Assembly: GCA_964354495.1 (NCBI GenBank)
Contig: CAYHAA010000009.1
Coordinates: 60,001 to 92,000 of the forward strand
Reading direction: 5' to 3'
DNA: 32,000 nucleotides
Origin: an uncultured archaeon
Lineage (GTDB): Archaea; Asgardarchaeota; Thorarchaeia; Thorarchaeales; Thorarchaeaceae
In this document: piece by piece, positions 1-32,000 of the stretch
How the letters are laid out: every line of letters begins with the position of its first letter
Position numbering within the stretch: the first letter of the stretch is position 1
Position numbers and translations under genes: made by a program
The notes under the pieces: model-generated
Seen by the model: only the letters and a program-made list of their open reading frames with translations
Databases searched by the model: none
Told to the model about the DNA's origin: nothing

Positions 1-2
1 CA

Positions 3-518
3 GTGACCGACCAGCTCGTTCAGACTGTGATTGATCAGGAGGAAGAGCTTGCTCGAGTCAACGTTGAGATGTCTGACGTTGAATTCGAGGGCAAACCTGA
101 GACCATTCTCTTCTTGGACGCAGCCACGCACTTATCGAAGTTTAGCAGGTCCTTCAAGTTCGCACTGAACATTCCAGAGAAGTATCCGAATATGTCAGTC
201 GCCGCATCCTTCTTCACTGACAGAGAGAAGATCAGCCCCACGCTTCAAGATGGTGTCATGGACTACATGAAAGAGAGAGCCCTGATCTTCGACCTTCATC
301 CAGCACTCTTTGATCTAGTCACCGCAAGAATGCCCGTATCAAGAAAGGCATGGCTGAATGGCAAGCTCCAGGAGATGGAGAGAATTAGGTCCGAAGGCGA
401 GGTGGCATTTCTAGAGTACGTCGGCGATGAGAAGATCAAGTGGAACTTGCGAGTCGTGGAAAAACCAGAGAGAGAAGCCCTAGCCCGAATTCGTAGGTGG
501 TTCGGTGGATCGCGGTAG
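3..518 (+). CDS. Hypothetical protein, C-terminal part (5' end probably outside window)
   Basis: Open frame from the window edge to TAG at 516-518, protein-like composition; no motif recognised. Confidence 0.6.
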   Translation: MTDQLVQTVIDQEEELARVNVEMSDVEFEGKPETILFLDAATHLSKFSRSFKFALNIPEKYPNMSVAASFFTDREKISPTLQDGVMDYMKERALIFDLHPALFDLVTARMPVSRKAWLNGKLQEMERIRSEGEVAFLEYVGDEKIKWNLRVVEKPEREALARIRRWFGGSR

Positions 519-606
519 ATTGCGACCTCTCCCGCAAGAGATATAATCAGCATAGCAGCATGTCTTGATGACTGTCCGGAGGCAGATACATTTGAGTAAG
601 GGTGAT

Positions 607-1017
607 ATGACTCAGGCAAGAGTTCTGAAAATAGTGAAGGGTAGTACAATCACACTTCCTGCAGAATTTGTGGAGAGGATAGGACAATCATATGGCTTGA
701 CCATTCTGGTATTGAAAGATGGCAATGTAAAGATGTATCCTGTCGATAGCGACAAAGTAATGTATCTCAGGCTAGTCATCGATAAGTTGAGCAAGAGCTT
801 CCTCGAAGAACTTACCATGGTATTCATGGAAGTAGGACTTGAGGACATTCTATTCACAAGCGGAATCTGCCAAGCAGCTGACCAGTGCTTCTATGAATGC
901 TATTTCACACCCAAACAACTGAATGTGGAAATAGGTTTGCTTGATAAACGCCTAAGGACTATTACTGGCGTCAAGCAGGTCGAACTGGAAAAAGTTGCGA
1001 CAAGCCAAGGCTGCTGA
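607..1017 (+). CDS. AbrB/SpoVT-like N-terminal domain + ACT-like domain protein, putative regulator
   Basis: GGTGA SD at 601-605 directly before ATG 607. N-term RVLKIVKGSTITLPAEFVERIG fits the AbrB swapped-hairpin pattern (xxITLPxxxxxxxG); C-term beta-alpha-beta-beta-alpha-beta pattern fits ACT. Confidence 0.55.
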   Translation: MTQARVLKIVKGSTITLPAEFVERIGQSYGLTILVLKDGNVKMYPVDSDKVMYLRLVIDKLSKSFLEELTMVFMEVGLEDILFTSGICQAADQCFYECYFTPKQLNVEIGLLDKRLRTITGVKQVELEKVATSQGC

Positions 1018-1079
1018 GTTCGCTCACGCAGATCGGGATATCTCATGCCTCATGAATAACAAGAGGACTATTGGTCTAC

Positions 1080-2561
1080 ATGTCAGGTATTGTGGGCATC
1101 ATCCTGGTTGAACCGCTAGGTGATGCTGAATCCGTCATTTGTCGCATGTCAAATGCACTCCAACATCGAGGGGGTGAGTTGCTTCACCGGACTCTGCACG
1201 GAAAGAACTCATCCAGCAGCGCACTCATCTCAGTGAGAGCACAGGAGAAGAATGCAGCATTGATTGAATCAAGGCAGGATGGTCTGCAAATCGTCGATTC
1301 ATTTCCTCTCTTTCATGGGCAGGAGGACAGAGACCCTTTCCATAATCCAGAAGTCTTCAATACTCTCCTGTTACGTATTGATACAAGCGGACTTCGGATA
1401 TCCAGGTCACTCGATGGGACTCGTGGGCTCTACTATGTTCGTCTGGACCATGGTGTTGCTTTTGCTACTGAAAAGAAATGCATCTGGGCAATAGCTCAAG
1501 AAAGGAGCGAGATATTAGATCCGGGAGATGTATTGTCGTTCACGTGGGAAGGAGAACTCGCTATCACGCATTTGAGAGAACTTCAGATACCAGCAATCGA
1601 TAGAACCGTCGAGCGGTTCACAGCTCTTGAAAAACTGCAGAAGACACTCAACGCATCGTTCAGACATCTGAAGAGAGCAAAAAGGTGCTCAGTGCTCTTC
1701 TCAGGGGGAGTTGACAGCTCACTTGCAGCCTTACTGACAAAGAAGAATTGCAGAGATACAGTTCTTGTAACGGCAGCATGCAAAGGCTCTCACGACGAAG
1801 AAGCAGCGGTCAAATCAGCTGAATTGATGGGGACGAAGAGCATAGTAATTGAAGTCGATGCAAGTTCCATGTGGGAGGCACTCCCCGAGGTAATTCATTC
1901 AATAGAGACAAGCAATCGGATGCAAGTGGAAATCGCCTTGCCATTCTTCTTTGCAGCAAGAGAAGCAAAGAGGAGAGGATACAGCCTAATGGTTTCCGGC
2001 CAGGGACCCGACGAGCTCTTTGCTGGATATGGGCGGCATGAAACCTTAATGGAAAACGAGGGCGACAGCGCTGTCGAATGGACACTCTGGAATGAGGTTT
2101 CAATGACTCATGAAATAAACATACAGAGAAACGCTCGCGCAATCGCAGCAGCTGGACTTGATACCTTCTTTCCGTATTTGTATCCGCCCTTTGTCAGAAC
2201 TGCCATGTCATTGCCTGCTGCGTTTAAGGTGAATCCACAAGCTGTCCCTTCGCGCAAAATAATCTTCAGAGAACTAGCAGAGAACCTGGGTCTTCCACAT
2301 GATATTGCAGTGAAACCTAAACGAGCAACGCAATACAGCTCCGGGACGTCGAAACTTCTTTCAACATCGATTATTCAGAGGTTCGAAGAATCGGTGAAAC
2401 TCAACAAGAGGGAAACTTCGGCCGTCGTACAGAGCGTGCTTGACACAATCGCAACGCATCTTGGAATGCCGAATATCACGAGCAAGAACGATCTGAAAAT
2501 CGACCTAGAACCAACACGACGTCTGCAGCAACGATTGGGAATTTCAGGCTCCTGCGATTAG
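1080..2561 (+). CDS. asnB: Asparagine synthetase B-like protein (degenerate Ntn glutaminase domain + ATP-pyrophosphatase synthetase domain)
   Basis: MSGIVG N-terminus (canonical MCGIxG), HRG, SGGVDSS PP-loop, SGQGPDELFAGY, KRATQYSSG. Start set at ATG 1080 rather than TTG 1071. Confidence 0.8.
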   Translation: MSGIVGIILVEPLGDAESVICRMSNALQHRGGELLHRTLHGKNSSSSALISVRAQEKNAALIESRQDGLQIVDSFPLFHGQEDRDPFHNPEVFNTLLLRIDTSGLRISRSLDGTRGLYYVRLDHGVAFATEKKCIWAIAQERSEILDPGDVLSFTWEGELAITHLRELQIPAIDRTVERFTALEKLQKTLNASFRHLKRAKRCSVLFSGGVDSSLAALLTKKNCRDTVLVTAACKGSHDEEAAVKSAELMGTKSIVIEVDASSMWEALPEVIHSIETSNRMQVEIALPFFFAAREAKRRGYSLMVSGQGPDELFAGYGRHETLMENEGDSAVEWTLWNEVSMTHEINIQRNARAIAAAGLDTFFPYLYPPFVRTAMSLPAAFKVNPQAVPSRKIIFRELAENLGLPHDIAVKPKRATQYSSGTSKLLSTSIIQRFEESVKLNKRETSAVVQSVLDTIATHLGMPNITSKNDLKIDLEPTRRLQQRLGISGSCD

Positions 2562-3035
2562 CGGGATAACTGCATCATTGTCACTCTGCTGAAGCTCAAA
2601 TGTGAGCGTAACACATTTTCCATCTATGATGACAACGTGATTGGTGGAGAAACTATGTTCCAAAAGCGATTCAACTACTGTTTTCGATTCGGTGACCGTC
2701 ATCCGCCGAATGGTCATCTCATTGAGGATTTCCGGTATTGATCATACTGAGAGTTGTCAGACTCATTTCGTTACGAGCCTACTTCATACAGCATTCATCG
2801 ACACTTTTCGAACTCCGCATCTGCAACAATCGTTGTTCATTCGTTAGTGATATATAGTAGGGGCTCGAGGTATTGTATCGGCAATGTCCGAAAGTTAGAA
2901 GAACAATCGGTAAAGGCCGTTTCATTGGTGTGCGTAGTAACACAACGTTCATAAGAACGCTGCAGACCGAGCGGTGAATTAGCGACACAACGCAATTCGA
3001 CGTTCACCGATTTGTTATACATGGAGAGAATTGCA

Positions 3036-4079
3036 ATGGTTGGCATTGTAGGGTATGGAGTCTACGTTCCACGTTACCGCATAAAGACCTCAGATATCGC
3101 TGAGGTTTGGGGCGAGGATGGGTCAGTAATTGGTCAGAATCTAGGAGTGTTTGAGAAGTCGCTTCCCGGTCCTGATGAGGATGTGGCTACCATCTCAGTG
3201 GAGGCTGCGCGGAATGCAATCAAAATGGCAGGAATCAATCCGGTCGATATAGGGGCAGTCTACATAGGCTCTGAGTCTCACCCGTACGCAGTGAAGCCTA
3301 CAGGCACAATTGTTGCTGAGGCCATTGGTTGTTCGCATAATATGATGTGTGCGGATTTTGAGTTCGCCTGCAAGGCAGGAACTGCCGCAATGCAGACTGC
3401 CATGGGACTTGTCTCTTCTAAGATGATCAAGATAGGGCTTGCCATTGGAGCGGATACTGCGCAGGGAAGGCCGGGTGATGCACTCGAATATTCTGCTGCA
3501 GCGGGTGGCGCAGCCTATCTGATTGGTTCCAAAAAGCCTCTTGCCACAATAGAGGACACAGTTTCTTTCACAAGTGACACCCCTGACTTCTGGAGACGCG
3601 AAGGTGAGGACTATCCAAGCCATGGTGCAAGATTCACCGGTGAACCAGCCTATTTCCGGCACGTTGGCGAAGGTGCAGCGTTGTTGTTCAAGAAGACAAA
3701 GACAACTGTCGATGATTATGACTACTTCGTATTTCATATGCCCAACGGCAAGTTCCCGATATCTATGGGCAGGCAAGTCGGTGTCCCGAAGGAAAAACTC
3801 GAGGACAGCCTTGTTGTCCGACAGATTGGAAATACATACTCAGGTTCGGCAATGATCGGGCTGGCAAGAGTATTGGATATCGCGAAACCAGGTTCCAAGA
3901 TATTCGTGGTGGCATACGGCTCAGGAGCAGGAAGTGATGCCTTTTCCATCACGGTGGAAGATGCTATTGAGGAATGCCGCGGAGAAGTACCCACGGTTGA
4001 TGACTATATCAAACGAAAGACGTACGTGGACTACGCAACTTATGCAAAGTATAGACGAAAAATTAAGGCACTTGCGTGA
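3036..4079 (+). CDS. mvaS: Archaeal hydroxymethylglutaryl-CoA synthase
   Basis: [19 protein letters not shown] (catalytic Cys), [23 protein letters not shown]; first gene of HMGCS-thiolase-DUF35 cluster. Confidence 0.95.
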
Positions 4080-4091
4080 GGAGGTTTCACA

Positions 4092-5252
4092 ATGAACAAT
4101 AGAGTTGCGATAATAGGAGTCGGAATTAACAAGTTTGGCGAATTGTGGGATAAGAATCTCATGGATATTGCCTATGAAGCGGGAATGTACGCCATATGGG
4201 ATGCGGGAATTCCCGGTTCAGATATAGATGGCATGGTCATTGGAAATATGAGCGCAGGTCGGTTCACAGGACAAGAGCATCTTGGTGCTCTTGCAGTTGA
4301 CATGGCAGGACTTGGTGACATTCCAGCATATAGTGTCGAGGCAGCGTGCGCCAGCGGTGGCGCCGCGGTAAGACAAGCGTACATGGCGATCAGGTCAGGC
4401 GAACATGATCTCATGGTCGTACTAGGATGCGAGAAGATGAGTGATGTGAGCCAGAGTGAGGCCATGAACACCATCTCTGTTGCTAGTGACTGGGAATGGG
4501 AGGGTATGTTCGGAGGCACTTTCCCTGCACTCTATGCGTTCATGGCTCGAAGGCATATGCATGATTATGGCACGACTGAAGAGCATCTTGCATTGCCCGT
4601 TGTGAAGAATCATGCAAATGCAGCACATAATCCATTTGCACAGTTTCAGAGCCCTGTTCCACTAGACGTCGTGATGAACTCTGCCATGCTAGCAGAGCCG
4701 CTCAGGGTGCTCCATTCATCCCCAGTGACTGACGGAGCCGCGGGTCTTGTGGTGTGTAGAGAGGACCTTGCAAAGAAATACACTGACACGCCTGTAATTA
4801 TCGAGGCATCAGACCAGAGAAGTGATACATTATCCCTGCATGATAGAAAGTCAATCACTACTATGAGTTCAGCGGTCACTTCGACCAGATGCGCACTCAA
4901 GCAGGCGAATCTTGAACTCAAGGATATTGATGTTCTTGAACTCCATGATAGCTTCTCCATTGGAGAGATAATGCTTACTGAAGATGTCGGGATTGCAAAG
5001 AAGGGAGAGGGCGGCAAAGCTCTGGAAGAAGGTATTACAGAGATTGGTGGGAAGTTCCCTGTGAATACCTCAGGTGGGCTCAAAGCCCGAGGTCACCCAG
5101 TGGGGGCAACAGGTGTGGCACAGATTGTGGAACTAGTATTACAGCTTCGAGGTGATGCAGACAAGCGTCAAGTTGATGGAGCAGAGAAGGCGCTCGCTGT
5201 CAACATAGGCGGTACAGGAGCCACATCAATAGTTCATGTTCTTGGGAGATGA
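4092..5252 (+). CDS. Acetoacetyl-CoA thiolase (archaeal, SCP2-type thiolase)
   Basis: EAACASGG (catalytic Cys), ELHDSF, NTSGGLKARGHPVGATG; GGAGG SD upstream. Confidence 0.95.
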   Translation: MNNRVAIIGVGINKFGELWDKNLMDIAYEAGMYAIWDAGIPGSDIDGMVIGNMSAGRFTGQEHLGALAVDMAGLGDIPAYSVEAACASGGAAVRQAYMAIRSGEHDLMVVLGCEKMSDVSQSEAMNTISVASDWEWEGMFGGTFPALYAFMARRHMHDYGTTEEHLALPVVKNHANAAHNPFAQFQSPVPLDVVMNSAMLAEPLRVLHSSPVTDGAAGLVVCREDLAKKYTDTPVIIEASDQRSDTLSLHDRKSITTMSSAVTSTRCALKQANLELKDIDVLELHDSFSIGEIMLTEDVGIAKKGEGGKALEEGITEIGGKFPVNTSGGLKARGHPVGATGVAQIVELVLQLRGDADKRQVDGAEKALAVNIGGTGATSIVHVLGR

Positions 5253-5710
5253 TCAAAATGCCAGAGAGAGGTGTAGCGCAAGTTTGGCGACGCATCAAAT
5301 CAATCTATAGACTTCAGGGAAATAGGTGCGAAACATGTGGAACCCACTATTTTCCGCCGCGCCTCGTGTGCCCACAATGTCGAAGAAAAGGGAAAATCGA
5401 GCCCTTCACATTCAAAGGGCTGGGCACCATATACACATTTGCTGTGGTGCATCAAGCTCCTGAGGACTTCAAGCGGCAGATGCCCTATGTGATCGCACAA
5501 GTTGACCTCGATGAGGGTGCTCGACTCACAGCACAGATTGTGAACGTGGACAAAGAGGATGTGAAGATTGGCATGAGAGTCCGTGTCTGCTTCCGCAAGA
5601 TTAAGGAATTCGGCCAAGATGGAATCATTGTCTATGGATACAAATTCGAACCGACAATGAGAGTCACTGGACATGAAGAGAAGGCAGCTACCACAGATTT
5701 AGTTCCGTGA
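5249..5710 (+). CDS. DUF35 family Zn-ribbon + OB-fold protein (scaffold of the thiolase/HMGCS complex)
   Basis: CETCG...PPRLVCPQC Zn ribbon, GTIYTF, PYVIAQVDLDEG, IGMRV. ATGA overlap with the thiolase stop (alternative start ATG 5258). Confidence 0.92.
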   Translation: MIKMPERGVAQVWRRIKSIYRLQGNRCETCGTHYFPPRLVCPQCRRKGKIEPFTFKGLGTIYTFAVVHQAPEDFKRQMPYVIAQVDLDEGARLTAQIVNVDKEDVKIGMRVRVCFRKIKEFGQDGIIVYGYKFEPTMRVTGHEEKAATTDLVP

Positions 5711-6380
5711 TACCATGAACAGCAGGCAGGGCAACATTGTGGACAAGTGTTGTTCCTATCATAGCTTTGTGCATTATCGAAGTGTGAACATGTCCGTGAA
5801 TCACGAGGTCCGGACTCTGGCGCGAGATGACTTTGTAGAACTTTCTGCTTCCAAGCCATGAGAAGGCTCTCAGGTCTTCACCCTCACAGGTCTCTAGACA
5901 GGGGCTATAATGCATCAATAGGATACGTTTGTCCGTCTTACTATCGAGCTTCTTCAACAATGACGCTGCACGTTTAGCGCGTCTTTCGAACACGCCCTTG
6001 ATGCTCGGAATGTTCCGTTTCTGCCATCTTGTTGCTTTGTCCAGGGACCCTTGCGTACCGACAATCCCGATTCGAAGACCGTTCGACTCAATAATGGTCG
6101 ACTTTTCATCTAGAATAAGCAGTCTGTCGCCAGTAACAGATATTATCTCTTTTCGTACTTCATTGTATTCTTCATTTCCAAAGCATCCAACTACTGGAAA
6201 CCCAGAGCCCATATGGTGTTCAATTGCATCCAGTATCGTATTGTATTCATCAGACTTGCCGCGACTGACCATATCACCCGCAAAGAGGAATAGATCAGGC
6301 GGCCGCAGAGCACTCAGAGATTGCTTGAATTCGCTCAAGAATCTCGGACTGTGAACATCTGCAACAGCCTGAATCTTCAC
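5688..6380 (-). CDS. Calcineurin-like metallophosphoesterase
   Basis: ADVH, AGDMV, GNEE, LMHY, HGHVH motifs in the expected order; GTG start; 23-bp convergent overlap with the DUF35 gene. Confidence 0.85.
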   Translation of the reverse strand: MKIQAVADVHSPRFLSEFKQSLSALRPPDLFLFAGDMVSRGKSDEYNTILDAIEHHMGSGFPVVGCFGNEEYNEVRKEIISVTGDRLLILDEKSTIIESNGLRIGIVGTQGSLDKATRWQKRNIPSIKGVFERRAKRAASLLKKLDSKTDKRILLMHYSPCLETCEGEDLRAFSWLGSRKFYKVISRQSPDLVIHGHVHTSIMHKAMIGTTLVHNVALPAVHGITELNLW

Positions 6381-6421
6381 GATGTGAATGTCCCCTGACG
6401 TGTGCAGTGAGAATAAAACAA

Positions 6422-6431
6422 GATATTAAGT
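6422..6431. promoter_or_regulatory. TATA-like element in the 83-bp divergent gap (phosphoesterase / coaD fusion)
   Basis: GATATTAAGT about 35-40 nt upstream of ATG 6464 in an AT-rich divergent gap. Confidence 0.4.
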
Positions 6432-6463
6432 GTTTCAACTAAGACGGGAGTGGCGAGAAACCA

Positions 6464-7450
6464 ATGGTGACCTTTGCGCTGAACCTTTTTGACCGCCTAC
6501 ATCTTGGACACGAGGTGATGATAGACAGGCTTGTTGAGATGCCGGAGCCCATTGCAGGTGTCACCAGCGGAGAGCTCATGGGCAAAGGGCTCCAATTGGA
6601 GAGTCTCATTCAGCCTCTTGAGACCAGAATTGTCAGACTGAAGGAATATCTCGTAAAGAGCAAGCTCGATGACATCGTTGAAGTCAAGGCTCTAACAAAG
6701 AGAAGTGACTTACTCGAATTCAAGGAGCAAGTCACGTTCATGATGTACGAAGGTCCCTGCTGCACAGAGATACAATCAGGGGCACTAGAGAAGAGGAAAC
6801 AGGTTCTTGGGCTTGAAGATATCCAGGAGTTCCTGAAACCAGTCCGCGCAGATGACGGAGACAAGCTTACATCAGCAAGGATTCGTCTCGGACTAATCGA
6901 CAGGAGAGGAAGGCGTCTCAGGGTAATTGATGAGCCGCCCCGGCTTCTTCAATTAGAGGGGAGAGTAGGCTTGAAATCTCCGAAGGGAGATGTTTTCGAA
7001 TTCAAAGATGGTGCTCCAGAGAAACGAGTTGTGGAGAGGATTAAGGCTGAATCGCCTCCTCTGGTCATTACAGTAGGAGATGTGACCACTGCCACCATAT
7101 TAGCTGAAGGATATACTCCACAAGTCATGATCGTTGATGGAACAACTAAGAGAGGAGTCTATGATAAGAGATTCTCGGCAGGTACTGAGTTCCTTGTTTA
7201 CAATCCAGCTGCAACCATCTACCCAGAGGCGTGGTCTACAATTGCCACGGCGATTCACGAGAGTCAGCCCACATTGATTTCAGTGGATGGGGAAGAGGAT
7301 CTTCTAGGTTTTCCAGCCGTGCTCCTTGCTCCCCAAGGCGCTGTAGTTCTCTATGGTCAGCCAGATGTTGGAATCGTTTGGATACCCGTCAATATAGAAA
7401 ACAAGAAACTGGCACGAAAACTGCTTGACAAAATGCCAGTGATTCAGTAG
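6464..7450 (+). CDS. coaD: Bifunctional archaeal phosphopantetheine adenylyltransferase + GTP-dependent dephospho-CoA kinase (DUF359/COG1909) fusion
   Basis: N-half FDRLHLGH (HxGH) and KLTSARIR (cf. ISSTxIR). C-half LKSPKG, VGDVTT, IVDGTTKR, NPAATI, VDGEEDLL, VLYGQP are typical of DUF359. Confidence 0.85.
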   Translation: MVTFALNLFDRLHLGHEVMIDRLVEMPEPIAGVTSGELMGKGLQLESLIQPLETRIVRLKEYLVKSKLDDIVEVKALTKRSDLLEFKEQVTFMMYEGPCCTEIQSGALEKRKQVLGLEDIQEFLKPVRADDGDKLTSARIRLGLIDRRGRRLRVIDEPPRLLQLEGRVGLKSPKGDVFEFKDGAPEKRVVERIKAESPPLVITVGDVTTATILAEGYTPQVMIVDGTTKRGVYDKRFSAGTEFLVYNPAATIYPEAWSTIATAIHESQPTLISVDGEEDLLGFPAVLLAPQGAVVLYGQPDVGIVWIPVNIENKKLARKLLDKMPVIQ

Positions 7451-7466
7451 TGTAGGATAACTTGTC

Positions 7467-8990
7467 CTATAATGTGGCAAAGACATGGGGTATCCGTTCA
7501 ATGCAGTCAGTGGCAACTATGTGGTCGCCAAGGTCACCCGCAGCCATCTCTCCAGCAAGACCAGACACAAAGGCACTCGCAGCTGCTGCTTTGAAGGCTC
7601 CGCCGTTTCGAGATAGAAAGGAGGCAACGATGCCCGTCAGAACATCCCCAGTACCCCCGACTGTCATTGCAGGAACGCCAGTTCGATTCCACTTGATGCG
7701 GCCAGTAGGATGCGCAATCACATCTATTGGCCCTTTCAGTAATATCACTGCATCGTATTGCTTGGCCGCCTTGATTGCTTGTTCTGTCCGATTCTGCAAG
7801 TTCCCAGCTTTTCCCAATTTGCTCCCCATGATGACTGAGAGCTCACCCCAGTGTGGAGTGAATACAGTGATATCCGGGTTGAATTTCATTCCCGATGAAG
7901 CTATTGCTTTCAATCCGTCAGCATCAAGGACAAGTGGTATCGCACGATTTATGAACTGCTGAATGAGTGATACAGCAGCCGCTTTTGTTTTGGAATCAAG
8001 TCCAAGTCCGGGTCCGAATGCAATGACATCATTATTCTCCGAGACCTTGAGAACGGCATCAACGACTTCAGGGATTAGAATCTGAGCGCCCAGATTTTTG
8101 ACCATCAAATTAGGGCTATATTCCCTGATTGCTGGGACGACAGGATCAGGTGCCAAGACAGTGACTAGGTCCGAACCGGAACGTAGTGCAGCCATCCCTG
8201 CAAGCGCAGGAGCGCCTGTGAAGACATCACTTCCGCCAATGACCAGTATCCTGCCAGAGTCGCCTTTCTTTGCGGCAGATTTTCGGGGCTGACTGTAGTA
8301 AGATAGGTCACCGGGTCCACAGATGTCTGCAGCCTCTCGCGGTATTCCGATTGTGACAACGTGTGTCTTTCCCACATATGCATGTGCCTTGAGAGTTCCA
8401 ATCTTGGGTGCATGGAGCACAATGGTATGGTCTGCTCTGACTGCATCTCCTTGAACTGCGCCCGTGTCAGAATCTATGCCACTCGGAACGTCGATTGAAT
8501 ACTTGACTGCTTTCGACCTGTTTATCATCCTTACCGCAGTGAGCAAAGGCTCTCTGAGTTCAGAATGAAGACCGAATCCCATCAGTCCATCAATGAGTAT
8601 GTCAGCACGACCAATGGCTCTGCATGATTTGACAGCAGATTCTGTTAGGAGTGAGGACGTAAAGATTCGCAAGAGGTTCTTGAGAGTGTTCCAGTTTGTC
8701 ATTGTATCAGGATTCGAGATAGTCTTCTCGTGTCCTAGCAGATAGACCTCAACTCTTGCACCAGCTTCATCTAGATACCTTGAAGCGACAATACCATCTC
8801 CGCCATTTCCGCCGAGGCCGCACAGGACAACGATGGATTTTCCTTCGACATTCTCATTATCAATGATTACGCGAGCAACCTCTCTGCCAGCAATTTGCAT
8901 GAGAACGCTGTGTGAGACACCAAGGTATTTTGCATTCATCTCAAGAGCGCGCATCTCATCCGTTGTTATGGAATTCACGTCCATCTGCAA
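7467..8990 (-). CDS. nnr: Bifunctional NAD(P)H-hydrate epimerase/dehydratase (YjeF; NnrE-NnrD)
   Basis: CGLGGNGGDG, SIDVPSG, KGDSGRILVIGGS, GPGLG, DADGL, TPHWGEL, GGTGDVLTG. Start TTG 8990 or ATG 8984. Confidence 0.95.
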   Translation of the reverse strand: MQMDVNSITTDEMRALEMNAKYLGVSHSVLMQIAGREVARVIIDNENVEGKSIVVLCGLGGNGGDGIVASRYLDEAGARVEVYLLGHEKTISNPDTMTNWNTLKNLLRIFTSSLLTESAVKSCRAIGRADILIDGLMGFGLHSELREPLLTAVRMINRSKAVKYSIDVPSGIDSDTGAVQGDAVRADHTIVLHAPKIGTLKAHAYVGKTHVVTIGIPREAADICGPGDLSYYSQPRKSAAKKGDSGRILVIGGSDVFTGAPALAGMAALRSGSDLVTVLAPDPVVPAIREYSPNLMVKNLGAQILIPEVVDAVLKVSENNDVIAFGPGLGLDSKTKAAAVSLIQQFINRAIPLVLDADGLKAIASSGMKFNPDITVFTPHWGELSVIMGSKLGKAGNLQNRTEQAIKAAKQYDAVILLKGPIDVIAHPTGRIKWNRTGVPAMTVGGTGDVLTGIVASFLSRNGGAFKAAAASAFVSGLAGEMAAGDLGDHIVATDCIERIPHVFATL

Positions 8991-9187
8991 TCACACTCAC
9001 TGGACTTCAACTACAGCATAATCCGACTCACTATATCAATCATTTCTTAAAGAGTAAGATTCTCTCTGAGTGCACTCAGAATGATTTTGCGGAACTCTCG
9101 CATCAGCTTGGGCCCAAATGCGAATATCTGTGAGATGAACAGCTATTGCATCCTCAGCTTGATTGGGCCGTAGCGGGTCCAGCAATC

Positions 9188-10627
9188 TTACTTGGTCCTC
9201 TTTTTCGAAAGAAAAGCATGAATACCTCGTGCGGCACATTTGCCTTGGCCCATTGCGTTAATGACTGTAGCAGCCCCGGTCACAATGTCACCACCAGCAA
9301 AGACACCAGGGAGCGAAGTCATACCTGTTTCTTCATTGATGACGATAGTTCCCCATTTGGAGACCTCAAGTCCAAGCGTTGAGTTGGGGATAATTGGATT
9401 GGGCGAATTGCCAATCGCAACAATGACAGTATCAAGATCCATAACGAGCTCAGAATTCTTGATGGCTACAGGTCGCTTTCTACCGGACTCATCTGGTTCT
9501 CCGAGCTCCATGCGAATACATTGCATCCCGATGACGTTCCCAGACTCATCACCCAGGACTTCAGTGGGATTCACAAGGAATTGAAAACGAATACCCTCCT
9601 CCTCTGCGTGATGTACTTCTTCTGCTCTGGCGGGCAGTTCTTCGCGTGATCTTCTATAGACGATTGTTACCTCGCTAGCACCCAGCCTCAGGCTTGTCCT
9701 TGCTGCATCCATCGCTACATTTCCTCCACCAATGACTGCAACCCTCTTCCCTATCTTCACAGGTGTGTCATATTCAGGGAACTTGTAGGCTTTCATGAGA
9801 TTGACGCGTGTAAGGAACTCGTTCGCTGAGAAGACTGTGGTCAAGTTCATCCCCTTGATTGGCATGAAGTTGGGCGCGCCTGCGCCGCTTCCGATGAAGA
9901 CGGCCTCATAGCCATCCTCTTTCATTAGCTCATTGACAGTTCTTATTTTGCCAATCACATGATTATACTTGATTTCAACCCCGAGTCTCTCGAGGAAATC
10001 CACCTCTGCAGTGACAATTTCCTTGGGCAATCTGAACTCAGGAATTCCATAGATGAGGACTCCACCAGGTTTGTGGAATGCCTCAAAGATAGTGACATCA
10101 TAGCCCAGTTTTATGAGATCACCAGCACAGGTCAATCCTGCTGGTCCTGAACCGATGACTGCAACTCTCTTTCCGAGCTTTGCTGGCAACTTGGGGATGT
10201 CCTCACCCTTCGCCCGAGCATAGTCAGCAGCAAACCTCTCTAACCGCCCAATTGCAATAGGTTCGTTTCGGACACCGTAGATACAGGAAGCTTCACATTG
10301 CGTCTCCTGGGGACAGACACGACCACAGATTGCTGGGAGACTGTTTGTTTCCTTGATCTTAGCCGCTGCCTCTATGAACTTCTTCTCACGAACGAGATTT
10401 ATGAACTCCCGAATGGGGACTTCGACTGGGCAACCACTTATACACTTAGGATTTCGGCACTGCATGCACTTCTCAGCCTCTGCTAGTGCTTGCTCCATCG
10501 TATAACCAAGAGCGACCTCGTCAAAATTCCGCCTGCGCTTCGTTGGGGACTGCTCGGGCATCATGACTTTCTTAGTCGGTGGTTTTCGCTCCCTCTTGGC
10601 ATCTTTTGGCTCGTTCTTCTCGCTCAT
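9188..10627 (-). CDS. nfnB: NADH-dependent ferredoxin:NADP+ oxidoreductase large subunit (NfnB/SudA, GltD-like)
   Basis: CMQCRNPKCISGCP and CGRVCPQETQCEASC Fe-S motifs, GSGPAG and GGGNVAMD Rossmann motifs, FAGGDIVTG; GGAGGTGA SD; ATGA overlap with nfnA. Confidence 0.9.
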   Translation of the reverse strand: MSEKNEPKDAKRERKPPTKKVMMPEQSPTKRRRNFDEVALGYTMEQALAEAEKCMQCRNPKCISGCPVEVPIREFINLVREKKFIEAAAKIKETNSLPAICGRVCPQETQCEASCIYGVRNEPIAIGRLERFAADYARAKGEDIPKLPAKLGKRVAVIGSGPAGLTCAGDLIKLGYDVTIFEAFHKPGGVLIYGIPEFRLPKEIVTAEVDFLERLGVEIKYNHVIGKIRTVNELMKEDGYEAVFIGSGAGAPNFMPIKGMNLTTVFSANEFLTRVNLMKAYKFPEYDTPVKIGKRVAVIGGGNVAMDAARTSLRLGASEVTIVYRRSREELPARAEEVHHAEEEGIRFQFLVNPTEVLGDESGNVIGMQCIRMELGEPDESGRKRPVAIKNSELVMDLDTVIVAIGNSPNPIIPNSTLGLEVSKWGTIVINEETGMTSLPGVFAGGDIVTGAATVINAMGQGKCAARGIHAFLSKKRTK

Positions 10628-11469
10628 TGAGTTTCACCTCCATGCTGATCTGCCCATCTCTTGTCGGACTCTGCCTCATATGTGCGATAGGCATTGAGTC
10701 GACCCATGAGTTCCTGAAAATCCACCTTGTGCCCGTCAAACTCGGGACCATCGACGCATGCGAACTTCATCTGACCATCCACGCTCACGCGACACGCACC
10801 GCACATCCCGGTGCCATCAACCATAATGCTGTTCAGACTCACGAGAGTGGGTATCTTCTTGGCCTCGGTTGTCTTGCTCACGAATTTCATCATCGGGACA
10901 GGCCCAACAGCAAACACAAGGTCGATCTTTCGATCATTCTGAATGAGCTCTCCAAGAACGTTTGTAACAAATCCATGAACTCCACACGTGCCATCATCTG
11001 TGGTAACGTAGAACTCATCACTTATTTCGCGCATCTGTTTTCTATAGAGAAGCAGTTCCATAGTCCGCGCACCATTGATAGTAATCAGGTAGTTACCAGC
11101 TTCTTTGAATGCTCGAGCAACAGGATATACAATGGCGCTTCCACAGCCGCCTCCGATTGCAACAACAGTACCATACTTCTTGTCAGTAGCCGAGGGCTTC
11201 CCAAGGGGTCCGACAAAATCCTGAATATACTCTCCTCTCTTGAGACTTCCGAGAAGCTTCGTGCTCTTGCCAACTTCTTGGAATACGATCGTGATAAGAC
11301 CTCTCTCACGATTGAAGTCTGCGATTGTCAGAGGAATGCGTTCACCTGTCTCGTTCGCCCGAACCATCACAAACTGGCCTGGCTTGCACACCTTGGCAAT
11401 CTCAGGAGCGCGAACGACCAACATCTTTGTGACAGGATTAAGAACCTTCTTGGATACAATCTTGTACAT
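10624..11469 (-). CDS. nfnA: NADH-dependent ferredoxin:NADP+ oxidoreductase small subunit (NfnA/SudB, PyrK-like)
   Basis: PGQFVMV, ERIPLTIAD, GPLG, DGTGMCGACRV...CVDGPEF [2Fe-2S] motif. Start re-set to ATG 11469 (MYKIVSKK) with GAGGT SD; the ORF-track extension to 11607 overlaps the upstream gene. Confidence 0.9.
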   Translation of the reverse strand: MYKIVSKKVLNPVTKMLVVRAPEIAKVCKPGQFVMVRANETGERIPLTIADFNRERGLITIVFQEVGKSTKLLGSLKRGEYIQDFVGPLGKPSATDKKYGTVVAIGGGCGSAIVYPVARAFKEAGNYLITINGARTMELLLYRKQMREISDEFYVTTDDGTCGVHGFVTNVLGELIQNDRKIDLVFAVGPVPMMKFVSKTTEAKKIPTLVSLNSIMVDGTGMCGACRVSVDGQMKFACVDGPEFDGHKVDFQELMGRLNAYRTYEAESDKRWADQHGGETQ

Positions 11470-11569
11470 GATTGGATAACCTCGAGGAGCCCCTCGAAAC
11501 AAAGGCGGGGGCAAGTCGTCAGCGCTCCGGATGGTATGATAAGAGTTTGGGTAGCACGATTCCATGAAA

Positions 11570-13306
11570 CTACTCGCGATACGCTTTGCGTACTTCTTTG
11601 ACAACAAGGCCGGGCAGCTCTTTCACAGACCTGATAGGATAGACTGATGCACCAGCTCTCTCCAGGGCCTGATGAGTCTTGGAGGCTCGAGAGCTAGTTC
11701 CAGAGCCTATATGGAAAAGAAACAGCTTGTGGCCCCTCTTGGAAAGTGACTCAACAGCTCCCACCATCTGTTTCCAGTTCGACACCTCAGCATCGGTTAT
11801 GAGAAGAACAATGGATTCTTTCTCCGCGCTTCCGCACACTTCGCTTATCTTGCTTACAGGCGCAACAGTGCCTCCGCCTTGGTAGGCTAGTAGGACTCTT
11901 TCGACTGGAGCTCTCTCTCTTGTCCATTCGCATACTTGCACACCGTCAGAGAAGTTGATTGCAGCCACTCTGCAGCCTCGCCGAAATGCGAAGTCCATCG
12001 CAGCAAAAGCCGAAACAAGCGCAGTATGGTAGTCGCCAGAGATCGTGGTGGGACGCATTTCCCAAGTCATTGAAGCTGATGAGTCTATGACCATCAACAT
12101 GTCAAGAGTGGTCTTGGAGACTTTGGAGTCAGTTGTCACATAGAGTTGCCATTTTCTTGTTGAACGATTCGGAATGAGTACAGGGAATGCCTGAAGAGAC
12201 TGGACAATATCGAGCTCTTCCAAAGGGTCACCTAGCCTCCAGACCTCAGGCACCAATGGAACTGCCCCGGTCAATCTGGAGGAGTCTACTTCAAATCGAA
12301 TCGCTCCGTATGCTTTTGCACGGTACCAGAAACGAGTCCAGGCGGCCCTCTCCGATCCGACACCAGCTGTCAGGAAGACACCCTGCAAATCCTCAATGTT
12401 TCCGCCCAGCTGTTCGACATCAATAGCAAGCCGCTCCATCTCCTCCTCGAGGTTTGATGAATCGGCTCCCTCCAAGCACTTTCGTGCCAAGTCGCCGTTT
12501 CTGACCTCGACAGGACTTCCCATTATCCCGTCTACATCCAAGGGGACGGCAACGACTTTCCGCGAACCGTCCACTCCCTCTTGTTGAACTTCATTTGAAG
12601 CTCCTGAATAGGCACCAAGCAAGCTTTCGTCATCGGGCATCCACTTACATAGTATCTCTGCGACCTTTTCGCAAGAAGAAGGCCACCGATGCTCAAGTTC
12701 GACTGATGCGCGTGCAATGCGCACTATCTCAATCGCCGCCTCGAAAGTGCGCTGTTCTACATCGATCGTCGGAGGAATTGGAAACCCCCACATGACCCTA
12801 TAGCAAGAAACAATCAGTTTCCAGACGTCACTGTGCTCCTGAGTCCTCATCGCGGAATCATGAATGGAAGAAATGATGCGACTATGGGTGAGAGTCAGAA
12901 ATCTTCTCAACAGACTCGAGTCCACGACAAAGTCCGCAAAGAGATTACAGACAAACATAGCTGCGGCATCATTGACATGCTTCCGTGCAGCTGCAAACAT
13001 TCTCCCATTCATCACGCTGTCATACGGACACAGAAGATAGTGCTGAATCTCGTGGTGGCAGATGGACCTAAGAAAAGAATCGACCTCTTCGATACTCATG
13101 TGCAGAGGTACTCCAGCTAGATTAAGATGCACAGTCCAGCTGCTAGAGTCGATGTAGAAGAAACTGGAAACTCCAGGAATGTACTCAATCTCAGGCTCTG
13201 GAAGTGGAGGATGATAGAAGTCAGAAACAGCTAGAGCCCATGCTCTGGCCGCTGCAGAGCTGTACCCATTCTCGTCAGAAGACTTGCTAGCTGTCACATC
13301 CATCAT
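11570..13306 (-). CDS. HExxH putative metallopeptidase domain + C-terminal VWA (MIDAS) protein, MoxR partner
   Basis: CHHEIQHYLL (HEIQH at 13040-13054) followed by NLFADFVVD; MIDAS parts VIDSSAS, GGGT and ITDAE. Confidence 0.8.
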   Translation of the reverse strand: MMDVTASKSSDENGYSSAAARAWALAVSDFYHPPLPEPEIEYIPGVSSFFYIDSSSWTVHLNLAGVPLHMSIEEVDSFLRSICHHEIQHYLLCPYDSVMNGRMFAAARKHVNDAAAMFVCNLFADFVVDSSLLRRFLTLTHSRIISSIHDSAMRTQEHSDVWKLIVSCYRVMWGFPIPPTIDVEQRTFEAAIEIVRIARASVELEHRWPSSCEKVAEILCKWMPDDESLLGAYSGASNEVQQEGVDGSRKVVAVPLDVDGIMGSPVEVRNGDLARKCLEGADSSNLEEEMERLAIDVEQLGGNIEDLQGVFLTAGVGSERAAWTRFWYRAKAYGAIRFEVDSSRLTGAVPLVPEVWRLGDPLEELDIVQSLQAFPVLIPNRSTRKWQLYVTTDSKVSKTTLDMLMVIDSSASMTWEMRPTTISGDYHTALVSAFAAMDFAFRRGCRVAAINFSDGVQVCEWTRERAPVERVLLAYQGGGTVAPVSKISEVCGSAEKESIVLLITDAEVSNWKQMVGAVESLSKRGHKLFLFHIGSGTSSRASKTHQALERAGASVYPIRSVKELPGLVVKEVRKAYRE

Positions 13307-13315
13307 TATAGCATC

Positions 13316-15025
13316 CTAAGATTCGATATGTTTCTGAAGTTCATCCTTGAGTCTGACTGCCTCAGTCCCGCCAGATATCTCCAAGAAGACTGCAGACTCA
13401 GGAGAGTCGCCTGTGACGTAGATCACAAGGGTCAGACCATCTATTCTGAGAGCTTTTCTCTTTGGAGGAGTCAGCGTTTCCTTTAGCATTGGAGTGAGTT
13501 TTGGATACTTCAGTCCGATGGTTGTCCAGAGCTCTTGCCACTGCTCGAACGTCAACTCAAACTGGGTGAGTGTCAATCTGTGGAGCGCATCGGAAACTTG
13601 CTTCAAGAGCACGCTTCTATTTGGAAAGTCGGTATTGTACATGAGTTCATCATGTGTCTTCGTAAGCTGTTCAATATCTCGATCCTTAATCCCACGTTCT
13701 ATTCTCTGCACTGTGATCACATATCGGGGTTTCTTGAGCTCTTTGGCGAACTCTGAGTAATCGAGTTGTACAAGCAGATCGCTCTTGGCCATCTCCTTGA
13801 GTTGTTCGAATGACTCCTTTGACTCACTCCCATGCTTCAATCGCGCTATGATCTCAATGGCAGGAGCTCTCTGAGCATAACGAGAAGTCGCCAGCTCAAC
13901 AAGATGTTGAGTGAAGGCATAGAGGTCACCATAATAGGGAGACCGCTCGGACTCATCTCTCACAAACTTTGTTCTATGCCAGAAGACAAGCGGAGCCAAG
14001 GACTTGACAATCTCTATGCTCACTTCATGAGACCCAACAAGCCAAGCAGTGGCTTTTGAATAACGATTCAGGTCCTTTGCTGCCCGAACGCTGAGAGGCA
14101 CAATCACCTTGTTACAGACACTCTTTGCAGTATTGAAATGGCATCCATCACAGAGGCCAGTGGCGACAGTTATGCCCGATGACTGGCTCTTGTCTACTCT
14201 AATACATGCTCCGAACTCACGCACCAGAGACCGCATGTATTCGGAAGCCTCTGGTGACACAGGTATCTTGTCCGCGAGATTCCAAATTGTAAGGAGGTTC
14301 TCTTCTGTCAAGATCGCAGGTACTTGCCAGAGTTCATCAAAACCGAATAGGCGTTCATCACGAGAAGAAAGTATCAGTTCCAAGTCACTCACGGTTGGCA
14401 TGGTAATTGGAACTGCCAAGCCAAATCTGTCTAGAAATGGAGGCCCAATATCGAAGGTTCCAGCATCAGCAGGATTGAGCGTGGCATAGAGGCTGTACTC
14501 ATCGCATCTCTTGACCTCATCATAATACTTGACCTCGCCTTCAGCGAGAAGAGAGAGCAGTATGTTCTGAGAGTGAGGCGTTAAACGATTGACTTCATCG
14601 ATGATCTTCCAGAAACCTGTGATGAACGAGCGCCATACAACGACCTCTAATCCCTCTTTCATGAGAGGGCCAGGACGTAGTGTGGCCACCATCTTTTCTT
14701 CAGTGAGTTGAGGGTGACCTCTGAGAATACCATCCTCAATCTCCTCAAGGCTCTTTCCGGTCATCATCCGACCTAGGATCTTGACCAATGTCGTCTTTCC
14801 ACCACCGTGGCCACCAATGAGCAGCATTGCAGAACGGGGCACTAGCGCATTGAGGACACATGAACCTACTATCAAGGGGATTCGTGTGGTCTGTGTCTTG
14901 TCCTTCGCTCCAGTGGTGGTGTACTTAATCTCCAAATCCGTAGAGTGCACAAAGAGACCTCTGCTCTCTACTGTAGTAATAACGCTTCTAACCAGTTCTT
15001 GAAGTTTCGATGATGGAGAGCTCAT
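13316..15025 (-). CDS. MoxR-family AAA+ ATPase with long C-terminal extension
   Basis: Walker A GGHGGGKTT, Walker B IIDEVNR, QNILLSLLAEG, ATLNP, PFLDRF; 9 bp upstream of the VWA gene. Confidence 0.85.
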   Translation of the reverse strand: MSSPSSKLQELVRSVITTVESRGLFVHSTDLEIKYTTTGAKDKTQTTRIPLIVGSCVLNALVPRSAMLLIGGHGGGKTTLVKILGRMMTGKSLEEIEDGILRGHPQLTEEKMVATLRPGPLMKEGLEVVVWRSFITGFWKIIDEVNRLTPHSQNILLSLLAEGEVKYYDEVKRCDEYSLYATLNPADAGTFDIGPPFLDRFGLAVPITMPTVSDLELILSSRDERLFGFDELWQVPAILTEENLLTIWNLADKIPVSPEASEYMRSLVREFGACIRVDKSQSSGITVATGLCDGCHFNTAKSVCNKVIVPLSVRAAKDLNRYSKATAWLVGSHEVSIEIVKSLAPLVFWHRTKFVRDESERSPYYGDLYAFTQHLVELATSRYAQRAPAIEIIARLKHGSESKESFEQLKEMAKSDLLVQLDYSEFAKELKKPRYVITVQRIERGIKDRDIEQLTKTHDELMYNTDFPNRSVLLKQVSDALHRLTLTQFELTFEQWQELWTTIGLKYPKLTPMLKETLTPPKRKALRIDGLTLVIYVTGDSPESAVFLEISGGTEAVRLKDELQKHIES

Positions 15026-15254
15026 AGCATCACAAGCTACGGTACACTGAGTGTATAGTGCTTATGAACATCGCCAACGGGGCGCGAATTGAAAAGCTGC
15101 AATAGCTCTGTCAGCAGGAAGAACCCCTCGGACCGTCATTATTAGCCGGATTCTGAAACGGTCATTATTTGTGAAAGGCGCCCAAATGTACCTCCTCCGA
15201 AGACGTAATATGGGTTCATGAGAAAACCATGGGACCAAAAAGCGGGGTTGCAGA

Positions 15255-16325
15255 TTGGGCGAAGAAAGAACGTATGCAGAAGCAATCACTCTGATAGAAC
15301 CAGAGAAACAACCTACAGAACGGTTGAGTCAATACTCAGTGGTAACCAGAGCGATGGAATATCACACGCTGATGAATCGCTATGGTGATCTGAAGAGGGA
15401 CCTGGTTGATGCAGGATTGCGATTTGGCGGCCGAGTTCTTCTGATCGGATCCCCGGGAACAGATTTCGAAGCTTTTGCGCATTACCTGAGTCGGGAAGTG
15501 CCACTCAAACTAGTGCGATTCAGGATGGACATTTTACTGAATGAGGTCAAAAGTGGAGCTGAGATACTGAGAGTCGGATTCGAGTTCGCAAGGAGGAATT
15601 CTCCGACTGCCATGTATGTGGAGAAATTGGAGTCTGTTTCGCCGGCCAGCAGCGAACGCTCAGCAGTCCTTCAGGATGAGCTGAGCCGAACAGGATGGGA
15701 TGGGGAAGAAGTCTTGGTCATCGCATCCACGACAAGGCCGCAGGATGTTGACACTGATGTCCTTTCTACATTCGATAGGGTCTTTGTCATAGAGGGAACA
15801 ACACTTGAAGATCGAGTACGAGTGTTTGAGCAGACATTGAAAGGCCACGAGAATATCGACCCAACCGTGGTAGCGGAGTTGACTGATGGCTGGGGGTACT
15901 CCAGCACGAAACAACTTGCTGTGAGCCTTTTCATGACCGAGACCGAAGAAGGTGGTCAGATTCCCAGAAACAAGATCGAGGAGATGATAGAGAAGAGTGG
16001 CGTCATGCCGCTCAACAACCCCAGATACCTTGAATCAGTCATACGGCGCACTGGAGGAGCAACGAAACACAAGATAGAGAGTCTGCGTACTGAGTATCCT
16101 GATGACTTCCTAGATCAGCTCTACCTCATGGCGGCGGGAGAAGACTATTCAGCAACTCAGAGAGCCATAGAGGTCTTGAATGATGGAATGCCGTTGTCCA
16201 AGGAGGACCGCGAGGTACTCTCCAGATACCCGTTCCTTCTGAATGGAACGCCAGAAGACAGACTGACAAGGCTACTGAGAGCAAAGAAGAGCAATGACAG
16301 ACTTCAGAGGATCATGGGACGTTAA
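15255..16325 (+). CDS. Degenerate classic-clade AAA+ domain protein (predicted pseudo-ATPase)
   Basis: VLLIGSPGTDFE (Walker A position), AMYVEKLE (Walker B position), VIASTTRPQDVD...FDR (SRH position), AELTDGW (lid). TTG start with GGGGT upstream; start uncertain. Confidence 0.7.
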   Translation: MGEERTYAEAITLIEPEKQPTERLSQYSVVTRAMEYHTLMNRYGDLKRDLVDAGLRFGGRVLLIGSPGTDFEAFAHYLSREVPLKLVRFRMDILLNEVKSGAEILRVGFEFARRNSPTAMYVEKLESVSPASSERSAVLQDELSRTGWDGEEVLVIASTTRPQDVDTDVLSTFDRVFVIEGTTLEDRVRVFEQTLKGHENIDPTVVAELTDGWGYSSTKQLAVSLFMTETEEGGQIPRNKIEEMIEKSGVMPLNNPRYLESVIRRTGGATKHKIESLRTEYPDDFLDQLYLMAAGEDYSATQRAIEVLNDGMPLSKEDREVLSRYPFLLNGTPEDRLTRLLRAKKSNDRLQRIMGR

Positions 16326-16340
16326 TCAGGGGACCGGGAT

Positions 16341-19300
16341 TTGGGTAATATCAGAGCCTACATTGAATCGGCAAAGTTGGACAACTTCCTCTCATTCTAC
16401 TCAGGAAGAGTCGTCTTCGACAGAGGACTGACTGTCCTAGCTGGGCCAAATGGATCAGGCAAGACATCCGTCTTCCATGCTCTGAAGTTCGCATTGGGCT
16501 CAAATCAACGAGAGAATAGATACAGTAAATGGAGCGATTTCATCAGACATGGTGCAAGTACTGCACAAGTCGAAGTCATTGTCAAGATTGATGGTCAAGA
16601 CAGGAAGTTCCAACGGAAGATTGACCGTGATGGTATCCCTAGAGCATACGTAAATGGTCGAAGAGTCAAGGCCGCTGAGCTTAGGCAGATAGTTCAGTCA
16701 TTCGGACTGGATACGGACAATCCTCTAGTCTTCATCCCTCAGGAGAGAATCAACGCAGTACGAGATATGGATCCGTACGAAGTGAGAAAGCTAGTTGAAG
16801 AGGGAACTGGTCTTGATGTCCTTCGAGACAGGATAATCCTTCAAGAGACTGAGGTCGTTCAGAGTCGACAACGACTGACAGCAGCTCTTGCAGAATCGAA
16901 GTCAGTAGAGAGAGAGCTTGAACTGCTTCAACATGACCTCACCCGTCTTGAAAAGAAGAGGGCCCTCCAAGAACAGGAGAAGGCTCTCGAAAAAGACCTG
17001 TTGTGGGCATCTCTCGATGACTTGACTGAGAAGATCGATTCTATCAAGACGGAGATTGACGGGAAGGAGGAAGGTCTCGTATCGATACTTGACGAACAGA
17101 CACTTGTTCAATCAGAGGTCGCTAGCAATGAACAAGAGACTGAAAGCGTTGAAGCAAAGCTCTCGAATCTGCAGATTGAAACCGGCCGCATCGATGCCAA
17201 GATCGAAGAAGAGGAACGTAATCTGGCGCGTATCGAGGGAGATTCTCAGAGACAGGTAAGTGAACTCAAGCAACTTGAGAAGGAAATCAAAACAGAAACG
17301 AGAAACAAGGAAAAACTCCAAGAAGATATCGAACGCATTACATCCACCAAAGAAGACACCATGGAGAAGCAGCGTCAACTCCGTACGTCACTTCAAACCA
17401 TAGAGGATGAACGAAATCACCTCAGAGATGAATTGGAGGCCTTTGCTGACTGGAACACCAAGAGAGCAGAATCCCATGGAAGATACAAAGCCCTTCAAGC
17501 GGAGATTGAAGGGAAAGACCTACTCCTGCGAAGCGTGAGAGAGAGACTGCAAGTAGAGGAAGCAGAGCTTCAGTCGATAGAGAGCAAGTGGTCACATACA
17601 TGGTCTGCAATGGAAAAATCCGATGAGAAGGAGCTGGCAAAGAAGAAAGGCCAGCTAGAGAGAGAGATTGCTTCTCTGAATGAAGAACGATTCCGGCAGA
17701 GCAGTATAGTATCCCAACTCCAGAAGGATATTGATGAGCTCAATGTGCGACTCTCCGAAACATCCAAACGTATTCCTGATACAGTCAAGAAACTGAAGGA
17801 TGCAATTGCAGAGCACAAATTGGCGACCGTCACAGGCCCGCTTATCGAGCTCTTCACCGCGGATGACTCCATAGCCTGTGCAGTTGAGGCTGTGCTGCCT
17901 GATAATATGACACTAGCCTTCATAGTCACTGATGAATCAGACTTTCAGATACTTCAGAAGCTCAGAGACAATGCTGAGGCGCCATCCCCACTGATTCTGC
18001 TGAAGCCTTCAGGAGATCCGGGTGAACGCCCAGCACTGAAGACCGAAGCTGGTGTAGAAGGATGGCTCTGGGATAGGCTCAACATCGACGATGAAACCAA
18101 GAAGCTTCTGCGAAGAGCTATCGGAGACTTCGTGCTCACAAAGAATGTTCGATCTGCAACGCGTCTTGCAACAAAGGAGGGACTCAGGGGGGTCTCCGTG
18201 GACGGGCATGTCATTATTCCAGAGGCTGACAAGATTGTAAGCAATCCAAAGATTCTGCCATCAGGAATGGTCTCTACTGCTCCCCTCCAGTCGCGTCTCT
18301 CCAGTGCAGACAAAGAATTGTTTCTAGCCAAAAAGCGAGTCACCGACACCATGATGGCCTTGGATGAACTCACAAATCAAAGAGAGGAAGTACTGGATCT
18401 GCTGAGTCAGATGACCCGATGGAGTGGAACCTGGGAGCGACGAAGAAGCCTGCTTGAAACTATCCCTGTACAGGAAGAGAGAATTGCCGCGCTCGATGAA
18501 GAACTGAAGGGGCTTCAAGCAGAGCTGGGTAAATCAGAGAGGGAACTCAGAAAACTCGACAACACCCAGCCTCCTGAACGAAGTAGACTGATTGGGCAAG
18601 ACTCAGCTCTTCGTATTAAGCACCGACAACTCCAGGCAGACCTCACAAGAGTGGACGCTCGAGCGAACGCAGCTGAACGGGATGAAGAGATCAAGCGTCA
18701 GGAGCTGAAGAGGATTGTTGAGAATGTCACCATGCTGACAAACAGCCTCGACGAGTTGCGTGCGGAGATCCTAGAATCAAAGGGTGTTGCCTCAAAAATC
18801 CTTCAGAAGATAGAAGTTCTGAGGGCAAGCCAAGAAGAGGCCAGGAACCAGAATGGCGGGCTTGCTGAGGAAATGGGACGACTCAAGGAGACCAATCGCT
18901 CTCTAAGGGCCAGAATTGTGGAACTCAACCTTGTCATCAAGGAACAAAAGATACAGGTCCTTCAGGCCAAGCGACAATTAACGAACATGGAGTATGATCT
19001 CGAGAACCTCGAGCGGGACCTTGATGGACAAGAGAGACCAGATGTAGTGAAACCCCTAGAACAGGTAAGGAATGAACTTGTGAAGCTTCGCCACGTCCTG
19101 GATGATTATCAAGATGTATCCGAGAGTGTGGCGCACACTGAAACTCAACTGAAGGGACGGCTGACTACCCTCGTTGAGAGAGTGACAGAGCTGCAAGAGG
19201 AATTGGAAGAAGCGGAGTCTACTGTCAAGGATATACGAGAGCAGTATCATAATGGAATGAATGAGACCTTGCGCAATGTTGAGAAGAATGTGAATGAAGT

Positions 19301-19718
19301 TCTAGGAAGTGTTCAATTCCCTGGAAGTGTTCGTTTCGAACTTGCGCTCAGAGAGGGAGATTATGGTGTGGAGTTCAAATCAAGAATCAAAGCAGAAGGC
19401 TTTGGTGATGTCAGTGCGGGGTCTGGCGGCGAGCGATCTCTCATCGCCATCTCGTTGATTCTAGCCCTTCAAAGGTATAATCCTGCGCCAGTCTATGTAT
19501 TGGATGAGGTTGACACATTCCTCGATGCTACGAACACTGAACTTGTGAGCAGACTTTTCCATGATGCGTCCCGCAGAAGTCAATTCATCCTTCTAACGCC
19601 CGCCAAAAGCACTCACCTTCTGAAGCACGCTGACAAGATACTGGGCATCGTTTCACCCAATGGCGTAGAACCATCTGTAATAATCGAGAGCCCGAAGTTC
19701 AAGGGACAACAGGAGTGA
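16341..19718 (+). CDS. smc: SMC-family ATPase, SMC5/6-like
   Basis: GPNGSGKT, Q-loop region DNPLVFIPQE, two long coiled coils around a hinge (GPLIELF...AVEAVLP...AFIV), SGGERS, VLDEVD, QFILLTP; 1125 aa. Confidence 0.93.
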   Translation: MGNIRAYIESAKLDNFLSFYSGRVVFDRGLTVLAGPNGSGKTSVFHALKFALGSNQRENRYSKWSDFIRHGASTAQVEVIVKIDGQDRKFQRKIDRDGIPRAYVNGRRVKAAELRQIVQSFGLDTDNPLVFIPQERINAVRDMDPYEVRKLVEEGTGLDVLRDRIILQETEVVQSRQRLTAALAESKSVERELELLQHDLTRLEKKRALQEQEKALEKDLLWASLDDLTEKIDSIKTEIDGKEEGLVSILDEQTLVQSEVASNEQETESVEAKLSNLQIETGRIDAKIEEEERNLARIEGDSQRQVSELKQLEKEIKTETRNKEKLQEDIERITSTKEDTMEKQRQLRTSLQTIEDERNHLRDELEAFADWNTKRAESHGRYKALQAEIEGKDLLLRSVRERLQVEEAELQSIESKWSHTWSAMEKSDEKELAKKKGQLEREIASLNEERFRQSSIVSQLQKDIDELNVRLSETSKRIPDTVKKLKDAIAEHKLATVTGPLIELFTADDSIACAVEAVLPDNMTLAFIVTDESDFQILQKLRDNAEAPSPLILLKPSGDPGERPALKTEAGVEGWLWDRLNIDDETKKLLRRAIGDFVLTKNVRSATRLATKEGLRGVSVDGHVIIPEADKIVSNPKILPSGMVSTAPLQSRLSSADKELFLAKKRVTDTMMALDELTNQREEVLDLLSQMTRWSGTWERRRSLLETIPVQEERIAALDEELKGLQAELGKSERELRKLDNTQPPERSRLIGQDSALRIKHRQLQADLTRVDARANAAERDEEIKRQELKRIVENVTMLTNSLDELRAEILESKGVASKILQKIEVLRASQEEARNQNGGLAEEMGRLKETNRSLRARIVELNLVIKEQKIQVLQAKRQLTNMEYDLENLERDLDGQERPDVVKPLEQVRNELVKLRHVLDDYQDVSESVAHTETQLKGRLTTLVERVTELQEELEEAESTVKDIREQYHNGMNETLRNVEKNVNEVLGSVQFPGSVRFELALREGDYGVEFKSRIKAEGFGDVSAGSGGERSLIAISLILALQRYNPAPVYVLDEVDTFLDATNTELVSRLFHDASRRSQFILLTPAKSTHLLKHADKILGIVSPNGVEPSVIIESPKFKGQQE

Positions 19719-20374
19719 GAGTGACGAAAGAGAAGAGCCTTGCAGCAAGAGTCTACGAGATAGTACAGGCGGCTCGTTCTGGAGAGATTGATCCACTTGA
19801 ACTGCGATTGACAGACTCATACAGAGAACTGAAGGAACTGGCAGCAAGGATTGACTGTAGGCTTGACATCGATGAGATGTTGAATGAGGTTCTCGGGGCG
19901 AAGGTAAACCGTGTTCAGGAACTGGCGAGAGTTCTTGCTTCTCCAGAGATCTACGTTGCTCGTTTGAAGGAGAAATCAATGAGGGAAATTGCCAGACTCT
20001 TGGTGCAGAGGCAGCCAGTTGTTATAGGTCATCTTGAGCGATCCTCACTCAACGAGTCTCTTGACAGAATTGTTCAGTTCATAGATGCAATGACTCGTGA
20101 GGCACCTCAAGACCTGGTGCCAAAGATGAGCGGACTTCCGAATGGTTTCACTCTTGAAACTGAAGATACTGTCTTCATGGAAGACCTTGAGAAGTTCCTT
20201 ACAAGAATTCCTCAAGATGGAAAGGCCATCTTTGACGATATCATCGAGAGTGCTGAGCTTGATATCTTTCTCAAGCATTTCCTCTATGTCATAATCCTTG
20301 TATCCCAAGGACGTTTATTGTATAATCCTGCCACACGACAATTACAGAGGCCACTTTTTCCCGAGGCAACATAG
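19715..20374 (+). CDS. scpA: Kleisin (ScpA/Nse4-like)
   Basis: N-term EIVQAARSGEIDPLELRLTDSY resembles ScpA (LxxLxRxGEIDPWDIDI); C-term FDDII...FLYVIILVSQGRL fits the kleisin C-terminal wHTH; GTGA overlap with the smc stop. Confidence 0.75.
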   Translation: MRVTKEKSLAARVYEIVQAARSGEIDPLELRLTDSYRELKELAARIDCRLDIDEMLNEVLGAKVNRVQELARVLASPEIYVARLKEKSMREIARLLVQRQPVVIGHLERSSLNESLDRIVQFIDAMTREAPQDLVPKMSGLPNGFTLETEDTVFMEDLEKFLTRIPQDGKAIFDDIIESAELDIFLKHFLYVIILVSQGRLLYNPATRQLQRPLFPEAT

Positions 20375-20454
20375 AAACAATGGCAATCAATAGCTGCAGG
20401 GAACAGGTGCTCATTCTTAGGGAGGACCAATGCAGAGGCGGTGTGTTTCGACAT

Positions 20455-21804
20455 TCACGCAGACACCTCAAGAAGAAGCTCGCTGGGTGCTTCAAGGGAA
20501 TGGTTGTTTCCATCTGCAAGTCGGGAGTGCAACTTCAGTTTGGCAATAGCTGCAAAGCCCAGAAGTGAAACGACCACTAAGACAACAGACGCGCCAATGA
20601 AGGGAGGACCTGTCGAACCAGCAGTTTCAGCCCATACTCCGCCAATTGCCATTCCCATTACTTGTACAGCCGTAAATACGACATTAAAAAGAGAAAAGAC
20701 ACGACCGCGGAACCTATCTTCTACGAGCGTCTGCATCAATACACTGAGAGGTATGTTCAGAATCACATCAACTGCACCGATCATCGCCCAAGCAAGCAGT
20801 ACGCTCAAGAAATCAAACGCTATGACCAGTGCGAAGACACCAATGCCAGCTAGAAGACCAGCAAACGCAATGAGATACAATGGTCTCTCGATTTTGCTCT
20901 TGCGGCTTAGATAGACAGCCGCTGTAGCCCCTGTGGCAGCGCCAGCACTGAGTATCAATCCTATCTGAGCAGGTCCAAGCCCCAATGCGCCTTCGAAATA
21001 TGGCATCAGGAGTGCATTGAGTATTCCAGAGGAACCTGCGAGTAGCACTGCAAACACAAACAGGAATGAGAGAACTGCATTTCCTATGACATAGCGGCCG
21101 CCCTGAACTATCTGGTCCCGTAGTGATTCGTGCTCTACATACTTTCTCCGTGGGCTGAGATCAGTCGATATTCCGCGGAGAGCAATGGCTGATAGAATGA
21201 AGGTCATCGACGTGATGGCAAAGGCAAGGAAATAGTCGGGAGCAAGGAGCGCAATCAGGATACCTCCGAGAGGAGGAACGACTAGCTGAACAACCTGGAA
21301 AGTCATCTGAGATAGAGAGGATGCTGCGACTAGTTCGTCGCCTTCCACCAGATTGGGAATAGATGCGCTCCTTGCTGGAAAGAACCATGCATTTGCAGTT
21401 GCATGGATAAGCGTCAAGAGATACACCCAATAGATGGGGGGAATGAACGATGGAAAATGGATTGTTACAGGTATCAGTATAATTGCAGCAGCTCGAATAA
21501 TATCTGATGCAATCATGATTCTCTTGCGATTCCAACGATCAACATATACACCAATGAAGCCAGCAAACACGACAACAGGCAACACTTCAACCATGGCGAG
21601 TACTGCCATTGCCATGGTAGAACCTGTTAGGTCATAGGCATAGAACAGAAGGGCAAGGGCAGATATTGCAGTGCCAATATTCGATACAAGTTGTCCTAGC
21701 CAGAGGCGTGAGTAATCAGGATGGCGTAGAGCGGCCCCAAAGCCACTCGGCCGTAGTTCATCTGCAGCACCCTCAGGTTGCTGGTCAATCAACGATTCTA
21801 CCAT
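20455..21804 (-). CDS. MFS transporter (drug:H+ antiporter / macrolide-efflux-like)
   Basis: LWLGQLVSNIG, motif A GVYVDRWNRKRIMIASD, QTLVEDRFRGRVFS, about 12 hydrophobic segments; GAGGTG SD. Confidence 0.92.
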   Translation of the reverse strand: MVESLIDQQPEGAADELRPSGFGAALRHPDYSRLWLGQLVSNIGTAISALALLFYAYDLTGSTMAMAVLAMVEVLPVVVFAGFIGVYVDRWNRKRIMIASDIIRAAAIILIPVTIHFPSFIPPIYWVYLLTLIHATANAWFFPARSASIPNLVEGDELVAASSLSQMTFQVVQLVVPPLGGILIALLAPDYFLAFAITSMTFILSAIALRGISTDLSPRRKYVEHESLRDQIVQGGRYVIGNAVLSFLFVFAVLLAGSSGILNALLMPYFEGALGLGPAQIGLILSAGAATGATAAVYLSRKSKIERPLYLIAFAGLLAGIGVFALVIAFDFLSVLLAWAMIGAVDVILNIPLSVLMQTLVEDRFRGRVFSLFNVVFTAVQVMGMAIGGVWAETAGSTGPPFIGASVVLVVVSLLGFAAIAKLKLHSRLADGNNHSLEAPSELLLEVSA

Positions 21805-22390
21805 CCAAGGTGCACCTCTGTCATTTCCTCCGTCGAAAGCAGAGGTTCTCGTAAGGCTCGTCTCTGAAGGGCTGGATCGATTCTCTGGCGTGTCATTCTA
21901 GCACCCCATCCGCGATATGATCGTCAAAGCCAATGCATCAGCAATCTGTACATTGATCGACCGATTTCTCTTGGTCAGAAGAATCAATTGAGAATTATCT
22001 CGAAGAGTCATGATCATTCACATTCTCCTATGAACTGGTCAGTGGTAATGGTCGTTCTGAGCTGCAATGACCACATCTGTGACCACTACGTGACCACAAG
22101 TCAATGGGCTGGTGATCTGAGGTCATCATCATGACCATTCGCTCAGAAGATGCCATTGGCAACTACCTCAGACTTGAGAGGAATGCATAGGCAATAGCAT
22201 CAGTGCTCTGAACTTGGCGAAGAGCCTTGTTCTTTGGGAAGGTTGAGTTGTTGATTGTTGGAGCCATAATAATTCACAGGAAATACTGCTCAATATTGGT
22301 ATATATAGCGAAGCCACTTATGAGGGACACAGGATGAAGTCACAAGATGTGACGACCTCTAGAGCAAGTCACCGGTCCGGCAGGTCATAC

Positions 22391-22396
22391 TTTATA
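22391..22396 (+). promoter_or_regulatory. TATA box for the Kite gene
   Basis: TTTATA ending 27 nt before ATG 22423, consistent with a leaderless or short-leader transcript. Confidence 0.45.
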
Positions 22397-22422
22397 CCTG
22401 ATTGTACTGAGGAATTCGAAAC

Positions 22423-22926
22423 ATGAACGAGTATGCAGTGCTTGTTAAGCTCCTCACACGAACAGGAACACCCATTGGTGCAAGCATAGATGACATGCTC
22501 GATGCACTCGGTCTCCCTGAGGATGCCGGGAGGCATGTTCTATTCCAAAAGCTGAGTAACCTTCATGAGAGGGTCAGACCACTGGGTCTTGTTATCAAGC
22601 ACAATCCAGTATCAGGAGTCTTCTATCTTGACACCTTCAGCGAGGTTACGCTTCCTCAAGATGGTACCACACTGCCAGATAGGCTTGCGGCAACTCTTCT
22701 TATTGTAATGACACTGGCCTACCAAGATGGTGGCTGGGTGAATGTCGAGAGAGTCAGAGAGTTCAGGAAGAAGGCGCTGCAGGGTGTGATGGTCGATCTT
22801 CGAGAACTGCAGAGTCAGGGCTATGTTGATTTGGATCAGGACAAGAAGCGAGTACGCCTTGGAACAAAAGTGCCATTCGAGATCGACTACGAGGCATTCT
22901 TCAAAAACCTAGCAGAGAGTCAATAA
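22423..22926 (+). CDS. Kite-family tandem winged-helix protein (ScpB/Nse1/Nse3/MksB-like)
   Basis: 167 aa with two wHTH-like halves. LHERVRPLGLVIKHNPVSGVFYL fits the WH-A wing; LAATLLIVMTLAYQDG...LRELQSQGYV fits ScpB WH-B (ETLAIIAY...L...GLI). Lies 2 kb from smc-kleisin on the same strand. Confidence 0.65.
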   Translation: MNEYAVLVKLLTRTGTPIGASIDDMLDALGLPEDAGRHVLFQKLSNLHERVRPLGLVIKHNPVSGVFYLDTFSEVTLPQDGTTLPDRLAATLLIVMTLAYQDGGWVNVERVREFRKKALQGVMVDLRELQSQGYVDLDQDKKRVRLGTKVPFEIDYEAFFKNLAESQ

Positions 22927-22934
22927 CTGTTTCA

Positions 22935-22960
22935 GAAGGACGGTTCCTTCGCTAGTTTTA
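22935..22960 (+). terminator. Small hairpin + T-run after the Kite gene
   Basis: GAAGGA-CGGT-TCCTTC (22935-22950) followed by GCTAGTTTTA; the TTTTAT could alternatively be the TATA box of the next gene. Confidence 0.35.
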
Positions 22961-22997
22961 TCAGCAGTCAGATACGACTCATGACTGGTCAACAATC

Positions 22998-23357
22998 ATG
23001 TCCCACAGACGTTCTCTTCGATTTTCACAGTCTACCTGCCCAGTCTGTGGAGGCAAGGAAGTGGCCCGCGATGACCTCAAGGGAGACCTTCTTTGCACTA
23101 ACTGCGGACATATCGTGACCCGTACCGAATCGAGAAGTGTTGGTAAGTTCGATATCGCTCAACACCTCAAGCGAAACGGGAAGATGACCTTCCCGAGCTT
23201 GATTGAAGTCACTGGAGCCTCTGATGACAAGCTCTTTGGTGTGCTCCAAGGCATGGAGAGCATGGAACTCGTTGAACAGATAACAGGACAATACACTCTC
23301 ACAAAGAAAGGACAGAGATGGTACCGTCAAAGACTGGGACAGGAGTGGGGATACTAA
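22998..23357 (+). CDS. TFIIB-type Zn ribbon + winged-helix protein
   Basis: CPVCGG...KGDLLCTNCGHIV matches the TFIIB Zn-ribbon pattern; the C-half ends in LVEQITGQYTLTKKG, a typical wHTH wing. Confidence 0.75.
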   Translation: MSHRRSLRFSQSTCPVCGGKEVARDDLKGDLLCTNCGHIVTRTESRSVGKFDIAQHLKRNGKMTFPSLIEVTGASDDKLFGVLQGMESMELVEQITGQYTLTKKGQRWYRQRLGQEWGY

Positions 23358-23506
23358 GTCACGAGAGGCATCCCCTGTTCCTTAGTGGATACTATATTCA
23401 CATCATTTCTGGAGAGAGTTATTACGCTAAATTTTCCCGGCTGAAATAGATTCATTAGACCTTCAAACTTTGATTGAACGGGATTCGGTCCGATGAATAC
23501 CTAATT

Positions 23507-23765
23507 CTTCAATCTCCCTCCTACCACGCGATTGTGCTGCAAAACAGCACACTTGGATTGCGGATCGAATCCTTTCATCTTCTATATCGCAGATTCTCTT
23601 TCTATGCTCGACACATCAATGGATAAGTACTCACTTGAAACCCATTTTTCCAAATGCACCTAACTAAATGCTTAATATGCGTTCGAATACGGTACGCACG
23701 GGGCTTGGAACAGAGAGCTTCAAACTCCCCTCCTAACCACGCGAATATTCCTACGTCAGTAGGAA
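23507..23765. repeat. Two imperfect 25/27-nt direct repeats, each followed by a 7-bp hairpin
   Basis: CTTCAATCTCCCTCCTACCACGCGA (23507-23531) and CTTCAAACTCCCCTCCTAACCACGCGA (23718-23744); hairpins at 23533-23551 and 23748-23765. Confidence 0.55.
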
Positions 23766-23816
23766 CCTACTTTCCCTAGATTTTTCTCTGCGCCAGGCCC
23801 TTATCATCTTCTCCAT

Positions 23817-25007
23817 TCACAGCGACTTCTTTGTGATAATCAGGTCTTTGCCATCTATCTTCACTGGCATCGCCGGAGGCAGATCCAATAGCCAATCCTC
23901 GAGCTCCTCAGGTGTCTTAAAGCGAAGTAGTATACCCAGTCTATCAAGGGGTAATGTCTCATACCGAGTCATGATCTTCTTCATCTGGAACATGCGGAAT
24001 GCTTCAAGTTCAGCCAGCGCTTCTTCAGCAAGCTCCTTTGACTTGTCAAACCAAGGGCTCTCTTTCTCAAACTCCCAGATTTCTACAAGTCCTTCCACTG
24101 AGCCTGTTATGACGTATCTACCATCCGGTGTGACAACCATGGAATGGACATTATCCGTATGGGTCAAATCAGCAACGAGAACACCGCCGCGTAGGACCCA
24201 GACACGCACCGTTCCATCAGACGAACCGGTGATTACGTGCTGGCCATCAGTCGTTATGTGGATTGTGAGAATGGGCGCATGATGACCTGTCATCGTCTTA
24301 AGCAGAGTACCTGTTTCGAGGTCCCAGAGGTACACGATACCATCCTGATCGCCTGAGAGAATGTATCGAGAATCAGCAGTCATAACCAGAGCAGTCACAT
24401 GACCCTGATGTCCCTCAAGGAGTCTGAGTAGAACACCAAGTTCAAAGTCCCAAATCCAGACAGCGCCAACATCTCTTGTGCCAGGTGTCCGTTTGCTTCC
24501 AGAGATCAAATATCGCCCATCAGGACTCACCATCAATGAGTAAATCCCACGTCCATGGTCAGAACTACGCAGCATGACTCCTCTGTCTATATCCCAGTAC
24601 CTTGCAACACCGTCATCCCCACCAGTGACGATGAATCGCTGATCTGGGCTGACAGCGATTGCTGTGACATGAGCAGAGTTGGGTGCAAGAGACCGGATCA
24701 ACTCATGCGTTTCGAGGTCCCAAATCTTGACAGCGAGGTCCTTGTCGGCAATCGAAACAAGACGCTTACCATCTGGCATAACAACAAGCCTGTAGACGGG
24801 CCCATTATGACCGAGGAACTTATGGAGCTCCTTTCCTGATGCAAAGTCCCACAGGCGTATTGTGGTGTCTTGACCGCCCGAAACGATGACTCGACCATCT
24901 GGTGTGATTGCCAAGCTCCAGACAGTGAATTCGTGCCCTTCCATTTGACCACTTGGTGTCATCTCGTTGACCAAATTCGGGCATCTCCTCATTCCAGTTG
25001 TTGGCAA
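23817..25007 (-). CDS. Seven-bladed WD40 protein with C-terminal small helical/wHTH (PCI-like) domain
   Basis: Seven repeats countable (GHEFT..LWD, GHNGP..IWD, PNSAH..YWD, DHGRG..IWD, GHQGH..LWD, GHHAP..VWV, THTDN..IWE). True start probably 5-15 codons downstream of 25007. Confidence 0.88.
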   Translation of the reverse strand: MPTTGMRRCPNLVNEMTPSGQMEGHEFTVWSLAITPDGRVIVSGGQDTTIRLWDFASGKELHKFLGHNGPVYRLVVMPDGKRLVSIADKDLAVKIWDLETHELIRSLAPNSAHVTAIAVSPDQRFIVTGGDDGVARYWDIDRGVMLRSSDHGRGIYSLMVSPDGRYLISGSKRTPGTRDVGAVWIWDFELGVLLRLLEGHQGHVTALVMTADSRYILSGDQDGIVYLWDLETGTLLKTMTGHHAPILTIHITTDGQHVITGSSDGTVRVWVLRGGVLVADLTHTDNVHSMVVTPDGRYVITGSVEGLVEIWEFEKESPWFDKSKELAEEALAELEAFRMFQMKKIMTRYETLPLDRLGILLRFKTPEELEDWLLDLPPAMPVKIDGKDLIITKKSL

Positions 25008-25059
25008 CTGATGCAGTGTGATAAATGGAAAAAAAGCTTATGGCATATACCGAGGATAC

Positions 25060-25095
25060 AAGAAAAAGAGAAGGAGGGTGGCACGAAGTGCCACC
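25060..25095 (-). terminator. Intrinsic terminator-like hairpin downstream of hppA
   Basis: Minus strand GGTGGCAC-TTC-GTGCCACC (perfect 8-bp stem, 25077-25095) followed by a pyrimidine/T-rich tract, about 20 nt after the hppA stop. Confidence 0.65.
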
Positions 25096-25115
25096 ACACT
25101 AATTTGGCGCTCTGA

Positions 25116-27512
25116 CTAGACAGCTTCAGCTTGGACTTCCTTCTCCATGCCAAAGTCAGCAGGCCTCATACTCTTGCGTAGTGCCCATATTGTCATGCCG
25201 AACAGGATAATGAGAGCAATGACCCCTGCGAGCATCATAGTCAGATTCGTAGCTGCTTGTGTTTCCAGCATCACCAAGAGAGGTGCAAGAATCAAAGCCA
25301 GCAGGTTGACCACTTTGATCATTGGATTGAGCGAGGGACCTGCAGTATCCTTGAGAGGATCACCCACAGTGTCGCCTACGACGCTACACTTGTGACGTTC
25401 TGAGCCTTTACCTCTATTGTGAGCGGGATCCCGGGGCTCACTCTCTATTGACTTCTTCGCATTGTCCCAAGCACCACCAGTGTTGGACATGTACACTGCA
25501 AGTAGCTGCCCAGACACGATGATTCCTCCGAGGAACCCTCCGAGGGCCGCTATGCCAAAGAGAATGCCTACAATGAGAGGTACTGACACTGTCAAGGCCG
25601 CAAGAGAAACAAGTTCCTTTTGAGCTGCTGTAGTCGAGATGCCGACAGCCTTTCTGTAATCAGGTTTGACAGTACCCTCAAGAACGCCGGGTATTCTGAA
25701 CTGCCTGCGTACCTCCACGACCATCTGCCCAGCTGCACGGCTCACTGCTTTAATGTTCACGGAAGAGAACAGCCATGGCAGTGCGGCACCAAGAAGAAGC
25801 CCAGAGAACACTCGGGGATCATCAAGGAGTAGATGCTCCAATCCTGCCACGACTACAAAGCTATTGAATAGGCTTACTGCAGCAATGACTGCCGAAGCAA
25901 TTGCTACGCCCTTCGTGATTGCCTTAGTCGTGTTGCCTACCGCATCGAGCTCAGCCAATACCTTGTCAGACTCATCATCAAAATCACCAGGAGATAGCTC
26001 AGCGATACCTCCAGCATTATCACTGATTGGACCGTATGAGTCCATGGCGACATTGTTGCCTGTGTGAGATAGCATCCCGATACCAATCAGTGCAATACCA
26101 TAGAGTGTCCAGAGATTACCCTCTATACCGACAACGAAAGCTGGAGCAAAGAGTGCGGCTACTCCGGGCATGAAAAGAACGGTAGCGATACCGAATGTAG
26201 AAACAATCACCACTAGTGCGGCCACAGTTGATTCATACCCTGAGGCGATACCGGATAGGATTAGGGTTGCTGTGCCCGTGTCAGTGGACTTGACAATCTC
26301 CTTGACAGGTGCCTTCCTGAGAGAAGTGAAGTAGCTTGTAATGGGATTGAAAGAAACTGCTAGCATGACACCAACAGCAACTAGAATTCCGAATCTGATA
26401 TCTCCCACGTAGACCCATGACAGTAACATGGTCAGAGTAATTGTGAAGGCACTGGATGCCTCATATGAGAGGAACATCGCCTTCTCGGCATAGACTGCAT
26501 GCTTCTTGAGCACTCTTGGCCAGAAGGGGACCATTACAGTACCGATCATTGATGAGATTACCCCAACGGCTCTCACGAACAATGGAAAGACTACAACAGC
26601 GAGTGCTCCACCAGGGAGAAGATTGGCGAAGTATTCGATAGGATCTCCTGGCAGCCCTAGACTGTCAACATACAACACGATAGCGAGAATCAATGAGGAA
26701 ACAATTGTAACTTCGTATGACTCAAATATATCTGCAGCCATACCTGCGCAGTCACCCACATTGTCTCCAACGAGGTCTGCAATAACTGCAGCATTTCTTG
26801 GGTCATCTTCAGGTAGGCCCTGCTCAACTTTGCCTACGAGATCTGCACCGACATCAGCTGCTTTGGTGTAGATTCCACCACCTACCCTCATGAAGAGTGC
26901 TAGAAGTGTGCCGCCAAGGCCAAAGCCTAGAAGCGCATCCGGTGACGCGATGCCAAAGATGATGAAAATGATAGTGCCACCAATCAGACCCAGTCCGTCG
27001 GTGAGCATACCCGTAAAAGTACCGCCTCTGTACGCAATCGTCAGAGCACGATTGTACCTGTCTTCTCCCTCACGTGTAGCCTGTGCAACCCTAATATTGG
27101 ACTCAACAGCAATACGCATGCCAAGTTGTCCAACCATCAGCGAGAAGCTTGCACCAAGGACAAAGGCCAATGATCGACCAACACCGACGATTATGCGGCC
27201 TGCCTCTGAGTCGCCGAATAGGACTTCGGTGCCTCTCTCTGGTGTCGTTATGTAAACGGTGAAGAAGAGGAGGAAAGCCAACACAAACAGAATCGGAACA
27301 ATCGTCTTCAACTGTCTGCGCAGATATGATAGTGCCCCTTCCCTGATACCGTTCCAAACTGTCTGCATCTGCTCAGTACCCTTGTCCTGTACCAGGACAC
27401 CCTTTCTGAGCCACCAAGCATACACGAGACTCACGATAGATGCTGCAATGACTGTCAGTATCATCAACTGAGCAATCCAGTGCATACCCAAGAATGTCTC
27501 GAATAATTGCAT
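25116..27512 (-). CDS. hppA: Membrane-bound H+-translocating pyrophosphatase, K+-independent type
   Basis: GGGIYTKAADVGADLVGKVE, DDPRN, DNVGD, DSYGPISDNAGGIAE, DAVGNTTKAITKG, GGAWDNAKK, GDTVGDPLKDT. Start re-set to ATG 27512 (GGTGA SD upstream). Confidence 0.95.
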   Translation of the reverse strand: MQLFETFLGMHWIAQLMILTVIAASIVSLVYAWWLRKGVLVQDKGTEQMQTVWNGIREGALSYLRRQLKTIVPILFVLAFLLFFTVYITTPERGTEVLFGDSEAGRIIVGVGRSLAFVLGASFSLMVGQLGMRIAVESNIRVAQATREGEDRYNRALTIAYRGGTFTGMLTDGLGLIGGTIIFIIFGIASPDALLGFGLGGTLLALFMRVGGGIYTKAADVGADLVGKVEQGLPEDDPRNAAVIADLVGDNVGDCAGMAADIFESYEVTIVSSLILAIVLYVDSLGLPGDPIEYFANLLPGGALAVVVFPLFVRAVGVISSMIGTVMVPFWPRVLKKHAVYAEKAMFLSYEASSAFTITLTMLLSWVYVGDIRFGILVAVGVMLAVSFNPITSYFTSLRKAPVKEIVKSTDTGTATLILSGIASGYESTVAALVVIVSTFGIATVLFMPGVAALFAPAFVVGIEGNLWTLYGIALIGIGMLSHTGNNVAMDSYGPISDNAGGIAELSPGDFDDESDKVLAELDAVGNTTKAITKGVAIASAVIAAVSLFNSFVVVAGLEHLLLDDPRVFSGLLLGAALPWLFSSVNIKAVSRAAGQMVVEVRRQFRIPGVLEGTVKPDYRKAVGISTTAAQKELVSLAALTVSVPLIVGILFGIAALGGFLGGIIVSGQLLAVYMSNTGGAWDNAKKSIESEPRDPAHNRGKGSERHKCSVVGDTVGDPLKDTAGPSLNPMIKVVNLLALILAPLLVMLETQAATNLTMMLAGVIALIILFGMTIWALRKSMRPADFGMEKEVQAEAV

Positions 27513-28056
27513 TTTGTCTTTCACCATTCCGTTTTTCTTCAGTATACTAGGACTCCAAAACGATAGACTCCTAAACCTAGATTCCGGTGTGATTGAACAG
27601 TTGGGCAAAATATCGCCCTCTTAAGGATATCTTTGAAGGATGGTTATAACAAAGGCTATTCAGAGAAATACTGCTGCTAGCCCAATCTTTGCTCGTCTTT
27701 GTTGCTCATTGACTATGTTGTTTCTCCGTTCATCCCTTCACATTATTCATGATCCCCATGACCAAGGAAATCGGCGATTGCAGAAGAAGAGAGGATATCG
27801 AGAAGCACGATTGAAGCGAAAAGCAATAGAAGACATGATAAGGAAACTCAGCGAATTGAGATTCAACGTATCATATTCATCATGTTTACGATAACGTGAA
27901 GAACTCAGTTCTGTTAGGGAGTGATTTCCATATGATACATTGCACTAGATGTAAGAAGAAAATCAGAGGAGAACCAACTTACGTGGGTCCTTCGCATCGT
28001 CCATATTGTAAGAACTGCGCAACCAAGGTCACTGATCAATAAGATTCGAAGAAGGA

Positions 28057-28133
28057 TGGTGGACCGGGCGTGATTTGAACACGCGGCCTCATGGATGCAA
28101 ACCATGCGATCTGCCGGGCTAATCTACCGGCCC
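28057..28133 (-). tRNA. trnA: tRNA-Ala (anticodon UGC), intron-less, CCA encoded
   Basis: Cloverleaf: acceptor GGGCCGG/CCGGTCC with G3:U70, anticodon arm CATGG-TTTGCAT-CCATG, T arm GCGTG-TTCAAAT-CACGC, A73 + CCA. Confidence 0.95.
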
Positions 28134-28161
28134 ACTGCTAGAGAGCTGTCTGGTGATGCGC

Positions 28162-28173
28162 GTTTTAACCCTT
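28162..28173 (-). promoter_or_regulatory. BRE/TATA-like promoter of tRNA-Ala overlapping the ZPR1 stop codon
   Basis: Minus strand AAGGGTTAAAAC about 30-40 nt upstream of tRNA G1; the TAA in it is the ZPR1 stop. Confidence 0.45.
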
Positions 28174-28785
28174 ACGCTCGGATACGTCCTCGCGCAGGGC
28201 ATCGACCCATACCGGAGCCCCTTTCAGTTCGGAAGCCTCTTCGGGCGTGAGTTCTTTATACTGAACGAGAGTCATGTCTTCCGGGAAGATACCGCTGACA
28301 CCAGCAGGGTCCTCCATCACAAGAGTGAAGGGAAATCGTCCTTGCATTGCGGCTTTCATCTCTTCGAGTATCTTAGATGCTCTTTCTCTCTCTGCTTTCA
28401 ACTCTGCAAATCTGCAGGCAGACTCGACGACAGCGCGAACCCGAAACAAGATACCTTCGACATTTGAGATGAAGGCATCAGCTGAAGGGCCCGGTTCAAC
28501 ATCAATACCCCATTCAGGCAACCGATAGGTGCAGGAGCCAGATCGAACTACTCTAACGTTTAGGAGAGACTCATCATCTACGTACAGGCTGAATCGAGAG
28601 GGCTTTCTCTGCTCAGCAGAAAAGACATCGTTATGACTGAAACCGCACTTGGGACACCGAACCATGAACATTGCAAGTTCATTGAAGAATGGAACGCTGT
28701 AGAGCATAGAGCGGACCTCGAGTCTGCCTGTGCCACAGGCCGGGCAACTGGATGCTAGTTCGTTTCCTAGTGTCATCTCAACCAA
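28165..28785 (-). CDS. zpr1: ZPR1 zinc-finger domain protein (single-module archaeal form)
   Basis: CPACG...YSVPFF...CPKCGFSHNDV, RVVRS, IDVEPGP, FISNVEGIL, FTLVMEDPAG. Start TTG 28785 or ATG 28776. Confidence 0.9.
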   Translation of the reverse strand: MVEMTLGNELASSCPACGTGRLEVRSMLYSVPFFNELAMFMVRCPKCGFSHNDVFSAEQRKPSRFSLYVDDESLLNVRVVRSGSCTYRLPEWGIDVEPGPSADAFISNVEGILFRVRAVVESACRFAELKAERERASKILEEMKAAMQGRFPFTLVMEDPAGVSGIFPEDMTLVQYKELTPEEASELKGAPVWVDALREDVSERKG

Positions 28786-28978
28786 GGGACATCACATGAC
28801 ATTTCCTATAAGGGTGACCATATAGCAGTTCGAGGGTTCCGAACATACTTGAGAATACATCACTGTAATCCTCAAAAGCAAGAGGGTGTTGGCTATCGTA
28901 GTGCACGCCAAGCACTATCTGGTAGTCTAAGAGAGATGCTGGAATAGAAGATGACAAGCTAGAGAGAGGTCACACTCC

Positions 28979-30172
28979 ATGGAGATTAACGGTATCTACA
29001 TCATTAAGCGGGATACTGGAGTGTGTCTGTACTACAAGGACTTCTCGGGTTCTGCATTTGACCCACAGCTTCTCTCATCCTTTCTTGTAGCAATGACATC
29101 ATTCTTTGATGAAGCCACGCGTTCGATTAAGTCGAAAGCACGTGCATTTGAGGGCACCGACTACACTATCCTTGTGGAATTCGGCGAATGGACACTGGGC
29201 GCGATATCAACAAAGGTTGACGACCAGCATGTCAGAGCAAAACTGAGACGAGCTATTGCCAGATTCGAGGAGCAGTTCGCAGTCCTGAAATTCATCGAAC
29301 TTGACCTGGCAGTTCATACTCGATTCGAACAGACAGTCATGAGTGAGTTTGTGCGGGAGAACATTGCGCCGGAAACTCTCATGGCGGTAAGGCCTGAGTG
29401 GGAGTACCTTGCCCACAGACCAGATGTCATTTCGTTTCTGAGACTCATCCCGGATATTTGCTCTGTCGAGGATGCTGCATCCTTCTTGGAGGTCCCAGTT
29501 GAGATTGCGCTCAATCTTGCAGCGGAGGCGCTCTGGGAAGGCGTGATAGTCATCACAAACCCTGTGCGACCCGATGATATCTACCAGACGACATCACTGA
29601 CCCCTTCTGAAGAGGCGCTGGAAGGCCTCTCTCCGCAAGCAGCCAAGACTCTTTCAGAGTTAGACGGGGAAACCCCACTGTCCATTGCAGCGGAGCGGGT
29701 AAGGACAGGAGACCTGAAACGTTTTCTTGAAGAAGTTGCATGGCTTCAGAAGAGAAGCATTGTTGAGCTCGTTTCGCCAACACAGGCCGTAGTAGTTAGA
29801 TACTCTTCAGCACTGCAAGTACTATTGAAGCGACTGTCAGAGATCATTGGCTTTCCGCCAGTCAGGAGAATCTTCTTTGAGGCTCGCGAGAAATTGGCAA
29901 GACTCTATCCATGGCTGGCATTTGTGGGTTTCAAGGACAGCTTAGATATTGATATGAGAAGCTCGCTTCTGTCGGCGACATTGAAGGGATCCATTGCTCC
30001 AGAAACAATAGAGGATGGTTTTAGAGCCTTTATCCAGTTTATTGCTAGAATGGGGAAGGATCTCTTGGGCAAAAGACCACTTAACAAGATTATCTTCAAC
30101 ACGAAGAATGAAATCGAACAACGATTTCCGAGCACTGTGTTCCAAATCGAGTGGGAAACGTTTCTTGTCTGA
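28979..30172 (+). CDS. Longin-like domain + tandem winged-helix protein (Asgard-type eukaryotic-signature candidate)
   Basis: N-term IYII...G.CLYYKDF...DPQLLSSFLVAMTSF...TILVEFG is the beta-beta-alpha-beta-beta-beta-alpha longin pattern; two later LDG/IPD-helix-helix-G/S-V-V wHTH-like segments; GAGGT SD. Confidence 0.7.
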   Translation: MEINGIYIIKRDTGVCLYYKDFSGSAFDPQLLSSFLVAMTSFFDEATRSIKSKARAFEGTDYTILVEFGEWTLGAISTKVDDQHVRAKLRRAIARFEEQFAVLKFIELDLAVHTRFEQTVMSEFVRENIAPETLMAVRPEWEYLAHRPDVISFLRLIPDICSVEDAASFLEVPVEIALNLAAEALWEGVIVITNPVRPDDIYQTTSLTPSEEALEGLSPQAAKTLSELDGETPLSIAAERVRTGDLKRFLEEVAWLQKRSIVELVSPTQAVVVRYSSALQVLLKRLSEIIGFPPVRRIFFEAREKLARLYPWLAFVGFKDSLDIDMRSSLLSATLKGSIAPETIEDGFRAFIQFIARMGKDLLGKRPLNKIIFNTKNEIEQRFPSTVFQIEWETFLV

Positions 30173-30289
30173 GATTCATTGAGGCGTGAATTGTCTCTTG
30201 GCTCGCTAGCAGGCCGACACGCAAATCCCTTAAACGTTGGTTCTTGCATCAGTTGGGCGAGGAGTAGAATAGAAGTGCAAAAAGCAAGT

Positions 30290-31054
30290 ATGACAGGCAC
30301 TGTTGCAGCTTTCATTCTTGGTCCAATCATCCTTGCAGTTTTTGTTCTTCTCTCGATGACAGGATATGTTGATGCTCTTCTTGTTTTGCTATCAATACTG
30401 ACGCCCCTGACAGCATTCCTGATTGGTACGCTGGGGCTACGCCTCTTTGGAAGAGAATCAGAAATGAGACATGACATGTTTCATAGCGTCAATCTCTGGA
30501 TATCCATTGGTCTAATCATGCTCTCCCTCTCAGAGATTGCAGCAATTCTAGTGAGTCTCACTGCGGGCTCTTTACAGATTGAAGCAACTATAGGACTAGT
30601 TCAGATACCGGGGCTACTGCTCTGGGGCCTTGGGATCTTGCAGTATCTTCGGTCAGTGAACTCATCTCTCGAGTTTGCAGAGACTGGAAGACTTTGGACG
30701 AGTCTGCTAGTCATCGTGTCACTATCCACCTTGGTGCTTATTGGCATCAATGCCCTCTACATGCCTTGGATTGGAGCTATTGAGAATGTCGTTCTGTCAC
30801 CTATCATTGTGGGCCAAGGTATGCTTGCCATTATCACGCTGGGACTTGTCTGGACCTTTAGACATGGAGAGATTGCTAGACCTTTGGTCTTGGTTTTCTG
30901 TGGATTCTTGCTATACCTCGTTCGCACTGTCCACTGGGCATTCACGATAACCACGATTGGTACGCCGCTCAATAGTATTATTGCTGTGGAAGCATACATC
31001 TTCTTTGGTGCAGCATTAGTGCTAGCGCGGAATCTTGGGGCTTCTGTCAAGTGA
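30290..31054 (+). CDS. Polytopic membrane protein (about 8 TM), function unknown
   Basis: Eight hydrophobic segments by eye; start re-set to ATG 30290 (MTGTVAAF). Confidence 0.7.
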   Translation: MTGTVAAFILGPIILAVFVLLSMTGYVDALLVLLSILTPLTAFLIGTLGLRLFGRESEMRHDMFHSVNLWISIGLIMLSLSEIAAILVSLTAGSLQIEATIGLVQIPGLLLWGLGILQYLRSVNSSLEFAETGRLWTSLLVIVSLSTLVLIGINALYMPWIGAIENVVLSPIIVGQGMLAIITLGLVWTFRHGEIARPLVLVFCGFLLYLVRTVHWAFTITTIGTPLNSIIAVEAYIFFGAALVLARNLGASVK

Positions 31055-31068
31055 CTCTGACTTCGACC

Positions 31069-32000
31069 TCATCTTGCAGCACCTGATTCCGAACCCTCGG
31101 ATTTCACTCCACTGTGCTCCGCTACAACCGTCTTTGCTACTTCTAGTGTTTCTTCGGTTATCTCTTCGAGTCCCTGGTGAGCATAATAGGTCTCATAGAC
31201 TGCCTTGAAAACGCCGTTCAGAGCGAGCAGTTCCTCGATAGTACCCTGCTCGACCAAGGCACCATGGTCAAAGACTAGCACACGAGAAGCACTGGCAATT
31301 GTTGTGAGACGGTGAGCGATTACAATCGTTGTACGGTCATGAAAGAGCAGCTCCTGCGCATCCTGCACCAAAGACTCACTATATGCATCAAGGCGGCTTG
31401 TGGCCTCATCGAGAATCAGAATCCTGGAATTAGCAAGCATTGTACGAGCTATTGTGACCATTTGGCGCTGGCCTGCACTCAAATTCTTACCACTCTGAAT
31501 GACACGGGTATTATACCCATTTGCTAGCACCTCGATGAACTCGCTGGCACCAATCATGGTGCACAACTCCATTATCTCAACATCAGTAGCATCAGGTTTT
31601 CCGTATCTGATGTTCTCCATGACTGTATCATCAAATAGGTAGGGCTCTTGAGGAATGAGTGACATGGCGCGATGAAGTGAATGCAGCTGGACATCACGGA
31701 TATTCTGATTTCCGATGAAAATGCCTCCTTCCTTGGGATCATAGAATCGGTTCACAAGCGCTGCAATAGTCGTCTTTCCGGCTCCGGTATGTCCAACAAT
31801 AGCTGCAGTTTCGCCAGGATTGATAGAGAAGGTGACGTTCTTGAGAACAGGAGTGTCCTTAACATACTCGAACACGACATTCTTGAAATGGATGCCATCG
31901 CTGTCCGGAAGGAGAGCGACTGCATTTGGAGCATCAGCAATTGCTGGTCTCGATTCCAGAACATCTGTTACTCGATCCATTGCGGCAAGTGATGATTGAA
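31069..32000 (-). CDS. ABC exporter (MsbA/multidrug type), C-terminal NBD; 5' part outside window
   Basis: GHTGAGKT, IPQEP, LSAGQRQ, LILDEATS, IAHRL; the preceding AIADAPNA...I.F.NV.F.Y linker is typical of TMD-NBD half transporters. Confidence 0.92.
   Translation of the reverse strand, partial: QSSLAAMDRVTDVLESRPAIADAPNAVALLPDSDGIHFKNVVFEYVKDTPVLKNVTFSINPGETAAIVGHTGAGKTTIAALVNRFYDPKEGGIFIGNQNIRDVQLHSLHRAMSLIPQEPYLFDDTVMENIRYGKPDATDVEIMELCTMIGASEFIEVLANGYNTRVIQSGKNLSAGQRQMVTIARTMLANSRILILDEATSRLDAYSESLVQDAQELLFHDRTTIVIAHRLTTIASASRVLVFDHGALVEQGTIEELLALNGVFKAVYETYYAHQGLEEITEETLEVAKTVVAEHSGVKSEGSESGAAR

Follow-up and report, generated by a model that had tools for sequence, protein, structure and literature searches.

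The locus described here raises the question of whether a MoxR-type ATPase and its HExxH/VWA partner serve the SMC complex that is encoded next to them, or whether the two operons are neighbours by coincidence. In the window, which is the whole 32,000-nucleotide stretch of archaeal DNA that was analysed, the ORF list and the sequence agreed on the layout given in the original prediction, namely a MoxR/VWA operon diverging from an operon with a dead AAA gene (here referred to as X), an SMC gene and a kleisin gene, with 229 bp between the two starts (Table 1). The SMC operon extends past position 20374 to a kite-like gene, which lies behind an MFS gene on the opposite strand. The MFS gene was found at this site only in the 7 same-genus loci, while in other genera the kleisin gene is directly followed by the kite gene. 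The TTG start of X at 15255 is backed by a conserved GGGG(T) 7–11 nt upstream. The locus was compared with 301 genomes of the phylum from 30 families; families and genera are denoted below by f and g codes, f1 being the family of the window.

Table 1. Features of the locus, with positions counted from the first nucleotide of the window
Feature	Position	Strand	Size or remark
NfnAB-like iron-sulphur flavoprotein genes	10624-11607 and 9188-10627		adjoin the VWA gene
HExxH/VWA gene	11570-13306	-	578 aa ORF
MoxR-type AAA+ ATPase gene (AAA_5)	13316-15025	-	569 aa ORF
Divergent intergenic region	15026-15254		229 bp
Conserved element	15177..15213	+	~45 nt upstream of the dead-AAA (X) start
Shine-Dalgarno-like GGGGT before the TTG start of X	15244..15248	+	conserved column block; putative role
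Cdc48-like pseudo-ATPase gene X, first of the second SMC operon	15255-16325	+	356 aa
Second, non-canonical SMC gene	16341-19718	+	1125 aa
Probable kleisin gene	19715-20374	+	219 aa
MFS transporter gene, outside the system	20455..21804	-	Pfam MFS_1, E 6e-30
Kite-like winged-helix gene, last of the SMC operon	22423-22926	+	167 aa

The SMC of the window matched the Pfam families SMC_N (E 1.5e-39) and hinge (E 2.6e-10), and scored 307 bits against TIGR02169, below the canonical-SMC cut-off of 729. The canonical SMC of the same genome scored 846 bits and is located on another contig (C3) in an SMC-ScpA-ScpB operon, and the two groups formed separate clades in the tree. Asgard operons of SMC, kleisin and kite genes beside a canonical SMC were described previously (Yoshinaga & Inagaki 2021, PMC8665677; van Hooff et al., bioRxiv 10.1101/2024.01.07.573240), and we assign the window SMC, as a second and non-canonical SMC, to the class published as SMC5/6-related on the authority of these two papers; in our own pairwise scores prokaryotic Smc heads ranked above SMC5 and SMC6. 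The 219-aa protein is a probable kleisin, weakly kleisin-like by match, which corresponds to ScpA of the canonical operon in position and size. Its family profile gave weak matches to two winged-helix chains from the ScpA C-terminus, 4i99_C at E 0.006 and 5xns_C at E 0.021, and an atlas search gave leads of 0.93 and 0.84 to Nse4_C-bearing clusters; none of the 36 family members matched a Pfam kleisin family, and hhalign of the family against the genome's own ScpA returned a probability of 2.9%. The 167-aa kite-like protein had no Pfam match of its own, and is homologous to the fourth operon gene in f2, f7 and f9, whose products showed weak winged-helix and DUF4194 matches.

X, the gene of which precedes the SMC gene in every locus examined, matched Pfam AAA with an E of 1.4e-7, and its profile matched Cdc48/p97 (E 1e-40), aligning to both Cdc48 AAA domains. 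The AF2 model (pLDDT 85.5) has a classical AAA fold with a lid. However, GTGK of Cdc48 is GTDF in X, IDEID is IEKLE and RFGRFD is LS..LFD, and none of the 28 aligned X sequences retains the P-loop Lys, the Walker B Asp-Glu or the Arg fingers. Judging from these residues, X keeps the AAA fold but is a pseudo-ATPase, incapable of ATP binding or hydrolysis; the degenerate P-loop, Walker B and Arg fingers rule out an active classical AAA ATPase. It further differs from Cdc48, p97 and VAT in being single-domain and in carrying an extra, strongly conserved helical C-terminal domain of ~75 aa. The window operon resembles the archaeal SMC5/6-related operons in that a second SMC gene shares an operon with genes of its own at the kleisin and kite positions, and differs from them in that operons of the window type always start with the dead Cdc48-like AAA gene and are linked to MoxR/VWA. 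Neither "AAA" nor "MoxR" occurs in the main text of the van Hooff et al. paper, although its supplements may bear on this.

On the other side of the intergenic region, the 569-aa MoxR matched AAA_5 (E 6e-12; 46.2 bits, cut-off 22) and AAA_lid_2 (E 4e-5; 23.7 bits, cut-off 22.7) in Pfam, with Walker A (GGHGGGKTT) and Walker B (IIDEV; KIIDEV) intact in the translation. Orthologues were detected in 138 of the 301 genomes, and the VWA gene is directly downstream of MoxR in the window and in most loci of all eight MoxR-holding families. The exceptions are f2, with one gene between the two, three loci (L039, L118 and L143) with the VWA match kilobases off, and one (L122) with no VWA match within the flanks of MoxR. 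Among 42 sequences of the VWA protein, the MIDAS residues D408, S410, S412, T480 and D505 (motif DxSxS...T...D) are invariant, as are P94 and D96, and the HExxH residues H85, E86 and H89 are kept in at least 90%. The VWA fold occupies the C-terminal residues 396–578 (VIA Z 19.0, rmsd 2.3, 163 residues aligned over 397–578), and the best Foldseek match was the NorD VWA domain of NorQD complexes, with the Rea1/MDN1 MIDAS domain also among the closest folds. In the AF2 model (pLDDT 81) the HExxH lies in a helix after a small sheet.

The N-terminal domain had no Pfam family match, and the fold searches, dominated by VWA-domain matches, barely covered residues 1–335. The conserved motif makes it a candidate zincin-like protease. 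Its nearest analogues are the DUF2201-type proteins, which are MoxR-associated and combine a putative metallopeptidase with a VWA-like domain, so that, as here, an HExxH is fused before a VWA domain near MoxR. An atlas lead of 0.86 pointed to a DUF2201_N cluster, and PF09967 matched 2 of the 42 members (E 0.013); PF13203 did not appear among the best 25 of 28 families listed for these sequences at E up to 1. The VWA protein would therefore be at best a distant relative of this type.

The genes of MoxR/VWA pairs, among them NorQ-NorD, CbbQ-CbbO and CoxD-CoxE, usually lie next to those for the client. Like NorQ-NorD, CbbQ-CbbO, RavA-ViaA and the fused Rea1/Midasin, the window pair consists of an AAA_5 protein with intact Walker motifs, then a VWA protein with a full MIDAS, encoded beside a candidate client. 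It differs from them in that the candidate client is an SMC ring rather than a metal enzyme or a ribosome precursor, in the N-terminal HExxH domain of the VWA protein and in the ~200-aa C-terminal extension of MoxR. No pairing of MoxR/VWA with SMC was found in the published literature searched.

The arrangement extends beyond the genus. Divergent operons were found in all 16 same-genus genomes holding both genes, in 15/15 loci from 14 other Thorarchaeota genera of f1 and in the single locus of a second family, f2. In 3/3 loci of f7 (one titled Jordarchaeales) and the one locus of f8, the same genes are fused into a co-directional compact operon, MoxR-VWA-X-SMC-kleisin-kite, in which the reading frames abut or overlap; f1 with f2, f7 and f8 represent three different classes. 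The f1 region is syntenic as a whole, NfnAB and Nnr included, and conservation within f1 by itself would prove little; outside f1, flanking genes other than the six are not kept. Since the neighbourhood is conserved beyond the genus, through family and order and as one operon in two other classes, coincidence is unlikely, and a functional link between MoxR/VWA and the SMC operon appears likely.

The same comparison bears on the NfnAB-like neighbours. Other MoxR/VWA pairs mature metal enzymes, and this one could mature the flavoproteins next to it: in 22/22 f1 loci the VWA gene is followed by NfnA- and NfnB-like genes, and in the window the VWA gene and the first NfnA-like ORF overlap at the end of the former. 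Nevertheless, the Nfn adjacency is absent at every locus outside f1, and 6 of the 22 f1 loci have a more distant copy of the Nfn pair, oppositely oriented. In genus g17, moreover, three genomes have NfnB and a zinc-ribbon gene ~170 bp apart with no six-gene block, and the fourth has exactly the six genes between them; NfnAB thus stays when the block is missing, and we consider such a maturation role very improbable.

The original prediction had also suggested that the two operons could share regulatory DNA, which turned out to be unnecessary. Only one intergenic element, GGCGCS-N13-YCCGAAGRNRTAATAT(GG), is conserved across genera, and it stays with the SMC operon. Of 23 loci from the window's family, 19 had its core correctly placed and oriented, and none of 7 loci outside the family did. 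With up to 2 mismatches allowed, no second copy occurs in the genome, and the element had no Rfam match and no consensus RNA fold; it is probably the promoter or operator of the SMC operon. Since only the SMC operon carries this conserved, probable promoter, nothing in the arrangement needs regulatory DNA in common. The spacing itself is also variable in same-genus relatives, with 135–294 bp in 9 genomes and ~1220–1280 bp in 7, and a membrane-protein gene is inserted between the divergent starts in 7 of the 16.

Both the promoter element that serves one operon and the inserted gene are what would be expected if the adjacency were inherited history, kept in some lineages and decayed in others, with MoxR/VWA serving another client. 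The general synteny of the block in f1 fits this as well, and so does the separation of the modules elsewhere. The second SMC was not found within the fetched flanks of MoxR/VWA in any of 50 f9 loci or 7 f24 loci (0/57); in these genomes it is on other contigs or, in the single-contig genome G222, 476 kb away. Either module also occurs without the other: ten f9 genomes, some 99–100% complete, have the SMC operon with no MoxR match, one f9 genome shows the reverse, and MoxR/VWA occurs without this SMC in 5/5 cases in f17 and 5/7 in f20, where a different 440–480-aa gene precedes MoxR. The two modules are thus partly independent, but the MoxR pair is present in each of the six families that have this SMC class.

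On the other hand, inherited history alone does not readily account for an adjacency that three classes have kept despite a turnover of all other neighbours, for the tight single operon of f7 and f8, or for an indel that removes exactly the six genes in g17. Furthermore, after the separation the MoxR pair became adjacent to an SMC a second time: it stands tail-to-tail with the canonical SMC-ScpB operon in 6/50 f9 loci, from early-branching genera, and in 2/7 f24 loci. This is a second, separate adjacency to an SMC, and does not imply co-transcription. The cross-class operon, the block indel and this second adjacency are new here. The unlinked state is limited to one clade, f9 with f24. The MoxR and SMC trees agree in their three clades and in the order of branching within f9, and both track the family groupings; such congruence is expected of any two vertically inherited genes. 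Altogether, we regard adjacency without a working link as unlikely.

We therefore favour, at a probability of about 0.5, the reading in which the six genes form one functional unit and MoxR/VWA is a dedicated ATP-driven accessory of the second SMC complex. The linkage, the intact MoxR, MIDAS and HExxH motifs and the dead site of X are observed; that the client is the SMC complex, which of its subunits is contacted and whether proteolysis takes place are inferred. The core complex would consist of an SMC dimer, the kleisin, the kite protein and X, and would be served by a MoxR hexamer with the VWA/MIDAS protein as its adaptor. The MIDAS site would dock on an acidic residue in one of the ring subunits, MoxR would provide the force by which the complex is assembled, opened, unloaded or dismantled, and the conserved HExxH domain may cut a ring subunit. 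That the kleisin is the part opened or cleaved, with the dead AAA protein as adaptor, as originally proposed, is possible. A more specific version, in which the MoxR motor and the MIDAS adaptor with its zinc protease open, strip or cleave an SMC5/6-type ring, with X as fourth ring subunit and docking site, is rather doubtful.

It is equally doubtful that MoxR/zinc-protease control is the prokaryotic counterpart of the control of SMC rings by separase, Wapl or p97, in the lineage that gave rise to eukaryotes. The likeness to separase, Wapl and Pds5 of cohesin lies in the idea of a protease or releasing factor devoted to an SMC ring, and in nothing more. In contrast to separase, the candidate protease here is a predicted zincin driven by a MoxR ATPase; Pfam detected no separase (caspase-like) domain and no Wapl repeats in the six proteins, and their sole protease-like motif is the HExxH.

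The unit could also work against foreign DNA rather than in housekeeping, the SMC ring sensing or entrapping plasmid or viral DNA and the MoxR/VWA/peptidase module acting as its regulator or effector. Both SMC5/6 and Wadjet are complexes that restrict extrachromosomal DNA, and some conflict systems include vWA-MoxR modules. A cassette of this kind would agree with the patchy distribution of the genes (the MoxR pair in 8 of the 30 families and this SMC class in 6), with the presence or absence of the whole block within the one genus g17, and with the canonical SMC operon being also present, so that the second SMC is not the cell's sole ring. However, the block contains no nuclease or other recognised effector, its neighbours are metabolic and not defence genes, and the trees, in following the families, speak for vertical descent and against frequent transfer. 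PADLOC returned only generic matches for two of the six proteins (SMC-like mad3 and LmuB, and AAA IetA) and none for MoxR, VWA, kleisin or kite. A defence role therefore seems to us improbable, and the dedicated accessory remains the preferred reading.

SMC rings organise chromosomes in all life, and how they are loaded, released and destroyed is a central question, for which eukaryotes use separase, Wapl, loaders and p97. For archaeal SMC complexes we know of no dedicated remodeller or protease, and among known organisms the Asgard archaea stand nearest to the host lineage of eukaryotes. Even if the link proved false, the locus would still be a clean, long-lived gene neighbourhood, and the pseudo-ATPase subunit would stand on its own. 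The six-gene unit is a concrete candidate for SMC-ring control that is testable with purified proteins, and it extends the recently described complex of SMC, kleisin and kite by two partners not described before, X and the MoxR pair.

The ORFs of the window (table below) confirmed the gene layout of the original prediction, with a MoxR-type AAA+ gene and a HExxH/VWA gene on one strand and, 229 bp from the MoxR start, a divergent operon of a dead Cdc48-like AAA gene (here referred to as X), a second SMC and a kleisin-like gene. The span given for the SMC operon had, however, missed its fourth gene, a kite-like gene that is split off by an MFS transporter gene. This insertion was found only in the genus of the window (7 same-genus loci); in other genera the kite gene directly follows the kleisin gene. 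The first listed NfnA-like ORF of the window overlaps the end of the VWA gene by 38 nt.

Coordinates of features in the window and in loci fetched from related genomes
Locus	Feature	Coordinates	Strand	Remark
Window	NfnA-like (PyrK-type) and NfnB-like (GltD-type) genes	9188-11607	-	after VWA gene
Window	HExxH/VWA protein	11570-13306	-	578 aa
Window	MoxR-type AAA+	13316-15025	-	569 aa
Window	Conserved intergenic element	15177-15213		
Window	Dead AAA, X	15255-16325	+	356 aa
Window	Second SMC	16341-19718	+	1125 aa
Window	Kleisin-like	19715-20374	+	219 aa
Window	ORF overlapping the MFS gene	20441-20914	+	157 aa; probably spurious
Window	MFS transporter	20455-21804	-	between kleisin-like and kite-like genes
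Window	Kite-like	22423-22926	+	fourth gene of SMC operon
Window	TFIIB-like zinc-ribbon protein	22998-23357	+	119 aa
Window	WD40 beta-propeller	23817-25007	-	396 aa
L010	Multi-pass membrane protein	7697-8683	+	328 aa; in the long MoxR-X gap
L007 (f2)	DUF7743 protein	13396-16890	-	1164 aa
L009 (f9)	ArsR-family HTH gene	9782-10183		upstream of X
L047	Protein of no family	10462-11784		directly upstream of MoxR
L048	Protein of no family	10682-12133		directly upstream of MoxR
L155 (f24)	HEAT-repeat protein	39-2330		Cnd1 match, E 1.5e-13
L156 (f24)	HEAT-repeat protein	65-2305		Cnd1 match, E 8.5e-12

Within the genus of the window, 16 of 18 genomes carry both MoxR and X and the remaining 2 carry neither. 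The two genes were adjacent and divergent in all 16, with a gap of 135-294 bp in 9 genomes and of about 1220-1280 bp in 7; in locus L010, the long gap contains a membrane-protein gene, and the other six genomes have a gap of similar length. The divergent arrangement, for which conservation across Asgard genomes had been at issue, extends beyond the genus, as VWA and MoxR lie on one strand and X-SMC-kleisin-kite on the opposite one in 15/15 loci from 14 other genera of the same family (f1), two of which end at contig ends, and in the single genome of family f2, from the same order, where a CGGC-domain gene separates the two starts. In the f2 locus L007, MoxR is also separated from the VWA gene by a DUF7743 gene that runs in the opposite direction.

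The first rival explanation is that MoxR/VWA and the SMC operon are merely neighbours by inheritance. NfnA-like, NfnB-like and Nnr genes follow the VWA gene in 22/22 f1 loci (with the Nfn pair inverted and represented by a more distant copy at 6 of them), so the wider f1 region is syntenic and f1 alone is no proof of a link. Decisive for linkage are the loci from families f7 (three) and f8 (one), in which the six genes share a strand and are ordered MoxR-VWA-X-SMC-kleisin-kite, each reading frame abutting the next or overlapping it by only a few bases. Families f1 and f2, f7, and f8 represent three different classes of the phylum, and their loci have no other neighbours in common; the same modules are thus joined in two arrangements with all of their surroundings changed. 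We therefore consider mere inherited adjacency improbable.

Neither a MoxR nor an SMC match was found in 12 f1 genomes, five of which were examined. Three genomes of genus g17 have only about 170 bp between NfnB and the zinc-ribbon gene, whose normal place is after kite. In a fourth genome of this genus, exactly the six genes occupy this interval, so that the borders of the indel coincide with the six-gene unit. As these genomes are kin, this is probably one event. The zinc-ribbon protein has a weak AAA_assoc_C match and, in both f1 and f2, is encoded after kite; its gene persists without the six-gene block (L165-L167) and is hence a flank rather than a member. The WD40 protein encoded in the window gave strong matches to eukaryote-type propellers (WDR3, E 9e-77). 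Genome G127 was rejected as one lacking both modules, since the cluster is present and cut by a contig end, and the flank search in G010 gave no match. In five more discordant f1 genomes the single module found is partial or near a contig end. A second rival explanation is that the six genes form an accessory cassette against foreign DNA, which we regard as about as unlikely as the first.

The trees of MoxR (rooted on families f17 and f20) and of SMC (rooted on canonical SMCs) both contained the clades f7+f8, f1 with f2, and f9+f24, and the branching order within f9 was identical in the two. In the MoxR tree, f1 and f2 fell in a well-supported clade with f9+f24, the f1-f2 grouping itself being unresolved, as was the order of the three clades in the SMC tree. 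The pattern is consistent with joint vertical descent and a separation that happened once, in the f9+f24 ancestor; such congruence is also what any vertically inherited genes would give.

Families f9 and f24 have the two modules at separate places: no second SMC was found near MoxR in 50 f9 and 7 f24 loci, for which the flanks covered up to 9 kb per side and several were shorter. The SMC operon was on other contigs, or 476 kb from MoxR in a single-contig genome. All 13 of the f9 and f24 SMC loci retrieved start with X, and a kleisin-like gene follows in 12 and a kite-like gene in 11; one locus is truncated and one is without a kite match. The contig ends of G026 (f9), with MoxR/VWA and X-SMC, were considered as joining into the divergent layout; this was rejected, since other f9 loci, with a 9-kb flank, have no SMC operon upstream of MoxR.

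The relocated pair was found beside another SMC operon. In early-branching f9 genera (g39, 4/4 loci; g59; g69) and in one f24 genus, MoxR/VWA lies tail-to-tail with the canonical SMC-ScpB operon (f9 loci L037, L042, L128, L131, L132 and L150; L053 and L054 of the 7 f24 loci). ScpB here directly follows the canonical SMC, without ScpA between, and the SMCs score 828-852 bits, above the canonical cut-off. It is unlikely that the pair came to lie there by chance, and this second adjacency gives modest backing to an SMC-related role for MoxR/VWA, although convergent genes need not be co-expressed.

Co-occurrence of MoxR/VWA and SMC, proposed as a check, held only in part. Both modules are present in 52 f9 genomes; SMC alone occurs in 10 (several of them 99-100% complete), MoxR alone in 1 and neither module in 5. 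In f17 (5/5 genomes) and f20 (5/7) MoxR/VWA is present and such an SMC absent. Thus, the pair is not bound to the ring in all lineages, nor does the ring always depend on the pair. The gene directly upstream of MoxR in f17 and f20 codes for a 440-480-aa protein that belongs to no family, and the examples from L047 and L048 are barely similar to each other (E 0.001). This protein may be another client or adaptor; as a diverged X it was rejected (hhalign probability 0.4%). In several f9 loci (L009, L154, L158, L159, L161, L163 and L164), an ArsR-family HTH gene upstream of X, at variable distance, encodes a possible regulator of the SMC operon. In two f24 loci (L155 and L156), a protein of about 750 aa with HEAT repeats is encoded on the strand of the X-SMC operon, 4-6 kb upstream of it and beyond glycoside hydrolase genes. 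Its Cnd1 match may mark a Hawk-type candidate worth a look or may equally be a generic HEAT match; to our knowledge, no Hawk-type protein has been reported from prokaryotes.

Since the short gap had raised the possibility of shared regulatory DNA, the intergenic region was compared across genera. A single conserved element was found, GGCGCS, 13 bases and YCCGAAGRNRTAATAT, at about 45 nt upstream of the start of X. After it comes a GGGG(T) block resembling a ribosome site. Its core was in place and in orientation in 19/23 f1 loci and in 0/7 loci outside f1, and it was unique in the genome at up to 2 mismatches. No comparably conserved element was found on the MoxR side, and in L010 the element remains on the X side of the inserted membrane-protein gene. 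The two units are thus neighbours with separate control regions, which lends no support to shared regulatory DNA. The Rfam search gave no match at E ≤1 and no consensus fold was found, while a scan for sigma-70-type promoters, a model not suited to archaea, stayed at chance level. Most simply, the element would serve the SMC operon as promoter and operator.

The MoxR protein matches AAA_5 (E 6e-12) and AAA_lid_2, which makes it a MoxR-type AAA+ protein, and it has intact Walker A (GGHGGGKTT) and Walker B (IIDEV) motifs. In the alignment of 42 orthologues of the VWA protein from seven families, the HEIQH motif (H85, E86 and H89) is conserved in at least 90%, and P94, D96 and the MIDAS residues D408, S410, S412, T480 and D505 are invariant. 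The C-terminal part of its model (pLDDT 81) is a VWA fold, with the NorD VWA domain in NorQD complexes as the best Foldseek match. VIA reaches Z 19 (residues 396-578), and the MIDAS domains of Rea1 and MDN1 reach Z about 15. The N-terminal 335 residues of the 42 members had no match among the Pfam families listed (the best 25 of 28), and the domain had no usable match among PDB sequences; in fold searches with the full model, matches were taken up by the VWA domain and residues 1-335 were barely covered. The conserved HExxH, its position in the model in a helix behind a small sheet and a weak atlas lead to DUF2201_N (0.86) suggest, weakly, a putative peptidase.

The fold of X is that of a classical AAA protein, with a Pfam AAA match at E 1.4e-7, a match of its family profile to Cdc48/p97 at E 1e-40, and a model (pLDDT 85.5) for which FtsH, PAN, p97 and Vps4 are the best folds. 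Aligned with Cdc48, GTGK is replaced by GTDF and IDEID by IEKLE, and the arginine fingers are absent; the nucleotide site is degenerate in 28/28 aligned orthologues, in which the helical C-terminal domain of about 75 residues is the most conserved stretch. The complex prediction for the full-length VWA protein with X, both as alignments, was neutral on contact (score 0.00, mark 0.32). The kleisin-like protein equals ScpA of the canonical operon in position and is similar to it in size. Its family profile showed weak matches to two ScpA C-terminal winged-helix chains (E 0.006 and E 0.021), and an atlas lead pointed to clusters bearing Nse4_C; Pfam kleisin models matched 0/36 members, and hhalign against the genome's own ScpA gave a probability of 2.9%. 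We consider it a probable kleisin. The second SMC scored 307 bits against the canonical-SMC model (cut-off 729), compared with 846 bits for the canonical SMC of the same genome, which is encoded with ScpA and ScpB on a different contig. This class of operon has been published as an archaeal SMC5/6-related complex (van Hooff et al., bioRxiv 10.1101/2024.01.07.573240; Yoshinaga and Inagaki, PMC8665677), and for the SMC of the window the SMC5/6-related label rests on these publications; the pairwise score puts prokaryotic Smc heads first. The main texts of both papers make no mention of an AAA or MoxR gene.

Taken together, we favour a functional link of some kind between MoxR/VWA and the SMC operon, with a probability of roughly 0.6-0.7. 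The genes of a MoxR/VWA pair usually neighbour those of its client complex, the MIDAS site of the adaptor holding the client and the AAA+ ring giving the force. By this rule, the client here would be the X-SMC-kleisin-kite complex, which the VWA MIDAS site would bind while the MoxR ring applies force. That the pair is an accessory remodeller of the SMC ring has, in our judgement, an even chance; cleavage of the kleisin, loosely like that by separase as originally proposed, or X as the docking site is a speculative possibility.

The SMC5/6-related operon and MoxR/VWA pairs are already known separately, and their coupling was not described in the literature listed on MoxR with SMC, Asgard or kleisin, which dealt with McrBC systems or was unrelated. 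The new findings are a six-gene operon shared by two further classes, its gain or loss as a block, tree congruence with one separation, an additional adjacency to canonical SMC, and the conserved element specific to the SMC operon.

Follow-up and report, generated by a model that had tools for sequence, protein, structure and literature searches.

A 32,000-nucleotide stretch of Thorarchaeaceae DNA (here, the window) probably carries the genes for the Thorarchaeial version of the second SMC complex of Asgard archaea, which has been published as SMC5/6-related, together with a dedicated partner that we refer to as X. What is apparently new is the linkage of X, a pseudo-AAA+ gene, upstream of smc, which we did not find described. 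Operons for SMC5/6-related SMC, kleisin, and kite proteins have been reported from Asgard and TACK archaea (Yoshinaga & Inagaki 2021, PMC8665677; van Hooff et al., bioRxiv 10.1101/2024.01.07.573240), therefore the core complex is known, and the reading in an earlier note on this DNA is corrected to that extent. In the published table, the Thorarchaeaceae row has SMC5/6-related SMCs and a kite related to Nse1/3, without a kleisin (van Hooff, Raas, Tromer & Eme, 10.1101/2024.01.07.573240; Yoshinaga & Inagaki, PMC8665677). Like the locus, the published complex has a second SMC beside the canonical one, encoded in an operon together with a kleisin and a kite of the Nse1/3 type; it differs in comprising three genes, and in the Thorarchaeaceae genome of those papers no Nse4-related kleisin was found. 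Neither PMC8665677 nor 10.1101/2024.01.07.573240 mentions the AAA+, MoxR/VWA, or Zn-ribbon genes, and we found no published description of a MoxR/VWA pair linked to an SMC operon and a dead classic-clade AAA+. The earlier note knew of no pseudo-AAA+ in any SMC complex, and we likewise found no mention of one in the SMC literature searched.

Table 1. Genes of the SMC locus and its conserved divergent neighbors (positions within the window).
Feature	Position	Strand	Description
X, pseudo-AAA+ gene	15255-16325	+	356 aa, TTG start
smc gene	16341-19718	+	1125 aa, TTG start
Kleisin candidate gene	19715-20374	+	219 aa, GTG start
MFS transporter gene	20455-21804	-	449 aa; Pfam MFS_1 E 6e-30
Kite gene	22423-22926	+	167 aa; tandem winged helix
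Zn-ribbon/wHTH gene	22998-23357	+	119 aa; Zn_Ribbon_TF E 2.7e-6, weak wHTH matches
MoxR-type (AAA_5) ATPase	13316-15025	-	AAA_5 E 6e-12 + AAA_lid_2; divergent conserved neighbor
HExxH (zincin-like) + VWA/MIDAS protein	11570-13306	-	partner of MoxR-type ATPase; VWA_2 match weak

Reading the sequence again confirmed the five plus-strand genes of the earlier note with their coordinates and both close junctions, and the MFS match agrees with the opposite-strand transporter gene it had placed within the locus (Table 1). A gap of 15 nt separates the TAA stop codon of X (16323-16325) from the TTG of smc at 16341, and the kleisin GTG (19715-19717) overlaps the smc TGA (19716-19718) as GTGA. In database copies, the kleisin start is placed two codons downstream, at GTG 19721 (217 aa, P0007), which leaves the coupling to smc still tight. 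Because orthologs of all five plus-strand genes keep the same order in other genomes, the arrangement is more than chance. Base composition is uniform across the window.

By its sequence, the 1,125-aa protein is an intact SMC ATPase and a second, non-canonical paralog. It matches Pfam SMC_N (E 1.5e-39, residues 7-1105) and SMC_hinge (E 2.6e-10, residues 497-610), and its Walker A (GPNGSGKT), signature (SGGERS), and Walker B (VLDEVD) motifs are intact and conserved in the alignment consensus of 24 orthologs. With its classical hinge it belongs to the Smc type and does not resemble MukB/JetC, and it scores 307 bits against TIGR02169, below the cutoff of 729. The separate canonical Smc-ScpAB that the earlier note had proposed looking for is present elsewhere in the same genome, on contig C3, as an operon of Smc (1,203 aa), ScpA (PF02616, 32 bits), and ScpB (PF04079, 115 bits); the locus is therefore a second SMC system. 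The two SMCs are 23% identical, and the SMC of the locus coexists with the canonical complex while sharing one operon with a kleisin and Nse1/3-type kite of its own.

The affinity of this SMC within the superfamily is less clear-cut. Its family profile scored 247 bits against SMC2, 241 against SMC3, 234 against SMC4, 166 against SMC6, and 165 against SMC5, and its best single-sequence PDB matches are prokaryotic Smc heads. As a single sequence it scored 52 to 54 bits against SMC5/6, and the canonical paralog had no SMC5/6 among its best 60 matches, i.e., it scored under about 49 bits. The label "SMC5/6-related" rests on the published papers and these relative scores, and could not be confirmed by the raw profile scores, which are nearer SMC2/3/4. 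The SMC5/6 likeness proposed in the earlier note agrees with the published placement of Thorarchaeaceae and with the relative scores, but could not be confirmed by our own similarity tests, in which SMC1-4 rank above SMC5/6.

The 219-aa protein, which lies between smc and kite in all families examined, is by sequence a weak kleisin candidate, with N-terminal helices and a C-terminal winged helix. A profile of 22 diverse members of its family gave as its three best PDB matches C-terminal winged-helix domains (WHDs) of ScpA co-crystallized with Smc heads (4i99_C, E 0.018; 5xns_C, E 0.13; 5xg3_C, E 0.16), weakly indicating a C-terminal WHD of the SMC-head-cap-binding type. Against the genome's own ScpA, hhalign with the profile reached only E 0.079, over the same C-terminal region alone. 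Atlas leads were Nse4_C and ScpA clusters, and the AF2 secondary structure ends H-H-H-E-E, which fits a kleisin C-terminal winged helix; the AF2 monomer itself is unusable for a fold search because its pLDDT is 44. No Pfam kleisin model was matched by the protein or by the 22 family members, and searches of NCBIfam and single-sequence searches of PDB with the 219-aa protein returned nothing. A HMMER profile of the Thor kleisin had 26 matches among 1.84 billion representatives, none in named families. The kleisin identity proposed in the earlier note is weakly borne out through the ScpA WHD profile matches, and not through Pfam.

For the 167-aa protein, the kite identity proposed earlier is better supported. 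Its AF2 model (pLDDT 75.8) has two winged-helix domains, predicting the tandem winged-helix fold, and its 24 best Foldseek PDB matches are all kites (JetB, MAGE/Nse3, ScpB, Nse1, MukE; E 6e-5 to 1e-3), with JetB on top. TM-scores are low (0.3 to 0.4) because domain orientation differs, and there was no Pfam match. The gene lies downstream of the kleisin in every family examined. Given that there is one kite gene, a kite homodimer is expected.

The product of X matches Pfam AAA (PF00004, E 1.4e-7, 32.5 bits against a cutoff of 21.2), and its top PDB matches are CDC48, PAN, and p97. It consists of an AAA core, a lid, and a conserved C-terminal helical domain of ~90 aa; AAA_lid_3 was recognized in the f7 and f8 orthologs (families are given by our codes), so that the family combines the AAA core and AAA_lid_3-type lid of classic-clade AAA+ proteins. 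Aligned with f19 orthologs, X has GSPGTDFE in place of GRPGTGKT at Walker A, VEK in place of IDN at Walker B, T in place of N at sensor-1, and T in place of R at the Arg finger. It lacks the Walker A Lys, Walker B Glu, sensor-1 Asn, and Arg finger of classic AAA+ proteins and is therefore a pseudo-ATPase, as the earlier note had concluded in calling it dead. The decay is stepwise: f19 keeps an intact Walker A, Thor and f9 have a degenerate one, and f7 and f8 have lost the P-loop region. The decaying families retain the lid (AAA_lid_3) and the C-terminal domain, and the N-terminal half is highly variable between families. Divergence from the closest ortholog (G012) gives a dN/dS of 0.088, and 0.05 in the lid and C-terminal domain, so that X is under purifying selection; these values come from the closer G012, given that synonymous sites are saturated against G017 and G024. 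A profile of the C-terminal domain had marginal MTERF matches only in PDB (E 0.04), which we judged to be noise, and Atlas returned generic AAA clusters only. A predicted complex of X residues 45-356 with the SMC head halves and the kleisin scored 0.00 and carries no weight either way. We suggest from the sequence data that X is a dedicated non-catalytic partner of the SMC complex, e.g., a regulator, loader, or adaptor, which makes it a candidate fourth subunit or regulator.

X sits immediately upstream of smc at every examined locus for which the contig reached far enough, and these loci span nine coded Asgard families. X, SMC, kleisin, and kite are contiguous, often with 4-nt overlaps, in 39 loci selected by X, 3 of 3 selected by SMC, and 4 of 4 selected by kite with enough contig; most loci were therefore chosen via X itself, and related genomes are non-independent samples. 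The families with this contiguous arrangement are f1, f2, f7, f8, f9, f16, f19, f24, and f28, and the names recovered among the X-smc loci are Thorarchaeota, Jordarchaeales, and Lokiarchaeota/Ca. Harpocratesius (Thor-, Jord-, and Lokiarchaeia). The survey for X covered Asgard genomes. The kite is present in 10 of 28 coded Asgard families, and X orthologs were recognized only in families that also have it. The locus is single-copy and syntenic in Thorarchaeia (48/59) and f9 (52/54). The earlier note had staked its reading on the kleisin and kite identities and on linkage of the pseudo-AAA+ and kite genes to smc in other genomes; that reading passes, because the identities hold (that of the kleisin more weakly) and both genes are linked to smc in every other Asgard genome examined.

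The remaining genes follow narrower distributions. The Zn-ribbon/wHTH gene was found only in Thorarchaeia and adjoins the kite in f1 and f2 only, so its membership of the locus, as proposed earlier, holds within Thorarchaeia and not beyond. Its TFIIB-type Zn ribbon falls just under the Pfam cutoff (27.3 against 29 bits), and in an alignment Cys14, Cys17, Cys33, and Cys36 (C4) and the C-terminal tail WY..LG..WGY are invariant. The MoxR-type ATPase and HExxH-VWA genes adjoin the operon in f1, f2, f7, f8, and f20 in three arrangements: they diverge from it in Thor, run upstream in the same direction with overlaps in Jordarchaeales and f8, and follow the kite in f20. They are not adjacent to it in f9, f16, f19, f24, or f28, and no VWA ortholog was found in f16, f19, or f28; therefore, the pair cannot be an obligate part. 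Family-level distribution of the VWA protein largely tracks that of the kite, with both present in f1, f2, f7, f8, f9, f20, and f24 and both absent in 16 families. HExxHYxxCPxD and DxSxS...T...D (a complete MIDAS) are invariant in the VWA alignment. MoxR-VWA remodeling pairs include CbbQ-CbbO, RavA-ViaA, and BchI-BchD. Like these, the neighbors pair an AAA_5 ATPase with a complete-MIDAS protein, and they have weak BchI/BchD/cobaltochelatase matches; unlike these, their VWA partner has an invariant HExxH N-domain and the pair is linked to an SMC operon.

By analogy with family members, an SMC homodimer with intact ATPase motifs would be closed into a ring by the 219-aa kleisin, its N-terminal helices on one SMC neck and its C-terminal winged helix on the other head. 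Gene order and family suggest that a dimer of the 167-aa kite would sit on the kleisin. Such a ring would be expected, as in other family members, to use ATP to entrap chromosomal DNA or to extrude loops of it. X would most likely act through its conserved lid and C-terminal domain. The MoxR-type ATPase and HExxH-VWA protein, which appear functionally tied to the complex in many lineages, could remodel or process it, and the Zn-ribbon/wHTH protein is probably a DNA-binding or targeting factor added in Thorarchaeia.

Alternatively, the core might be real with X and MoxR/VWA as conserved neighbors that have a separate job and make no contact with it. The large differences between families in the N-terminal half of X would fit this, as would MoxR/VWA genes that are unlinked in the Loki-type families f9 and f24 and not found in f16, f19, and f28. 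We consider it unlikely, given that X abuts smc in nine families, often with stop/start overlaps, while the surrounding genes change, that MoxR/VWA linkage survives three rearrangements, and that X tracks kite-bearing families. If X were only a neighbor, the locus would be an ordinary member of the published class. We hold as equally doubtful a bolder proposal, in which X, a fossil AAA+ turned structural loader or regulator, would be the obligate fourth subunit of an SMC5/6-type complex ancestral to Asgard archaea, and MoxR/HExxH-VWA would use ATP to open, unload, or proteolytically process the ring, e.g., via the kleisin; if true, prokaryotes would have an equivalent of the loader/unloader or separase-type control seen in eukaryotes.

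The complex could instead be an anti-plasmid or anti-virus device, like Wadjet or the restriction of extrachromosomal DNA by eukaryotic SMC5/6, rather than a chromosome organizer. Viral DNA is restricted by SMC5/6 in eukaryotes, and a role in conflict has been proposed for some MoxR-VWA systems; the Wadjet-like architecture with JetB as the kite's top fold match, the association of a MoxR-VWA pair with the operon, and the patchy Asgard distribution of the kite point the same way. Against this, no locus has a JetD/Toprim or other nuclease within the operon or next to it, in line with the absence noted earlier for this locus, and 52 loci show no additional conserved gene of the JetD kind. PADLOC found no JetA, JetB, or JetD match, no kleisin or kite match, and no defense-system membership; its JetC similarity (1e-7) covers the coiled coil only and is generic ABC/SMC ATPase similarity. 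Together with single-copy synteny in Thorarchaeia and f9 and even composition across the window, these data make a defense role improbable. That the locus is a divergent copy of the canonical condensin-like Smc-ScpAB we regard as very improbable: prokaryotic Smc heads as best PDB matches of the SMC and ScpA C-domains as the kleisin's only sequence matches would suit it, but the complete canonical operon is elsewhere in the genome, the SMCs are highly diverged, the canonical copies match Pfam models for ScpA and ScpB that the kleisin and kite of the locus do not, and the canonical SMC falls below the SMC5/6 scores of the locus SMC (single sequence and the 165-bit profile).

The preferred reading remains a second Asgard SMC complex with X as its probable partner. 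Eukaryotic SMC5/6 (Smc5-Smc6, the Nse4 kleisin, the Nse1/Nse3 kites, Nse2, and Nse5/6) shares the SMC-kleisin-kite architecture, Nse1/Nse3/MAGE are among the kite's top fold matches, and Nse4_C clusters are among the kleisin's Atlas leads; the locus differs in having one SMC and one kite gene, with homodimers expected. We found no RING, SUMO ligase, or Nse5/6 homolog. Purely by analogy, X could have an Nse5/6-like regulatory role, although it is an AAA+ derivative and not an alpha-solenoid. Smc-ScpAB has the same homodimeric SMC, kleisin with C-terminal WHD, tandem-WH kite, and smc-kleisin-kite order, but the kleisin and kite of the locus fall below the ScpA/ScpB models and the true Smc-ScpAB is separate. 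Wadjet (JetABCD) and MukBEF also combine SMC, kleisin, and kite, and JetB and MukE fold-match the kite. Eukaryotic SMC5/6 is presumed to descend from the SMC5/6-related complexes of Asgard archaea; its mechanism is, to our knowledge, the least understood among SMC complexes, and we know of no prokaryotic origin for its accessory factors Nse5/6 and Nse2. The linkage of X raises the question of SMC ring regulation before eukaryotes, and the repeated association with MoxR/VWA-zincin genes hints at a level of ATP-dependent control that is unexplored. As an additional gene with universal linkage, X also offers a concrete, cheap target for reconstitution, with four small-genome proteins.

The MFS gene is an unrelated insertion outside the system. 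Of the sampled genomes, only those of this genus and G213, which belongs to a different genus in the family, have it between the kleisin and kite genes. X, SMC, kleisin, kite, and Zn-ribbon genes are contiguous in sister genera, and in the other sampled Thor genera the kleisin and kite genes abut or are at most ~0.6 kb apart, and no MFS gene intervenes. At one locus (L050), the kleisin/kite arrangement is inverted.

By ORF calling, we recovered the six ORFs of the SMC locus at the coordinates claimed in an earlier note, and the gene junctions described there are also borne out. The stop codon of the gene for the dead AAA+ protein (TAA, 16323-16325) is followed by 15 nt and then by the smc start codon (TTG, 16341), and the GTG of the kleisin candidate (219 aa) at 19715 overlaps the smc stop codon (TGA, 19716-19718) as GTGA. 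Database copies of the kleisin candidate begin at a GTG two codons later (217 aa). Base composition is even over the whole window.

The SMC protein (1125 aa) matches Pfam SMC_N over its full length, together with the SMC hinge, and scores 307 bits against the archaeal SMC equivalog, far under the 729-bit cutoff. Its Walker A motif, signature motif (SGGERS), and Walker B motif are all intact, and they are kept in 24 orthologs. The earlier note had raised the matter of a separate canonical Smc-ScpAB, and a complete operon of this kind is present in the same genome, where a second long SMC gene is followed by genes for ScpA and then ScpB, with starts overlapping or adjacent. The canonical ScpA was missed by the whole-genome Pfam ScpA search and passes PF02616 as a translated protein. 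Given this operon and the 23% identity between the two SMC proteins, the window locus constitutes a second SMC system.

Coordinates of features in the window and in the compared loci
Feature	Source	Position	Strand	Remark
Dead AAA+ gene (356 aa)	window	15255-16325	+	directly upstream of smc
MFS gene	window	20455-21804	-	between kleisin and kite genes
Zn-ribbon/wHTH gene (119 aa)	window	22998-23357		
AAA_5 (MoxR-type) ATPase (569 aa) and 578-aa HExxH/MIDAS protein	window	11570-15025	-	divergent from SMC operon
Canonical Smc (1203 aa)	L045, G000 contig C3	750-4361		
Canonical ScpA (236 aa)	L045, G000 contig C3	4358-5068		PF02616, 32 bits
Canonical ScpB (184 aa)	L045, G000 contig C3	5079-5633		PF04079, 115 bits
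Short SMC and AAA+ homolog with intact Walker A (~460 aa)	L072 (f19)	6095-9963		
Short SMC and AAA+ homolog with intact Walker A (~460 aa)	L073 (f19)	7015-10886		
Short SMC and AAA+ homolog with intact Walker A (~460 aa)	L071 (f19)	9094-12977		
Kleisin, kite, MoxR, VWA	L090 (G114, f20)	573-3986		co-directional; contig ends before smc and AAA+ gene
AAA+ homolog, different C-terminal region	L089 (f28)	4912-6594		
AAA+ homolog, different C-terminal region	L092 (f16)	4890-6143		
Kite N-terminal fragment (51 residues)	G001, contig C8	66452-66604		~650 nt upstream of intact kite gene

Similarity scores place the SMC protein no closer to SMC5/6 than to SMC1-4, and far closer to SMC5/6 than the canonical paralog is. 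Because these scores do not favor SMC5/6, assignment to the SMC5/6-related class rests on the literature. SMC5/6-related archaeal SMCs were defined by Yoshinaga & Inagaki (PMC8665677), and van Hooff et al. (bioRxiv 10.1101/2024.01.07.573240) reported two complete SMC-kleisin-kite operons in TACK and Asgard archaea, one of them SMC5/6-related; the operons include Promethearchaeum genes 495-497. For a Thorarchaeaceae genome, their table gives SMC5/6-related SMCs and an Nse1/3-related kite; an Nse4-related kleisin is missing from that row, as is SMC-kite adjacency.

The kite (167 aa) had no match in a sequence-family search. Its AF2 model, built from a 24-sequence alignment, is a tandem winged helix (pLDDT 75.8), and the first 24 Foldseek matches in the PDB are all kites, among them JetB, MAGE-A3/A4/G1, Nse1, Nse3, ScpB, and MukE. 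The kleisin candidate, as a single sequence, matched nothing in Pfam, NCBIfam, or the PDB; its family is very small, with 26 members in a set of 1.84 billion representatives, and its monomer structure model is poor. With a profile of 22 diverse members, the three best PDB matches are C-terminal winged helices of ScpA (E 0.018 to 0.16), from structures crystallized on Smc heads. The nearest named Atlas clusters, Nse4_C and ScpA, provide a lead only. In the loci compared, the gene always lies between smc and kite. We consider this protein very likely to be the kleisin of the second SMC system, and the missing kleisin in the published table fits its divergence. The SMC-kleisin-kite core is real and already known.

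With HMMs seeded from several families, we scanned 40 loci around homologs of the dead AAA+ protein, drawn from a sample of 251 Asgard genomes, together with 3 loci picked by SMC homology and 9 picked by kite homology. The AAA+, SMC, kleisin, and kite genes are contiguous and co-directional, and 4-nt overlaps are common. The linkage of the AAA+ and kite genes to smc in other genomes, whose absence the earlier note would have taken as refutation, extends to nine coded families: f1 (14 genera) and f2, both Thorarchaeota, f7 (Jordarchaeales), f8, f9, f16, f19, f24 (Lokiarchaeota, including Ca. Harpocratesius repetitus), and f28. Among loci not selected by the AAA+ gene, it lies upstream of smc in all seven with enough contig. 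An MFS gene separates kleisin from kite in this genus and in genome G213 only; the other sampled Thor genera have kleisin, kite, and Zn-ribbon genes together with no MFS gene between, and therefore the MFS gene is an insertion. A fragment matching the kite N-terminus in the related genome G001 may have been left over from the rearrangement through which the MFS gene came in.

By sequence, the dead AAA+ protein belongs to the classic clade, and all its catalytic motifs are replaced when read against orthologs that retain them. In f19, the homolog still carries GRPGTGKT together with the Asn of sensor-1 and the arginine of RFD, whereas its Walker B reads D-N. The SMC of this family is short (~832 aa), with short arms, and f19 may show the system at its least decayed. 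The Thorarchaeia and f9 proteins have a degenerate PGTD motif in common. In Jordarchaeales and f8, the P-loop region is gone entirely while the AAA_lid_3 lid and C-terminal domain are kept, and these two are therefore the conserved parts of the protein. Compared with the closest ortholog, dN/dS is 0.088 for the whole protein, 0.12 in the core, and 0.05 in both the lid and the C-terminal domain. The C-terminal domain is helical, about 90 aa long, and has no recognizable relative in a profile search against the PDB. Public annotations read "ATP-binding protein," "AAA family ATPase," and even "FtsH 4."

The 578-aa neighbor of the MoxR-type ATPase has an invariant HExxHYxxCPxD and a complete MIDAS. 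Across Asgard families, this MoxR/VWA pair takes three different arrangements relative to the SMC operon: divergent in all sampled Thor genera; upstream, co-directional, and overlapping in Jordarchaeales and f8, forming a six-gene operon; and downstream of kite in f20. In f9 and f24, an ortholog is present elsewhere in the genome. Kite and VWA protein occur together in 7 coded families, kite alone in 3, VWA alone in 2 (weak or rare), and neither in 16, a co-distribution suggestive of an association, to be read with the non-independence of related genomes and the removal of neighbors by one deletion in mind. Within the f1 genus g18, four genomes (G071, G106, G198, and G216; 87 to 96% complete) are without the dead AAA+, kite, and VWA proteins, and G230 has all three. 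These absences are consistent with single-event loss of the whole region.

No AAA+, MoxR, or VWA partner appears in Yoshinaga & Inagaki, in van Hooff et al., or in a full-text search. As far as we found, the universally linked dead AAA+ protein, the Thor-specific Zn-ribbon, and the recurrent MoxR/HExxH-VWA linkage are apparently undescribed. Gene linkage makes the dead AAA+ protein a candidate partner of the SMC complex. A defense-type role for the second SMC system has a low probability; the SMC loci examined carry no nuclease and PADLOC returned no defense-family match.

The Zn-ribbon/wHTH gene adjoins kite in f1 and f2 only. Its product combines four invariant Cys residues with a wHTH and ends in a tail, WYRQRLGQEWGY, that all Thorarchaeial orthologs share, with W, Y, L, G, W, G, and Y invariant; this tail resembles a docking peptide. 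In the f28 and f16 loci, the AAA+ homologs carry a segment inserted in the C-terminal region that is helix-turn-helix-like in appearance, and the gene between smc and kite encodes 232 to 245 aa and is unrecognized by the kleisin HMM.

Follow-up and report, generated by a model that had tools for sequence, protein, structure and literature searches.

[quoted passage not shown] The eukaryotic SMC5/6 proteins carry characteristic motif strings, such as QFILLTPQ of human SMC6. The first definition of a class of SMC5/6-related archaeal SMCs, in a set that includes TACK sequences, dates from 2021 (Yoshinaga and Inagaki; PMC8665677), and SMC5/6-related archaeal SMCs, those of Asgard archaea included, were also recovered in the tree of van Hooff, Raas, Tromer, and Eme (10.1101/2024.01.07.573240). 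In Asgard archaea the published protein is a second paralogue beside Smc-ScpAB, and its gene is followed by those of a kleisin and then a kite. The window analyzed here, 32,000 nucleotides of a Thorarchaeaceae contig (CAYHAA010000009.1), contains a gene for an SMC protein, P0001, that shares these features; nothing essential was found to set P0001 apart from the published class, to which we add evidence that the unannotated gene next to it encodes the kleisin.

An Asgard-wide SMC clade and its diagnostic motifs

P0001 (1,125 amino acids, TTG start) is encoded in a single open frame at 16341..19718 on the forward strand and matches Pfam SMC_N (bit score, 136) and SMC_hinge (bit score, 41; cutoff, 22.5). 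Judged from its sequence, it is an SMC in the strict sense, with a full set of head motifs that includes the catalytic glutamate and with a hinge between two long coiled-coil arms. A reading of the window made from sequence only had singled out this protein for signatures of SMC5/6 type rather than of canonical Smc, and every string quoted in that reading is present in the translated frame. The N-terminal half of the head (residues 1 to 175; 16341..16865, forward strand) contains DNFLSF (residues 14 to 19; 16380-16397), the Walker A motif GPNGSGKTS (residues 35 to 43), R60, and DNPLVFIPQE (residues 126 to 135; 16716-16745), which is the Q-loop, since Q134 is invariant in the clade. The C-terminal half (residues 950 to 1125; 19188..19715, forward strand) contains the signature SGGERS (residues 1028 to 1033), the Walker B VLDE and D-loop region in PAPVYVLDEVD (residues 1048 to 1058), and QFILLTP (residues 1081 to 1087; 19581-19601), followed by a two-residue insertion. 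The bipartite ABC head is thus complete, and GPNGSGKTS, Q134, SGGERS, and LDE1056 are invariant or nearly so across the clade.

Two alignments were compared, one of 15 P0001 orthologues (A1) and one of 11 canonical Asgard Smc proteins (A2). Invariant columns of A1 are N15, F16, G35, N37, G40, K41, R60, and Q134 in the N-terminal head and S1028, G1030, D1055, E1056, Q1081, and P1087 in the C-terminal head. The N-terminal word is NF(L/M)(S/T)(F/Y) in A1 and GFKSF in A2, the Q-loop region is DNxLVFxPQ as opposed to GYNIVxQG, the signature is SGGE(R/Q)S as opposed to SGGEKA/S, and the C terminus is Q-x5-P-x-KS with the two-residue insertion as opposed to QFIV(I/V)S(L/H). The D-loop region is the exception that had already been pointed out: PAPVYVLDEVD resembles canonical Smc in the alignment, and in this P0001 differs from eukaryotic SMC5/6. 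Clade A proteins, at 1,117 to 1,161 amino acids, are about 60 amino acids shorter than canonical Asgard Smc (1,187 to 1,223 amino acids), and SMC5/6 proteins measure 1,091 to 1,114 amino acids.

The hinge domain (residues 497 to 690; 17829..18410, forward strand) is supported by a Pfam SMC_hinge match over residues 497 to 610, by alignment, and by an AlphaFold2 model. The canonical glycine-rich hinge dimer motif has been defined as GX5GGX3GG or GX6GX3GG, and eukaryotic SMC5/6 proteins, which are likewise about 1,100 amino acids long, have a hinge without GX6GX3GG (PMC5290277). The two hinge strings that had been quoted as departing from this motif are AVEAVLPDNMTLAFIVTDESDF (residues 514 to 535; 17880-17945) and VSVDGHVIIPEAD (residues 618 to 630; 18192-18230). 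The alignment bears out the loss: A1 reads "VTLxGxxI...", in which only the first glycine is kept (G622 in P0001 and its counterpart in all clade members), whereas each of the 11 canonical Asgard Smc proteins has "EGDxxExxGxMTGG", the full GX6GX3GG motif. The fold tells the two groups apart less well. The AlphaFold2 hinge model (pLDDT, 81) has the general SMC hinge fold and aligns with solved SMC hinges at Z scores of 13 to 15; Foldseek gave E values of 5e-10 to 1e-8 for cohesin, bacterial, and Pyrococcus hinges and of 2e-6 to 1.5e-5 for Smc5/6 hinges, and VIA gave a Z score of 15.3 for the former set and of 13.2 to 13.7 for the latter. The predicted hinge fold matches all SMC hinges about equally and does not favor SMC5/6 over SMC1-4; the hinge has retained the general SMC fold, no nearer to the Smc5/6 hinges than to others, and has lost the glycine motif.

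A search of a 1.84-billion-protein library, from which the best 150 representatives were listed, indicates how far these motifs travel together. The best 37 representatives score at least 388 bits (388 belonging to a 232-amino-acid fragment and the others scoring at least 466); all 37 are without the glycine motif, and their N-terminal motif, where it could be read by script, is always of the clade type NF(L/M). From 382 bits down the rows are mostly canonical SMCs with GFKSF or NFKSF and the glycine motif, with a few lower-ranked fragments that retain the clade A pattern. The scores thus show a gap between the two groups, and the split by motif is near-clean and not absolute. Named members of clade A are all Asgard (Thor, Loki, Hel, Odin, and Frey), and no TACK member was found among the best 150 representatives. 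On these alignments and searches, the motifs mark a discrete Asgard-wide SMC clade and are not noise.

Relationship to canonical Smc and to SMC5/6

On another contig (G000:C3:9276-14033), the same genome encodes canonical Smc, ScpA, and ScpB in one complete operon. P0001 is 23% identical to the Smc of that operon, which is the only other SMC in the genome, has its own ScpAB, and leaves P0001 as the single clade A protein. On the equivalog model TIGR02169 (cutoff, 729 bits), P0001 scores 307 bits and the other SMC scores 846 bits. Canonical Smc-ScpAB (TIGR02169/TIGR02168) shares with the P0001 system its architecture, its ATPase motifs, and an ScpA-homologous kleisin, and differs in equivalog score, diagnostic motifs, hinge glycines, and tree position, with ScpA and ScpB encoded beside the other SMC. 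Assignments to ASRP (142 versus 300 bits), arcadin-4 (40 versus 860 bits), and Rad50 (at most 68 versus 700 to 1,087 bits) were rejected, all scores being below the cutoffs, as was the RecN family in family-model scoring. ASRP, arcadin-4, Rad50, and MukB/JetC share with P0001 an ABC-type head and coiled coils; P0001 has a true SMC hinge.

Trees of the head domains were computed from clade A and canonical Smc sequences, without eukaryotic SMC1-6. In the Asgard-only tree, clade A (28 rows) is separated from the canonical clade B (11 rows) with support of 92/92 and 95/97, and two genomes, that of the window (G000) and G006, each carry a gene of both clades. In a 60-row tree rooted with Rad50, all 41 canonical rows form one clade (SH-aLRT, 95), deep within which the Asgard canonical Smc is placed, and clade A (SH-aLRT, 88) lies outside, so that P0001 groups with none of the canonical Smc proteins sampled.

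Profile and single-sequence comparisons point in the same direction, with qualifications. The A1 profile scores SMC5 at 162 to 164 bits and SMC6 at 114 to 148 bits, and the canonical profile A2 scores SMC6 at 78 bits and SMC5 below 77 bits; for SMC1-4 the order is reversed, with 182 to 214 bits for A1 and 360 to 503 bits for A2. A1 is, however, more diverse than A2 and also scores Rad50 higher (85 bits versus less than 77 bits), so that its higher SMC5/6 scores may in part be a generic effect. As a single sequence, P0001 detects human SMC6 (bit score, 54), human SMC5 (bit score, 52), and yeast SMC6 (bit score, 44), whereas the N-terminal 470 amino acids of the canonical paralogue matched no SMC5/6 chain at an E value of ≤0.01. 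The C-terminal query from that paralogue had no SMC5/6 among the best 60 matches listed, a control that does not discriminate, and a 32-residue query centered on QFILLTP, which is too short for the purpose, matched nothing in the PDB.

These results have to be weighed against the reading of P0001 as a rapidly evolving duplicate of canonical Smc that is specific to Asgard archaea and not specially related to SMC5/6, in which the NFL word, the lost hinge glycines, and the TP ending would be convergent or ancestral and the outside position would be a long-branch artifact. The 60-row tree, obtained by a quick search with a single long Rad50 outgroup, leaves room for such an artifact. The raw similarity of P0001 is also higher to Pyrococcus Smc (115 bits) and SMC2 (97 bits) than to SMC5/6 (52 to 54 bits) or Rad50 (51 bits), and canonical sequences likewise outscore SMC5/6 when each head half is used alone. 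The canonical-like D-loop region, the nondiscriminating hinge fold, and the Asgard origin of all named members fit this reading as well, and the hypothesis that all eukaryotic SMCs are monophyletic was not rejected in a published AU test (p-AU, 0.317; 10.1101/2024.01.07.573240). Yet a fast offshoot should have moved farther away from SMC5/6 than the slow lineage it came from, and the opposite was observed for P0001 and its paralogue. The deep placement of Asgard canonical Smc within the canonical radiation, with clade A outside it, and the recovery of SMC5/6-related archaeal SMCs in two independent published phylogenies also speak against this reading, as do a kleisin and a KITE-like gene of the clade's own (see below), and we consider this explanation unlikely. 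By motifs, equivalog score, and tree position, P0001 is not a canonical Smc. Its kinship leans to SMC5/6, given the detection of SMC5/6 both by the A1 profile and by P0001 itself and, as described below, a kleisin nearest to Nse4_C clusters and an orthologue in a genome of the published data set, and the initial assignment to SMC5/6 type is supported.

Kleisin and other genes of the operon

The gene downstream of the SMC gene (19715..20374, forward strand) has a GTG start that overlaps the SMC stop by 4 nucleotides and encodes a protein of 219 amino acids; its homologues directly follow the SMC gene in Thor, Loki, Baldr, and Hod loci. Member-by-member Pfam searches of the family returned no Nse4, Nse4_C, or ScpA match. 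In hhalign the family aligns with Asgard ScpA over 187 columns (probability, 92.5%; E value, 4.9e-7), and its profile matches the C-terminal winged helix of Pyrococcus furiosus ScpA (E value, 0.0056). The AlphaFold2 model consists of a helical N-terminal domain, a linker, and a C-terminal winged helix, and VIA places it at a Z score of 8.3 to 4i99_C and of about 7 to chains of the Smc5/6 complex, ScpA and Smc5/6 fold scores being tied. By ESM the protein is nearest to clusters that bear Nse4_C, at 0.92 to a Bathyarchaeota cluster (18% of members with Nse4_C) and at 0.83 to a eukaryotic cluster with Nse4_C in 76% of members. Together these comparisons support its identification as a kleisin homologous to ScpA.

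Prediction of the SMC-kleisin complex scored 0.72, compared with 0.00 for the best control, and docked the kleisin on the head cap. Of 80 solved complexes, 58 reach the mark that was passed here, as do 2 of 110 mismatched pairs. The runs share at least 45% of their contacts, with a partner pLDDT of at least 49. Since SMC and kleisin are a textbook pair, the score may owe something to the similarity of the pair to solved structures, and the predicted contact of the kleisin winged helix with the head cap resembles that of canonical Smc-ScpAB in 4I99. The predicted cap comprises SMC residues 1088 to 1123 and adjoins the clade-specific C-terminal motif of P0001.

A KITE-like winged-helix protein of 167 amino acids is encoded at 22423..22926 (forward strand), 2 kb downstream of the kleisin gene here and immediately after it in many related loci. 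An open reading frame between them (20441-20914, forward strand) was rejected as a gene, as it lies inside a well-supported MFS gene on the opposite strand. The genome contains one KITE-like gene, whose product differs from ScpB. Besides synteny, its identification draws on a weak, colinear hhalign match to Asgard ScpB over 139 columns (E value, 5.3e-4; probability, 31%), with cross-controls below 1%. Against the PDB the family profile matched generic winged helices only, and Pfam searches of the family, member by member, gave no match to Nse1, MAGE, or ScpB. A weak MAGE lead was obtained, together with a weak lead to DUF4194 of the JetB/MksE family (ESM, 0.79; 4 of 43 members, best E value, 0.0018).

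The gene for a catalytically degenerate AAA+-like protein of 356 amino acids (15255..16325, forward strand; Pfam AAA, E value 1.4e-7) ends 15 nucleotides upstream of the SMC gene. Homologues were found in 93 loci (Thor, Loki, Baldr, Hod, and Hermod) of a genome-contig scan that, owing to the pattern chosen, reached Asgard loci only; they lie directly upstream of SMC wherever the order was checked, and none of the aligned orthologues has the Walker A lysine or the Walker B DE. The last conserved gene of the cluster (22998..23357, forward strand) encodes a 119-amino-acid protein with a Zn ribbon (Pfam Zn_Ribbon_TF, E value 2.7e-6) and a winged helix; in 24 related loci it likewise comes after the KITE-like gene. 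The conserved operon thus runs in the order pseudo-AAA+, SMC, kleisin, KITE-like, and Zn ribbon. A MoxR/VWA gene pair is located back-to-back with the operon.

The composition of the cluster also bears on whether P0001 is the motor of a defense system of the Wadjet, Mks, or Lamassu kind, aimed at foreign DNA and not at chromosome maintenance. Such a role would be in keeping with the JetB/MksE leads of the KITE-like protein, with the neighboring MoxR/VWA pair, and with generic PADLOC matches of P0001 to mad3 (111 bits) and LmuB (75 bits). These scores are far under those of SMC models, TIGR02169 at 307 bits being an example, and JetC reaches just 26 bits; PADLOC matched neither the kleisin nor the KITE-like or Zn-ribbon protein. 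Wadjet, Mks, and Lamassu systems comprise a JetC or LmuB ATPase, JetA/JetB, and a nuclease partner, a set that PADLOC and the cluster genes do not reproduce here, the conserved cluster being without a nuclease gene of the JetD or LmuA type. P0001 furthermore has a true SMC hinge, and vertical conservation across Asgard classes, in constant gene order, sets the operon apart from patchy defense islands. A defense function is thus highly improbable.

A probable Asgard SMC complex related to SMC5/6

The explanation that we regard as very probable is that P0001 is the ATPase of a second, SMC5/6-related Asgard SMC complex, an old paralogue beside canonical Smc-ScpA-ScpB. By analogy with described SMC complexes, two copies of P0001 would dimerize via the hinge, presumably as a homodimer, since the genome has one clade A gene, and ATP would be held between Walker A/B of one head and the SGGERS signature of the opposite one. 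The kleisin would place its C-terminal winged helix on the predicted head cap (about residues 1088 to 1123) and its N-terminal helices on the neck of the second head, closing a ring; the KITE-like protein would bind the kleisin, and cycles of ATP would lead to clamping or extrusion of DNA. In the cell, the complex may, like eukaryotic SMC5/6, serve in repair or deal with episomes or with intermediates of replication and recombination. More tentatively, the pseudo-AAA+ and Zn-ribbon winged-helix proteins might be undescribed subunits of a module of more than three genes. These conserved neighbors were not found in the parts of the van Hooff et al. study and its supplements that were available to us (10.1101/2024.01.07.573240). 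If they do belong to the complex, the extra subunits could be a loader or an ATPase regulator, a counterpart of eukaryotic Nse5/6.

Eukaryotic SMC5/6 resembles the P0001 system in a sequence affinity unseen for the canonical paralogue, in a kleisin nearest to Nse4_C clusters, and in a partner of KITE and not of HAWK type. It differs in being a kappa/nu heterodimer and in having Nse2, Nse5, and Nse6, none of which was recognized by Pfam among the genes of the P0001 cluster. The eukaryotic KITE subunits are a pair, Nse1 and Nse3 (MAGE), where the P0001 cluster has one winged-helix protein; Nse1 carries a RING domain, for which the KITE-like protein, at 167 amino acids, is too short.

For another Thorarchaeia genome, GCA_004524565.1, the published table records two SMCs, both of them SMC5/6-related, and for the Thor genome it lists no Nse4-related kleisin (10.1101/2024.01.07.573240). 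We found in GCA_004524565.1 one clade A gene, whose product is a 77%-identical orthologue of P0001, and one canonical gene; the published clade boundary may therefore exceed clade A.

The class to which P0001 belongs is already described, and its relevance to the split between SMC5/6 and SMC1-4, which the sequence-only reading had raised, is already published, so that the window adds a well-documented Thorarchaeota example and not a discovery. It contributes diagnostic motifs that form a clean set, evidence for the 219-amino-acid gene product as a kleisin, a C-terminal motif that borders the predicted kleisin-binding cap, and a conserved pseudo-AAA+ neighbor. The presence in Asgard archaea of both Smc-ScpAB and a complex of SMC5/6 type would mean, as already published, that the split predates eukaryotes, and structural and biochemical studies could turn to Asgard archaea for a simple form of SMC5/6 that is probably a homodimer.

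SMC paralogues and clade-diagnostic motifs

An open frame at 16341-19718 (+) encodes an SMC protein of 1,125 residues, P0001, which matches the Pfam domains SMC_N (136 bits) and SMC_hinge (41 bits). On TIGR02169, the NCBIfam equivalog of archaeal-type Smc, it scores 307 bits, below the cut-off of 729. Its close homologues carry the annotation Candidatus Thorarchaeota, which places the window in an Asgard archaeon. The source assembly, G000 (97.7% complete), also contains a canonical Smc that reaches 846 bits on this model and is followed by ScpA and ScpB (contig C3, 9276-14033); its amino acid identity to P0001 is 23%. These were the only two SMCs found when the long open reading frames of G000 were scanned with the P0001 N-terminal head. 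Elsewhere in the assembly (contig C1, 48576-51970), a Mre11-like gene (438 aa) precedes a short Rad50-like gene (693 aa), whose product had no match to the P0001 N-terminal head at an E value of 1e-3.

The sequence-only reading had quoted eight motif strings from P0001 and read the protein as carrying SMC5/6-type signatures, with PAPVYVLDEVD still resembling canonical archaeal Smc. All eight were recovered in place in the translation of 16341-19718, and comparison of an alignment of 15 proteins of the P0001 type, drawn from four Asgard families (A1), with one of 11 canonical Asgard Smc proteins (A2) revealed the named motifs to be diagnostic of the P0001-type clade. The N-terminal word is NF(L/M)(S/T)(F/Y) in the clade versus GFKSF in canonical Smc, DNxLVFxPQ stands in place of GYNIVxQG, the signature is SGGE(R/Q)S rather than SGGEK(A/S), and the C terminus has Q-x5-P-x-KS with a two-residue insertion instead of QFIV(I/V)S(L/H). 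Clade members are 1,117 to 1,161 aa long, compared with 1,187 to 1,223 aa for the canonical paralogues; solved SMC5/6 chains are 1,091 to 1,114 aa.

The clade hinge lacks both GRASFIPL and the glycine motif, whose eukaryotic form is given as GX6GX3GG and prokaryotic form as GX5GGX3GG, and which is reported to be missing from Smc5 and retained in part by Smc6 (Alt et al., PMC5290277). The canonical Asgard hinge reads G-x6-G-x3-GG, of which P0001 and the whole clade retain the first glycine only. When 1.84 billion cluster representatives were searched with the clade profile, the glycine motif was absent in all of the 37 best representatives (at least 388 bits, this value being that of a 232-aa fragment, and at least 466 bits for the others), and the clade N-terminal motif was present wherever it could be read by script. 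Representatives at 382 bits or below were mostly canonical, bearing both the FKSF word and the glycine motif, and a few lower-ranked fragments keep the clade pattern. All named members of the clade are Asgard (Thor, Promethearchaeota, Hel, Odin, and Frey). Three shorter proteins, P0188 of Candidatus Freyarchaeum deiterrae (835 aa), P0208 (982 aa), and P0268 (633 aa), rank amid canonical Smc in this search. They have a clade-type N terminus (NFMSY or NFMTF), lack the hinge glycine motif, and could be reduced versions of the clade paralogue.

The predicted hinge has lost the glycine motif and kept the fold, and thus only half matches the canonical glycine-rich fold that would have spoken against the SMC5/6-type reading. 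Residues 455-705 were modelled with AlphaFold2 (45 sequences; pLDDT, 81) and adopt the fold general to SMC hinges, for which Foldseek ranked the hinges of cohesin, Geobacillus, Thermotoga, and Pyrococcus (E values, 5e-10 to 1e-8) ahead of those of Smc5/6 (2e-6 to 1.5e-5). The VIA Z-scores of 15.3 for SMC1, 13.7 for yeast Smc6, and 13.2 for S. pombe Smc5/6 are too close to discriminate between SMC types.

Head-domain phylogeny and affinity to SMC5/6

A tree of concatenated head halves (IQ-TREE, LG+C20+F+G4) with 28 clade rows and 11 canonical Asgard Smc rows split the two groups with support of 92/92 and 95/97 at a distance of about 2.9 substitutions per site, and both paralogues were present in two genomes of this Asgard-only tree. 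In a wider tree, to which 30 diverse canonical representatives were added, the canonical Smc were all united in one clade (SH-aLRT, 95), inside which the Asgard canonical Smc were deeply nested, while the P0001 clade (SH-aLRT, 88) fell outside, on the Rad50 side. Thus, P0001 did not group with canonical Smc in a quick search of prokaryotic rows with one long outgroup, the Rad50-like protein of G000, and no eukaryotic sequences.

Affinity to SMC5/6 was gauged by reciprocal scores to the chain sequences in solved structures. The clade profile A1 scored SMC5 at 162 to 164 bits, SMC6 at 114 to 148 bits, and SMC1-4 at 182 to 214 bits, versus below 77, 78, and 360 to 503 bits, respectively, for the canonical profile A2; A1 is the more diverse profile and also scores Rad50 somewhat higher than A2 does, so part of its advantage on SMC5/6 may be generic. 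As a single sequence, P0001 matched human SMC6 (54 bits), human SMC5 (52 bits), and yeast SMC6 (44 bits, over residues 6-413). The canonical paralogue, searched with its first 470 residues, matched Rad50 at 37 bits and no SMC5/6 chain among the solved structures at an E value of 0.01 or less. Were P0001 merely a fast-evolving copy of canonical Smc, it would be expected to lie further from SMC5/6 than its parent, and instead it lies closer. In favor of such a copy, Pyrococcus Smc (115 bits) and SMC2 (97 bits) still outscore SMC5/6 when P0001 is compared whole, and the ranking is the same for each head half. While raw similarity still favors canonical Smc, the profile comparison and the single-sequence matches support the SMC5/6-type reading.

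The operon and its kleisin

The loci of Thor, Loki, Baldr, and Hod share the gene order AAA-like (~356 aa), SMC, ~215-aa gene, and ~170-aa gene, often with a zinc ribbon winged-helix gene at the end. In the window, a major facilitator (MFS) transporter gene (20455-21804, -; MFS_1, E value of 6e-30) lies on the opposite strand between the third and fourth of these; since it follows the fourth gene or is absent from the cluster in other Thorarchaeota, the SMC operon is split here. Back-to-back with the operon is a pair comprising a MoxR-type AAA+ gene (AAA_5, AAA_lid_2) and a gene whose 578-aa product weakly matches VWA (11570-15025, -); the MoxR-type gene has the same position in both relatives inspected (L011 and L013).

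The 219-aa protein encoded at 19715-20374 has no Pfam match but is a kleisin. Searched against PDB, its family profile gave the ScpA C-terminal winged helix from P. furiosus as the two top matches (E values, 0.0056 and 0.034), and hhalign aligned the family with Asgard ScpA over 187 columns (probability, 92.5%; E value, 4.9e-7), with cross-controls below 1%. In its AlphaFold2 model (pLDDT, 79), a disordered linker joins a helical N-domain to a C-terminal winged helix. VIA superposed the model on the ScpA C-terminal domain in 4I99 with a Z-score of 8.3 (rmsd of 1.9 over 61 residues) and on Smc5/6-complex chains with a nearby value of about 7. The first three Foldseek matches were chains of two Smc5/6 holocomplex entries and condensin Brn1; the Smc5/6-complex chains, unnamed by the tool, are by their residue ranges presumably Nse4. 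Language-model features ranked archaeal Nse4_C clusters (0.92) above eukaryotic Nse4 (0.83) and ScpA (0.81), and a shape search listed Nse4 and ScpA clusters alike.

Complex prediction with the kleisin and two P0001 head halves gave a score of 0.72, versus 0.00 for the best control, and passed a mark that 58 of 80 solved complexes and 2 of the 110 mismatched pairs also attained; runs had at least 45% contact agreement and a partner pLDDT of at least 49. The predicted interface is the classical cap contact, in which the kleisin winged helix (173-205) packs on P0001 residues 1088-1123 and 34-39, bordering the clade-specific QFILLTP and the insertion after it. The model supports binding of the kleisin to the P0001 head, although for such a textbook pair the pass may reflect likeness to solved structures.

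The 167-aa protein (22423-22926) is single copy in G000, distinct from ScpB, and likely a KITE; its alignment with ScpB is colinear but weak (E value, 5.3e-4; probability, 31%), and DUF4194 and MAGE are weak leads only. The AAA+-like gene (15255-16325, +) lies 15 nt upstream of the SMC gene, and a homologue was detected at 93 related loci spanning Asgard lineages. All aligned orthologues lack the Walker A lysine (GSPGTDFE) and the DE of Walker B (MYVEK), and strong conservation is seen in the helical C-terminal region (LDQLYLMA...YPFLL...AKK); the protein may be an undescribed regulatory subunit of the SMC5/6-type complex. The protein encoded at 22998-23357 (+; 119 aa) combines a TFIIB-type zinc ribbon (E value, 2.7e-6) with a winged-helix-like tail, and its gene is the last of the cluster in 24 related loci.

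Relation to the published SMC5/6-related class

"SMC5/6-related aSMC" was defined in 2021, mostly in TACK and also in Asgard archaea, often beside canonical Smc (Yoshinaga and Inagaki, PMC8665677). TACK and Asgard archaea have since been reported to carry two SMC complexes, each with its own SMC, kleisin, and kite operon; Nse4 and Nse1/3 group there with the second of these archaeal sets, and monophyly of all eukaryotic SMCs was not rejected (p-AU, 0.317), so that the deep placement stays tentative even in that study (van Hooff et al., 10.1101/2024.01.07.573240). The Thorarchaeia genome tabulated there, GCA_004524565.1, was counted with two SMC5/6-related SMCs and no other SMC. It contains a P0001 orthologue, 77% identical and in the same operon, and its full-length SMC genes number exactly two, one from the canonical group and one from the P0001 clade; the orthologue is therefore very probably among the two counted. 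The published count also suggests a clade boundary wider than that of the P0001 clade. The motif observation is confirmed, and the assignment of P0001 to the published class is supported.

In the published accounts of this class that were consulted, we found neither a kleisin assignment for Thorarchaeota nor the conserved, catalytically dead AAA-like neighbor. The intact motifs, the conserved synteny, and a single predicted interface suggest that P0001 would form an ATP-driven homodimeric ring, with its own kleisin as the closing subunit, to which the KITE-like protein would attach.
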